Assembly: GCF_006345805.1 (NCBI RefSeq)
Contig: NC_043006.1
Span: 67,518,001-67,582,000 of the forward strand
DNA: 64,000 nt
Source of the DNA: Octopus sinensis
Taxonomy: Eukaryota
Direction: 5' to 3'
Shown: positions 1 to 64,000 of the stretch, piece after piece
Numbering within the stretch: the first letter of the stretch is position 1
Layout: each line of letters starts with the position of its first letter
Notes under the pieces: generated by a model
What the model was told of the DNA's origin: nothing
What the model saw: the letters and a program-made list of their open reading frames with translations, nothing else
Databases searched by the model: none
Made by a program: the position numbers and the translations under genes

Positions 1-239
1 TTAGAAATAAGTGTACACAAATTAGTACACAAATTAGTAGCTCAAGTAGCTATTGTAATTATTGAGTATATAGACAGATTGATTGCTTGTCTTTCTGGGA
101 TTGGTCAAATTGATGTAGACACCTCTGATGAGAACACAATAGGATTCGACAATCAAATAAGGCTGTTTATTTTTTGTTTCAATCTACAGAAAACAGCTAA
201 ATTAGCCCTGTATATAAAAATACTATATAAGTTTCGTTG

Positions 240-672
240 GTGCAGGTGTGGCTGTGGGGTAAGTAGCTTGCTTGCCAACCACATGGTTTTGGATTCAGTC
301 CCACTGCGTGGCACCTTGAGCAAGTGTCTTTTACTATAGCCTCGGGCCGACCAAAGCCTTGTGAGAGGATCTGGTAGACGGAAACTGAAAGAAGGCCGTC
401 GTATATATATGTTTGTGTGTGTGTGTGTGTGTGTGCATGCGTGTGTGTGTGTTTGTGCGCCTGTGTTTGTGCCACACACGCGCACACACACACCATCGCT
501 TGACAACCGATGTTGGTGTGTTCACATCCCCGAAAATTAGTGGTTCGGCAAAAGACTCCGATAGAATAAGTACTAGGCTTACAAAGAATAAGTCCTGGGG
601 TCGATTTGTTCTACTAAAGGCGATGCTCCAGCACTGCCGCAGTCAAATGACTGAAACAAATAAAGAATAAAA
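240..672 (+). mobile_element. tRNA-derived SINE family A (CORE-like head, internal (TA)/(TG) microsatellite, conserved tail)
   Basis: tRNA-like head ending ...GGATTCAGTCCC, then CACCTTGAGCAAGTG (resembles the start of the CORE domain), a microsatellite and the tail ...CCGATAGAATAAGTACTAGGCTTAC...GCAGTCAAATGACTGAAAC. The same layout recurs at least 8 times in the window. Confidence 0.85.
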
Positions 673-1079
673 TAATATATGTGTGTCTGGGTATTGTGTA
701 CACAGCACATTCACAAGCACAAGTAGACAGACTTGTAGATTTCTTTTTAAAAAACAAGTCTAGAGTTGTTTGCTTAGAGAAAGCTATTTTTCGCTCTCTA
801 TGAATTTCTTGGTAACAAGCAGGAGCATTTGTTATGGTAGTAGAAATGTATGCACTTCGTTCAAAATTTGGATCTTGTGCTTAAAAAAATAAAACTCGTA
901 AGCCTGGGGTCTCGTAAAGCGGAACCAAATAAAGTGAGGTATTACTGTACAAAACTCCGGCGTTAGAATGTAGATAACAAATCAACGTAATGCTTTGAAT
1001 TTAAGTCTCGCATATTTTTACTGTTCCACCTATAGACTGCATTCGTGATATGTCCGCTAACTGTTTGATTCGAAAACGC

Positions 1080-1087
1080 TGTCTATC

Positions 1088-1147
<60 letters not shown>

Positions 1148-1203
1148 CTATCTATCTATCTACCCATCTACCTATCTATCTATCTATCTATCTATCTATC
1201 CAT
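1080..1203. repeat. (TATC)n microsatellite
   Basis: Direct inspection. Confidence 0.95.
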
Positions 1204-2562
1204 CCAAACACTTTCCTCTCTGGTCAATCTCTCATCAACTTCTTCAAGTATCACTTGAAAAGGAAAGTAAAAGTAGAGAGGCAAGTTTTGTCTAGCGAAT
1301 GCTTCAAAAAAAGATGCGTGAATGTAGCAAGGATGGCACGTATGAATGACGAAGCAACCTTGAGCATAATCCTATGAACCCAGAAAAATTTAAAACAGAG
1401 GGTTACTTACTTGCAAACAAATGTGTTAACATGTGACATTATTGACCGATGTTACCGTAGTCTTTTCCGTAGGCTTTCTTTCCACGGATAAACCTTATCT
1501 GCTTCCCGCTTTATACTTTACATCATGACATTTCTGTGCCCCCGTTATTCCAACATCTGACGGCCGTTTCGGGACGAGTTAATTCCAACCATAACAATCA
1601 TCTATATTTCTCTCATCAGAGTTAATCTAAAGGATTTATAAAAAAGTTATTTCATTTTTCTAATTCCTTATCACTGGAGTAGGAGCCAGTTTCTAGCCTA
1701 GAATTAAGGCCCTTTTCTTAGGTATCACTGTAAAGTGCCGTAGAAGGAAGACGAGCACAGTTTGACCTCGCAAAAGCAGATCTTTTGCTTGATCCTTTTC
1801 ACGTCAAAATTTATTTTCTTTCTGTAGAAAATTATATATCATATGAAAGTTCTCATGTAGTTTTGATCAAACCCCAACACTTACATATCATACAAGGATC
1901 CTTCAGCCACCCTCGTATTTCTACACATTCACAAAGTTCACCAGTTTGGGATGAGGGTTGTTTTTTGTTGAATTTTTTGCTTTTGTTTTGTTTTTTTAAA
2001 CTCCTGAACGGTGGCCTTCGTTCTAGTTTAATGCATTGGAGCACTATAACATGATTTGTGTTGAAAATCATACAGTTGAAAAGGACTGTTTTTGTTTTAT
2101 TTTGATATAAAAATCGATGGGAGTAGGTCAGATAATCGTTATGAAATATACAAGTGAAAATTTGATCGTTAATTTTCACTTAAAAAAGAACATATTTTCT
2201 TCAAGATTTTTTTTTATATCATAAGAAAGAAATACTTTCTCATGAATTCAATGTGGCCATTAACGAATCTGGCGATGACATAACGAAAAGGCGCAAAGTA
2301 AATAAAGAGGGTGGTATACAGAAGTCAAACAGAACACGAATCTAAGGCTTCAAATATCGAGTTTGAGCGAAAATTTCAAGAAATGGATGAACTAATAGCT
2401 AAGTAAGTATATTTCTAGCATTAAATTGGGGAGCATAAGTTTTCTAGAGCCCAAAATCAGCATGGACTCGTCGTATTGGGAATGTTGTTTATTTCCTCTC
2501 GCTGTTTTAACAATGTGCGGAGTCCGCTGGGCCAACCGAGCAGATATACTTGCACTTGTAAA

Positions 2563-2793
2563 GGCGGCGAGCTGGCAGAATCGTTAGCACGCCGGGCGAA
2601 ATGCTTAGCGGTATTTCGTCGGCCGCTACGTTCTGAGTTCAAATTCCGCCGAGGTCGACTTTGCCTTTCATCCTTTCGGGGTCGATTAAATAAGTACCAG
2701 TTACGCACTGGGGTCGATATAATCGACTTAATCCGTTTGTCTGTCCTTGTTTGTCCTCTCTGTGTTTAGCCCCTTGTGGGTAGTAAAGAAATA
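2563..2793 (+). mobile_element. tRNA-derived SINE family B (central domain resembles the MetaSINE 'Meta' domain)
   Basis: GGCGGCGAGCTGGCAGAA...GAGTTCAAATTCC (A/B-box-like), then GAGGTCGACTTTGCCTTTCATCCTTTCGGGGTCGATTAAATAAGTACCAG. Many copies in the window. The Meta-domain assignment is from memory. Confidence 0.8.
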
Positions 2794-2985
2794 TATCCTT
2801 GTACATGTAAATATCGTTTTCCTTTGCGAAATATTGGTCAAAGTTAGCCAATAGAAATTATATTGTGCAATGAATATTGTTTTGTAGACTCGCAAGGTCC
2901 GATGTAATGTTTTTTTCTGATTTTAAATACAGTCGGATAATTTGTGATAGTATTTGCATATTCATTTTGGGTTTCTCTCTCTCCT

Positions 2986-3033
<48 letters not shown>

Positions 3034-3651
3034 TCTCTCCCGCTAACGAGTTTGCTGTAAGCCACAGATGTTTTCAATGCCTTTGATTTATTCTTTTAAT
3101 GCTAAAGCAAAGAATTAGTTTTCACATTTTGTTTGTGTTTTTAATCTAGGTTTACATGTAGGTCTGAGAAAGGTATCTGGTGGTGATGGAATGTGCTTGA
3201 AACAATAGCTAAATCTTCCTTAAATCACACACCTTTTCATTTGAAAATATTTTCTATTTTTTTTACTGGAAACACAAGACCCGGGAATTCACAGTGCACA
3301 TCAAGGCAACACAGCAGAACGGACAACCTTAGAATCACTAGGGCCATCCTCATACACTAAGACAAACCAATTATAAACAACAGGAGAGAGTTACAGGAAG
3401 CTAGCTGGTTGCTATAGCAACACATTTCCGTGCATATCCACTTCACAACGCTCACACACAAGCACATCGGCAACATTCGTTAATTTCTTGAAAATGGGGT
3501 CATAACCCCAAAATATTGACTACAAGGTAAGTCTACATTGATTCATATATTTGTTTTCTTGTGATTTGCCTTGCATTAACTTCGCATTGTTCTGGCCTTA
3601 CCCACAATCCTTTATACAATATATTCTATACAGTGCTTCAGAGTAATTATT

Positions 3652-3652
<1 letters not shown>

Positions 3653-3692
<40 letters not shown>

Positions 3693-3904
3693 TGTATACA
3701 CATACATGCATACATACATACATATATATATTAATGTGTATATGTATGTATTTATTATATGCATAAAACACGTGTATATATATATATATTAATGTCTATA
3801 TGTATGTATGTATTTATGTATACACATACAAACATACAAATATATATATAAATTAATATATACGTATATATGTATGTATGTATTTATGTATACACATACA
3901 AGCA

Positions 3905-3945
<41 letters not shown>

Positions 3946-3975
3946 AGAGAGAGAGAGAGAAAGGGAGAGAGAGAT
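3653..3975. repeat. Compound (TA)n/(TACA)n/(GA)n microsatellite
   Basis: Direct inspection. Confidence 0.9.
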
Positions 3976-4146
3976 AAATAGATAGACAGCATCTATGGCA
4001 ATTCTTATACTAAAGACAAAATATTTTGAACATTTTTGTAGCTTTTCTTCTCATTTTTTCCTCTATTTCCTTTTCTCTTTCTTTCCCTCTTTTTTATTCC
4101 TCTTCTGCACCTCATTTTCCTAATCAAAATTTTTTATCATATCTGT

Positions 4147-4166
4147 GTATCTGTGTGTGTGTGCGC

Positions 4167-4221
<55 letters not shown>

Positions 4222-4300
4222 ATGTATGGACGATGGATGGATAGCAGGATGAATGGATGTTTGCATGTTTGCTTTTTTGATGTACATATATGTGTATATG

Positions 4301-4344
<44 letters not shown>

Positions 4345-4357
4345 CATATATATATAT

Positions 4358-4424
<67 letters not shown>

Positions 4425-4433
4425 TATATACAT

Positions 4434-4498
<65 letters not shown>

Positions 4499-4710
4499 CA
4501 TATATATATATTATATATACACAGACAGATACATAAGTGTGTGTCTATATATATATGTGTATGTGTATATATATATAATATATATATATATGTATGCATG
4601 TATGTATATATATATACATATATATATACATATATACATATATATATATACATATATACATATATATATATACATATATGTATACACATACATGCATACA
4701 TACATACATA

Positions 4711-4785
<75 letters not shown>

Positions 4786-4810
4786 TTATATATATATATT
4801 GTATATATTT
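4147..4810. repeat. (TG)n followed by an approximately 520-bp (TA)n-rich tract
   Basis: Direct inspection. This tract is the source of the many Y/I-rich ORFs in the track. Confidence 0.95.
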
Positions 4811-5099
4811 GATAGTCTATGTTCATTAGAGACGTCAACCTTTCAGCGGACTCGTAATTGGAATTCCGACGGCGTCTCGTTCCGAATGGTTTGTTAAGAC
4901 AATAGACCAATTTAGAGATGGCCGAAAGCTAAATGTTTTCTTTAATAACCACTGAGTGTTTGCAAAATAATCGAGAACGTGGGATTTCATAAAATAGCGT
5001 GTAAACAGAAAAATAACAGCAGCGAAATTTTATAACGATGAATAATTCTCTAAAAGAGGGTAACTTCCGATGACTACTCGCGAAAACCCCGCTAAATTA

Positions 5100-6760
5100 C
5101 GGTCATTCTGACTACTTGGTTAAGATCCCGCTCTCCTTTCTTCTGGTTCAATCTACGGGTTCGTGCTCAGAACAAGACCATTCCCTCGGATCATCTTTGC
5201 CACTCCTTTTTCAGCTTTCAACTAATTTTCAAAGAAAGCAGCACTTCGCTTATTGCTCTTTTTGGGGTAACTTTCTCTCGCCCCATTTCAGGGTGTACAG
5301 CCCTCCCTGCTCGTTACTTCGTCCCAGTTTTATTTCTGCTTGTAGATCTGGACCGACCAATCCAAACACTGATTAATTTAACCGTTCCGTCCGTTCTGAC
5401 ATAGTTCTTCTAAATCCTAGTTCGCGTTGGATGCCCCTTCCCCACCTCAACGTTTCCAGTTTCCACAGCGGTAACCCCAGAGTCAGTACATACGTAAAAA
5501 AAACAGAGACCAATCTTAAAAGACCAAGTGCATAAAGATTAAAAGTTCCCATAGGTAATCATTCACTCTAACCATTAACCAGATGTCATTGTACACTGCA
5601 CGGGAGCCAGCCGCGGAACAGGGACCGAAACCAGCTGCCTTCAGGACAGTCTCCAAATAATGGTGGCGGATCCTATTGAAAGCTTTCGAATGATCTAAAC
5701 TAACCAAGGCCCCCACCCGTTTCATGTTCCTTAACCATTTCTGTGATGTATCTCATGAGGCTGAGGTTGTCGTGGATAAATTTGTTTGAGAGGACGCGTG
5801 TCTGCGCGTCACATCGACATTCAACGCCAACCTCTTTTCTAACACTTCAGCCAAAATTTTGAAAACCTGCATTCAGTAGAGTTATGGGCCGAATGTTGTC
5901 AATGTAATTCCCTTGTGTACATCCTTTTTCAACAGTGCCGCTTCTCCTCAACTTATAGAACGGGGGCTCCCATTTTGCTTTCAATTTCGGTAGATATCTG
6001 ATAAAGGGTCTCTAAACAAGTCTGGCTGCATGTAAAAGTGGAGATCGAAGAGCCGATCATCCACACCATGAAACTTGCTCGCAATGCGGCCAAACCATCG
6101 TTTCCTGCGTGTACGTGGCTGTTATCAGCTTTTCGCAACACTCCACCTCTCGTACCGAGAATCATGGCTAGCCGTCGAGACAGGCACTGAAATCCATTCT
6201 GCAAGATATGCACGATCATCTTTGTCCTGAATGGTAAGTTGATGGTTTTGGACGTGGACAGAAGCAAAGGTGGTTGGCACTACTGTAAAAGAATACGAGG
6301 CTGTGGCAGGAGCAGAAATTAACCAGGCGAAGTCTTTGGGCCTGCAAGTCTGAACCTGAGCAGGAAGATCCGCGCCATCCAACAGCATCGTAGAGCGCAG
6401 GGCAGAAGACTGATTAAATTACTCGCGGTTTGGTTTGGTTTGGCCCTGACCTCTAGGTGGATAAGAACTAGGAAGACTTGACGAACAACTTGAAGAATCT
6501 CGATGACAATCAACTATGTGGTTGTTTCCAAAGACATTCAGACCGTGATCCATGGATAATTTCCAGAATTCCATATCCTTCCTGGAGACATTACCAGTTC
6601 TGGATAAACTCTATAGGCATCGTAGTGCCGTCAGCTGGGCATGCTTGAAATGTGCGTAGAACGACGAAACTGACCTGCACACGTTCGAACAACGCTCGAG
6701 CATTGCCAGCTTATAAAATAATATCGAACAGCAATTGAGGACGGATCTGGGTATCGGTCA
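5100..6760 (-). mobile_element. Degenerate Tx1/L1-clade LINE ORF2 (end of endonuclease plus RT), with frameshifts and internal deletions
   Basis: Minus-strand peptides: NIRPITLL (RT domain 1-like), IHDNLSLMRYI, GALVSLDHSKAFNRIRHHYLETVLKAAGFGP (LDxxKAFDRV..L..GFG motif), GPDLQAE and WGERKL. The YADD region appears to be deleted. Confidence 0.85.
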
Positions 6761-6819
6761 ATTCCATTGTGAAGATCATCACACTACCTTCTTTTAACCG
6801 AGAAGAGCCGACAGCTTTC

Positions 6820-7188
6820 CTCTATTTGGTGGGCTGGCGAAAGGTTTTTATACCATTTTTTACCTATGGACCCCTTCGATTACTATTTTATTCTGGTGGG
6901 CCTCCATAGCCATTCGATGTTTAAAAACTAGTTTTAGAAATATTTCTTTCAAAATTACTATTTTATTTTTCCCCCTTTAACTTGTGTAGGTTGAATTATG
7001 TAAAATGTTAGAGAAAGAAACCCAGCTGTTTCTTGCAATACATACCAATACATACATGTAAAGGAACATTTTTTCAGGGGCCCCTTAAAATACTACTGTG
7101 GATCCCAATTTATTATTTTGTTATGTGAACCCCAAAAAATCTTATATGGACCCTCGGGAGCCGTATGACCTCAGGTTGAGAACTATTG
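6820..7188. mobile_element. hAT-like MITE remnant
   Basis: The right end GGTTGAGAACTATTG resembles the CAGTGGTTCTCAACC-type hAT TIR. Related ends occur at about 34360 and 38692. Confidence 0.5.
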
Positions 7189-7659
7189 TTTTAGATGGTG
7201 GAACGGCTGAAAGGGCTGAAAACAGACACCCTCCTTTTCGACCAAACCCTCTTCAACTTTTTTTTAATTCAGCTTGGAAAGGAAAGTGAGGATGGAGAAG
7301 GTGGTGTTGCCGCCCAAATAAATTTGTAAAAAGATGGCTGAATGTAGCGAGAATGACCCGAGAGTTTGAATCTACTCTAAGTACTGGTCTGTTAACTGAA
7401 AGTATGGGGAGAAAAATACTTGCCATGGCACTACCGATGAACAGGGTGACCGGGGATATGTGGAGCGACTTGGTTACACCCGGGTGGATTATACCATCCA
7501 CCCATCCTTATATGGGAATTTTGATTTTAGAATTACTTTGCTAATTGTTATTGTTTTTTTTTTTTTTGTTTTGTTTATTTGGGGAAACAATTGTTTTTGA
7601 AAATTCCCAGTTCTTGCCTGTTTAACGTCCTGAATATTATCATGGTTCTTGTGGCTAAT

Positions 7660-7713
7660 AAAGAAAGAATCATCATCATCATCATCATCATTCATTATTA
7701 TTATTATTATTAT

Positions 7714-7744
<31 letters not shown>

Positions 7745-7820
7745 ATTATATTATTATTATTATTATTATTATTATTGTTGTTGTTGTTGTTGTTGTTGTT
7801 AATATTGTTATTATATTATT

Positions 7821-7862
<42 letters not shown>
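7660..7862. repeat. Compound (CAT)n(ATT)n(GTT)n trinucleotide tract
   Basis: Direct inspection. Confidence 0.95.
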
Positions 7863-7863
<1 letters not shown>

Positions 7864-7864
<1 letters not shown>

Positions 7865-8215
7865 GGCGGCGAGCTGGCAGAAACGTTAGCACGCCGGGCG
7901 AAATGCTTAGCGGTATTTCGTCTGCGTTACGTTGTGAGTTCAAATTCCGCCGAGGTCGACTTTGCCTTTCATCCTTTCGGGGTCGATAAATTAAGTACTA
8001 GTTACGAACTGGGGTCGATGTAATCGACTTAATACCTATGTCTGTCCTTGTTTGTTCCCTCTGTGTTTAGCCCCTTGTGGGTAATAAAGAAATAGGTATT
8101 TCGTCTGCCGGTACGTTTTAAGTTCAAATTCAGCCAAGGTCGACATTGCTTTCCATCCTTTCGGGGGTCGATAAATTAAGTACCTGTTACACACTGGGTC
8201 GATGTAACCGATTCT
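7864..8215 (+). mobile_element. SINE family B, one full copy plus an adjacent partial copy
   Basis: Matches the sequence at 2563-2793. Confidence 0.85.
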
Positions 8216-8436
8216 TCCCCCACCCCCCCAAAAAAAATTGTGACAAAACTTGAAACTATTATTATTATTATTGTTGTTGTTGATGTTATTATTATTATTA
8301 TTATCATCATCATCATCATCATCATTATGATCGTCATATCATCATCATCCTTATTATGCATTTATATATGTATAAGGTAGTTACCCCTCCGAATTACAAA
8401 AAGGAAAAAGATGGAAGTATATACATACAAGCAAAC

Positions 8437-8475
<39 letters not shown>

Positions 8476-9189
8476 TAAGTCGATTATATTGTCTGCCGTC
8501 TACGGGCAAAACAACGTCACAATGAAATGAAAAATTCAATATACATATATAATTCTAAAACAGTTAGTAATAAAACACCAGGTAGCTATACTATATTTAG
8601 ATGAGAAGAATAAGGAACAACACCGCCTGTTGTTTTTCTTATATAAGTCTTGGAATTGTGTTTACCGATTTTTAATTCCTTCATGTCATTATGTTTGCCT
8701 TTAGACTATAGACAATGCAAATTTACTTCATTCGGTGCCCTCGCCCCCACCCGCCCCACCCTTATAGGATATATTGTATTTCTGCTGTTGAGGTGATGGA
8801 GGTAGTGGCGACGGTGACGGGCAGTGATTGTGGCGGCGGCGGCGGAGATAGTAGTGTTGCTGCTACGGCTGCAGGTGATGGTGGTGGTGGTGGTGGTGGT
8901 GGTGGTGGTTCTTTACTTTCTGAATTTAATTCCCGTCAAGATCGACATTTGCCTTTCATCCCTTCGAGATCGATAAAATATCGTGCTTGTAATGGGCTGA
9001 GATCAATGATATCCTCTCACCGCCTCTTCTCTTCTCGCTGGCTTTGTGCACAAGTTGCAAATCATTATCATTGTTGTTGTTGATTCGGCTCTTTAGGTCC
9101 TGGGTTCAATCTCACCAAAGCCGACTTTATCTTGTAATCGTTGTTCTTGCTCCTGTTCTTATACTTGTTCCAGCTGGCGAACTGAACAA

Positions 9190-9350
9190 GAGCTGGCAAG
9201 TGGCCTACTACTATGGGTGCCTAAGCATGGCCACACTCGAACAGGTTGTCCGAACACAACGTTTATAGATCAACACCCTCCCCCAGGGACACTGGATGCC
9301 TCCCCCAAAGACTTCCTTAGACTAATGCAAGACCGAGATGAATGGCCCGT
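9190..9350 (+). mobile_element. RTE-clade LINE 3' fragment
   Basis: Translates to ELASGLLLWVPKHGHTRTGCPNTTFIDQ and, downstream in a shifted frame, LMQDRDEW. This resembles the RTE C-terminal LLW.PKHG..GRP..T(Y/F)IDQ...DRDEW motif. Confidence 0.7.
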
Positions 9351-10111
9351 GCAGGTTCATAATATCGAATAAGCTCGATCGGATGATGAAAAATGGATAT
9401 TTTTAATGAAATTTTCTACATTTCCAAATGAAATTATTGGCGCAGGAGTGGCGTGTGCTAAGAAGTTTGCTTCCACTACGCATGTGCGAATAATTGTGGT
9501 GTTCGGCACCAAAGCGGTAAGACATGCTTTTGAAGCCGTCTCGAATTGAAACATTTTGAAGCTCCATTGTAAGGTAAGATTCTGCTTTTGGGGTCCAGTG
9601 GGAATTTTTGTTGAGAATTGTTTTTGTACAGGTAGGAAGTCCTACTGGATTCAGAATTCTGGTTCTGCCTGCATGGAGCGAATATTTTTTCTCGCTGAAT
9701 TGTGAGAATTTTTGTTTGGGGCGTATTCATCTCCAGTTTATGTTGAGTGAATATTTTTCTCACTTAATTATGAGAATTGTTGCTTGAAGGAGTATTGTGC
9801 CTTTTGAAGAATTTTAAAATAATTGTGAAAACTGCTATTTGAGGGAGTGTCTTTGCCTCCGAAGATTGAACAATTTGCATATCAATTTTTGTGGAAGTTG
9901 TGTTCCAGTTGTGGCGTTTCGGGTTCAACCTAGGCCGGGAGTACCGAATGGCCGGAAGATTTTATTTGCTGTGTTTCTGAACTATTGACTTTCTTTCTTC
10001 TAAACTTTATTTGACTTTCTTCTTTTTGGTTATTGTGTATTTCTTTTGATTTCTTTTCTCTCCTCTCTTTTTAAGTTTTATTTTGAACATATTTTTTAAA
10101 AAAAGGGAAAC

Positions 10112-11370
10112 ATGGCAATGAAAAAAAGATAAGGTTTTGGAGTGGGAGATTATACCGCACAAAAAGTGGTTGAAAGACAGTGAAGATAGAACGGTGCTGT
10201 TGAGAACCTACTTCAAGTCACTCGACACCATCGCCCTATTCGAAAAGACAGCAATTGAAAAGGAGTTGGCAGAGTATTTGCCAACAATTAAATTCATTTC
10301 CAGGAGTGTCAAATACGCAACGGTGTGGTTGCTATTTGACACCCCTGAAATGACTCACAAATTTGCGAGTCAGCCCTTGGAGGGTGACGAAATTTTTTTT
10401 TCTCCCCACGTATTGTGGGAGGAGGTTGACGAAAGCTTGGGTCTGCGGGTTTCCACCCGGGAAAAAACCCGAGTGGATAGAGAAGAATATCCGCCGGGTT
10501 CTGGGTAGCAATGGGACCAAGCTTCTTAATGTGAAAGTTCTTCCTGCTGCTGATTGGGTTGGGTCAAAAGCTGTTTTGACCCTTTGGACCCAATCAGCCA
10601 ATCTGGTTTTTCCAGATTTTTTGAAAATGGCCGGGTGCAGGGACCCAGTGATTCTTGAGGGTCCCCCCCCCCCCAGGTGTCATTGGTGCCTGGAGTCCGG
10701 CCATATAAAGAAAAACTGTCCCCAGGAACAAAATAAGAGTTGTTGAGTGACACCTCTGTAGAAGAGGGAATGAAGGCGGCCGAGGAGGTGGAGGGCTCCT
10801 CAAACAGGGGCCGCCAGAGGATGAAGGTGAGCAACAATGGGTGCTCACCGAAGGATCCTAAGGATGAGGAGGGGAAGGCGAATCTCCCGGTCACGGAGGA
10901 GACTCACCCTTCCTCAGTTGAAAAGAAAAAAAAGAGGAAGAGAAACGGGACAATGCCGGCAGTCGGTGACGTAGTACCGGAATGTCCCGGAACTACGTCG
11001 GTTGGGGTTGTGCCACCGGCAGGAGAAGAAACACCATTGGCAGGAACTGTGCCGCCAACGGAAGAATTGGATATCCCACCCCCGGAGGAAGACGAATTAT
11101 TTGTCTTCTTCTATAGAGGCGGAGAGGTTGAAAAGGTGGTGGAAAAGCACCATAAGAGAGCACCTTTAGCCTTCACACAGGATCCTGAATAGCCTCCGCA
11201 GATAGCTGTGGAGGTCATAACGTTTGACGTGACGTTTAGGCTGAAGGGGCTCAATGAGGAATATCGCTTGTACCCGGGCGACGCCGACACGGAACCCGCT
11301 TCGATCTTGAATGAGGCGTGGAGGATGGCGGAGGATGCGGGCACAAGTGATGTTGAGGGTGAGTTATAAA
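10112..11370 (+). pseudogene. Tx1/L1-like LINE ORF1 (gag-like, with CCHC zinc knuckle), frameshifted
   Basis: Track ORFs 10137-10508, 10363-10746 and 10740-11192 join into one protein. The knuckle CHWCLESGHIKKNC (C-x2-C-x4-H-x4-C) is at 10678-10719. Removing one base from the A-run at 10121 restores MAMKKDKVLEW from the ATG at 10112. Confidence 0.75.
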
Positions 11371-11760
11371 TTATGGCACTGTGTGATACAAACATTTGAT
11401 AGTAGGCACTTCGCCTTCTTTCTGAACTCCCGGCTGTCAACGTGGTCTGCTCTGCAGGCGGCTAGATATTTGACTGGGGGTCCGGAAAGAGGAGGAAGGG
11501 AAAAGTGATAATGTATTTTGGATGCTTGATTGACTTTTTGATTTTTATCTAAGTGTAGGGCCTCCATGGCCAATTTGATAAAATAAAAAAGCTTGCTTCC
11601 TGGAGGGAGGAGCCCATGCCCTGGACACAGGACGAGGAGTGGCCTTCGCAGGTGACTACGAAGGTCATATCGGATGTCGCTATGGTCAGGGTAATGAACA
11701 CCTTCTCAAAGGACATGTTTAGATACACCTGGGGCCCCGACCTAGGGCTGGTGCATTGCC
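11371..11760 (+). mobile_element. Remnant of the Tx1 ORF2 APE endonuclease downstream of ORF1
   Basis: VVC(+1)LQAAR resembles VVCLQETR, and LDTPGAPT*GW resembles LDHP..P.WTW. Heavily deleted. Confidence 0.45.
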
Positions 11761-12087
11761 TAAGGGAAGCGTAAGCCAGGTCTGGGAGGAGGGGCTTTGT
11801 GTATTGTATTTATATATATTATATGTAATTATTGATCTATGTTGTTGTTTGTAATAGACTGCTAAGTCCAAAAATTGAGAAGTTGTAAAAGTTGTAAGAG
11901 GTTTAATACCTCGTTTTATGTTTGGTTTTAAAGTACAATATATCAGAGGAGCAGAAGTTGGCGGGCGCTTTTTGTCTTCTCCCATCCTTATCTTTCTTTC
12001 ATTATCATTCATTTCATTAATGTCCTTGTCCAGCCCGCAAAGCTGCTTTACTCTATGTACAGCCTTTATGGCAAATGTAATGAAATA

Positions 12088-12458
12088 AAGAAGCTTGCTT
12101 ACTAACCACATGATTCCGGGTTCAGACCCACTGCGTACCATCCTGGGCAAGTGTCTCCTACTATAGCCTCGCGCCGACCAAAGCCTTGTCAGTGGATTTG
12201 GTAGACGGAAACTGAGAGAAGCCCGTCGTGCATATGTCTGTGTCTGTGTGTGTGTTTGTGTGTATGTGTCTGTATTTGTTCCCCCACCATCGCTTAACAA
12301 CAGACGTTGGTGTGTTTACGTCCCCGTAAATTAGCTGTTCGGCAAAAAGAGCCCGATAGAATAAGTACTAGGCTTACAAAGAATAAGTCCTGGAGTCTTA
12401 TTTGACTAAAGGCAGTGCTCCAGCATCGCCGCAGTCACATGACTGAAATAAGTAAAAA
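12088..12458 (+). mobile_element. SINE family A
   Basis: Same head, microsatellite and tail as 240-672. Confidence 0.85.
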
Positions 12459-12641
12459 AGTTCAAGAATAAATACTTTTGAGTCAACTTAGCCGTTCATC
12501 CTTTCGAGATCAACATAATCGTCTCAAAAGTATTTGTAGAAATTTTCATTTTAAAATATCCATTTTTTTAAAAAACTTGGAGAAAATAAATTGAGGACGC
12601 CTTATATATATTTACTGAGCGCTTGGGTGCAATTAGACAGA

Positions 12642-13499
12642 TCCATATGGCCATATACCCAGGTTTATTCCCCCTTTTTTAGGGGAGGGTAGCCACAACA
12701 AGACACACACACACCAGGCATTCCATTTGTTTCCCAGCCCAAAGGGACGAGCCCCATTCTATGCTCGGATCAAGGCATAGAATGCAACCCCTAATATCAG
12801 CAGCGGGGCCCGACAGCATATGCTGGTTTACACTGCCGCATCATGCTGGTTCTGTACCCCTTTGGGCAACATCAAAATTCACTCATCCATTCACAAACAC
12901 TCTCCAAACTTTTCTATTGTTTATAAACTTCCTTGCCACTCTCACTCCAACACCTCTAACTACCAAAGCTCTCCTCACTCCATCCATCCTTCTCCTCATC
13001 ATCACACTCACTATCTCTCTCCTCTTTACCTCACTTGTACTACACCCACGCACATTCCATGACGCTAGTACTAGGATGAGATTCAGTGTTAACCTTTTCC
13101 CACCCCCTTGTCTTTTTCTTGCTGCCTTTTTAGGAATATAGACTTACTAGGAGGAGAGGATTCCCAGTCCCCTCGCTTCAGCCCATTTTAGTCGCCTTTT
13201 ACGCCACGCAAGGAATACGGCGACTGCATTCTACCGATCCCTCCACCCAGTCTCAGGGGGTGGGTTTGCTGGTTAACCCACAGCTGGGACCCTTACAGGT
13301 GCCACCACTCTGACACCTGTAAGGCACCTGGGAACAATAGGTCTACTCTGACACCAGAGTAGACATGGGAACAATAGTGGCTAAGAGGTGGTTCCAGACT
13401 TCTCAAACCCTGAAACCAGGGCCCAGGGGTCCCTCTACCGGATGTAGTTAATAGCCATACCCAGGACTGCTATTAGATAAATAAAGGATATATTTTAAA
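12642..13499 (-). mobile_element. Short internally deleted RTE-clade element (non-autonomous), flanked by an 11-bp direct repeat
   Basis: The minus frame 13143-12883 has no stop and fuses the APE start (LASWNVRGCSTSEVKRREIVSVMMRRRMD) to an RTE C-terminus (MDGVRRALVVRG...NRKVWRVFVNG*). AATTAGACAGA occurs at 12631-12641 and 13500-13510. Confidence 0.7.
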
Positions 13500-13760
13500 A
13501 ATTAGACAGAATAGGCGTGGCTATGTGGCAAGAAGTATGCCTCCCAACCACATAGTTCCAGGTCGTTGATTTGCTACGGATGACGAAGCGCAGGAAGTGG
13601 TACAATTCGCGACCAGCCAAAAACCTTCTTCTCCATGAACCGCTGGAAGAAGTTGTATCGAATAGCAGAGAGACTATGTCGATAAAAATGATGGAATTGT
13701 CCAACGCTTGCTTTTGTTTTAATAAATTACAAAAACAAGACTGCATATAATTTCTGACAT

Positions 13761-13763
<3 letters not shown>

Positions 13764-13826
<63 letters not shown>

Positions 13827-13921
13827 ATGTCTGAGTCTGTATGAGTGGGTGAGTGTGTATTATTCTTAACATTCAGCAAATATATGTTGTGCATGTCTTT
13901 GTTCAACTGAAATGAAGATGG

Positions 13922-13969
<48 letters not shown>

Positions 13970-14009
13970 TGCATACATACATACATACATACATACATAC
14001 ATACATACA

Positions 14010-14040
<31 letters not shown>
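13764..14040. repeat. (TG)n and (CA)n/(TACA)n microsatellites
   Basis: Direct inspection. Confidence 0.95.
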
Positions 14041-14481
14041 GTGCATGTGTGTATACATATAGCTTATATAAATATATATAATCGTTTTCTTCGAACATCA
14101 AAAACAAAAGCGAAGTCTCACATGTATTACAAGCAAAGAAAGAAAACAAATCATTCAGTAATTTATAAATATCTAATTAGGAACAACATTAAAAATACAT
14201 TAATTTTAATATATAACAAGGTATTAGCAATACTTTTGTTTTAAAAACTGATGTATTATGAGAATACGAAACATTTAAATAACTTAGAAGTATTTAATAC
14301 AAACATTAAAAAGCATTAATTATAAAGCGGCGGTGATGTATTCAGTTCATTAAAAATTATGTACTTCCTCCGTTTGCAATCAACGTTGTGGCAGCTCTGT
14401 AGTAAATGATAATTAAGTTCTTAAAATAATTAATAACAACAAAGGCTGCATTAATACCAACAGGTATTGTTTATCCCAGCT

Positions 14482-15425
14482 AAGGCGGCGAGCTGGCAGA
14501 AACGTTAGCACGCCGGGCGAGATGCTTAGCAGTATTTCGTCTGTCTTTATGTTCTGAGTTAAAATTCTACCGAGATCGACTTTGCCTTTCATCCTTTCGG
14601 GGTCGATAAATTAAGTACCATGTACGCACTGGGGTCGATGTAATCGACTTAATCCGTTTGTCTGTCCTTGTTTGTGCTCTCTGTGTTTAGCCCTTGTGGG
14701 TAGTAAAGAAATAGGTATTTCGTCTGCCGCTACGTTCTGAGTTCAAATTCGGCCGAGGTCGAATTTGCCTTTCATCCTTTCGGGGTCGATAAATTAAGAA
14801 CCAGTTGCGTACTGGGGTTGATCTAATCGACTGGCCCGCTCCTCCCTAAAATTTCGGGCCTTGTACCTAGAGTAGAAAAGAATATGTGAAATATAGAAGG
14901 CGGCAAGCTGGCGGAAACGTCAGCACGTCGGGTGAAATGCTTAGCGTTGTTTCGTGTGTCTTTACGTTCTGAATTCAAATTCTGTCGAGGTCGACTTTGC
15001 CTTTCGTCCTTTCGGGGTCGATAAATTAAGTACCAGTTGCGTACTGGTGTCGATCTAATCGACTGGCCCCCTCCCCAAAAATTTGGGGCCTTGTGCCTAG
15101 TGTAAAAAAGAATATTTATTCCCGGTTCAAGGTAGCGAGCTGAAAGAATCGTTAACACACTGGACGAAATGCTTCATTACGTTTTGAGTTCAAATTCCGC
15201 CGATGTCGACTTTGCCTTTCATCTTTTCGGGGGTCGATAAAATAATTACCAGTTGAAGTGCTACAGCTACAAGGCCTGAAATTTTGGCGGTTGGAGCTAG
15301 TCGATTACATCGACCCCAGCACGTCACTGGTACTCGACCTCGAAAGGATGAAAGGCAAAGTCGACCTCGGAGGAATTTGAACTCAGAATGTAGCGACGAG
15401 TGAAATACCGCCATTTGGCCTGCCG
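14482..15425. mobile_element. Cluster of about 5 SINE family B copies or fragments in both orientations
   Basis: Repeated TTGCCTTTCATCCTTTCGGGGTCGAT on + (about 14580, 14765, 15000, 15210) and its reverse complement at about 15345. Confidence 0.85.
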
Positions 15426-16035
15426 TGCCAATGCTTCTTAAATAACAGTAGAAAAAGAAACCCTGGCTGTTCGTTGGACTCTTCAAAGCCAATATTTACA
15501 ACCTTCAAACCAAGAATTGTGTCACATTTTCTCGAAACTTTATAAATTCCTTTGAGGTCAACGACATATAATTCTCGATGTAAGAATAGAGTTTCTAAAA
15601 TGAACAAAGCAATTCGGCGGATTGCTTTTCTCTAATAGTAGAACGCCTGTCATATTTACAGATGTAGGTTCGAGTTTCACAGACAAGCCATCGACTTATT
15701 TTATCCAAATAAATGACAAAAGAACAAGAATTACACAATCAACTTCAGTAGCTTACAGCTGTTTCTGACATTAGAAGTAGTGCTCTCAGAGGTGAGTGTT
15801 TGTGCATCATCTTCTAGTTTCCTCAAAGCTTCTAAAATGAAGGCTATAAGGTGATGCACAAGCATCATCCTGTTCCCTTGTCATATATTTAATTTCATAT
15901 TGTTCATATTACTGCTCTATACTCGACCAACGCTTTATTCTGAAGAGGAAAAAGTACATTAAGTTCTAGTACTTGGTTGTTTGTAACGCTATATCTCAAC
16001 AAAATTTTAATATATATACATACATACATTTATGC

Positions 16036-16094
<59 letters not shown>

Positions 16095-16149
16095 CCAATG
16101 TACATATATAAAAGACAGATACCAACGTGCAAAGGTATATATATATATA

Positions 16150-16575
16150 TATAGCCTTTTCTTTTATATTTTTGACTGCGGCCATGCTGGAGCACCGCCT
16201 TCAGTCGAACAAGTCGACTCCAGGACTAATTCTTTATAAGCCTAGTACTTATTCTATCGGACTTTTTTGTCGAACCGCTAAGTGACAGGGAATGTAAACG
16301 CACCGGCATCGGTTGTCAAGCGATGGTTGGTGGACAAACACCGACACATATACACACACACACACACACACATACATACATACATACATACATACATACA
16401 TACATACATACATACATACGACGGGCTTCTTTCTGTTTCCGCCTGCCAAATCCACTCACAAGACTTTGGTCGGCCCGAGGCTATAGTAGAAGACACTCTC
16501 CCAAGGTGCCATGCAATGGGACTGAACCCGGGAACATGTGGTTGGTAAGCAAGCTACTTACCACACAGCCACTCC
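16150..16575 (-). mobile_element. SINE family A
   Basis: Reverse complement of the family A layout. Confidence 0.85.
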
Positions 16576-16639
16576 TTTCTATACCGCGTACTGAAACACG
16601 CACGCACGCCCATACACACACACAAGCAGAGATGACAAG

Positions 16640-16674
<35 letters not shown>

Positions 16675-17010
16675 GGGGGAAAGAGAACGTCTGCCGTCAA
16701 AAACGTTCCAATGGCGTCATTTGTTTTTAACGTTTTCAGATTTCAAATGTTGATTTACAACATAGAAAGAACTTCGCCAAACTTGATTTTTTTTGGGTTT
16801 TCTTTCTGGGTTTTTTTTTTTTCACTTTTACTTCAGCTTTATTATTTCAATCAATAATATTTACAATTAAAAACTAATATTCAAATGAAACAAAAAAAAA
16901 GAAAAGAAGAAAAAGATATAAGCAACGAAAGAAATGGAGTGGGGGAGGCAGATTTCTGTAGTCTACACGATAAAAACAAACCTTTACATTCATACACACA
17001 CACACATACA

Positions 17011-17200
17011 CACACTTTCAGAGAATAGGACGTATTTGTATCTGTATGTGTGCGTTTATGTGCTATACAAACGCATAAACACATACACACACACACACAC
17101 ACATACACACACACACACACACACACTTTCAGAGAATAGGACGTATTTGTATCTGTATGTGTGCGTTTATGTGCTATACAAACGCATAAACACATACCAC
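17011..17200. repeat. 111-bp tandem duplication bounded by (CA)n
   Basis: CTTTCAGAGAATAGGACGTATTTGTATCTG... starts at 17015 and again at 17126. Confidence 0.9.
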
Positions 17201-19380
17201 ACACACACACACATACACACACCTATATACTCATACAAACGCTCACACTCTAACACACGTACATACGCGTACAAAACGGAAAGAAACAAAATCCAACGTA
17301 CACATATGTAGACACACATATAAACGCATACATTAATTCACACACTAACACTCACACACCATATATGCAATGTACACACACGTCCACATTGCCAAGCACA
17401 CTTACACACAAGCGCGCAGATGCGGATACGTATGTATATATGTGTATACACATGTGTGCTTACACGAACACTTAAGCATATGCACACACACACACACACA
17501 CACACACAAATATAAACACATACAACCATACACATATTGAAGCAAACGCTCATAATCGAACGCACACCCACATACAACTCACACACGCATGCACGCACAT
17601 ACACACACACACATGTACGCACAAAATCACGCGAAACACCAAGTTCCAAACACAACACATATACATATAAATACTCACATATTCACGAACACATATAAAC
17701 ACACATTTTTTAACATACACACATACGCATACGTGTATGCACATACACACACACATACAAATACATATACGCACATACGCGCACACACACACATATACAC
17801 ACACAATTTACACATTTCAAAATAAATTCAAGATGTCCGTGGAGTAAACAGAAACTTTTACACAAAACATGTCTGCACTTTTTTATGCGAAAACGGAGTG
17901 TAAATTCAAAATGACGAACTGAAGACGAGATGATAACATGGAAATACTGTGACAAAATATGAAGGATTTCCAGCTAACTATTGTTGCTGTTACTGTTGAA
18001 GATTGTGCCATTCTGGTGGTTATATGAAATTGTTCGTATGCAAAGAGTTGCCATCTTCCTTTGGATTATATACACTTTGAGATCTACGTTCCACAAATTT
18101 AAGATATTTTCAGTTATCGCATTCCGTTATTTTATATATAGTTATATAAACATATCCATACATACATACATACATACATATATACATATATATAAATTAA
18201 CATATATACATATTGACATATAGTTTTATTCATATGCATGTATATATGCAAATGTATATGTGTAATATATATTTTGTAATATGAAATTATATGCACAAAT
18301 TACATAATTATATCAACAGGATCATTCGTATGATTATATTCACTTGATGACTTGTACTACTTTCATGTATCATTTTTGCTTACAAACAGTTCCCAAACTT
18401 TGACAGAAATTACCTATTATTATTATCATCATTTTCTTCTTTATCATTATCATTATTATTAATATTATTAATATTATTAGATTTAAGTATTCTTATCTAC
18501 ATTGCGTGCTTTCGGTATACGACCAAGCACAGTTCTCCGTGTCTTAAAAATTCCTGGTGCTTTTCTTCTTTGTCTTATATTAATATTTGCAATATTATAG
18601 AAGGCACACCTTCTTTTCTGAACAGTGCTGTTTCTTGTGTTGCATATTGCTGCTGACATCATTATTATTAATATTGCTATTGTCATGTTATATCATTATT
18701 GTTACTATTATTATTAACATTATTATTATCATCATTATTACATATGTTGTTCAGCACCAATGACATTTGAAGAAACTCGGGAAAATTTTTTTTCCCATTT
18801 TTAAAATTACAAGACGAAAACAAAACATAACGAAAGAAAAAAAAAACGAAAAGTAAATATAACAATTGTAACAACATACACACATACATATATATTTACA
18901 TATACATATATATACACATATATATATATGTAATAGTGTATGCATAGACATATATATATACATATATATATGTATATATATAACCATACATACGATAGAT
19001 ACTCAAATACGAAAGTAATCTGTATTATTTATTTCTACTTTATGTATAACTTATATTTGTATATATGTGTGTGTTTTCGAGTTATGTGCAATCAGTACAA
19101 AAAATATATTTAGAAAAAGATACGGGATCAATATCAAATGTATAATATATATAAACATTAATGAAATACAGATAATATGTATGTATCATATATATATAGA
19201 TAATGTATATTTAGAAAAATATAAATCAATTTTATATATGTACATATGTGTGTGTGTATATATACATATATACATATTTAACAATATATGTGAAATAATA
19301 TAATCAGTATATGAAAGCAATATATATTGTGTGTGTGCGTGTTTGTGTGTGTGTATGTGTGTGTGTGTAAATAAGGTGAA

Positions 19381-20521
19381 ATGGGCTCCTGTTTATGCTG
19401 TCGTCGGTTGAATCCATCGCGGATCAATTCAGTTTCTAACCTCAGTCATTATTCGATCGCCTGTGGGCTTCTGAAATGTAGTAGAAACAGGAAAAGTGAG
19501 TTGAAAGGAGGAAGTAAAGACGGGTCTGATCAGTTGTGCAATTTGGATAATTCCGGAGACGCGGTGAACTTCACTGCAAATACAGCCACGAGTAGTGTTT
19601 CTAGTCGCACTGTCAGCGAAACAACGGTCGTTGCTGTGTCTTGTGGTAACGATACAAAGGATAAGGGCGATGGCCATGATGCTACCCACACTAAGGGCGA
19701 CCGCGATGAAAGAATCATATGTGATGATAAAATCAACGACAGAGAATCAGATGTGCTCAAAAAAGACATACTACGCGACCAAGAATCGACCATGTTACCG
19801 ACAGATGTCCTGTCGCAGTCGGAGAAAGCAGTCGGGGATGCCATATCTATCAACAGAAACACAGATACGCAGATGCAGCCAAAGACAAGCGGTCAAACCA
19901 AAGTTGAACCGAAAATCAATCTCGGCGATAGTTACGAAACGAATTGTGATACGAAAATTCCCCCCAAAGGTAGAGTAAATTTCATGACAAACAAAATAAA
20001 TAACTTTGTCGAAGACGTCATTCATATCATTAATTCGGGTGATGTTGTGAGTGTAAAGAACACTGTCGACAAACAAACAGCGCCGTCCGGTTCGGATGCA
20101 CAGAATGATATTGTAACCCAGCTACCGAACAATCCAGAATTGAATTCCTGTTTAAAGCATGAGACTGCATTAAAAGACTTTCTCCTTGGCCCAGATACAA
20201 ATAAAGATCTAGACAAGGAAATCAATCCAGATTTGGATACGATTTCTGCTTCTGATATATCTTTAGAAGACAATGATCAGAGAAACAGTGGTCAGAAGAA
20301 GAGAAATTTGGAAATTCTTGGCAACGACACCAAACTCTTCAGATCGAAAGAAACACCACGACTACAATTGTACCAACAACCTCAATTACAAGAGACACAA
20401 CAAATGCAACAACAACAGCGACTAAGCGATCCTTCAGATACGAAACGTCTTCTTTCACCGTCATTAGTTTCTCCACCATCGCCACCATTATCGATATTAC
20501 CAAAAACACCAACAAAAAACG

Positions 20522-20553
<32 letters not shown>

Positions 20554-21426
20554 ACAGAAACAACAACGGTGACAGGATCGAACGAAAGAACAGTAACAAC
20601 AACGCCACCCGTGTCGAAAATAACAACCAAAATATCTTCAAAAGCTACAAAGGCACCTGCGAAAACACAAACGTCAACAAATGAAATGGCGACCACATCG
20701 ATAACATCAGCAATAGCGGATGCAGTCAAAACTGCGGCGAGCAAAGCGGAAGCGGAAGCAAAAGCGATCGCTGAAAGTAACAGGAAAATAGAGAAGAGAT
20801 CGTTTGCCAAGTTACACGGGAAAGCTGATCTTGAGAAACAGACGACTGAGAAACCAACAAGGAAAGGCCCACGGAGGGGAGTGATAAAACTGAAAGAGGG
20901 TGGGAAGTATCAGAGAGAAGTCACTAAGCGGGAACATAGTGGTGGTAGTAGCGATGGTGGTGGTAATTGCGTTACCAATGGTGATATTAGTAATGGCATT
21001 CATAGTAGATATGATCATTTTGCTGGTGGCGGTGGTCTTCGTCGTATTGATGGGGGTGATAGTAGCAGTCGTAGTAACAGTACTAGTTGTAGTAGCAGCA
21101 GCAGTAGTAGTAGTAGTAGTGATAGTAGTAGTAGTAGTAGTAGCAGCAGCAGCAGCAGAACTACCACTTCCAGTTGTAGTGACTACAGTAGTGGCGGTAT
21201 TGGGGGGGTTAATCATCAAAGAGGTGTCAATGGTGACGATGTTTTGATTATCCGCAGTAGTAGGAGGAGTAGTAGTAATAGTAGTAGTAGAAGTGGTAGT
21301 AGTAGTAGTAATAGTAGTAGCAGCAGCAGCAGTAGTAGTGATGGTGGTGCTGGTAGTAGTAGAGTGGTTAAGCATGCTAGTTTTAGGAGTACCAAGCGTC
21401 GAAGTCGACAGGATGCCGGTGATGAC

Positions 21427-21506
<80 letters not shown>

Positions 21507-21615
21507 TAGTAGTGTAGTAGTAGTAAGGAAATTAAAAATAAAAGCAGTAGTAGTAGTAGTAGTTGTAGTAATAGTAGTGGTGGTGGTAGTAGTAGTAGTG
21601 GTGGTAGTAGTAGTG

Positions 21616-21648
<33 letters not shown>

Positions 21649-21945
21649 AGTGTAATAATAATAAAAGTAATAGTATTGATAGTATTAGTTGTGGCCTTTG
21701 TAGTAGTAGTAGTAGCAGTAGTAGTAGTGTTTGTAAAAGTAAAAAAATTAATTGTGTTAGTAGTGGTGGTGGTGGCGGCGGTGATGGCGGCGGCGACGGT
21801 GGTGGTGGTGGTGGTGACAATAGCAGTGGTGGCGGTGGTGACGGGGATCATGGCGGTAGTGGTGGTGAAGATGTTAGTAGTAGTGCTTTTGCTACACCGA
21901 CCAATACCTGTAGCACATGTAGCAGTAGTGACCATTGCGAGGAAG
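19381..21945 (+). CDS. Large coding exon of an uncharacterised low-complexity (Ser/Gly/Thr/Ala-rich) protein with an N-terminal MGSCLCC motif; probable 1-nt deletion at 21513/21514
   Basis: 711 codons without a stop from the ATG at 19381, about 520 of them non-repetitive, in AT-rich DNA. After the missing A the Ser/Gly frame stays open to 21995 and passes a consensus donor AAG|GTAAGG at 21945/21946. No known domain was recognised. Confidence 0.6.
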
Positions 21946-22092
21946 GTAAGGAAGAGGAGGTGGAGGTGGAGGTTGAGAAAAAGGCAGAGGGGTAGAAGGG
22001 TGGAAGGCTGAGATACCAATGCGAGTTTAGAAACACGGACAGTAAGGGCCAAAGTTGAAAATATGTATGTATACATATATGCACACATGTAT

Positions 22093-22149
<57 letters not shown>

Positions 22150-22152
<3 letters not shown>

Positions 22153-22267
22153 CTTTACTACCCACAAGCGGCTAAACGTAGAGCGTACAAACAAGGACAG
22201 ACAAAGGGATTAAGTCGATTACATCGACCCCATTGTGTAACTGGTACTTAATTTAACGACCCCGAAA
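22150..22267 (-). mobile_element. SINE family B 3' fragment
   Basis: Reverse complement of the family B tail. Confidence 0.75.
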
Positions 22268-22828
22268 GATATATACAGCGCTAGAGAGACAGGCGAAGAC
22301 AGAAATATATATATATATATAATATATGTACATATATAGATAGATAGATATAAGCATTGCGTATATATACATATATATGTATATATATGACAATGTACAT
22401 ATATACATATATATAGATATATATATAGACATATACATTTATGTATATATATATGTGTGTGTGTGTGTGTGCGTGTGTGTGTTTGTGTGTGTGTGTGTGT
22501 GTGTGAGTGTGTGTATATTAAAAAGCGTGTCGTCTGCTCAGTTGAATAACCTTCCTTCAATGGAGAATGGCTTTTATTTTCAATTCTCCTTTTGTTTTTG
22601 TTTTTTATTGGTCGATATTTTGATGAAACATCACAAAATCATGCATCTGTTGCTAAGTTCCAAGCCAACCTTGATCAAACGGCCCTATGATCAAATACGC
22701 TCTAATCGTGACCATCTCATCTGTGTTCGGAGATTTTGAGCTACATTAACGTAGCTTTTGCGAGTGTGTGTGTGTGTGTGTGCGTATGTGACTGTATTTT
22801 TGTCTTTGTTTTCCTTTTCATGACGTAG

Positions 22829-22884
22829 ATGATGAAGGAGCAGCGCCCGTGATCCTTTACAGAGGTCTCCTCTGCAATGACTAG
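22829..22884 (+). CDS. Putative terminal coding exon of the 19381 gene
   Basis: Pyrimidine tract TTTTGTCTTTGTTTTCCTTTTCATGACGTAG, then a phase-1 compatible frame (G|AT): DDEGAAPVILYRGLLCND*. Confidence 0.35.
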
Positions 22885-23792
22885 ACTGATGAAAAGAAGT
22901 TATATTTAGATCAGTGATTTGGCCTGAACGCCTACATCAGACAGAACACCGATAGACACTCAAAAGCACGTGGTTGTGTTAAACAAATGACTAGATTAAA
23001 TCTGTCACCCAAAGACTGAAGCAGTCTCTCTTGTGGATTACCGCACAATTTCCATCCACCAAATTACACGCACAAGTGTCTTTCTTTTGGTCGAACAGAA
23101 AATTAGCTATAAAACACTTGATGAAGGTGCCACGCTGTGAGATCGTACCCAAAACTATGTTGAGGCTAAGGGAAGATGATACCTAAACCACACAGATATG
23201 CCTGGGATGACCGTGGCGATTGCTTTGAGAGATATTTGTCTGCTATTTCTAACAGGTCGAGTGATAATGTATAGACTACCTCGATAGCTAGTGGAATTGC
23301 AATGAAATTTAAGAGTGAAGTTACAAAGCAAGCTGTCTGTTTTATTGATGATATTTTCTCAGTATTAAAACACTTGTATTATGAGCTAAAATGGCTGACA
23401 TTATCGTCTGCTCTTTTGATAATATTCTTTCTCTTTATCAAAGTGACAAAATACAACAGAAATGATTGAAAGTGTAAGATCGGTTTTATTGATAATTATA
23501 ATTAATTTTTGTGACATCAAATAAAAAAAAATCAAATGTGTAAAAGACATAATTAAAATGTTAATATCCATCATATTGTTGTTCTATTTCTTACATGAGA
23601 ATAACAATTTCCTTACTGCTTTCAGTTATTGGAATGCAACAATGCTGAAGTATTAACTTCGGAGTGGATTTTAGTCGATTTTATTAACCCCACTTCTTTT
23701 ATCGACTTCTATATACCAAATGGCGAAACCCACGGACTAAATATCATAAGGCATTTTAGTTTGGTATACCGATTTATCTGACTCCCTTCACC

Positions 23793-23880
23793 GATACATA
23801 CATACATACATACATACATACATACATACATACATACATACATACATACATACATACATACATACATACATACATACATA
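23793..23880. repeat. (ATAC)n microsatellite
   Basis: Direct inspection. Confidence 0.95.
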
Positions 23881-24702
23881 GCTACTTAATTCATAAGCTA
23901 CAAATGGCTGCGATATCTGAAGCTATCAAAATTTGTAAAATTCTCTTATGATTCAAAAGATGAACATTTACACAAAAATCGCTGTCAATTTCCTTTTCTT
24001 TACAACCATGGTGGCCAGTCCTTACTTGCAACCGATGCGGTCAGTTAAAAACAAGCTAAAAATTAAGAGTAAGAGTGAATACATATATACATATGTATCT
24101 ATAGCTCTCTCTCTCTCTCTTTTTCTATCTATCTACCTATCTATCTATCTATATATATATATATATATAATTCTTTAATATTCTTTAATGGTTTGATGAT
24201 GGCTCAGCTACCAGAAACTTTAAAGTCATAGTCAATTCTGTTCTTGTTAAGGAATAAATTTGTACTCTACCAAATGTAATGATTAATCCTTCATACACAC
24301 TCACACACTTACATATATATATAATATATATATATAGATATATATATATATATACATAAAAACATTTCATCATTAATTAAAATCTTAGGGTAGCAAGAAT
24401 ATTCATAGAAAAATTCTTAGTTACCAGTGGTCTAGCGAGAAAGAAAAGATTAGTCAATAGACTATATATTATTCAAAGAAGAATACAGTGTACGTTCAAA
24501 CACAAAAGAGATACCCGAAGAATAGGATATCTGACTCGCTAGAAAGAGCAGTTAAAACTCCAAGCCACCAATTGTTGTAATTCCCAAAGTGATTGGAAAA
24601 TAAAAACTTTTACCTTAATCCTAGACCCTGCAAGGTTTCTGCAGACTTAAATACAGACTGAAATAAAATAACCTCAGCCTATATCTGTGTGTGTGTGTGT
24701 GT

Positions 24703-24746
<44 letters not shown>

Positions 24747-24747
<1 letters not shown>

Positions 24748-24945
24748 GCAAATTTGTTGTTGAAAATGCACCTAATTTTGAAAAACTTGTAATTGTTTTT
24801 AAAATACATTTATTTACATATATACCAAAATAGTTTCAATAATATTTTTTTGCTTATCAATGGTAAGAATTTAAAATTAAATTTATTTTAAACAATTACA
24901 AGGTTTTTAAAATTAGGTGCATTCACTTTCAACAACAAATTTGCC
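24747..24945. mobile_element. TA-flanked MITE with TIRs of about 60 bp
   Basis: TA|GGCAAATTTGTTGTTGAAAATGCACCTAATTTT...AAAATTAGGTGCATTCACTTTCAACAACAAATTTGCC|TA. Confidence 0.8.
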
Positions 24946-25121
24946 TATATTTTTTCCTACTTGGAAATACATCCCCTCTTTATATATATAATATATATAT
25001 GGCCGCAGTCTAATGACTGAAACAAGTAATAGATAAAAGACACACACACACATATATATATATACACACATCAGTATATTTATATATATATATATACGTC
25101 AGTATACATATATATATATTC

Positions 25122-25178
<57 letters not shown>

Positions 25179-26498
25179 GTCAGTATACATACATACATAC
25201 ATATATATATATATATACCCGTCAGTATACATATTGAATTCTGTAATTGATTCTTTCTTGGCAAATCATAAGAAATTTATACTTTCACCAGCTGAAGGTT
25301 GGTACCCTATAACAACAATTTTCTTCAATATCTTGCAAATTCCTCCTTTCTTAAGAGCCACAAGTACAGTTTTCCTAAAGGTCTTCTCTTCTATAACAGT
25401 TGCCAATGGTCTCATTCCCACGAAAAATTCGTTAAAAGCCGCACTTTCGACAACCTGTAACATGCAAATCTCCTGTCAAAACTACTTATGAGCTCCATCC
25501 GTCTTTCGTCTCGTAGATCGGCAGTCTCTCATCAGATCGTACTAACGTACCAAGTGTCGATGCATCTCGTTCTAAATCTATTAACATGAGCATCACGCCG
25601 GTAGAAATCTCAGGATCGCTTCAAATTCTCGACATTATCATCAATGAGGGTCTCTGCTTACTAACACACACAACACCTGTCTCAGAGACGAACTAATGGG
25701 GATGGGCCTCTATATTGTCACTCAGTCTGCTAGAGATAACACATTAAATTCCCTCCAAATCCCATCCCAAATAACACTTTGGATAATTTACTTCTGGATT
25801 AAATAAATAACAGCGACCGTCTTCTACACATTATCTTCTCACAGTTTCTCTTCTTCCTTAACAAAAATGGCTTCTAACCCGATGGAATAGCCCCGAAATA
25901 ACTAACTTTCATTATTCACTCAACTCATCTCTCATCATGTTCTTTCATCACCTCTAGTTTGTCAGTCTTACTCTCTCCATGTCATTTCTGTTTGCTACCT
26001 TCTGCAACACTCTTCAAACCGGATTTTCTTTTCTCTGCAACACCTGGACTACATCAATATCCTCGTTACTGCCTAGTTTCGTACCGCTACCACGTACATC
26101 TGTCCACCTTGTGGCACACTTGGTTCCTCCACCGTCTTCCTTCCCTTTCTCTGCACCAACCAATATGCTCAATCCTTCATCCCCATAACATCAACAACCC
26201 ACATCCCGATCATGTCTTTCTTCCTGATCCATGTCTTTCCTGCTAGCGTTGACGTTCAACAGTTTAAGCAGAACATTGATGGCGCCGAGCTCATGACTCA
26301 CGGAGGGCATGCATGGGCCAGGGGCTCTGTCCCTTCCTCCAGATTTATAAGATATAAAAAATGGCAGAAGTTATGAGACTTTATTTCAAAGCACTTTTAT
26401 TTCAAATAAACTCCATTATTGTGCAGTTTCAATAAAATTTATTTTTCAGGAAAAACGCAGTGAATTAAAAAATTTCTGACATTATTATATTGACTAAT

Positions 26499-27100
26499 GT
26501 TGTGTGTGTGTGTGTGTGTGGTGTGTGTGTGTACGTATGTATGTATGTATGTATGTATGTATGTATGTATGTATGTATGTATGTGTGTGTGTATGTATGT
26601 ATGTATGTATGATGTATGTATGTATGTATGTATGTATGTATGTATGCATGTATGTATGTATTATGTACGTATGTATGTATGTACGTACGTATGTTAGTAT
26701 GTATATACGTATGTATGACGTATATATGTACGTATAACTGTATGTACTTATGTATGTATTTATGCATGTACGCATATTTGTATGTATGTATGTGCGTATG
26801 TCAATGGATGCATATATGTATGTGTATGTATGTATGTATGTTTGGTTATATGTTTGTGTGTATGTATGTGCGTATGTATGTTAATAGATGTGTTTCTGTG
26901 CGTGTGTGTGCGCGGTGTACGTATATTTGCATGTGTGCGTGCATATGTTTCAGTATGTGAGCGTGTGCTTTTGTATACATATGTGTGTGCATACGTACAT
27001 GTGCGTATATATGTATGCATGTGTATTATGCTTATACATACAAATTTCAATTCATATATACACAAACACACACACATACATACTTCCATTCATACATACA
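26499..27100. repeat. (TG)n/(TATG)n-rich low-complexity tract
   Basis: Direct inspection. Confidence 0.9.
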
Positions 27101-27200
27101 NNNNNNNNNNNNNNNNNNNNNNNNNNNNNNNNNNNNNNNNNNNNNNNNNNNNNNNNNNNNNNNNNNNNNNNNNNNNNNNNNNNNNNNNNNNNNNNNNNNN
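27101..27200. other. Assembly gap (100 N)
   Basis: Direct inspection. Confidence 1.
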
Positions 27201-27348
27201 CAGGTCGTGACTCTTTTTTTAGAAGTGAAAATATGTATTCATATATTTACCCACAAATATTTGTTTTGCAAGGGTCTTTCTTTCTTAACTGCATTGGCTT
27301 TTGTTGCAGTATATATGTGTACATATATATATTATATATATATCTATA

Positions 27349-27443
<95 letters not shown>

Positions 27444-27444
27444 G

Positions 27445-28230
27445 AATGATATTTTCACTTCTAAAAAAAGAGACACGACCTGTTAAGATACTGAATTCTA
27501 AACGATATTTATAGAAATATTCAAACTGATGCACCAAAATAGAGGAATGTCAAGGTGTACATATATATTCACGTGTACCGAGACGTGTAGAAATAACCCT
27601 TGAATAGCGTGGCTGAGTGGTAAGAAGCTTGCTTCCCAACCACCTGGTTTCGAGTTCAGTCCTACTGTGTAGCACCTTGGGCAAGTATCTTCTGCTATAG
27701 CTTCGAGTCGACCAATGCCTTGTGAGTGGATTTGGTAGACGGAGACTGAAAGAAGCCAGTCGTATATATATATATTATAATATATATATATATAATATAT
27801 ATATATATATATACCCGACTGGCTTCTTTCAGTATATATATATATACGACTGGGTAGACGGAGACTGAAAGAAGCCAGTCGTATATAAATATATATATAT
27901 ATATATATTTATATACGACTGAGCTTCTTTCAGTCTCCGTCTACCAAATCCACTCACAAGGCATTGGTCGACTCGAAGCTATAGCAGAAGATACTTGCCC
28001 AAGGTGCTACACAGTAGGACTTAACTCGAAACCAGGTGGTTGGGAAGCAAGCTTCTTACCACACAGCCAAGCTATTCAAGGGTTATTTCTTCACGTCTCT
28101 GTACACGTGAATATATATGTACACCTTGACATTCCTCTATTTTGGTGCATCAGTTTAAATATTTCTATAAATATCGTTTAGAATTCAGTATCTTAACAGG
28201 TCGTGTCTCTTTTTTTAGAAGTAAAAATAC
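27445..28230. repeat. Fold-back inverted duplication (arms of about 330 bp including a family A SINE head) centred on (TA)n
   Basis: 27445-27775 is the reverse complement of about 27910-28230 with a few mismatches. 27201-27330 is also repeated directly at about 28197-28330. Confidence 0.9.
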
Positions 28231-28317
28231 GCATTCACTTATATTTACCCACAAATATTTGTTTTGCAAGGGTCTTTCTTTCTTAACTGCATTGGCTTTT
28301 GTTGCAGTATATATGTG

Positions 28318-28351
<34 letters not shown>

Positions 28352-29119
28352 TTCTTCAATTACTTGTTATTTTACAGACAGGTAGCAGACGTATAAAAAA
28401 AGCTTGTTTGCTCTTGTGTTGTTTATACATACATACATGTATATATATTTATATATATACATATATATACACACACACATAAATACATGAATATTTACTT
28501 ACATTGACATGTGTATGCACCTATGTGTTATAGACACATAAACACACACAAAACACACACACACACTGCATGTATTAATCAGTAAATAGTTCTAATCTTT
28601 TTCTATCAGGTTGCATAAAACGTTTTGTCCGATTTTTTATATTTATTTAAAACTACAACTGAGATTTAATCACATACAATTTCCATCATCTGCTATCGAT
28701 TCTTTACATCTATTTGCAAGCATTTGGATGCTTGACTTAAAAATTCTTTGGATTTGTAATTAAAGTATATTAACTCACTTCCTATGTGTTCCCCAAACGA
28801 ATTAATTGGTGGGAGGAAGTCCTGTCACATTTTAAGATGGAAAAGAAAGAAATGTTTTGTTGGTTTTCATTATGTAGGGCAGTTATGTTGTTTATACTTG
28901 ACGAAAGGAAAGAACGCAGAAACGCATGCGCCCTACGATCCAGTGACGGCATTTACAGCCCAATGTGTTTTCATACATAATCCCTAAGTGGAGATTTTTT
29001 TTTTTTTTCGTTGTGACTATTTCCACAGCGAAATGTTGTATCATGTTCGAATGTACTTCAACATGTTAAACATGATTGCGAGCAATTATGTTTTCTTCAA
29101 CGCTGTTTGGTGCGACTTA

Positions 29120-29167
<48 letters not shown>

Positions 29168-29300
29168 CACACACACACACACACACACACACACCACACA
29201 CACAAACACAAACACAAACACACACATGCACACATACATGTGTGTGTATGTATATAAGTATGCATGTACCTTCCTGTTCTCTTGGACTTCCCTCTGTCTC

Positions 29301-29339
29301 CTGTTTCTGAAGAAGAGCTTTACTCGAAACGTAAAACAG
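29301..29339 (+). ncRNA. Minimal type I hammerhead ribozyme motif (Penelope-associated type)
   Basis: Stem I CUGUUU/AAACAG, core CUGAAGA, extra A, stem II GAG/CUC, GAAA, palindromic ACGU, cleavage triplet GUA. Confidence 0.65.
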
Positions 29340-29447
29340 CCTTTCTTTTCTTCCCTAAGCGTCGTATTAATACTTTGCATTTACCACGACCACGCATTGG
29401 TGCTTTTTCTTGTCCTTTTTTCTCCTTTATTTTATATATATTATATA

Positions 29448-31055
29448 CTAGCAGAATTGCCTGGCGTTGCTCATGGCTGAATTGCTTGAAAGTACTGTTA
29501 ATGATTGCACTGAATTATGATGATTATTCAGGCAAATATTGATATAAGCTTACGGTGGGAGATAAGGACTTAACGATCAAACGTGTGCCATTGCATTGTT
29601 TTGGGGGGAACCAAATTTCTGATGAGCATTATAGGGGCACCAACTTAAGTTTGAGAAAGTGTGGTGGTAGTCCGGGTGCTCAAAGGAATTGAGTACCTCT
29701 ATTGGATAGTTGATGACGTCCTCTGGGTCAGGAGTTGTATCGATAGACTGATATACATAGACTTCCCCACGAATGAGTTTTAGCATTTCATCATTAATAT
29801 GGTGAACAGTTTTATTCCTCGGGGCCAGTATAGCCTTTTTGCCAATCCAATCCATATTCTGATAATTAGCTTGTAGATCTGAGAACACTGCATCTCTGAG
29901 ATCAGAAGGCGTCTTAACAATGTACAAATGGAATCGATGGCAATATTACCATTTTCATCCCCTGGTATTTTGCCTTCGCTAAGTGCAAGGAGGGTGTGAG
30001 GAAATGCTGCTGATGTGATATTACGTCGCATATGAGCACGCATATTGGTGTGAAGTTTGAGAGTTACTTCCCTTTGTTAAAAAAAATATGCATTAAAATT
30101 GAAAAAAATGATGGTAAATTATTTGTAAAATCATAGACTCATCGTAGACGCGCGCTAATACCCAGTATGGATTGAATGGTTACCTCTATGGAAATATATA
30201 CACGCACATTATACATACATGTGTGTATAGATGAATATATAAATACATTTAAATATCTATATACACTTTTGGGCGATCTTTCTGTTTCTTAGAGATAACT
30301 TTAGGTCTTATTTTCGTCCTAAAAAACTTTGTATGGAGTGAATGGTTACCTCTATGGAAATATATACACACACGTTATACATACATGTGTGCATAGATGA
30401 ATATATAAATACATTTATATATCTATATACACTTTTGGGCGATCTTTGTGCTACTTAGAGATAACTTTAGATCTTATTTTCGTCCTAAAAAAACTTTGTG
30501 CGGAGTGAATGGTTACGTGTATGGAAATATATACACACACATTATACATACATCTGTGTATAGATGAATATATAAATACATTTAAATATCTATATACACT
30601 TTTGGGCGATCTTTCTGCTACTTGGATATAGGTCTTATATTCGTCCTAAAAAACTTTCCTGTCACACACTCACGCACACGCACACACACACACACACGCA
30701 CCCTCACACACACACACACACGCACACACACACGTTAGCTTACAATTTTATTTATATATTTGCGTGTCTATGTGTGTAAAGAGGAAGTGGCAGAGTGAAA
30801 GAGTCACTCACTACAAGAAGTGAATTACTTTCACTTTATTCGTTGCACACTGTGTGTGTGCGTGTGCGTGTGGTGTAGGCCACACTAAGAGAAGCATTTG
30901 ACTCATACACCACAATGTGAGTTTTCTCTGAATTTTGTTTAATTGGGGTTGCAATTTTAAAAAGTGGACCTGGCACGACCCGATGCATTCTACTCTTAAA
31001 AATGCTAGGTAAATGTAATTGAAGAAATCCTATATTGTAGATTTCTATAATATTA
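29448..31055 (-). mobile_element. Non-autonomous composite Helitron, copy 1 (Pif1 helicase fragment plus 166-bp tandem repeats)
   Basis: 3' end (minus) ...GAGCAACGCCAGGCAATTCTGCTAG|T at 29448. Frameshifted helicase (KKAILAPRNKTVHHIN, YPIEVLNS). Homologous to 42976-45124. Confidence 0.85.
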
Positions 31056-31059
31056 TAAT

Positions 31060-31109
<50 letters not shown>

Positions 31110-31482
31110 TATATACACATATATATACATACATATATACATATATATACATACATATAATATACATATAGATTATACATAGATATTTAGTGTGTGGTGT
31201 GTGTGTGTGTGTGTGTGTGTGTATGTATATAGTATATATGAATCGCCATGACTGATCGTTAGCCACTACACACATTTTTTTCTCTCCTTGTTTTTCTCCA
31301 TGTTTTTTTCTGTGTTCCTTTCTGTAGAAGAGCGTAGGCTCGAAACGTAAAAGACTATTTCTATTCCTGAGCATTATACTAATACATCTGTTTGTTTTGT
31401 ACACCACCTGTCTTCGTATTTTGGTTTTTTCGTAAATTCTCCCTATATATTTATATACATACATATATACGTATACACACAT

Positions 31483-31528
<46 letters not shown>

Positions 31529-31564
31529 TTCTATCTCTTCTCCATACTGTTCCTTCTATCTTTT

Positions 31565-31990
31565 TTTCCTTGATTTAGTCAAAGAACTGTGGCCATGCTG
31601 GAACACCACCTTTAAGTGTTTAGTCGAATATATCGACCCGGTATTTAATTTTTAAGTCCGATAATTGTTTTATCTGTCTCCTGTGCCGAACCATTAAGTA
31701 ATGGGACGTAAAAAAAACAACACCGGTTGTCAAGTTGCGGGAAGAGACAATCTCCAACACAGACAGACACACTAGCACACACACACATTCATACACATAC
31801 ATACACGTCGGCTTTCCATACAGTTACCATCTACCAAATTCTCTCCCAAGGGTCGATGGGAGTGAATTTGGTAGACGGAAACTGGTCGACCCGGGGCTAT
31901 AATTCAGAACACTTGTCCAAGATATCGCGAAGTGGGACTGACCTCGAAACTGATTAAAAAAAAAAAAACAAGCTTTTTAACCACACACCG
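31565..31990 (-). mobile_element. Degenerate SINE family A
   Basis: Diverged tail, microsatellite and head. Confidence 0.65.
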
Positions 31991-32561
31991 AATGCCTTTT
32001 GTCCCCTTTGTTATTAACAATGTTAGTTCTGACCGACCATCATCAAAAAAACCTAACTGAATGAAAAGAAAACCGTCCTACATCTCTGTTCAAGTTAGGA
32101 GATACCAAGGTATGTTGTGTTTATTTCTTCTTATCTCAAACAATTTCACGTGTACTTCCCGTATGTTCCACCGTCGCTTTGTGATGAGAAATCTATATAT
32201 ATATATATTTGCAGCACGTTTTCTAACATGCTAGATTTTGCTTTCTTTCCCATTTAAAACTCTACTCTTTTATTGTCTGTTTTCTTTCCCGCTGCCTTTT
32301 GCAGGACTTTTATACTTCCACGGCAACAATAACAGCATCAACAAGGAATATATAACATCTATAAAAACGAGAATAACAACAATTATTCACTGGGAACGAA
32401 CTAATGGTGTTTTCCCACTAGTGTTTTGTCTATCATTAACTGGTTAGTATATAAATATTTATGGCGTATTCAGTGGACTTCCATAAAAATATACATGAGT
32501 ATATACATACATATATACGTATATATATGTGTGTGTGTTTGTGTGTGTATGTATGTGTATG

Positions 32562-32604
<43 letters not shown>

Positions 32605-32738
32605 ATATGTACGTATGTATATGTATGTATCTATGTATATGTAGATGTATGTATCTACGTATTTGTATCTATGTATATATATGTATGCATATATATATAT
32701 TATATATATAAATAAGTATATATATATATAATATATAT

Positions 32739-33035
32739 CACCGTGACCGACCAGGCTATCAGATGTTGCTACACATCGCTGATCACAATGCGCTTCGCAT
32801 TGTTTTAGCCTTCAAATGACGCCTTCCCGCTGGATAAGCGAGCAAGCCAACAGAAGAAAGAGTGAGAGAAAGTTGTGGCGAAAGAGTACAGCAGGGATTG
32901 CCACCACCCCTGCCGGAGCCTCGTGGAGCTTTAGGTGTTTTCGCTCAATAAACACTCACAACGCCTGGTCTGATAGTCGAAACCGCGATCCTACGGCCGC
33001 GAATCCGCTGCCCTAACCACTGGGCCATTGCGCCT

Positions 33036-33038
<3 letters not shown>
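32739..33038 (-). mobile_element. tRNA-derived SINE (a third family)
   Basis: Minus-strand head GTGGAGGCGCAATGGCCCAGTGGTTAGGGCAGCGG...GGTTTCGA (A and B boxes), followed by a non-tRNA body ending at (TA)n. Confidence 0.8.
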
Positions 33039-33084
<46 letters not shown>

Positions 33085-33644
33085 CATACATATATATTTA
33101 TATATACATGTACAAGTGTGTATGTATATACATACATGAATATGTGTGTGTGCTTATACGTATATATATATATATATATATCATATTGTCTTTAATCATA
33201 TATTTACATACATACATACACGTTCACACCCATATCTGTGTGTTTATGTGTGTGTCTATGCATGTATCTGTGTGTATGCACACATGCACTTACACACCCA
33301 TACAGCCAAGAGAGTACACAAAGGAAAGTCGAGGGCGAGACTTTTCGAAGCGCTCGTTTTTCCCAAATTGTATTATAACAATAAAGCAACGCCCTCGAAC
33401 TATCGCATAATTTGGGCCAAATCAAAATAGTGTGGGATCTATCGTACATGTTATAAAGAGATCTTAATTTAATAGCAGACAGGCTCGAAACAGAACTGGA
33501 GTGGAGAGGGTTTGTCGTTGATGAGGTTACGAATGGTGACGAAAGATTGAGACAAACCTGGGCACCAAACCGTTAATCCGTTTGTCGTTAATTAACGAAC
33601 TTATCATTTTCGTTAACGATTTTATCATATTGAAGTTAGCGGGC

Positions 33645-33847
33645 ATATGACGTAGTGGTTAAGAGCGCTGGTTACTAACCCCAAAATTCCGAGTTTGATC
33701 CCAGGCAGTGACCTGAAGAAGAAGAAGAAGAAGAAGAAGAAGAAGAAGAAGAAGAAGAAGAAGAAGAAGAAGAAGAAGAAGAAGAAGAAGAAGAAGAAGA
33801 AGAAGAAGAAGAAGAAGAAGAAGAAGAAGAACAAGAAGAAGAAGAAG

Positions 33848-33911
<64 letters not shown>

Positions 33912-34080
33912 GCAACAACAACAGCAACAACAACAACAACATCGAAAAATACCTTAGGAATGAGAATCCAGGTTCGAAATTTCCCCAAGACACCTGATGA
34001 AGGCTGAAGCGTATATCAGTCGAAACATTGTGTTAACAACAAACAAGATGAGGACAAATATCTGTCAAATTTAAATAATG
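33645..34080 (+). mobile_element. tRNA-headed SINE with an internal (GAA)n(CAA)n tract and a Penelope-type hammerhead near its 3' end
   Basis: A box TGACGTAGTGG and B box GAGTTTGATCC. Microsatellite at 33716-33940. Hammerhead motif at 33989-34034. Confidence 0.7.
33989..34034 (+). ncRNA. Minimal hammerhead ribozyme motif (stem III palindrome decayed, ACGU to ACAU)
   Basis: Stem I GACAC/GUGUU, CUGAUGA, extra A, stem II GGCUGA/UCAGUC, GAAAC-A-UU. Confidence 0.55.
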
Positions 34081-34529
34081 TAAGGATTTTATAGTTTTTG
34101 GTACTTTTTAAAGGTGTTTTTAGGTAGCTTTAGAGCAAAAATTGATCTTTTTTTTGTTTATTTGTTTTTTCTATAATAAAAGTTATCGATAACTTCCGTT
34201 ACATTTTTAAAGAATTAACTGATTGACGGTTCTCGAAATTAAGCTTTTGGTTAACGGATTAACGATTAACGAAGTTAAGTTTTCGGCTGACGGTGCCCAC
34301 CTTTGCCGATTGATTGACTCTACTATTAATTAAACAATCGATAAGTTAATAGGTTAAATCAGTGGTACTCAACCATTTGGTTCTTATCTCATTCGGATGG
34401 ATCCTCATAACCATTCAATAACCATTCAATAACCATTCACAATAATCTTTTCATAGATTTATGATTAAATATTATTAGGAATTGTTCAAATATTTTGTGC
34501 GTTGTGGAAGTATAACCACTTCATTCTTT

Positions 34530-34724
34530 AATCCGTTTATTTGTTTCAGTCATTCGATTGCGGCTATGCTGGAGCACCGCCTTTTAGACGAACAAATCGA
34601 CCACAGGACTTATTCTTTGTAAACTTAGTACTTATTCTATCGGTCTCTTATGCCGAACCGCTAGATTACGGAGACGTAAACACACCAGCATTGGTTGTCG
34701 AGCGATGGTGGGTGTGGGGACAAA

Positions 34725-34755
<31 letters not shown>

Positions 34756-34945
34756 TCTACTCTCGGCACAAGGCCTTCAAACTTTTAGGGAGAAAGGGAT
34801 TAGTCGATTACATCGACGCCAGTACGTAACTGGTACTTATTTCATCGACCCCAAAAGAATGAAAGGAAAAGTCGACCCTGGCGGAATTTGACAGACGAAG
34901 TACAGCTAAACATTTCACTCGGGGTCCTAACGTTTCTGCCAGTTT
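34530..34945 (-). mobile_element. SINE family A tail and SINE family B fragments
   Basis: Reverse-complement matches to both families. Confidence 0.75.
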
Positions 34946-34958
34946 TCCGCCTTATATA

Positions 34959-35016
<58 letters not shown>

Positions 35017-35017
<1 letters not shown>

Positions 35018-35200
35018 AACACAGAAATCTCAGTTCTGCATGGATTGATTGTAAAAAGGCCTTCGACGGCATACCGCATTCATAGATCTTGAAATCGCTG
35101 GATATCTTCAAAATTTCTCCTGTGATTCCAAGCTTACTGAAGCACAACATGCCGATGTGGAATACGAATCTCCCATTATACCACTCTAATGGAGTGCTGA
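35017..35200 (+). mobile_element. RT fragment of an RLE-type (R4/Dong-like) non-LTR retrotransposon
   Basis: KHRNLSSAWIDCKKAFDGIPHS*ILKSLDIFKI resembles the RNLSxAWIDYKKAYDSVPHSWI motif. Confidence 0.7.
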
Positions 35201-35294
35201 TAGAGAAAGAACCGGTTTCTAACCTAGATCCAAAGCTCCTTCATTGGAATTTCAACATCAACAACAGGGTATTTTCGTTTGTTTGCATGTACTC

Positions 35295-35725
35295 TTTTAC
35301 TCTTTTACTTGTTTCAGTCATTTGACTGCGGCCATGCTGGAGCACCGCCTATAGTCGAGCAAATCGACCCCCGGGCTTATTCTTTGTAAGCCTAGTACTT
35401 ATTCTATCGGTCTTTTTTTGCCGAACCGCTAAGGTACGCGGAGGTAAACACAACAGCATCGGTTGTCAAGCAATGTTAGGGGACAAACACAGACACACAA
35501 ACATACACACACACACACACACAGATACACACACACACACACACATACATATATATATATACGACGGGATTCTTTCAGTTTCCGTCTACCAAATCCACTC
35601 ATAAGGCTTTGGTCGGCCCGCGGCTATAGTAAAAGACACTTGCTCAAGGTGTCAAGCAGTGGGACTGAACCCGGAACTATGTGGTTGGTAAGCAAGCTAC
35701 TTACCACACAGACACTCCAGCGCCT
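35295..35725 (-). mobile_element. SINE family A
   Basis: Full family A layout on the minus strand. Confidence 0.85.
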
Positions 35726-35831
35726 GTATGTATGTATGTATGTATGTATTTGTGCAGATTTGCATGTTTTATGCATGTATTCTCATGCATATAGTTGCAT
35801 ATCTAGACATGCTCGTATATACTTAAATGAT

Positions 35832-36062
35832 AGGCGGCGAGCTGGCAGAACCGTTAGCATGCCGGGCGAAATGCGTAGCCGTATTTTGTCTGCCGTAACG
35901 TTCTGAGTTCAAATTCCGCCGAGGTCGACTTTGCCTTTCATCCTTTCGGGGTCGATAAATTAAGTACCAGCTACGCACTGGGGTCGATGTAATCGACTTA
36001 ATTCGTTTGTCTGTCCTTGTTTGTCCCCTCTATGTTTAGCCCCTTGTGGGTAATAAAGAAAC
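35832..36062 (+). mobile_element. SINE family B
   Basis: Near-identical to the copies at 2563 and 7864. Confidence 0.85.
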
Positions 36063-36068
36063 ATATAC

Positions 36069-36190
36069 TTAAATGATAAACTTCTGGAAAGTTTTACAGA
36101 TTTTTACAGTTCCAGTGATGGATTGGATCGTTAGTCTTCGAATTACCTTTCTTCTTTCTGGTTTGGAGATGCCTAATTTCTCAAGATTGG
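36069..36190 (-). mobile_element. C-terminal end of an RLE-type (R4-like) LINE ORF
   Basis: LEKLGISKPERRKVIRRLTIQSITGTVKICKTFQKFII*. Confidence 0.5.
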
Positions 36191-36364
36191 TATTTATGTA
36201 TGCATGCATGCATGTACGTACGTATGTATACATGCATGCATGTACGTACGTATGTATGTATGTATGTATGTATGTATGCATGTATGTATGCATGTATGTA
36301 TGATTGTATGTATGTATGTATGTATGTATGTGTATGTATGTATGTATGCATGAATATGTAGGTA

Positions 36365-36424
36365 TTGCCATATGGTTAAGAAGTTCGCGTAGTTACAACT
36401 TCGACCCTGCTGTATGCCGCTATG

Positions 36425-36464
<40 letters not shown>

Positions 36465-36790
36465 CGTGCATGCGTGAGCATGGGCATGCGTGTGTGTGTG
36501 AGAGAGTGCGTGCATGCGTACGTGTGCATGAGTTTGTATGTCTTTGTATCTACGTTTGCCCCCCCCCCCACCACCACCACCACCACCACCACCGCTTGAC
36601 AACCTGTACTAGTATGTTTACGTCCCCGAAAATTAGCGGTTCAGCAAATCAAACTAAAAGAATAAGTACCAAACTTTAAAAAAAAACGTAAATACAAGGG
36701 CTGATTAATTCGACTTAAATTCCTCAGCGCAGTACTCCAGCATGGCCGTAGTCTTATAAGTGAACCAAATAGGAGATAAGACTAAAGATA
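36365..36790 (+). mobile_element. Degenerate SINE family A
   Basis: Tail CCGCTTGACAACC...AAGAATAAGTACC with a decayed head. Confidence 0.6.
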
Positions 36791-37904
36791 GAAAGGGAAA
36801 TTAAAGTTTGTCTATAAAAAGAACTTCCATCATGTCGACCTAATTAGATTACTTTCAATTTTCAGAACTAATTTACCATTAATTATCAAATTTTTTATTC
36901 CTATTTTTGGGCTATGACAGATGTCTTAGGAGTTAAAATAATATATAGTATTTAAATTTTCTTCATATGTGAATTATTTTGGAAATTATAAATCTTACGA
37001 AAAGTCCCAAATAGGGATCGCTGAAATTAAGTATATTTATCCTTTTCTATTTAATTGCAATAACAAACATTTTAGGTTTTTTTTGTTTTTTTTTTTGAAA
37101 CTATAGCATTAAATGCGAATGTGTATGAAATATCAATGAATGATATAGATGGGAAATGCAAAATAAAATGTTTTCAAAACAGTTGGTATTTTTGTGGTTC
37201 AAAAATTGCGATTCATGACATAAAATGCCTTCTAGAATTAGTCAGAGCTAATAATGGCAAACTTTAACCACTAAATATTGTTAAACACACCTCTGCAAAT
37301 GCATTATGCATAAGCAATTCACTTTAAATACAACGAACAACCGGCAATGAGATTGTTTTGGTAGATTTTCAAATGGGGCTAATGGCAGGCAATGGGTTAA
37401 ATCCGTTTCCACCAAGCATAATTAACATCCTGCAGTTACATTTCGTAGAAAACAGAACAGACTGTCGTTGCTTTCCGAGAAGTGTCGCACATTTACGACG
37501 TCGTTTGGGATTGCTACTAGAAAAAAGGCGTGACACATATACACAAACACACACACACACAGCTGGTTTTTCACAGGTTACGTCTACCAAATCCACGCAT
37601 AAATTTCTCTGTATGTGTGCGTGTGTGTGTGTGGTATGTCTGTGCATATTAATCGATGTGCACTGTATTACATATCCATTACGGCCGATCGTGATCGGTT
37701 TCGAACTAGGGGTTCAACGGAATGTTATATAACACTCTGATTATGTATCCCTGTGCTCTTCAGAGATGGCAATGGATCCTTAGATGGTGTTTGTGTGTGT
37801 ATATATATATATATATACAACGTCTAAGAATCCATGTGTGTGTGAGCGCGTATTACTCTCTCTCCATGCCATTTTGTGGTCGTTGTAAAAGAATGTCACT
37901 GTTA

Positions 37905-38095
37905 TACTAGCAGTGTCCTTTGTTTCCAGTCTTCTGTAAAAGCATGTCTGGTCATAGAGAAATGTTACCTTGCTTGGAAACAGATAGTGATTGGTGACAG
38001 GAAGGGCATCCGGCCGTAGAAAATCCGCCTCAACAAAATTCCCTGTCTGATCCATGCGAACATAGAAAAGTAGACGTTAAATCGATGATGATGAA
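37905..38095 (+). mobile_element. RTE 3'-tail-derived short element
   Basis: AGGAAGGGCATCCGGCCGTAGAAAA...GACGTTAAATCGATGATGATG. Confidence 0.7.
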
Positions 38096-38964
38096 GAGGA
38101 GAGGAGGGGGAGGAGGAGGAAGAGGAGGAGGAGGAGGATGACGACGACGATGACGACGAGGATGATGATGGTTTAACTGCGTATATGAAAGTCTAATGTA
38201 GTGCTCTTACACTTTTTTCGATGATTCGCGGTCCCCTCTAAAATGCAGGATAACTAACATGGAAAAAATGACGTACATTCATGTACCGTAATATCTATGA
38301 ACTGGGATGAGAATGGATATCTGGCAAAGGGCAAGGTCATGTTGAAATATGCATCGGTGAGGATAACGACAGCAAGAGACATGCAAACGTGTGGATTCCA
38401 GTAGTGGAGTGGTGAATCATGTGAGCATAGAATATCAACGGTACGTGCACGATCGACCGCATGTTTTCCATCGGCCAATCACTAGCAAATGAATATGTAA
38501 GAGTGGCAAGTGGTTTTGGGGGTCAGCGACAAAAAGGGATGATAGCATGCGAAAAACTAAGTCTTGAAAGTTTTAAATTTAAGTGCCTGAAGCCAACCAT
38601 TTTCACGAAACTTCAGCATCTCTTCGCAGTCCGCCTAAAATCGCTTTGCGGTCCCCTAGGAGACCGCGGATCCCGGTTTGAGAACCACTGGTCTAAGGCA
38701 TATTTATCAGCCAGTGGCATGGGAGAGAACTGAAATAGAAGCAAAGGCTCCACTGTTAAATATTTGACCTACTGTTTAATAATTACCGGCAAGCCGACGT
38801 GTTTGAGACATTTGAGCCAAATGGAGAAATAACACAATAGCTTAGTTATGATGATCTGTCTGCCGTATTTGAAGGCATAAAAACACGAGTGTATTAGCTG
38901 CATCCCGGTTTTGACAGCGTATATTTGGTTAAAAAGTTTTTTTGTGCGTTAAAACAATCTATTT

Positions 38965-39960
38965 AAAATAATCTGCTTTCTGAGTTCGAATTCCACCGAG
39001 GTCGATTTTGCCTTTCATCCTTTCGGGAATCGATAAAATAAACACCAGCTGAGCACTGGTGGTCGATGTAATTGAATATCCCCCTCCCCCAAATTTCAGG
39101 CCTTGTGCCTATAGTAGAAAGGATTTTTTAAAAATAATCTAAGGCGGCGAGCTGGCAGAATGGTTAGCACGCCGAACAAAAAACTTAGCGGCATTTTTAT
39201 CGTCTTTACGTTCTGATTTCAAATCCCGCAGAGGTCGATTTTGCATTTCATCCTTTCGGGATCGATAAAATAAGTACCAATCGAGCACCAGGATCGATAT
39301 AATCGACTTACCTGTTATCACGAATTTGCTGGCCTTGTGCCAAAAATTGAAACCAATATTCAAAGCTATCTTTCAATATGTTGCAAACCATTACAAAAGT
39401 GGAATTCAAGTAATAGTGGTTCCAAATGTTGGTGCAAGATCTGAAATTTCGGGTTAGGGGTAAGTCGATTACATTGACCCCAGTGCTCAACTGGTACTTA
39501 TTTTTCGACCCTGAAAGAATGAAAGGCAAATTCGACCCCAGCGGCATTTGAACTCAAAACGTAAAGTCGAGAGAAATGCCGCTAAGCATTTCGCCCGGCG
39601 TGATAATAATTGTTTGATTAGTCATTCAGTCAATCAGCAAGTCTTTTCATCGAAAAACCCTTCAGTTTATCAGGATCGTTAGAGTGTTTTATAAAATTAC
39701 CCTTCGTAGCTTCTCCGATTCTCTACGCTCTGAGTTCAAATAACGCCGCAAACAATTCAGGCGGTCTGCTGGCAGAATCGTTAGCACGTCGAATAAAAAT
39801 GCTTGGCGCTTATTTCACCTGACTTTACACTCTGAATTCAAATACTGCCAAGGTCGACTTTGCCTTTCATCCTTTCAAGGGTCGATGAAATAAGTACCTG
39901 CCAAGTACTGGGGTCGATGATATCAACTTCCTTCTTCCCCTAAAATTTGAAACCATTATT
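38965..39960. mobile_element. Cluster of about 4 degenerate SINE family B copies in both orientations
   Basis: Repeated family B central domain. Confidence 0.8.
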
Positions 39961-40489
39961 ATAGAGAAAGGCTTGACAGAAGTAACAGCGATTGCCAAGG
40001 ACTAAATTACTTTACAGGAGGCCTAACTTCACATATAGGACTAAGGGTAGGGTTTTTCGGGGGTCTTTTTGCTTGTTTGTGTGGGGTTTTTTTTTAGATT
40101 TGTTTTTTTTTAAGTCAAATACGGCATATAAGTTTTCCTTCCCTCACCTTAGATTTTGCTCTTAAGAACTCCTATTTCATGAAGAAATACAGGACATGTT
40201 TGAACTGGCAGCACCAAGAGTAATGACCTTTATTAACAAACGTCTACTAACTGCCGACTTCCTTGATTTACTAGAAATTTATGTTAAAATTAACAACTTT
40301 CATGAGAATGTTGCAAGCCAAAATTTACTCTGCAGTGAATTAAAATGGATGAACTTTTCATCTACAGATCCTGGTTTCGTTTTAAACCAAACCTAAAAAG
40401 GCAAAGCTTAAAGATTACATTATGCAAATTCACTAACATATTGTGAAAATTTTCCCACTTGATAACTCTAACAAGGACAGGTTTGACAT

Positions 40490-40730
40490 TTGCTACGAAC
40501 AAGAGCAAGCCAAATATCAGGGGTTGGTCGATGAGGCCCTTGGCAAAGGATGGCGCATTGCCTCATTTCTTGTTGAAGTCGGTTGCCACGGATTTCTGGC
40601 TAGATTAGGGCACTATTTCCTGCAGAAGATTGGTCTAGAGCTTAGACAACCTGATGAAAGCCGCCAAAGAGGTAGGAATGGCAGCTGAAACCAGTTCCAG
40701 GCAGCTGTGGTTGACAAGTGACCATAAGTG
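40490..40730 (+). mobile_element. 3' end of an RLE retrotransposon (HERO-like)
   Basis: YEQEQAKYQGLVDEALGKGWRIASFLVEVGCHGFLA...AAETSSRQLWL resembles KxxKY..L...GW.....VEVGCRGF...AAE..S.WLW. Confidence 0.7.
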
Positions 40731-40849
40731 GAACCCTTTCACAAGCGAAGACTAATTCAGCCCTCGCTACTTTGCTAAGGCTAAGGGGCGAAATGCTTGC
40801 GATAAATTCAGAAGAAGAGCTTGCAAAACCTCCTCTAACATGTGGCATT

Positions 40850-41460
40850 TGGTGAATGCAGAAGTTTCTGGTGTTGCTGTCTTCATCTACGTTTATTTCC
40901 ACGTGGTTGGTTCGTCCGGAACTCTTGACAGGAAGAGATCCAATTTTGTTTTGAAAACACCTACATCCACTCCAAGAAGGTCTCTCAGACATTTTGGGAG
41001 GACATTGAAGAGTTGTGAGCACTTGAAACTCAAGTTGTTGTAGTGTCTGATCCTGTATCTTGATAGCAATGTTGGGATATTTGGCACAATGCAGGGACAC
41101 CCCATTCTGCCAGTTGTGTAACTTTCAATGCCAAAGTTTGCTACAAGTTCTTCTAAGATTTTCTAGATGTATATATCACTGCATATCCTTCCCACTTTCG
41201 TTCTTGGGAGTAGGGTTTTAACTTTTCCTGTAGCTGACATGTCTCACTGAGACGATCTTCTTTGTGTAGCTTCCTGGATTGCTTCGAGTTCCGGAGTTAA
41301 TTTTACACTGTGTGGTGACCATATTTGAAAGCATTAATCTAAACAGCTGGAGTCAAATGTCCACCAGAGAACAATCATGGTTTCCTTTTCTCTCGTTCTG
41401 AAAGTTCTATGGAGCCATTCGGCCAGTCATCTGCACTTTATCGCCAAGTTAGTAATATGC
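40850..41460 (-). mobile_element. CR1/L2-group LINE 3' fragment
   Basis: LEAIQGSYTKKIV..., IYI*KILEELVANFGIESY, YNNLSFKCSQLFNVLPKCLRDLLGVDVGVFKTKLDLFLSRVPDEP. Confidence 0.8.
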
Positions 41461-41585
41461 ACCTGGAAAGATGCATCATTACTCATGTAAATGGCCAGGT
41501 GATACTCCGATTTTGATTCAGGGGTTGCATGTATATAAAACTTATATAGCTTTACATCTAAAACGATACACATCCACACTATTAT

Positions 41586-41599
<14 letters not shown>

Positions 41600-41627
<28 letters not shown>

Positions 41628-41760
41628 ATCTGAAATGCAAAAGGTTTGTTTGTTTGTCTGGTTTTGGCATTGAGAACGGGTTAAAGGCCACTAGATCCCG
41701 TCGGATTGACTCCAAAATTTACAGGGACATGTAAAATGAGGTGAGGATGCCAGTAACTAG
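41600..41760 (+). mobile_element. Helitron-like 5' end fragment
   Basis: ...TATAAATCTGAAATGCAAAAGGTTTGTTTGTTTGTCTG...CGGATTGACTCCAAAATTT resembles common non-autonomous Helitron 5' regions. Confidence 0.4.
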
Positions 41761-43924
41761 GTTAGAAATCCCCATCTTAAAAGGTGTCGTTGTTAGGGCC
41801 AAAGACTCACTTTGACAAGTCTACTCTCATTCTTTTATGTATCTGTCTTCCTCCGTCACTCACTCTTTCCTCCCTTCCCATCACTTTCTATATATAACGT
41901 CGTTTAACAGTGTCTAACTCCCCTTCACTTTCTCTTTATAACGTCGTCAAACAGCGTTCTTTATCTCCCCCTCCCCGCCTTCGACAGCGCTTTCACACGC
42001 TCTCTCTCTCTACGTCTGTCTGCATTCATAGAGAGAATTATCATCGCCACAACCACAACCACATCTTCATGAGAACAAATATTATGAATTAGATATTTAT
42101 TGGGTTAATTTATATGTGTGTGTGTGTGTGTTTGTGTGTGTTCTATATATAAATATGTATATATAATGTATATATACAAAGTGTATATATCTGTATTTAT
42201 GTATATTAAACTTTTTAATACTTTTTTGATAGTTATATATATTTTTTTTAAATTATAAATATAAATTAATAATTTTAATTTAAAATTTTAATAATTTTAA
42301 TTTAAGAAATTTCTCATTTTTACGTTTTTTTGCCTTCTATTTTTTTTGTTGTTTACAGTTTTCATTTTTTCTGAAAGAAATTTACAGCTGCATGTAGCCC
42401 GTGTTTAGAGCTTTCATTTGCATGGTCAATCGTCGAAAAATTCCCAAAATAAGTACTAAATTTAACAAAAAAATCCTTTTTCTTCCTTATTTTTAATTGC
42501 TCAAATAGTGCCACGTACAAAAGACAAGTGTGCTTTCCGTCGTCACTGCCTGATATTTATGATTGATCTTTCAAAATATTTTCTTTCTCAACTTGCTCAA
42601 GATCTTTTGTTTTTTATAAATGGGAGAGAGATAGATAGACAAAGATAGAGCGTAAGAGAAAGCGAGGAAGTGTCCGAGAGAAGGGAAGAGTAAGAGAGTG
42701 GGAAAGTGAGAGAGAAAGGAGAGAGAAACAAAGAGGGAGAATGTGGCGATAAGAAACAGAAAGTAACAACCACACCCTCACCCGAGGATAGAGCGGGTCA
42801 CCTTAAGCTAATTATCTCTATTTTGTTAAATATATATAAACCCCGGTTTATCTAATTACCTTACAGTTGAATATTAAATATAACATTCAATACTTATAAC
42901 AGTTAATAAACCAGTAAATTCATTGAATTTTATTATCTCTTAAACAGGTGTTGAACCTTTAATTAAACTTATATATCTCTTATTATAAAAGGCAGATTTT
43001 ATCTGCCTCCCTTTGTCTCTTATAGAAATCTACAATATAGGATTTCTTCAATTACAATTTACCTAGCATTTTTAAGAGTAGAATACATCGGGTCGTGCCA
43101 GGTACAGTTTTTCAAATTTCACCCCCAATTAAGCAAAATTTCGAGAAAACTCACATTGTGGTGTGTAAGTGAAGTGCTTTTCTTAGTGTGGGCTACAGCA
43201 CACACACACACACACACACACACCACACACACACACAAACGGAGCGAAATGCTTCACTCATGCTATCACCCTAACTTCTCCTCCTTTCTCTTTGCAAGTG
43301 TGCAACGATTAAAGTGGAAGTATTTATATAAAACGAGAGAAGTGTACCTTAAACCACTACTCAAAAAAAAAACACAGCAAACAGAAACAAATAAATACAT
43401 AACGATTTACTCCTCACACAATTTCTTCAATTAGAGTTTACCTATGATTTTTCAAAGTACTTCCATTCGGTCATGGCATACAAAATTTCTTTCAATTTCA
43501 CCCCCATATTACTCCCACTTCCTATTTAAACACAGATACGCAAATATATAAATAAAATTGTAAGCTAACGTGTGTGTGTGGTGTGTGTGTGCGTGTGTGT
43601 GTGTGTGCGTGTGTGTGTGTGTGAGGGTGCGTGTGTGTCTGTGTGTGCGTGTGTGTGAGTGTGTGACAGGGATGAGCCAGTCAGACTGGTCATCCTTTTT
43701 GCTAGAAGATCACCTATGGTCTTTTATGCTACACCACTGGTTTTTAGTTCATATTAATCAAATTAATATTCACAACGAGAAGGACTATTCATTATAATAC
43801 ATCAGTTCCACACATTTACCCTGGTTCCATTTCGGACAACTGCACAAACATTTGCCATTTCACACATGTATGTAAACAAATTCCTTTCTTAAAAATTTCA
43901 ATTCATTTTCTTTTTCAATTCATA

Positions 43925-44275
43925 CAAATTTTTTTAGGACGAAATTAAGATCTAAAGTTATCTCTAAGTAGCACAAAGATCGCCCAAAAGTGTATATAGA
44001 TATATAAATGTATTTATATATTCATCTATGCACACATGTATGTATAACGTGTGTGTATATATTTCCATAGAGGTAACCATTCACTCCATACAAATTTTTT
44101 TAGGACGAAATTAAGATCTAAAGTTATCTCTAAGTAGCACAAAGATCGCCCAAAAGTGTATATAGATATTTAAATGTATTTATATATTCATCTATACACA
44201 CATGTATGTATAATGTGCGTGCATATATTTCCATAGAGGTAACCATTCAATCCATACAAAGTTTTTTAGGACGAA
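43925..44275. repeat. 166-bp tandem repeat (about 2.2 units) inside the Helitron
   Basis: AGGACGAAA starts at 43936, 44102 and 44268. The same unit appears on the reverse strand at 30315, 30481 and 30642. Confidence 0.9.
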
Positions 44276-44526
44276 AATATTTATATATAAAAGAAAGGTT
44301 GTGTGTCTGTCTACTCCGATTTAGATTCCTAACTACTCCCACATTTTGCGATGCAGTTTAACCAAAACCGGGTATCTTATAGTCGTGATTCATATTGAGC
44401 CCTTCTGGGTATTAGCGCGCGTCTACGATGAGTCTACGATTTTACAAATAATTTACCATCATTTTTTTCCATTTTAATGCATATTTCTTTAAATAAAGGG
44501 AAGTAACTCTCAAACTTCACACCAAT

Positions 44527-45048
44527 ATGCGTGCTCATATGCGACGTAATATCACATCAGCAGCATTTCCTCACACCCTCCTTGCACTTGGCGAAGGCAA
44601 AATACCAGGGGATGAAAATGGTAATATTGCCATCGATTCCATTTGTACCATTGTTAAGACACCTTCTGATCTCAGAGATGCAGTGTTCCCAGATCTACAA
44701 GCTAATTATCAGAATATGGATTGGATTGGCAAAAAGGCTATACTGGCCCCGAGGAATAAAACTGTTCACCATATTAATGATGAAATGCTAAAACTCATTC
44801 CTGGGGAAGTCTATGTATATCAGTCTATCGATACAACTCCTGACCCAGAGGACGTCATCAACTATCCAATAGAGGTACTCAATTCCTTTGAGCACCCCAG
44901 ACTACCACCACACTTTCTCAAACTTAAAGTTGGTGCCCCTATAATGCTCATCAAAAATTTGGTTCCCCAAAAACAATGCAATGGCACACGTTTGATCGTT
45001 AAGTCCTTATCTCCCACCGTAAACTTATATCAATATTTGCCTGAATAA
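44527..45048 (+). pseudogene. Helitron RepHel Pif1-family helicase fragment
   Basis: KKAILAPRNKTVHHIN, YPIEVLNSFEHPRLPPHFLKLKVGAPIMLIKNL and CNGTRLIVKSL are typical SF1B/Pif1 Helitron motifs. The fragment lies inside Helitron termini and is truncated at both ends. Confidence 0.9.
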
Positions 45049-45124
45049 TCATCATAATTCAGTGCAATCATTAACAGTACTTTCAAGCAATTCAGCCCCG
45101 AGCAACGCTGGGCAATTCTGCTAG

Positions 45125-45484
45125 TATATATATAAATGGCAAAATGTCTGCGTGTGTATCCTTTATACAAATCCACAATTTTTCAGTTAGAGAGCTCGCA
45201 CTTTCTATGGTCATTCAAAACCGTCCAAGGGTGGTCGTGCACATCTTTACATTTCCCCAATCACCCTGCAAAGCCATTAAAAAATCAATAGAAATTACTT
45301 TTTTGTGAATTTTCTATCCAAAACCCAATCAAAATGCCTGAAACTTGATATGCCAATTGAATGCTAGCTAGCTGTATGTGATTGGTCAGAGATTTGGACA
45401 GTACTCGCGTGTATGTGTGCACGCACACAGCTATATATGCATGCACTAGCACTATGACCCGGCGTTGCCGGGTCTTAGTGCTAG
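45125..45484 (+). mobile_element. Small non-autonomous Helitron directly abutting copy 2
   Basis: Starts in TATATATATAAATGGCAAAATGTCTG and ends GACCCGGCGTTGCCGGGTCTTAGTGCTAG|T. Confidence 0.65.
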
Positions 45485-45821
45485 TATTATATATCTATGG
45501 TTTTTAGGAAATTGATTGTTATGGCCGGTTATTGATTTCGCACCTATGAAGTGCTTAGCCATACAGGCGACTCATCAGGTTCAAATGGCTGCAGACACAT
45601 AACTTCTCTACAACTGGAGGGATGAAGACGTCATGGTCAGTTAGTTATGTAAGCAAAAATATACATCTGGAATGGCCGTGCAGGATATGTTTCAGGTGGG
45701 ACAGGATTAACTTTCTTACATCGGTTCTAACCGTAACAATATTTGAAGATGCTGTCGTGATTCTATTCAGCAAATGAGAAATTCCAAACTTTTAAGAAAA
45801 AAGGGACTCCAGGCCAAGAAA

Positions 45822-46353
45822 TTTTTTTCCCACGAGAGTTCTGGACCCCAGCTATGATCTGATTTGCATACAGCCAATCAGAGCTCAACAATCAAACTAT
45901 TTTTTGAGCGCATAACAAGTGATGGGCGATAAGATAAGGTCACTTGGGTAAGGAATGACCATGCTTCTCTTCTCTTTTAATAATGTTTGTTGTCCTTGTT
46001 CTTGTTTCAACTATGGCTGCCACTGCGTAATTATTTGTGTTGTTGTTTGCTATGTAAAACAGTAAGGGGAAAGGATCGCTAGCACATCGCCCTCTACCCA
46101 CATTTTTCCCATCCACATCTTTACCATATGGGGCCCTAACAAAATCTGATAATAGGTATAGATGCAAATCTAATTACTTGTCTCCTTCTAAAATCAAGCA
46201 TATCTTGGCAATCGGTCACTTACAACACCTTTCTTCGTCTTGAGTTTACTTGGTAGAGTGTGTTTGTTAACTTGACAACAAGGTCAAGGTAAGCTCTGAT
46301 TGGCTGTATGCAAATGAGTTCATTACTGGGGTCCGGAACTCTCATGGGAAAAA
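45822..46353. mobile_element. Fold-back or MITE-like element with inverted arms of about 62 bp containing ATTTGCAT and CCAAT
   Basis: 45822-45885 is the reverse complement of 46292-46353 with a few mismatches. Confidence 0.7.
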
Positions 46354-46913
46354 CCATTTTGCCTCCGGGCCAAGCGAGTTTTTCAGTATTCTTAATCTCT
46401 CTGCCAAGCAAAGCTTACGACATTTGCTCTCGTTTATATAAGTCCTCGGTTGTTAAAGAAGCTTCCATGTAATTGAGTGAGTTGCACTCCAATGTTGTTG
46501 ACTGTGTTTTAGTTAAAGCTACGGTTTTAAAATCTGCCCAGATATACCACTCTTTGGTATTTCCCATTGACAACGGCTAAAGAGCTAGAAATACGTTTGG
46601 GAATCCGATAGGAAGTAGCACTGAGCAGATATGGGGTTTTTACACTTTTTACCATAAGAGTGAATTTTTTCCTCCCACAGTAATTGCAGTGAATTTGCCT
46701 TTAAAAGTTGAAATATATCACACATTTTGACTAACCTAGAGTTTGCTTATGCCTAAACACTGCTTGACGCCGATACTGCTGTATATATATATATACACAC
46801 ACACACATATATACACACACACACGCATATATGCACACATATACATGTGTGTATGTGTGTGTGTGTCTGTATATGTATATGTGCATGTAGACATGTATAT
46901 ATATATATATATA

Positions 46914-47740
46914 CGTCTGCGCTGGTATGGGCATGTGACGAGAATGGGTGAAGATAGTTGTGTGCAAAAGTGCCGCACTCTAGCAGTTGAGGGAACCTGT
47001 GGAAGAGGTAGACCCAGGAAAACCTGGGACGAGGTAGTGAAGCACGACCTTCGAACTTTAGGTCTCACCAAGGAAATGACTAGAGACCGAGACCTATGGA
47101 AGTATGCTGTGCGTGAGAAGACCCGGCAAGACCAGTGAGAACAGTCAAAATCAAACCAAATCAACATCAGTGGAAATTGCAGCTATGGTTAAGCGAACCA
47201 TCTGATCGTTTGTCCGTTGCCAGCCTCGCCTGGCCCCCGTGCCGTTGGCACGTAAAAGCACCATCCGCTCATGTCCGTTGCCAGCTTCACCTGGCCCCCG
47301 TGCCGGTAGCACGTAAAAGCAGCATCCGTTCGTGTCCATTGCCAGCCTCGCCTGGCCCCCGTGCCGGTAGCACGTAAAAGCAGCATCCGTTCGTGTCCGT
47401 TGCCAGCCTCGCCTGGCCCCCGTGCCGGTAGCACGTAAAAGCAGCATCCGTTCGTGTCCGTTGCCAGCCTCGCATGGCCCCCGTGCCGGTAGCACGTAAA
47501 AGCACCATCCGTTCGTGGCCGTTTGCCAGCTTTGTCTGGCACCTGTGCAGGTGGCACGTAAAAAGCACCCACTACACTCACGGAGTGGTTGGCGTTAGGA
47601 AGGGCATCCAGCCGTAGAAACACTGCCAAATCTGACTGGGCCTGATGAAGCCTCCCGGCTTCACAGACCCAGTTAAACTGTCCAAACCATGCTAGCATGG
47701 AAAACGGACGCTAAATGATGATGATGATGATGATGATGAT
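46914..47740 (+). mobile_element. 5'-truncated RTE-clade LINE (ORF C-terminus, 3'UTR with 61-bp tandem repeats, (GAT)n tail)
   Basis: RLRWYGHVTRMGEDSCVQKCRTLAVEGTCGRGRPRKTWDEVVKHDLRTLGL...DRDLWKYAVREKTRQDQ*. Confidence 0.9.
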
Positions 47741-47884
47741 ATATATATATGTGGATCTATTTATATAAGTGCATGTATATATTTATGTGTATGAGGATAA
47801 CTATATGTATGCATGTATGTGTATGTATATTATATGTATGTGTGTGTGTATATATATATACATATATGTGCGTGTGTATGTATG

Positions 47885-47922
<38 letters not shown>

Positions 47923-49548
47923 GTCATTGCCAGTGCCGCCCCGACTGCATCCGTGCCAGTGACACGTAAAAAGCACCATCCTATCGTGGCCGTTGCCAGC
48001 CTGGCCTGGCCCCCGTGCTGGTGGCACGTAAAAAGCACCATCCGATCGTGGCCGTTGCCAGCCTCGCCTGGCCCCCGTGCCGTTGGCACGTAAAAGCACC
48101 ATCCGCTCGTGTCCGTTGCCAGCTTCGCCTGGCCCCCGTGCCGGTAGCACGTAAAAGCACCATCCGTTCGTGTCCGTTGCCAGCCTCGCTTGGCCCCCGT
48201 GCCGGTAGCACGTAAAAGCACCATCCGTTCGTGTCCGTTGCCAGCCTCGCCTGGCCCCCGTGCCGGTAGCACGTAAAAGCACCATCTGTTCGTGTCCGTT
48301 GCCAGCCTCGCCTGGACCCCGTGCCGTAGCACGTAAAAGCACCATCCGTTCGTGGCCGTTTGCCAGCTTTGTCTGGCACTGTGCAGGTGGCACGTAAAAA
48401 GCACCACTACCTACACTCACGGAGTGGTTGCGTTAGGAAGGGCATCCAGCCGTAGAAACACTGCCAAATCTGACTGGGCCTGATGAAGCCTCCCGGCTTC
48501 ACAGCCCCAGTTAAACCGTCCAACCCATGCTAGCATGGAAAACGGACGCTAAATGATGATGATGATGATGATGATGATATATATATATGTGGATCTATTT
48601 ATAAGTGCATGTATATATTTTGTATGAGGATAACTATATGTATGCATGTATGTGTATGTATATTATATGTATGTGTGTGTGTATATATATATACATATAG
48701 TGCGTGTGTATGTATGTATATATAATGTGTGTGTGTGTGTGTGTGTGTGTGTGGTCATTGCCAGTTGCCGCCCCGATGCATCCGTGCCAGTGACACGTAA
48801 AAAGCACCATCCTATCGTGGCCGTTGCCAGCCTGGCCTGGCCCCCGTCTGGTGGCACGTAAAAGCACCATCCGATCGTGGCCGTTGCCAGCCTCGCCTGG
48901 CCCCCGTGCCGTTGGCACGTAAAAGCACCATCCGCTCGTGTCCGTTGCCAGCTTCGCCTGGCCCCCATGCCGGTAGCACGTAAAAGCACCATCCGTTCGT
49001 GTCCGTTGCCAGCCTCGCTTGGCCCCCGTGCCGGTAGCACGTAAAAGCACCATCCGTTCGTGTCCGTTGCCAGCCTCGCCTGGCCCCCGTGCCGGTAGCA
49101 CGTAAAAGCACCATCTGTTCGTGTCCGTTGCCAGCCTCGCCTGGCCCCCGTGCCGGTAGCACGTAAAAGCACCATCCGTTCGTGGCCGTTTGCCAGCTTT
49201 GTCTGGCACCTGTGCAGGTGGCACGTAAAAAGCACCCACTACACTCACGGAGTGGTTGGCGTTAGGAAGGGCATCCAGCCGTAGAAACACTGCCAAATCT
49301 GACTGGGCCTGATGAAGCCTCCCGCTTCACAGACCCCAGTTAAACCGTCCAACCCATGCTAGCATGAAAACGGACGCTAAATGATGATGATGATGATGAT
49401 GATGATATATATATATGTGGATCTATTTATATAAGTGCATGTTTATATTTATGTGTATGAGGATAACTATATGTATGCATGTATGTGTATGTATATTATA
49501 TATATGTGTGTGTATATATATATATATTTATGTGCGTGTGTATGTATG

Positions 49549-49585
<37 letters not shown>

Positions 49586-49600
49586 ATGTATATATGTATG
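47140..49600 (+). repeat. Higher-order tandem array: three units of about 830 bp, each with a 61-bp sub-array, RTE tail and microsatellite spacer
   Basis: GTGGATCTAT anchors at 47751, 48589 and 49417 (periods 838 and 828 bp). Confidence 0.9.
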
Positions 49601-50075
49601 TTTGTATATATGTGTGTGTATGTGTGTGTGTCTGTGTGTATAGTTCGAATTTATTGAAAACAAAAGACAAAGACAGGTGAAGAAACAATGCCTGGGAAGA
49701 AGGGAAAATATATACATTCATTTATTTATGTATATGTGTACACATACTCGTTTAATATCCGCCTTACATGCCGGCGTGTGAAATTAACATGCAAGTGGCT
49801 GAATACTCCACAGACACACATACGCCTTAATATAGTTCTCAGTGAGATTTAGCATCACATAGAATGTGACAAGGCTGGCCCTTCTAAATTACAGGTACAA
49901 TTCAGCTTTGCCAGCCGTGTGGGCTGGAACAATGTGAAATAAAGAGTCTTGCTCAAGGACACCACCAGATATTGAAAACAACCTAACAATCAGGAGTCAA
50001 AAACCTTGACCACCTGACTACACAACAACAGCAATGAGAAAACCAAAGACAGTACCAGTAATACATGATTTTAAA

Positions 50076-50081
50076 TTTATT
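50076..50081 (-). promoter_or_regulatory. Candidate polyadenylation signal AATAAA for COASY
   Basis: TTTATT on the + strand, about 27 nt past the stop codon. Confidence 0.4.
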
Positions 50082-50107
50082 CCTTAAAATATAAACAAAC
50101 ATCCGCC

Positions 50108-50158
50108 TCACTCCTTCGGCAATAATCGGCCTTGTAACAGTTTCCAAGCTTTCTCAAC
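50108..50158 (-). CDS. COASY: Bifunctional coenzyme A synthase, terminal coding exon
   Basis: ...TCTCTCTTTACAACAG|GTTGAGAAAGCTTGG gives VEKAWKLLQGRLLPKE*, comparable to the vertebrate COASY C-terminus VEKAWALLQKRI. Phase 0. Confidence 0.88.
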   Translation of the reverse strand, partial: VEKAWKLLQGRLLPKE

Positions 50159-50399
50159 CTGTTGTAAAGAGAGAATAGAAAAGAGGTTATTAATATTTTC
50201 ACTTGAGATATCATAAAAGTGTTGCATTGTGTTGTGTGCTGTAGGTGTGGTGTTTAGTGGGTGTCTGATGCATTAAGGGTACTTTGGGTGTGTGTGCATA
50301 CGTATTTATATACGCCAACATAGAAGACAGAGGTATGATGATGATATATATGTGTGTGTGATATATGCATGTATATATACATACATATGTATGCATATA

Positions 50400-50975
50400 C
50401 TCTTTTTTCTTTTAATAGTTTCAGTCATTTGACTGTGGCCATGCTGGAGCACCGCTTTTAGTCGAAGAAATCGACCCCAGGACTTATTCTTTGCAAGCTT
50501 AGTACTTATTCTATCGGTCACCTTTGCCGAACCGCTAAGTTACGGTGACGTAAACACATCAGCATCGGTTGTCAAGCGATGTTGGGGGGATAAACAGAGA
50601 CACAAACATATATACACAAACACATACACACACATATATTGGCACGTAAAAAGCACCCACTACACTCACGGAGTGGTTGGCGTTAGGAAGGGCATCCAGC
50701 TGTAGAAACATTGCCAGATAAGACCAGAGCCTGGTGCAGCCTTCTGGCTTCCCAGATCCCCGGTCGAACCGTCCAACCCATGCTAGCATGGAGAACAGAC
50801 GTTAAACGATGATGATGATGATGATGATGATATATACATATATACAATGGGCTTCTTTCAGTTTCCGTCTACCAAATCCACTAACAAGGCTTTGGTCCAC
50901 CCGAGGCTATAGTAGAAGACACTTGCTCAAGGTGCACGCAGTGGGACTGAACCAGGAACCATGTGGTTCGTAATG
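50400..50975 (-). mobile_element. SINE family A with an RTE-tail element (50640-50832, +) nested in its microsatellite
   Basis: Family A tail, then the RTE tail in opposite orientation, then the family A head. Confidence 0.8.
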
Positions 50976-51021
50976 CCTATATATAAATATATATGTTTAT
51001 ACATACATATATATGCACATA

Positions 51022-51399
51022 TCTTTATATATAAAAGAGAGCTGTCTGTCTCCTATGATTTAGATTCCTAACTACTCCCACATTTTGCGGTGCAGTTTAA
51101 CCAAAACCGGGTATCTTATAGTCGTGATTCATATCGAGCCCTTCTGGGTATTAGCACGCATCTACGATGAGTCTACGATTTAAAAAAAAATTTACCATCA
51201 ATTTTTCCCATTTTAATGCATTTTTAGCATATATAAGGGAAGTAACTCTCTAAAAATTTATTATTAAATCTCAGAACGTAAAAAGCTACAGTAACACCCC
51301 ACTTTGTGGTTAGCCATATTGAGATGGCTATTATACTCTAAAAATGCTTATATAGTTATTTCCCTTACAAACCCGAGCAACGCCGGGCGATACTGCTAG
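51022..51399 (+). mobile_element. Complete 378-bp non-autonomous Helitron
   Basis: A|TCTTTATATATAAAAG...CCCGAGCAACGCCGGG-CGATACTG-CTAG|T. Its 5' 230 bp match 44276-44515. Confidence 0.85.
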
Positions 51400-52394
51400 T
51401 ACATATATATAAGTGAAAGGGGTACAGGTAACTTGCCATGGGAAGTAGATTAGATCAAACGTTTTGGATACAACGCTTCAGATGTGTGTATGTATATGTA
51501 TATTTACATACACACACACAAACATACAAACATATATATAAATATACTTACTATATATTTATACACACACATACACACACACACACATATATACTAGCAG
51601 AGATAGCCATCGTTGCACAGGAATACAATAGCATAGCTTTTTTACTGTTTTGCTTGTATCAGTCACATGACTGTGGTCATGCTGGAGCACACCTTTAGTT
51701 GACCCCCAGCATTTATTCTTTGTAAGCCTAGTATGTATTCTATCGGTGTGTTTTGCCAAAAAGCTAAATTATGGGTGCATAAATACAGCAACATCATTTG
51801 TCAAGCAATGGAGGGAGGGGGTACAAAGACAGACACACACACATATATATATATATATACATATATACATACATATATATATTTACATACATATATATTT
51901 ACATACATATATATATAGTTACATACATATATATATGGTGGCTGACTCCTCGTTATCGAGTATGGCCATTGCACAAAGCTTAATCAATGTTGTTATCGTG
52001 CAATGCCTGTGCAAGAAGATTTTTTTTTAAATGAGGAAAGACTGTGCACTGAGTCAATCCCACTCACTAAGCAACAGCAGTCACAATCCGAAAAGAAGAA
52101 CAAGTCAACATCATCGGTAACCAGAGTTATCCCAGTTTCCTGAGTTACCTTCTCCTAGAAGGATGCCCTAACAAAGGCTAGGAGTCATTCACTCCCAATG
52201 GTTTAACCACACAATCGGGTATTCAGTCCGATTATTTCTATGTCCCCGCGCATGATACATATATATATATATATACATATATACATACATATATATGTAC
52301 ATATATACATACATATATATATACATATATACATACATATATATATATATATACATATATACATACACATATATATACATACATATATATATAT

Positions 52395-52800
52395 TCTCTT
52401 TTACTCTTTTACTCTTTTACTTGTTTCAGTCATTTGACTGCGGCCATGCTGGAGCACCGCCTTTAGTCAAGCAAATTGACCCCGGGACTTATTCTTTGTA
52501 AGCCCAGTACTTATTCTATCGGTCTCTTTTGCCGAACCGCTAAGTGACGGGGATGTAAACACACCAGCATCGGTTGTCAAGCAATGCTAGGGGGACAAAC
52601 ACACACACACACACAGATATATATATATATACATATACGACAGGCTTCTTTCAGTTTCCGTCTACCAAATCCACTCACAAGGCACTGGTCAGCCCGGGGC
52701 TATAGCAGAAGACACTTGCCCAAGATGCCACGCAGTGGGATTGAACCCGGAACCATGTATTTGGTTAGCAAGCTACTTACCACACAGCCACTCCTGCGCC
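52395..52800 (-). mobile_element. SINE family A
   Basis: Full family A layout on the minus strand. Confidence 0.85.
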
Positions 52801-53429
52801 TATATACATACACATATATACATATATACATACATATATATATATAAAGTTAATCCAAACAGTAAACAAAAAAGACAACAACGCAAGGAGGTGGAACAAT
52901 TAAAGTATTATTAGGCGCTCAGGAAAAAAGGGAAGAAGGAGGGTATGACGTTTCGAGCGGAGCTCTTCGTCGGAAACATAGGAGAAAGAAAGATCCCGAG
53001 GTGGGAGGACAGAGGGAAAAAAAATGCAAGTGGTCTCACGAGGTTGACATACTGGAAAGGCGGATATAGTAAAAAAGAGAGTGTGGGCTTTCAAAGACAA
53101 GAGAGCGGCAAAAGAAGGAAGGTAAGCAAACAGTGTGCGAGAGTGTGTGTGTGTGTGTGTATGTATGTATATGTTAGGCAAAAGCTGAGGCAACAGCAGT
53201 TGCAACAATGTGAGAGATGACAGGGTGTGTATGTGAGTATAGGTGGGCTAGGGCGAAGGCTAGCAAGTGACAGGTCAGAAACACGAATATACATATATAC
53301 ATACATATATATATACATATATACATACATATATATATACATACATATATATACATATATACATACATATATATACATATATACATACATATATATACAT
53401 ATATACATATATATATACATATATACATA

Positions 53430-55255
53430 TCATCATCATCATCATCATCATTTAACGTCCGCTTTCCATGCTAGCATGGGTTGGACGGTTCAACTGGGGT
53501 CTGGGGAGCCCGAAAGCTGCACCAGTCCAGTCAGATCTGGCAGTGTTTCTACAGCTGGATGCCCTTCCTAACGCCAACCACTCCGATAGTGTAGTGGGTG
53601 ATTTTATGTGCCACCGACACAGGTGCCAGACGAGGCTGGCAAACGGCCACGCTCGGATGGTGTTTTTTATGTGCCACCGACACAGGTGCCAGACGAGGCT
53701 GGCAGACGGCCACGCTCGGATGGTGTTTTTATGTGCCACCGACACAGGTGCCAGATGAGGCTGGCAAACGGCCACGATCGGATGGTGTTTGTTACGTGCC
53801 CACAGCACGGAGGCCAGTCGATGCGGTACTGGCTACGGCCACGTTCGGATGGTTCTCTTGTGTGCCATGTGCCACCGGCACTGGTACCACAAAGATACAA
53901 ATTCCATTGATGTTCATCTATTTTGATTTGTTTTGATTTTCACTTGCCTCAACAGGTCTTCACAAGTGTCACAAGAAGGAAGGTATGCACAGGTGGACTG
54001 ACTACGTCCCAGGTAGGGGCCACAGGTTATGGCCTGACTAGTCTTGCCGGGTCTTCGGATGGTGTTTTTATGTGCCACCGACACAGGTGCCAGATGAGGC
54101 TGGCGAACGGCCACGATCGGATGGTGTTTGTTACGTGCCCACAGCACGGAGGCCAGTCGGTGCGGTACTGGCTACGGCCACGTTCGGATGGTTTTCTTGT
54201 GTGCCACCGGCACTGGTACCACAAAGATACAATTCCATTAATGTTCATCTATTTTGATTTGTTTTGATTTGATTTGATTTGTTTTGATTTCATTTTGATT
54301 TTCACTTGCCTCAACAGGCCTTCACAAGTATCACAAGGAGGAAGGTATGCACAGGTGGACTGACTACGTCCCAGGTAGGGGCCATGGGATATGGCCTGAC
54401 TAATCTTGCCGGGTCTTCGGATGGTGTTTTTATGTGCCACCGACACAGGTGCTAGATGAGGCTGGCGAACGGCCACGATCGGATGGTGTTTGTTATGTGC
54501 CCACAGCACGATGGCCAGTCGATGCGGTACTGACTACGGCCACGTTCGGATGGATTTCTTGTGTGCCACAGGCACTGGTACCACAAAGATACAAATTCCA
54601 TTGATGTTCATCTATTTTGATTTGATTTGATTTTTGATTTTCACTTGCCTCAACAGGTCTTCACAAGTGTCACAAGAAGGAAGGTATGCACAGGTGGACT
54701 GACTAGTCTTGCCGGGTCTTCGGAAGGTGTTTTTATGTGCCACCGACACAGGTGCCAGATGAGGCTGGCGAACGGCCATGATCGGATGGTGTTTGTTACG
54801 TGCCCACAGCACGGAGGCCGGTCAATGCGGAACTGGCTATGGCCATGTTCGGATGGTTCTCTTGTGTGCCACCGGCACTGGTACCACAAAGTGTGTGCCA
54901 CCGGCACTGGTACCACAAAGATACAGATTCCATTGATGTTCATCTATTTTGATTTTGATTTTGATTTTCACTTGCCTCAACAGGTCTTCACAAGTGTCAC
55001 AAGAAGGAAGGTATGCACAGGTGGACTGACTACGTCCCAGGTAGGGGCCATGGGTTATGGCCTGACTAGTCTTGCCGGGTCTTCGGATGGTGTTTTTATG
55101 TGCCACCGACACAGGTGCTAGATGAGGCTGGCGAACGGCCACGATCGGATGGTGTTTGTTATGTGCCCACAGCACGATGGCCAGTGATGCGGTACTGACT
55201 ACGGCCACGTTTGGATGGATTCTTGTGTGCCACCGGCACTGGTACCACAAAGATA
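53430..55255 (-). repeat. Tandem array of RTE ORF-end and 3'UTR units (about 300-363 bp period) with a single terminal tail
   Basis: TCTTGCCGGGTCTTCGG recurs at about 54041, 54403, 54706 and 55069. The (CAT)n tail is at about 53430. Confidence 0.85.
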
Positions 55256-55259
55256 CAAA

Positions 55260-55269
55260 GATACATTAT

Positions 55270-55301
<32 letters not shown>

Positions 55302-56509
55302 TACATATATACATATATACATATATATATACATATATATACATACATACATACATATATACATATATATATACATATATATACATACATACATACATAT
55401 ATACATACATACATACATACATATATACATATATATATACATACATACATACATACATATATACATATATATATACATACATATATATACCTATATATAT
55501 ACATACATATATATACAAATATACATACATACATATATATACATATATACATACATATATATATATATACATACATATATATATACATATATACATACAT
55601 ATATATATACATATATACATACATATATATATACATATACATATATATATATACATATACACATACATATATACATACATATACACATACATATATACAT
55701 ATATATATACATATATATATATATACATATATACATATATAATATACATATATATACATATATATATATACATATATACATAATATATATACATACATAT
55801 ATACATACATATATACATATATATACATATATACATACATATATACATATATAACATATATACATACATATATACATATATATACATATATACATATATA
55901 TACATATATACATACATATATATACATATATATATACATATATACATATATATATACACATATATATATACATATATACATATATACATATATATACATA
56001 CATATAACATATATACATATATATATACATATATATAATATACATATATACATTATATATACATATATACATATAATACATACATATTACATATATACAT
56101 ACATACATACATACATATATACATATATATATACATACATACATACATATATACATTATATATATACATATATATACCTATATATATACATACATATATA
56201 TACAAATATACATACATACATATATACATATATACATAATATATATACAAATATACATACATACATATATATACATATATACATACATATATATATATAT
56301 ACATACATATATATATACATATATACATAATATATATACATATATAACATATATATATACATACATATACATATATATATATACATATACACATACATAT
56401 ATACATACATATACACATACATATATACATATATACATACATACATATATATATACATATATACATATATATATATACATATATACATACATATACATAT
56501 ATACATATA

Positions 56510-56547
<38 letters not shown>

Positions 56548-56660
56548 CATATATACATATATACATATGTATACATATATACATATACATACATATATAC
56601 ATATATATACATACATCATACATACATATTTACATACATATATACATATATATGCATATA
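55260..56660. repeat. Approximately 1.4-kb compound (TA)/(CATA) microsatellite in the last COASY intron
   Basis: Direct inspection. Confidence 0.95.
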
Positions 56661-56997
56661 TATCCTTAGTTCAAGTGTTTCATGAAAAGTCTTGAGTCTT
56701 TAAAAAAATATATCCTGCTGTCGTAAATGTTATCTATACAAACTGACCTTGTACAAATTTTCCTCGAAAATTTTACTAGTTCGACCGCGTTTCACTGTAT
56801 GTTATTATCTCCCTTGCAATGAAATTATTTCCCTTTCGTCCTTTTTGTACGTTTTCGGTTTATCTCTCACCTTCATATTCCATAGTCTTTATATTCCTTA
56901 TTTTTTTATTCATTCTCTTCACAAACTTATTTTACTCACCCCTTGAATTTAACTTTTATTTTTTATCTGCTTATTTACCCGTGTGTGTGTGTGTGTA

Positions 56998-57220
56998 TTG
57001 GGTTGGTCAAAAGTCACCTGACAGTAAATCAAGACCAAGATTTATTTATGTTTAACAACTGAATGAAATTAATAAAATCATCTCAATATGAAGCATTATG
57101 AAAATTGTTCAAACTGAAGTCTTTCTTGAGCGACACATTTTATCATTCAAGTCAATACATTATTACAGATAGTATTTATGGAATTTTGATTTACTGTAGG
57201 GTGACTTTTGGCCCACCCTG
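56998..57220. mobile_element. Tc1/mariner-type MITE with 35-bp TIRs and TA TSD
   Basis: TA|TTGGGTTGGTCAAAAGTCACCTGACAGTAAATCAA...TTGATTTACTGTAGGGTGACTTTTGGCCCACCCTG|TA. Confidence 0.8.
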
Positions 57221-58749
57221 TATATATAGTTGAAATTTATAGAAAAACAAAAGGATAAATGGAAAAGTCTTTTATGTTTCGAGCCTACGCTCTTCAACAG
57301 AAAGAAATAAGAGGAAATAAATGGAGAGAGAATTTAAAAATGAATGTGTGAATGTGTGTGTATGTGTATGCATATATAGGTACAGGATGTCACCAACAGT
57401 AAACAACATGAAATACGAAAACAAAAGAGTTCAATACGCAAATAACGAGAGAAACAAATGGAAAACAGGGCAAGTAACATAAAGAAAGGCCCTTCATCAG
57501 TTGTCAGCTGTCTGTCTACTCCTCATTTCAATCATTGAACGACAATATGAGTCTTTGAAGACAGTTACTCCCATAAGTACCAAAATAAAATTTGGGAACA
57601 AAAACAGGACAGTGGAGACATACAAGGAAACCGAACATGAAGGATCAAAGAGGTCATAGGCCTACAGGTCTCGGGGTCTAACAATATGTCATAAAGTTAA
57701 ACCCTTTATGGACGGGAAACACAGGGTAACCCCATAAACTGGCCTCCACCAGGAAATATATATATATATACATACACACACATACATAACTTATTTCATT
57801 TTAGTTGAAGGGAGAGGTAAAGTCAAAGTGATCAACCACAGCAGCACTTCATGCAGGACCCTGGCTAGCAAAGTATTCAAATGACTATGTTACGGTTACC
57901 CCTTTTGATTAAGCAAAGAATGATTGGTTATACTTTGATTAATAATTAGAAAGAGTATTTCACCAGCTTAAGACATGAATATCAAATTGGTAAGTTATAA
58001 TTCTCACAGAGTAAATAACAATTATTTTAATTAAGTAGAAATATATAGCAGAGATACAGAAAATCCTTGACACAGTAATGTATACTTGAAAAAATGAATA
58101 AGAATTACCTTTCTGATAATTATTTTCCACTTTAATGATTACATGTTTACAATTTGTTTATCAACAGCTAATAATTAGTGTGGAAAATAACTGTCACAAA
58201 AGTCACTGATTTTTTCATATATGCATAATAGAAACTATATGAAACACACACACACGCATAACAGAAACTATATGAAACACACACACACACGCATAATAGA
58301 AACTATATGAAATACACACACACGCATAATAGAAACTATATGAAATATACACATACATACACACACACACACACTAACAACTACAAACTTCTATTGTTTT
58401 TCTGCTGCTCTGTAGGTGAAGATATGCATAATATTCAGAACATTGAACTGTCCAAAGTATATTCAGATATTATGTGATTAAGAGTGAAATACAGTTAACT
58501 TATTAATTGACTAATATTTTTATCAGCAAGATAAGGACAGAATTATTTAAATATACCAAACTATGGCCATGTTGTTTAGCCACAAAACAATCTTAACACA
58601 AAGTAACCAGTGATCAAAGGCTGTAGAATTCCGAGTGGGCTGAAGTGTTGAAAGCTAAATATCTTAGTCATAGACATAATAGAGTGACTGGTGTTACTTG
58701 GACAATCAATCTACTGTTGTCACCATAGTCTATGCTATGAAATGGTGTG

Positions 58750-58834
58750 GTAAGGATTAGGATTAAGTTTAGAGTTAGGGTGAAGGTATAGGGTTAGGAT
58801 TTAGGATTAAGGTTAGAGTTAGGATTAGGGTTAG
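58750..58834 (+). repeat. Degenerate TTAGGG-like repeat
   Basis: GGATTAGGATTAAGTTTAGAGTTAGGG...GGTTAGAGTTAGGATTAGGGTTAG. Confidence 0.7.
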
Positions 58835-59590
58835 ACTGCACACTAAAGTGCAAATGGTAGATCACGCGCAAAAGTGGCACCGAATGATCAATACTGCACA
58901 GTGGTATCTACTTACAGCTTGGTGGACTGGACTGTGGCGAACTAAATGTCTCAGTAATGGATACAAGACAACACTAGAGAATGAATACATGAACCCCTTT
59001 CCATCAGCAACTCCCAACATTGACCTACCATCCTGTTACTAACCCCACCAGAACATTCCATCCTTCCAGTTAATTTGTAAACATTTCACTAAAAGTAAAA
59101 TTTTGAATAAATAGATAAGACATATTTGTTTCATTTTACACACACATACATACATACATACATACATTATTTATATATATATATATATATGTATATATAC
59201 CAGGTTTTGCAAAAGTCCTGTTGAGAGGTTAACTTGTGGAATAGAAAATATGCCATCAAACATACTTGTGAGTGGATTCGATAGAAGAAAATGAAAGAAG
59301 CCCATCATGTATGTGTGTGTGTGTGTGTGTGCATATCTATGTGAGTGTAATTTTGTGTCTGTGTTTTTCCCCCACCACCACTTGATAACCAGTGCTGGTG
59401 TGTTTACATCCCATTAACCTAGTGGTTCAGCAAAAATGATCAATAGAATAAGTACCAGGTTTTAAAAACAAGTACTGGCCAGTATGAAAAGCTGGATCTG
59501 GCCAGTTTGAACATAAACCTGGTAGAATATCTGGGCCAGATAAAGCCTATTTAAATGCTAAAGGGTTAAAACAAAAATCAATCTACTCAC

Positions 59591-59737
59591 TTGTTGCTGT
59601 GTTATTTCGTAATCCCACTGTGTACACAGAACCACATTGGCTGCTTCGACTCTTTCTTTATTCGATAACTGACTGTCGATCCTTGCCTCTGCATCTTCCT
59701 TACTCATCTTGTTTCTTTCCATGATCCGTTTCACAGC
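59591..59737 (-). CDS. COASY: Bifunctional coenzyme A synthase, penultimate coding exon (dephospho-CoA kinase domain)
   Basis: 147 nt, TTCAG|...|GTGAGT, phase 0/0: AVKRIMERNKMSKEDAEARIDSQLSNKERVEAANVVLCTQWDYEITQQQ. Comparable to human [49 protein letters not shown] (recalled). Confidence 0.92.
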
Positions 59738-59849
59738 CTGAAGACAACAAACAACAATGGTTTCAGTAAAATGTTAGGAAAAAAATCAATTTCTCTCAAG
59801 CACCTCTTGAGTGTTGGGTCTCATGGAGGCAATGTGGCCAAAGCCGGTG

Positions 59850-60176
59850 CCGCATATCTAGCACCCATGCTACTGGCATGTAACTAGCACCTGTGCTGGT
59901 GGCACATAAAAAGAACCTTTCAAATAACTGAGACCCATCAAGCCAAGTGAAATCATAGTCGTGGAAGAAACGGGTGTCACGCAACTGACACCTGTGCCAG
60001 TGGAACATAAAAGCACCCATTACACTCAGAGTGGGTGATGTTAGGAAGGGCATTCAGCCATAGAAACTATGCCAAATCAGACTGGAGTCTGGTGCAGGCC
60101 CTCAGCTTACCAGCTCTAGTCACACCATCCAACCCATGCCAGCATGGACAACAGATGTTAAATGATGGTGATGATG

Positions 60177-60218
<42 letters not shown>

Positions 60219-60323
60219 TATATCAGATTGGAGCCTGGTGCAGCCTTTGGCTCACCAGTCCTCAGTCAAACCATCCAACCCATGCCAGCATGGGCATGGA
60301 AGATAAACGTTAAACGATGATGA

Positions 60324-60330
<7 letters not shown>
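59850..60330 (+). mobile_element. Two RTE 3'-tail-derived elements, each ending in a GAT tail followed by (AT)n
   Basis: CATCCAACCCATGCCAGCATGG...GTTAAA(C/T)GATG tails. Confidence 0.75.
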
Positions 60331-60359
<29 letters not shown>

Positions 60360-60594
60360 ATACAGGGCAAATAATTCACAGGAAAATAATTTGCGAAGAT
60401 ATCATTGACTCTATTATTATCTAGTGTAACAATTTAAAAATGATAACAACAGAATCAATAATATAGGTAATTGCCGGTCCAAAGTAGCTGAAGTATTAAA
60501 ATTAATCAAAGGACATACTAAGTCTGTCTACCTGCTGGAAATAACAGACAAAACTCTAATTTAAATCGACAAAATACACTGATAATAACTACAG

Positions 60595-60850
60595 AAATGG
60601 CCTAGTGGTTAAGCTGCTGCACTCACAATCACTAGATTGTGGGTTTAATTCCCAAACCAGGTAGCGTGTTGTGTTCTTGTGCAAAACACTTCATTTCATG
60701 TTGCTCTTGTCCTCCTTTCAATCAGTGGAGAATGTTGCCGTGCTCACCTAGCAAGTGGGATGGTGTCATTTGAAGATTAAAATGATATGAAGTGCATTGT
60801 GATCAGACATTGTGGAACAACATCTGATAGTCTGATTGATCATGTAATCA
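60595..60850 (+). mobile_element. Degenerate tRNA-derived SINE
   Basis: TGGCCTAGTGGTTAAG...GGGTTTAATTCC head. The body resembles 32739-33038. Confidence 0.55.
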
Positions 60851-60854
60851 TGTG

Positions 60855-60891
<37 letters not shown>

Positions 60892-61190
60892 CATACAGTC
60901 GAAAGACACCTGTTGTTATGTCCTGTTATTTGTATTTGTGTAACATGCTCCATTTTTCCATCCTTGCTTTCATATACATTTGCTGCTTTCTTCCAAGGAA
61001 TCTAATGCTCTTAGCTTAGTTTTTTCCTTGGGGCTGGCCAGATTGGAGCAATCTTGAGTATAACCAGCCGAAATTGCAAAGATAATCTGGAACTCGACTG
61101 AAGAAAGAAAACTCCAAAAGACCCATCCTTATTTTCTTTGTCTCATCTGTCTGGATGTTTTGTGTTCTTGTCCCATTTTGTATTTTTTAT

Positions 61191-61227
<37 letters not shown>

Positions 61228-61369
61228 CATACATATATATATATATTATACATATATATACATACATATATATATATATACATACATACACACACACACA
61301 TATATATATACAAACATACATATATATATTACATACATACATACATACATATATATATACTTTCCATTG

Positions 61370-61672
61370 TTGGTCCTCATGGAGGCAATGACCAAGACCT
61401 TTGGCATTATGTTGTGCTTGAGAAGAAGACCCATCAAGCCAAACAAAATCTCAGTAGCGGCAGATACCAGTGACATGCAAATGGCACCGGTGCCAGTGGC
61501 ACATAAAAGCACCCATTACACTGTCGGAGTGGTTGGCATTAGGAAGGGCATCCAGCAGTAGAAGACCATGCCAAATAAGACTGCAGCCTGGCACAGCCTT
61601 CCACTATGCCAGCCCAGTCAAACTATCCGACCCATGCCAGCATGGACAACGGACGTTAAATGATGATGATGA

Positions 61673-61678
<6 letters not shown>
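61370..61678 (+). mobile_element. RTE 3'-tail-derived element
   Basis: GAAGACCCATCAAGCC...GGACGTTAAATGATGATGATGAT. Confidence 0.75.
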
Positions 61679-61707
<29 letters not shown>

Positions 61708-61710
<3 letters not shown>

Positions 61711-62430
61711 TCATCATCGTTTAACGTCCGCTTTCCATGCTAGCATGGGTTGGACGATTTGACTGAGGGCTGGCGAACCAGATGGCTGCACCAGGCTCCA
61801 ATCTTGGTCTGGCAAAGTTTCTCAGCTGGATGCCCTTCCTAACGCCAACCACTCCGATAGTGTAGTGGATGCTTTTACATGCCACTGGCACGGGGGCCAG
61901 TCAGGCGATACTGACAATGACCTCGCATGAATCTTTTTACACATGCCACCGGCAGAGGTGCCAGTAAGGCAACACTAGTAATGAATCTTTTTACACATGC
62001 CACCGGCACAGGTGCCAGTAAAGTGACGCTGGTAACGATCACACTCAAAAGGTGCCTTTTACATGCCACTGGCAAAGAAGCCATTTAGCCGCTCTGGCAA
62101 TGATCACGCTCGGATGGTGCTCTTAGCACCCTACTAGCACAGGGCACAAGTGCCAGTAAGGTGACGCTGGTAACGATCACCCTCGAATGGTGCCTTTTAT
62201 GTGCCCCTGGCATAGAAGCAGGTTAGCCATTCTGTCAACAATCACACTCGTATGGTGCTCTTTTCCACCCCACTATCACAGATGCTAGTCACCGAATTTG
62301 ATTTTGATTTCACTTGCCTCAACAGGTTTAGTGTCCAAAGAAGGAAAAGGTACGCATAAGTGGGCTGGTTACGCCCCTGGCATAGGCCACAAGGTTATGG
62401 TCTCATTTTGCTTGCCGGGTCTTCTCAAGC
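61708..62430 (-). mobile_element. RTE 3'UTR element with degenerate internal tandem repeats, tail-to-tail with the 61370 copy across (TA)n
   Basis: CATCATCATCGTTTAACGTCCGCTTTCCATGC...CTTGCCGGGTCTTCTC. Confidence 0.8.
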
Positions 62431-62954
62431 ACAGCATATTTCCAAAAGTCACATTCACTAGTCATTTCCTTGGTGAGGCCTAAAGTTTGAAGGTCGTACT
62501 TCAGCACTTGTTTCTGTCATTGAACTGTGGCTATGCTGGAGCATCACCTTGAAAGGTTTAGTTGAAGAAATCAACCCTAATATTATAAGACTAATACTTC
62601 TTCTATTGGTCTCTTTTGCTAGACTAAGTTATGGGAATGTAGATAAACCAACACCCATTGTCAAGCAGTGCCACACAGTGAGACTGAACCCAGAACCATG
62701 TGGTTGGGAAGCAAACTTCATATCAAACAGCCATGCCTCAATTTTGTATTCTTAATTCCAACTAATAAATGTGAGGGTAGGAACCCATGTATAAGGACCC
62801 CTTTTTTGTCAAAAATTAGGTTTGAAAAAATGGGATTTTCTTATACATAGTATTATAATCCCTTACAAAACCTTTTTTCCAAATTTTAAACCCCAAAAAT
62901 TAGGGGGTTCTTTATACACATTAAAATTTTAATAAGTAATAAAGTGACACAAAC

Positions 62955-63055
62955 CTCATTTTTTGGAATAATGGCCACCCAAGTTTCATGCACCATGTGG
63001 GTCCACTTGGCTTCCAATAAGACAGCAGCTTCAATGACAACAATATCTTTACCTT
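62955..63055 (-). CDS. COASY: Bifunctional coenzyme A synthase, internal exon (dephospho-CoA kinase domain)
   Basis: 101 nt, TTACAG|...GAG|GT, phase 1/0: (E)[33 protein letters not shown]. Comparable to human [34 protein letters not shown] (recalled). Upstream exons lie beyond the window. Confidence 0.92.
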
Positions 63056-63138
63056 CTGTAACAAAAATGAAAATGTTAAAATGTATCTATCTATGCAAGC
63101 ATATTGTAATAATAACAATAATAATAATAATAATATTA

Positions 63139-63174
<36 letters not shown>

Positions 63175-63519
63175 GGGTAGCATCATAACCATGTGTTGAG
63201 AGGGATTTTTTAGGGTTTGAATAATTCACCTCTGGAAACATGGGTGTTTTGTTCAACATCCTTAAACAACCCTTATTCAGGGACCTTTTGAGCGGGATGG
63301 GTTACTCGACAAGAAGAAAATTCTAACTGGGCCCCACCTGCAAGGTCATGTGCTGTTTATCTTGATATGAGATCACCATGTCGCGCACAAATGGTTGTGA
63401 TGCATGTGCCTGGTGTACCCTTATCAGATGGGTAGACATGATGGATATACTGAGCTTCATATATTTTACCCCAGTGTCACTTTGATGGCATGCACAGCTC
63501 TCTCACTCAATAATAATAA

Positions 63520-63690
63520 TAATCCTTTCTACTGTAGGCACAAGACCTGAAATTAAGGGGAGGGGCTAGATGATTACATCGATCCAAGTACATAACTGGT
63601 ACTTATTTTATTGGTCCTGAAAGGATGGAAAATAGAGTCAACCTTGGTGGAATTTGAACTCAGAACTTAAAGAAGGACGAAATGCCGCTG
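63520..63690 (-). mobile_element. Degenerate SINE family B
   Basis: Reverse complement of the family B central domain. Confidence 0.7.
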
Positions 63691-63699
63691 TCATCCATA

Positions 63700-63945
63700 C
63701 ATACAGGTTTGTCCTTTACAGGTGCCAGTTCCACATAAAATGCACTCATGCCAGTGCTGCATAAATGTGCCCATGCTGGTGGCACGTAAAATGCACCCAG
63801 TACACTGTAAAGTGGTTGGTATTAGGAAGAGCATCCAGCCATAGAAACCATGCCAAACAAACAACTGGAATCTGGACAGCTCCTGCCAAACCATCCAACC
63901 CATGCCAGCATGGAAAACGGATGTTAAACGATAATGATTATGATT
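63700..63945 (+). mobile_element. RTE 3'-tail-derived element
   Basis: GGTGGCACGTAAAATGCACCC...CCAACCCATGCCAGCATGGAAAACGGATGTTAAACGAT. Confidence 0.7.
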
Positions 63946-64000
63946 GCACCAAACAACATGCTTAGTGACATTTCTTCTGCTTTGTTTTTTTCGTTTACTT

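What the first reader, a model, noticed from the sequence alone, without database searches (positions are those of the whole stretch)
12642..13499. 858-bp mini-RTE: endonuclease start fused in frame to the ORF C-terminus, apparently mobilised as a unit
Seen: the minus frame 13143-12883 reads ...LVLASWNVRGCSTSEVKRREIVSVMMRRR-MD-GVRRALVVRG...NRKVWRVFVNG*. The first half is an APE N-terminus (WNVRG, normally followed by ...RRMDVLALSETK). The second half is an RTE C-terminus (GWMDGV..AL...RNxxxWR..V). The join falls at ATGGATG (about 12987-12981), a plausible microhomology, implying loss of nearly the whole ORF. An 11-bp direct repeat, AATTAGACAGA, flanks the unit (12631-12641 and 13500-13510) like a TSD. 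Established precedent: R2 short internally deleted elements (SIDEs) and bipartite RTE-derived SINEs. Inference: this is a non-autonomous RTE 'SIDE' family that I do not recognise as described. The ORF track missed it because there is no start codon.
Basis: partly seen in the sequence, partly recalled or inferred. Interest (0 to 1): 0.7.

Follow-up and report, generated by a model that had tools for sequence, protein, structure and literature searches.

The report
Internally deleted RTE retrotransposon copy
This 858-bp stretch is a gutted copy of an RTE-type jumping gene that kept only its two ends, a well-known kind of non-autonomous element, so it is a real but ordinary feature whose status as a multiplying family could not be tested here.

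Summary
Window 12642-13499 (minus strand) has an open 86-codon frame that joins an APE-endonuclease start (…SWNVRGCS…MMRRRMD) to an RTE C-terminal tail (DGVRRAL…NRKVWRVFVNG*). It is flanked by the exact 11-mer AATTAGACAGA.

Relatives found in public assemblies show that both halves, plus the 5' and 3' UTRs, belong to one RTE lineage. In a full-length ~3.4-kb relative they map to the first ~270 nt and the last ~400 nt. That element carries GGATGGATG at both sites, and the window junction is a crossover in this 9-mer.

So this is an internally deleted, "bipartite" non-autonomous RTE. The kind is already described as common for the RTE clade (Bov-A, RTESINE1/2, WALLSI3; PMC5786205, PMC7245038).

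"Mobilised as a unit / a family" is not shown. No second copy with this junction could be searched for, because no octopus genome is available to the tools. The 11-mer alone arises by chance in about 9% of shuffles.

In the related genome, eight deletion variants all have different junctions and are single-copy. That points to recurrent deletion more than to an amplifying mini-family.

A weak hit to an HDV-like ribozyme model in the 5' UTR was not supported.

Verdict: a new member of a known kind, of low to moderate interest.

The parts
13500..13510 (-). Upstream (5') copy of the putative 11-bp target-site duplication. It reads TCTGTCTAATT on the element's strand.
   Evidence: One of two exact copies in the window. 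It abuts the element's 5' end.
12642..13499 (-). The whole 858-bp internally deleted (bipartite) RTE copy.
   Evidence: The 5' part is homologous to L003-L005 and to L001/L013, and the 3' part to L001/L013. It is 48% G+C against 38% for the window.
13144..13499 (-). 5' UTR (356 nt). It is significantly structured as RNA and contains a 38-nt tandem duplication (13305-13342 / 13343-13380).
   Evidence: Fold z-score -3.5, with 0 of 100 shuffles as stable. Repeats D4 and D9. Homology to the L003 5' region starts near GGGTATG (13462).
13147..13220 (-). 5'-UTR block conserved across all relatives (…CGTATTCC.TGCGTG.CGTAAAAGGCGACTAAAA…GCGAGGGGACTGGGAATCC.CTCCTC). It includes the hairpin GAGGGG (13174-13169) / CCUCUC (13159-13154).
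   Evidence: Alignments. There is a compensatory change in L006 (GAGAG/CUCUU).
12990..13143 (-). Remnant of the ORF start: the leader plus the first ~38 residues of the APE endonuclease (…LVLASWNVRGCSTSEVKRREIVSVMMRR).
   Evidence: 50% identity to residues 4-41 of the L013 full-length ORF. 56-63% identity to P0003, which continues into the APE.
12981..12989 (-). Deletion junction: the 9-nt microhomology GGATGGATG (codons R-M-D / W-M-D).
   Evidence: blastn homology to L003 stops at element position 517. The full-length L015 has GGATGGATG exactly twice, in the APE (RMDV) and in the tail (WMDGV).
12883..12980 (-). Remnant of the ORF end: the last ~32 codons (GVRRAL…NRKVWRVFVNG) plus the stop at 12885-12883.
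   Evidence: 42% identity to the last 31 residues before the stop of the L013 ORF. Translation.
12642..12882 (-). 3' UTR (241 nt), with a terminal C-run/G-run hairpin (about 12670-12689) and a short tail …GGTATATGGCCATATGGA.
   Evidence: The last ~70 nt align with the 3' termini of L013, L001, L010 and L011 (…CCCCCC-loop-GGGGGAA..GGTATATAGATAGAT). Homology ends at the repeat boundary. The overall fold is not exceptional, z = -1.5.
12631..12641 (-). Downstream (3') copy of the putative 11-bp target-site duplication.
   Evidence: Exact copy. It abuts the element's 3' end.

Best explanation
Window 12642-13499 (minus strand) is a non-autonomous, internally deleted ('bipartite') copy of an RTE-clade non-LTR retrotransposon.

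What it keeps: the 5' UTR, about 50 codons of the ORF start (including the first ~38 residues of the APE endonuclease), the last ~32 codons plus the stop, and the 3' UTR with its terminal hairpin and short tail.

What it lacks: the rest of the endonuclease and the whole reverse transcriptase, about 2.7 kb by analogy with a full-length relative.

The join lies in GGATGGATG. This 9-mer occurs once near the ORF start (R-M-D-V) and once near the ORF end (W-M-D-G-V) in full-length relatives. The deletion is therefore a crossover between these two short direct repeats, and it happens to preserve the reading frame.

The copy was placed in the genome by target-primed reverse transcription, leaving an 11-bp target-site duplication. 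It encodes no enzyme. It could move again only if an autonomous RTE supplied protein in trans that recognises its 3' end.

Shown here: the anatomy, the homology of each part, the microhomology, and the 3' terminus.

Inferred: the insertion mechanism, trans-dependence, and the timing of the deletion. My estimates for timing are:
- About 45%: the deletion arose in the RNA or during reverse transcription, as a one-off or low-copy event.
- About 30%: this is a copy of an established mini-family.
- About 20-25%: the deletion happened in the DNA after a full-length copy had inserted.
For: - Translation and repeat coordinates.
- An exhaustive HMMER scan and a profile search found short ORFs that span the same join, and ORFs that continue the same N-terminus into a canonical APE.
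- DNA homology to L003 stops at the junction.
- In assembly ERZ25072293, seven copies of a ~650-bp mini-element (six spanning the junction, one a 3'-only fragment) map to nt 1-~270 and ~2985-3384 of a 3384-bp full-length element with APE and RVT_1 pieces (L013).
- Each half of the window peptide matches the corresponding end of that element.
- The 3' termini are homologous, and homology ends at the window's repeat boundary.
- GGATGGATG is present at both sites in the full-length L015.
- An 11-bp duplication is in the typical RTE range (PMC6007223).
- Bipartite non-autonomous RTEs are a documented, common outcome of internal deletion (PMC5786205, PMC7245038).
Against: - No second copy in the window, and no copy with the same junction in any searchable collection.
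- The 11-mer bracket occurs by chance in about 9% of shuffles. No empty site could be examined.
- The autonomous parent from the window's own genome was not recovered. The closest 5' relative (L003) is only 75-83% identical.
- The 5' boundary is corroborated only to within about 20-40 nt.
- Assignment of the lineage to the RTE clade rests on architecture (single APE+RT ORF, ~3.4 kb, microsatellite-like tail, C-terminal motif). It does not rest on an RT phylogeny.
Confidence: 0.88

Rival explanations
1. The unit is one copy of an established, amplifying mini-RTE family (SIDE-like) whose master already carried this junction. Many loci in the genome would then share the identical junction and have different target-site duplications.
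For: - Bipartite non-autonomous RTE families are common (PMC5786205).
- The copy has apparently complete ends and a perfect 11-bp duplication.
- The same architecture occurs at several unrelated loci in another genome, with a constant 3' end and 5'-truncated copies.
Against: - No second copy with this junction was found, though the source genome could not be searched.
- In the related genome none of the eight deletion variants shares a junction with another, and every mini-ORF cluster has one member. The autonomous N-terminal clusters have up to 291 members. That is the opposite of what an amplifying family predicts.
Confidence: 0.3
2. A full-length RTE inserted here with its 11-bp duplication. 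It later lost ~2.7 kb in the chromosome by slippage or microhomology-mediated end joining between the two GGATGGATG repeats. The mini form was never an RNA and never moved.
For: - A 9-bp direct repeat at the junction is what DNA-level microhomology deletion leaves.
- A target-site duplication is equally expected under this scenario.
- The junction is known from a single locus.
Against: - In the related genome, six of eight independent deletions concentrate in the same two narrow zones using 0-3 nt of microhomology. That is hard to get from random chromosomal deletions.
- One such copy (L009) is also 5'-truncated, though it does not show when its deletion arose.
Confidence: 0.22
3. The mini form is a retro-copy of a spliced RTE transcript (analogous to spliced L1 insertions), with the junction being an exon-exon join.
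For: The junction is precise and in frame. The left breakpoint is nearly the same in several variants.
Against: - In full-length relatives the sequence after the left break is GATGTA/GAAGTG, and the sequence before the right break is …GGTGGATG. There is no GT…AG at any register compatible with the junctions.
- Six different joins within a few tens of nt are not what splice sites give.
Confidence: 0.03
4. There is no real element. The peptide resemblance and the 11-mer are chance, or the locus is an assembly collapse.
For: The halves are short, Pfam finds nothing, and the 11-mer bracket has about a 9% chance rate.
Against: - There is significant DNA and protein homology of four separate parts (5' UTR, ORF start, ORF end, 3' end) to the same element family, in the right order and orientation.
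- A 9-bp repeat cannot collapse a modern assembly.
Confidence: 0.02

Closest known systems
Bipartite non-autonomous RTE-type LINEs (Bov-A unit of Bov-A2/Bov-tA, RTESINE1, RTESINE2, WALLSI3, MAR4_MD), as reviewed by Kojima 2018 (PMC5786205) and 2020 (PMC7245038)
   Same: - Only the 5' and 3' parts of an autonomous RTE are present, created by internal deletion.
- The extreme 3' end with a microsatellite-like tail is retained.
- There is no Pol III head, and the element depends on the autonomous RTE.
   Different: - The published examples are defined as multi-copy families, and are mostly described as 5'-UTR plus 3'-UTR.
- This copy also keeps ~50 + ~32 codons of the ORF, fused in frame.
- Its copy number is unknown.
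Mini-elements of the related RTE lineage in ENA assembly ERZ25072293 (loci L001, L007, L009-L012; ORFs P0001, P0005-P0008, P0012)
   Same: - Same architecture, same lineage, homologous UTR blocks and 3' terminus.
- The left breakpoint is within a few nt of the window's, and the right breakpoint within ~20 nt.
   Different: - About 50% amino-acid and ~71% nucleotide identity, and a different host genome.
- None uses the GGATGGATG crossover.
- The 5' UTR is much shorter (~150 nt against 356 nt).
R2 SIDEs (short internally deleted elements; Eickbush & Eickbush 2012, as cited in PMC5786205)
   Same: Internally deleted non-autonomous derivatives of a non-LTR element that keep both ends.
   Different: - SIDEs derive from R2, sit in 28S rDNA, and depend on a 5' HDV-like ribozyme.
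- This unit is not R2 and is not in rDNA, and a ribozyme was not supported.
RIME/Ingi, NARTc/L1Tc and Vingi deletion derivatives (as cited in PMC5786205)
   Same: Non-autonomous elements consisting of the 5' and 3' parts of their autonomous LINE.
   Different: Different LINE clades and hosts, and established high-copy families.

Membership tests
RTE-clade non-LTR retrotransposon (as a derivative) | ORF begins with an APE-type endonuclease. | tested here: met
   Only a remnant is present. Residues 17-54 match the N-terminus of ORFs that continue into Pfam Exo_endo_phos (P0029 and P0082 carry PF03372; L013).
RTE-clade non-LTR retrotransposon (as a derivative) | Reverse transcriptase domain whose phylogeny places it in the RTE clade. 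| not testable with these tools
   The RT is deleted in the window copy. The relatives L013 and L015 carry RVT_1, but no clade phylogeny was made. The RTE assignment rests on architecture and the C-terminal motif.
RTE-clade non-LTR retrotransposon (as a derivative) | 3' end without poly(A), ending in a short microsatellite-like repeat, with short target-site duplications (7-15 bp, mode 10-12). | tested here: met
   The window ends …GGTATATGGCCATATGGA, and relatives end …GGTATATAGATAGAT(AGAT). The repeat is 11 bp. The range is from PMC6007223. The T-stretch about 10 nt upstream reported there is not evident.
Bipartite non-autonomous LINE (Kojima 2018) | Consists solely of the 5' part and the 3' part of one autonomous LINE. 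| tested here: met
   The mapping is by homology to the relatives L003 (5' part) and L013/L001 (both parts). The parent from the same genome was not recovered.
Bipartite non-autonomous LINE (Kojima 2018) | Retains the extreme 5' end of the parent. | tested here: inconclusive
   Homology to the L003 5' region begins at or near GGGTATG (13462), possibly at TATTTAT (about 13481). The repeat-defined start is 13499.
Bipartite non-autonomous LINE (Kojima 2018) | A multi-copy family: several loci with the same junction and different flanks. | not testable with these tools
   No collection available here holds the source genome. In the related genome the test was possible and not met: eight variants with eight junctions, each single-copy.
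R2 SIDE | Derived from R2, inserted in 28S rDNA, with a 5' HDV-like self-cleaving ribozyme. | tested here: not met
   The coding remnants are APE/RTE-type and the flanks are SINE and unique DNA. The only ribozyme signal is 15.4 bits against a 38-bit gathering score, and it is absent in relatives.
SINE | 5' head derived from tRNA, 5S or 7SL RNA with a Pol III promoter. | tested here: not met
   ARAGORN finds no tRNA in the window. Rfam finds no small-RNA head in the unit.
HDV-like ribozyme (drz-Agam-2 type, known in RTE 5' UTRs) | Nested double pseudoknot (P1, P1.1, P2, P3, P4) with a catalytic C, and a score above Rfam's gathering threshold. | tested here: not met
   There is a partial match to model positions 124-165 of 191 only. 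My own descriptor gives candidates in 29 of 30 shuffles and none in L013. No hit in L001, L003, L006 or L014.

The most novel reading that the evidence does not exclude
In this RTE lineage, internal deletions are not rare accidents but a recurrent, position-biased by-product of reverse transcription. The enzyme repeatedly jumps from a G-rich zone ~110-135 nt before the stop codon to a G-rich zone ~110-160 nt after the ORF start. Each jump produces a new ~0.65-0.86-kb mini-element with an in-frame mini-ORF. If so, it would give a concrete mechanism for why the RTE clade in particular spawns bipartite non-autonomous elements and SINE bodies, which Kojima 2018 lists as happening 'for unknown reasons'. 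The window copy would be one such event in a second host genome.
Probability: 0.2. Interest if true: 0.5.

Novelty: new member of a known kind. Interest (0 to 1): 0.25.

Why it matters
For annotation, the unit should be labelled as a non-autonomous RTE deletion derivative, not as a gene or a novel class. Its open 86-codon frame has no start codon and is not evidence of a protein.

More broadly, bipartite RTE derivatives are thought to be the raw material for the bodies of many SINEs, including the cephalopod 'Ceph-domain' (PMC5786205). A catalogue of such derivatives in cephalopod genomes is therefore useful.

The one observation with wider potential comes from the related genome, not the window. 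Eight independent deletion junctions were found there, six of them packed into two short zones. That pattern hints at a mechanistic hot spot for generating these elements.

Tried and rejected
1. **Indexed protein searches** with the 86-aa peptide and with the antisense 126-aa ORF that spans the junction found nothing. Exact-sequence look-ups of the window's ORFs found nothing. Pfam on the peptide found nothing.
2. **Second copy or paralogous empty site in the window:** none. The left flank holds a SINE copy ending ~170 bp away, and the right flank has only a 50-nt SINE-head match.
3. **JGI metagenome scan with the profile** gave one N-terminal relative only (L014).
4. **Octopus RTE sequences in paper supplements:** the stored parts contain no match to the element's words. 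Run and assembly accessions are not traceable in the literature, so the host species of the relatives, and the 'octopus' origin of the window, remain unverified.
5. **HDV-like ribozyme in the 5' UTR:** the Rfam hit is partial and sub-threshold, my own descriptor is non-specific, and relatives show no hit. Rejected as unsupported.
6. **L001 and L002 (also L007 and L008) as independent insertions:** rejected. L001 and L002 are 99.4% identical over 8.2 kb, so they are haplotypes. L007 and L008 look the same, from matching gene calls and near-identical mini copies.
7. **Breakpoint zones as each other's best sequence partner, or as complementary:** not supported (rank ~32 of 638; duplex energy within the null).
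8. **G-quadruplex propensity as the cause of the hot spot:** both zones are in the top ~4% but are not the top peaks, and they fall below usual thresholds. Suggestive only.
9. **In-frame bias of deletions** (8 of 8): cannot be trusted because the search was ORF-based. The one candidate out-of-frame locus tested (P0025/L015) was a full-length copy with a stop codon.
10. **Splicing as the origin of the junction:** no GT…AG is compatible with the joins.

Full report

Yes.
- On the minus strand, 13143..12883 is an uninterrupted 86-codon frame ending in TGA at 12885-12883. It reads VYIPKK…LVLASWNVRGCSTSEVKRREIVSVMMRRRMDGVRRALVVRGVGVRVARKFINNRKVWRVFVNG*.
- ATGGATG is at 12987-12981.
- AATTAGACAGA occurs exactly twice in the 64-kb window, at 12631-12641 and 13500-13510. 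Five further sites differ by one mismatch, where 1.8 matches of either kind are expected by chance.
- The 858 bp between the two copies is 48% G+C in a 38% window and has no other copy in the window.
- The window is plainly eukaryotic: microsatellites, many copies of a SINE-like repeat, and LINE and Helitron fragments. I could not verify that it is octopus.

How much is the 11-mer worth on its own? Not much.
- An exact 11-mer with one copy within 700 bp on each side of the coding remnant appears in 469 of 5000 shuffles (about 9%).
- Non-low-complexity 11-mers bracket 88 of 204 sliding positions in the real, repeat-rich window.

**2. What are the parts?**

Indexed protein searches with the peptide or with the antisense ORF across the junction found nothing. 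An exhaustive HMMER scan of 1.84 billion representatives gave three short ORFs, and a profile built from them gave 155. They fall into two classes.

The first class continues the same N-terminus into a canonical APE endonuclease:
- P0003: …LVLSSWNVRGCSTSEVKSAMMKRRMEVLTLRES.
- P0002: …SLNVRGCSSNEAKRREIDELFVRRKFDVLALNETKLKG.
- P0032: …GRRGMDVLALCETKMKGKGEV… for 198 aa, a cluster of 291 sequences.
- Some members carry Pfam Exo_endo_phos.

At the DNA level, the Logan contigs that encode P0003 (L003-L005) share the window element's 5' UTR and ORF start at 75-83% identity. The homology stops at element position 517, which is the junction. Beyond that point, L003 runs on into a decayed APE.

The second class is itself a fusion of the APE start to the C-terminal tail, for example P0001: …SLNVRGCSLIESKRSEIGCMFGRRGM·PRFGWMDGVKRALNDRRMDIREASERARNRNEWRMIVTQF*.

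All members of this class come from one ENA assembly, ERZ25072293. Its contigs have 2-7x coverage and look like host DNA of an unidentified animal. There I recovered six mini loci with unrelated flanks:
- L001 (L002 is its haplotype, 99.4% identical over 8.2 kb).
- L007 (L008 is its haplotype).
- L009, L010, L011 and L012.

L007 also carries a separate 3'-only fragment. Their shared features:
- The shared unit is ~650 bp at 90-98% identity.
- It starts at TATGCCCTGTGGTG and always ends …GGTATATAGATAGAT.
- L009 is 5'-truncated by 120 nt.
- L001 and L007 have plausible 7-bp and 10-bp target-site duplications.

Two full-length copies were also recovered: L013 5852-9235 (3384 bp) and L015. Both have APE pieces, RVT_1 pieces and the tail …RWFGHVERM…GRPRFGW(K/M)DGVKRALNDRRMDIRE.SERARNRNEWRMIVTQF*.

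Every mini copy maps to L013 as 5852→6110-6161 plus 8834-8858→9235, so ~2.7 kb is missing.

The window peptide's two halves match the two ends of that ORF separately:
- Residues 17-54 match L013 residues 4-41 (50% identity).
- Residues 54-84 match the last 31 residues before the stop (42% identity).
- The shared 'D' sits at the join.

The last ~70 nt of the window element align with the 3' termini of L013, L001, L010 and L011: …GGCTACCC(T)CCCC–loop–GGGGGAA…GGTATAT…. The similarity ends within a few bases of 12642. The 3' boundary defined by the 11-mer is therefore independently corroborated. The 5' boundary is corroborated only to within ~20-40 nt.

So four separate parts (5' UTR, ORF start, ORF end, 3' end) are homologous to one element lineage, in the right order and orientation. 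The refutation condition that 'the two halves match different LINE families' is not met, as far as relatives can show.

**3. The junction**

In full-length relatives the left site reads …AGGAGGGGGATGGATGTATTGG… (R-G-M-D-V-L). The right site reads …TTTGGGTGGATGGATGGAGTAAAG… (F-G-W-M-D-G-V). L015 contains GGATGGATG exactly twice in 9.3 kb, at these two sites.

The window junction, AGAAGGATGGATGGAGTG, is exactly a crossover within that 9-mer.

The missing start codon is a point difference. L003 has ATG where the window has AAG. The more distant family has no in-frame ATG either, so the open frame should not be read as a gene.

**4. Was it 'mobilised as a unit'?**

This is where the interpretation outruns the evidence. 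A duplication flanking a deleted copy is expected in three cases:
- (a) A mini master RNA was copied.
- (b) The reverse transcriptase jumped while copying a full-length RNA in this one event.
- (c) A full-length insertion was later deleted in the chromosome between the two 9-mers.

Only other loci with the same junction can separate (a) from the rest, and no tool here reaches the source genome.

The related genome gives an informative proxy.
- Among 121 retrieved ORFs there are eight deletion variants: P0001, P0005, P0006, P0007, P0008, P0012, P0058 and P0081.
- All eight have different junctions, and every one is a one-member cluster. Autonomous N-terminal clusters have 15-291 members.
- One mini (L010, 'KRCEIG') derives from a different subfamily than the others ('KRSEIG'), so there were at least two origins.

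That pattern fits recurrent deletion much better than a successful mini-family. I therefore put (a) at about 0.3, (b) at about 0.45 and (c) at about 0.2-0.25 for the window copy.

**5. A possible hot spot**

Six of the eight junctions fall in a 45-nt left zone and a 25-nt right zone of a 3.4-kb element. A ninth ORF (P0107) also loses homology in the left zone. I tested three explanations:
- The two zones are not each other's best sequence match (rank ~32 of 638).
- They are not unusually complementary.
- Their G-run density is high (top ~4%) but not unique.

All eight joins are in frame, but the search was ORF-based. The one candidate out-of-frame locus I could test turned out to be a full-length copy with a stop. 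The clustering is real enough to note, but it remains unexplained.

**6. Ribozyme lead**

Rfam gave a weak sense-strand hit to drz-agam-2-2, an HDV-like ribozyme family, at 13242-13289 (15.4 bits against a gathering score of 38). Self-cleaving ribozymes have been predicted at the 5' ends of several RTE families (Ruminski et al. 2011, as cited in PMC5786205). The lead did not hold up:
- It covers only model positions 124-165.
- An explicit double-pseudoknot descriptor is non-specific (29 of 30 shuffles hit) and finds nothing in L013.
- No relative gives any ribozyme hit.

The 5' UTR is nevertheless significantly structured (z = -3.5). It contains a block conserved across all relatives, with a hairpin that shows one compensatory change.

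**7. Comparison with what is known**

- RTE is named among only four clades that make them (RTE, Ingi, Vingi, R2).
- Examples are Bov-A, RTESINE1/2, WALLSI3 and MAR4_MD.
- They usually keep the extreme 5' end.
- An RTE 5' fragment contributes to the cephalopod 'Ceph-domain' of SINEs.

[quoted passage not shown] The window unit fits this kind. It is not an R2 SIDE, and it is not a SINE (no Pol III head).

It differs from most described examples in two ways. It keeps about 80 codons of ORF fused in frame, and its copy number is unknown.

**8. Verdict**

It is right on anatomy, origin and microhomology. Mobilisation as a family is unproven. It is wrong on novelty of the kind.
- It is a new member of a known kind. 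Interest is about 0.25.
- The most novel reading not excluded is a mechanistic deletion hot spot in this RTE lineage (probability about 0.2).

Noticed in passing
window 13305-13380 (minus strand): There is a 38-nt tandem duplication inside the element's 5' UTR (units about 13343-13380 and 13305-13342, each ending in a strong hairpin). The closest relative, L003, has a single unit.
   Followed up: partly
window 13147-13220 (minus strand); L001, L013, L006, L014, L003: A 5'-UTR block just upstream of the ORF is conserved across all relatives, including distant ones from freshwater and JGI metagenomes. It includes the hairpin GAGGGG/CCUCUC (13174-13154), with a compensatory change in L006. Its function is unknown.
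   Followed up: partly
window 13242-13289 (minus strand): A weak Rfam match to the HDV-like ribozyme family drz-agam-2-2 (15.4 bits, gathering 38). Neither a descriptor search nor the relatives support it.
   Followed up: yes
ENA assembly ERZ25072293: L001, L007, L009-L013, L015; proteins P0058, P0081, P0107: The related RTE lineage shows eight different internal-deletion variants, each with a unique junction. Six of them break in the same two short zones. P0107 loses homology in the same left zone. The reason for the clustering is unexplained.
   Followed up: partly
window 12088-12473, 261-667, 16173-16559, 35287-35702, 52400-52778, 50410-50637 and others: A ~400-bp SINE-like repeat is present in more than ten copies (74-86% identical). 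One copy ends ~170 bp from the insertion site.
   Followed up: no
window 44527-45048 (+) and 29577-29927 (-); tandem arrays 43914-44276 and 30165-30657: Two near-identical Pif1-helicase fragments (Pfam Pif1_2B_dom, E=1e-14) lie in opposite orientation. Each sits next to a 166-bp tandem array with reverse-complementary units. They look like two inverted copies of a Helitron-like element.
   Followed up: no
window 47211-47569, 47951-48406, 48782-49236; 54282-55259: There are three arrays of a 61-bp G+C-rich satellite (91% matches) and one array with a ~332-bp period. They produce long spurious ORFs on both strands.
   Followed up: no
window 46743-47138 (+): The C-terminal tail of another LINE (…RWYGHVTRM…GRGRPRKTWDEVVKHDL…DRDLWKYAV). 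It has the same motif pattern as the tail in the finding but is not homologous at the DNA level.
   Followed up: no
window 10137-11192 (+): Overlapping ORFs include a CCHC zinc-knuckle-like motif (CHWCLESGHIKKNC). This may be a retroelement gag/ORF1 remnant. There is no Pfam hit.
   Followed up: no
window 19381-22011 (+); about 27.1 kb: An 876-codon ORF starts MGSCLCC and runs into coding microsatellites, with no Pfam hit on its first 506 residues. Separately, there is a 100-N assembly gap near 27.1 kb.
   Followed up: no
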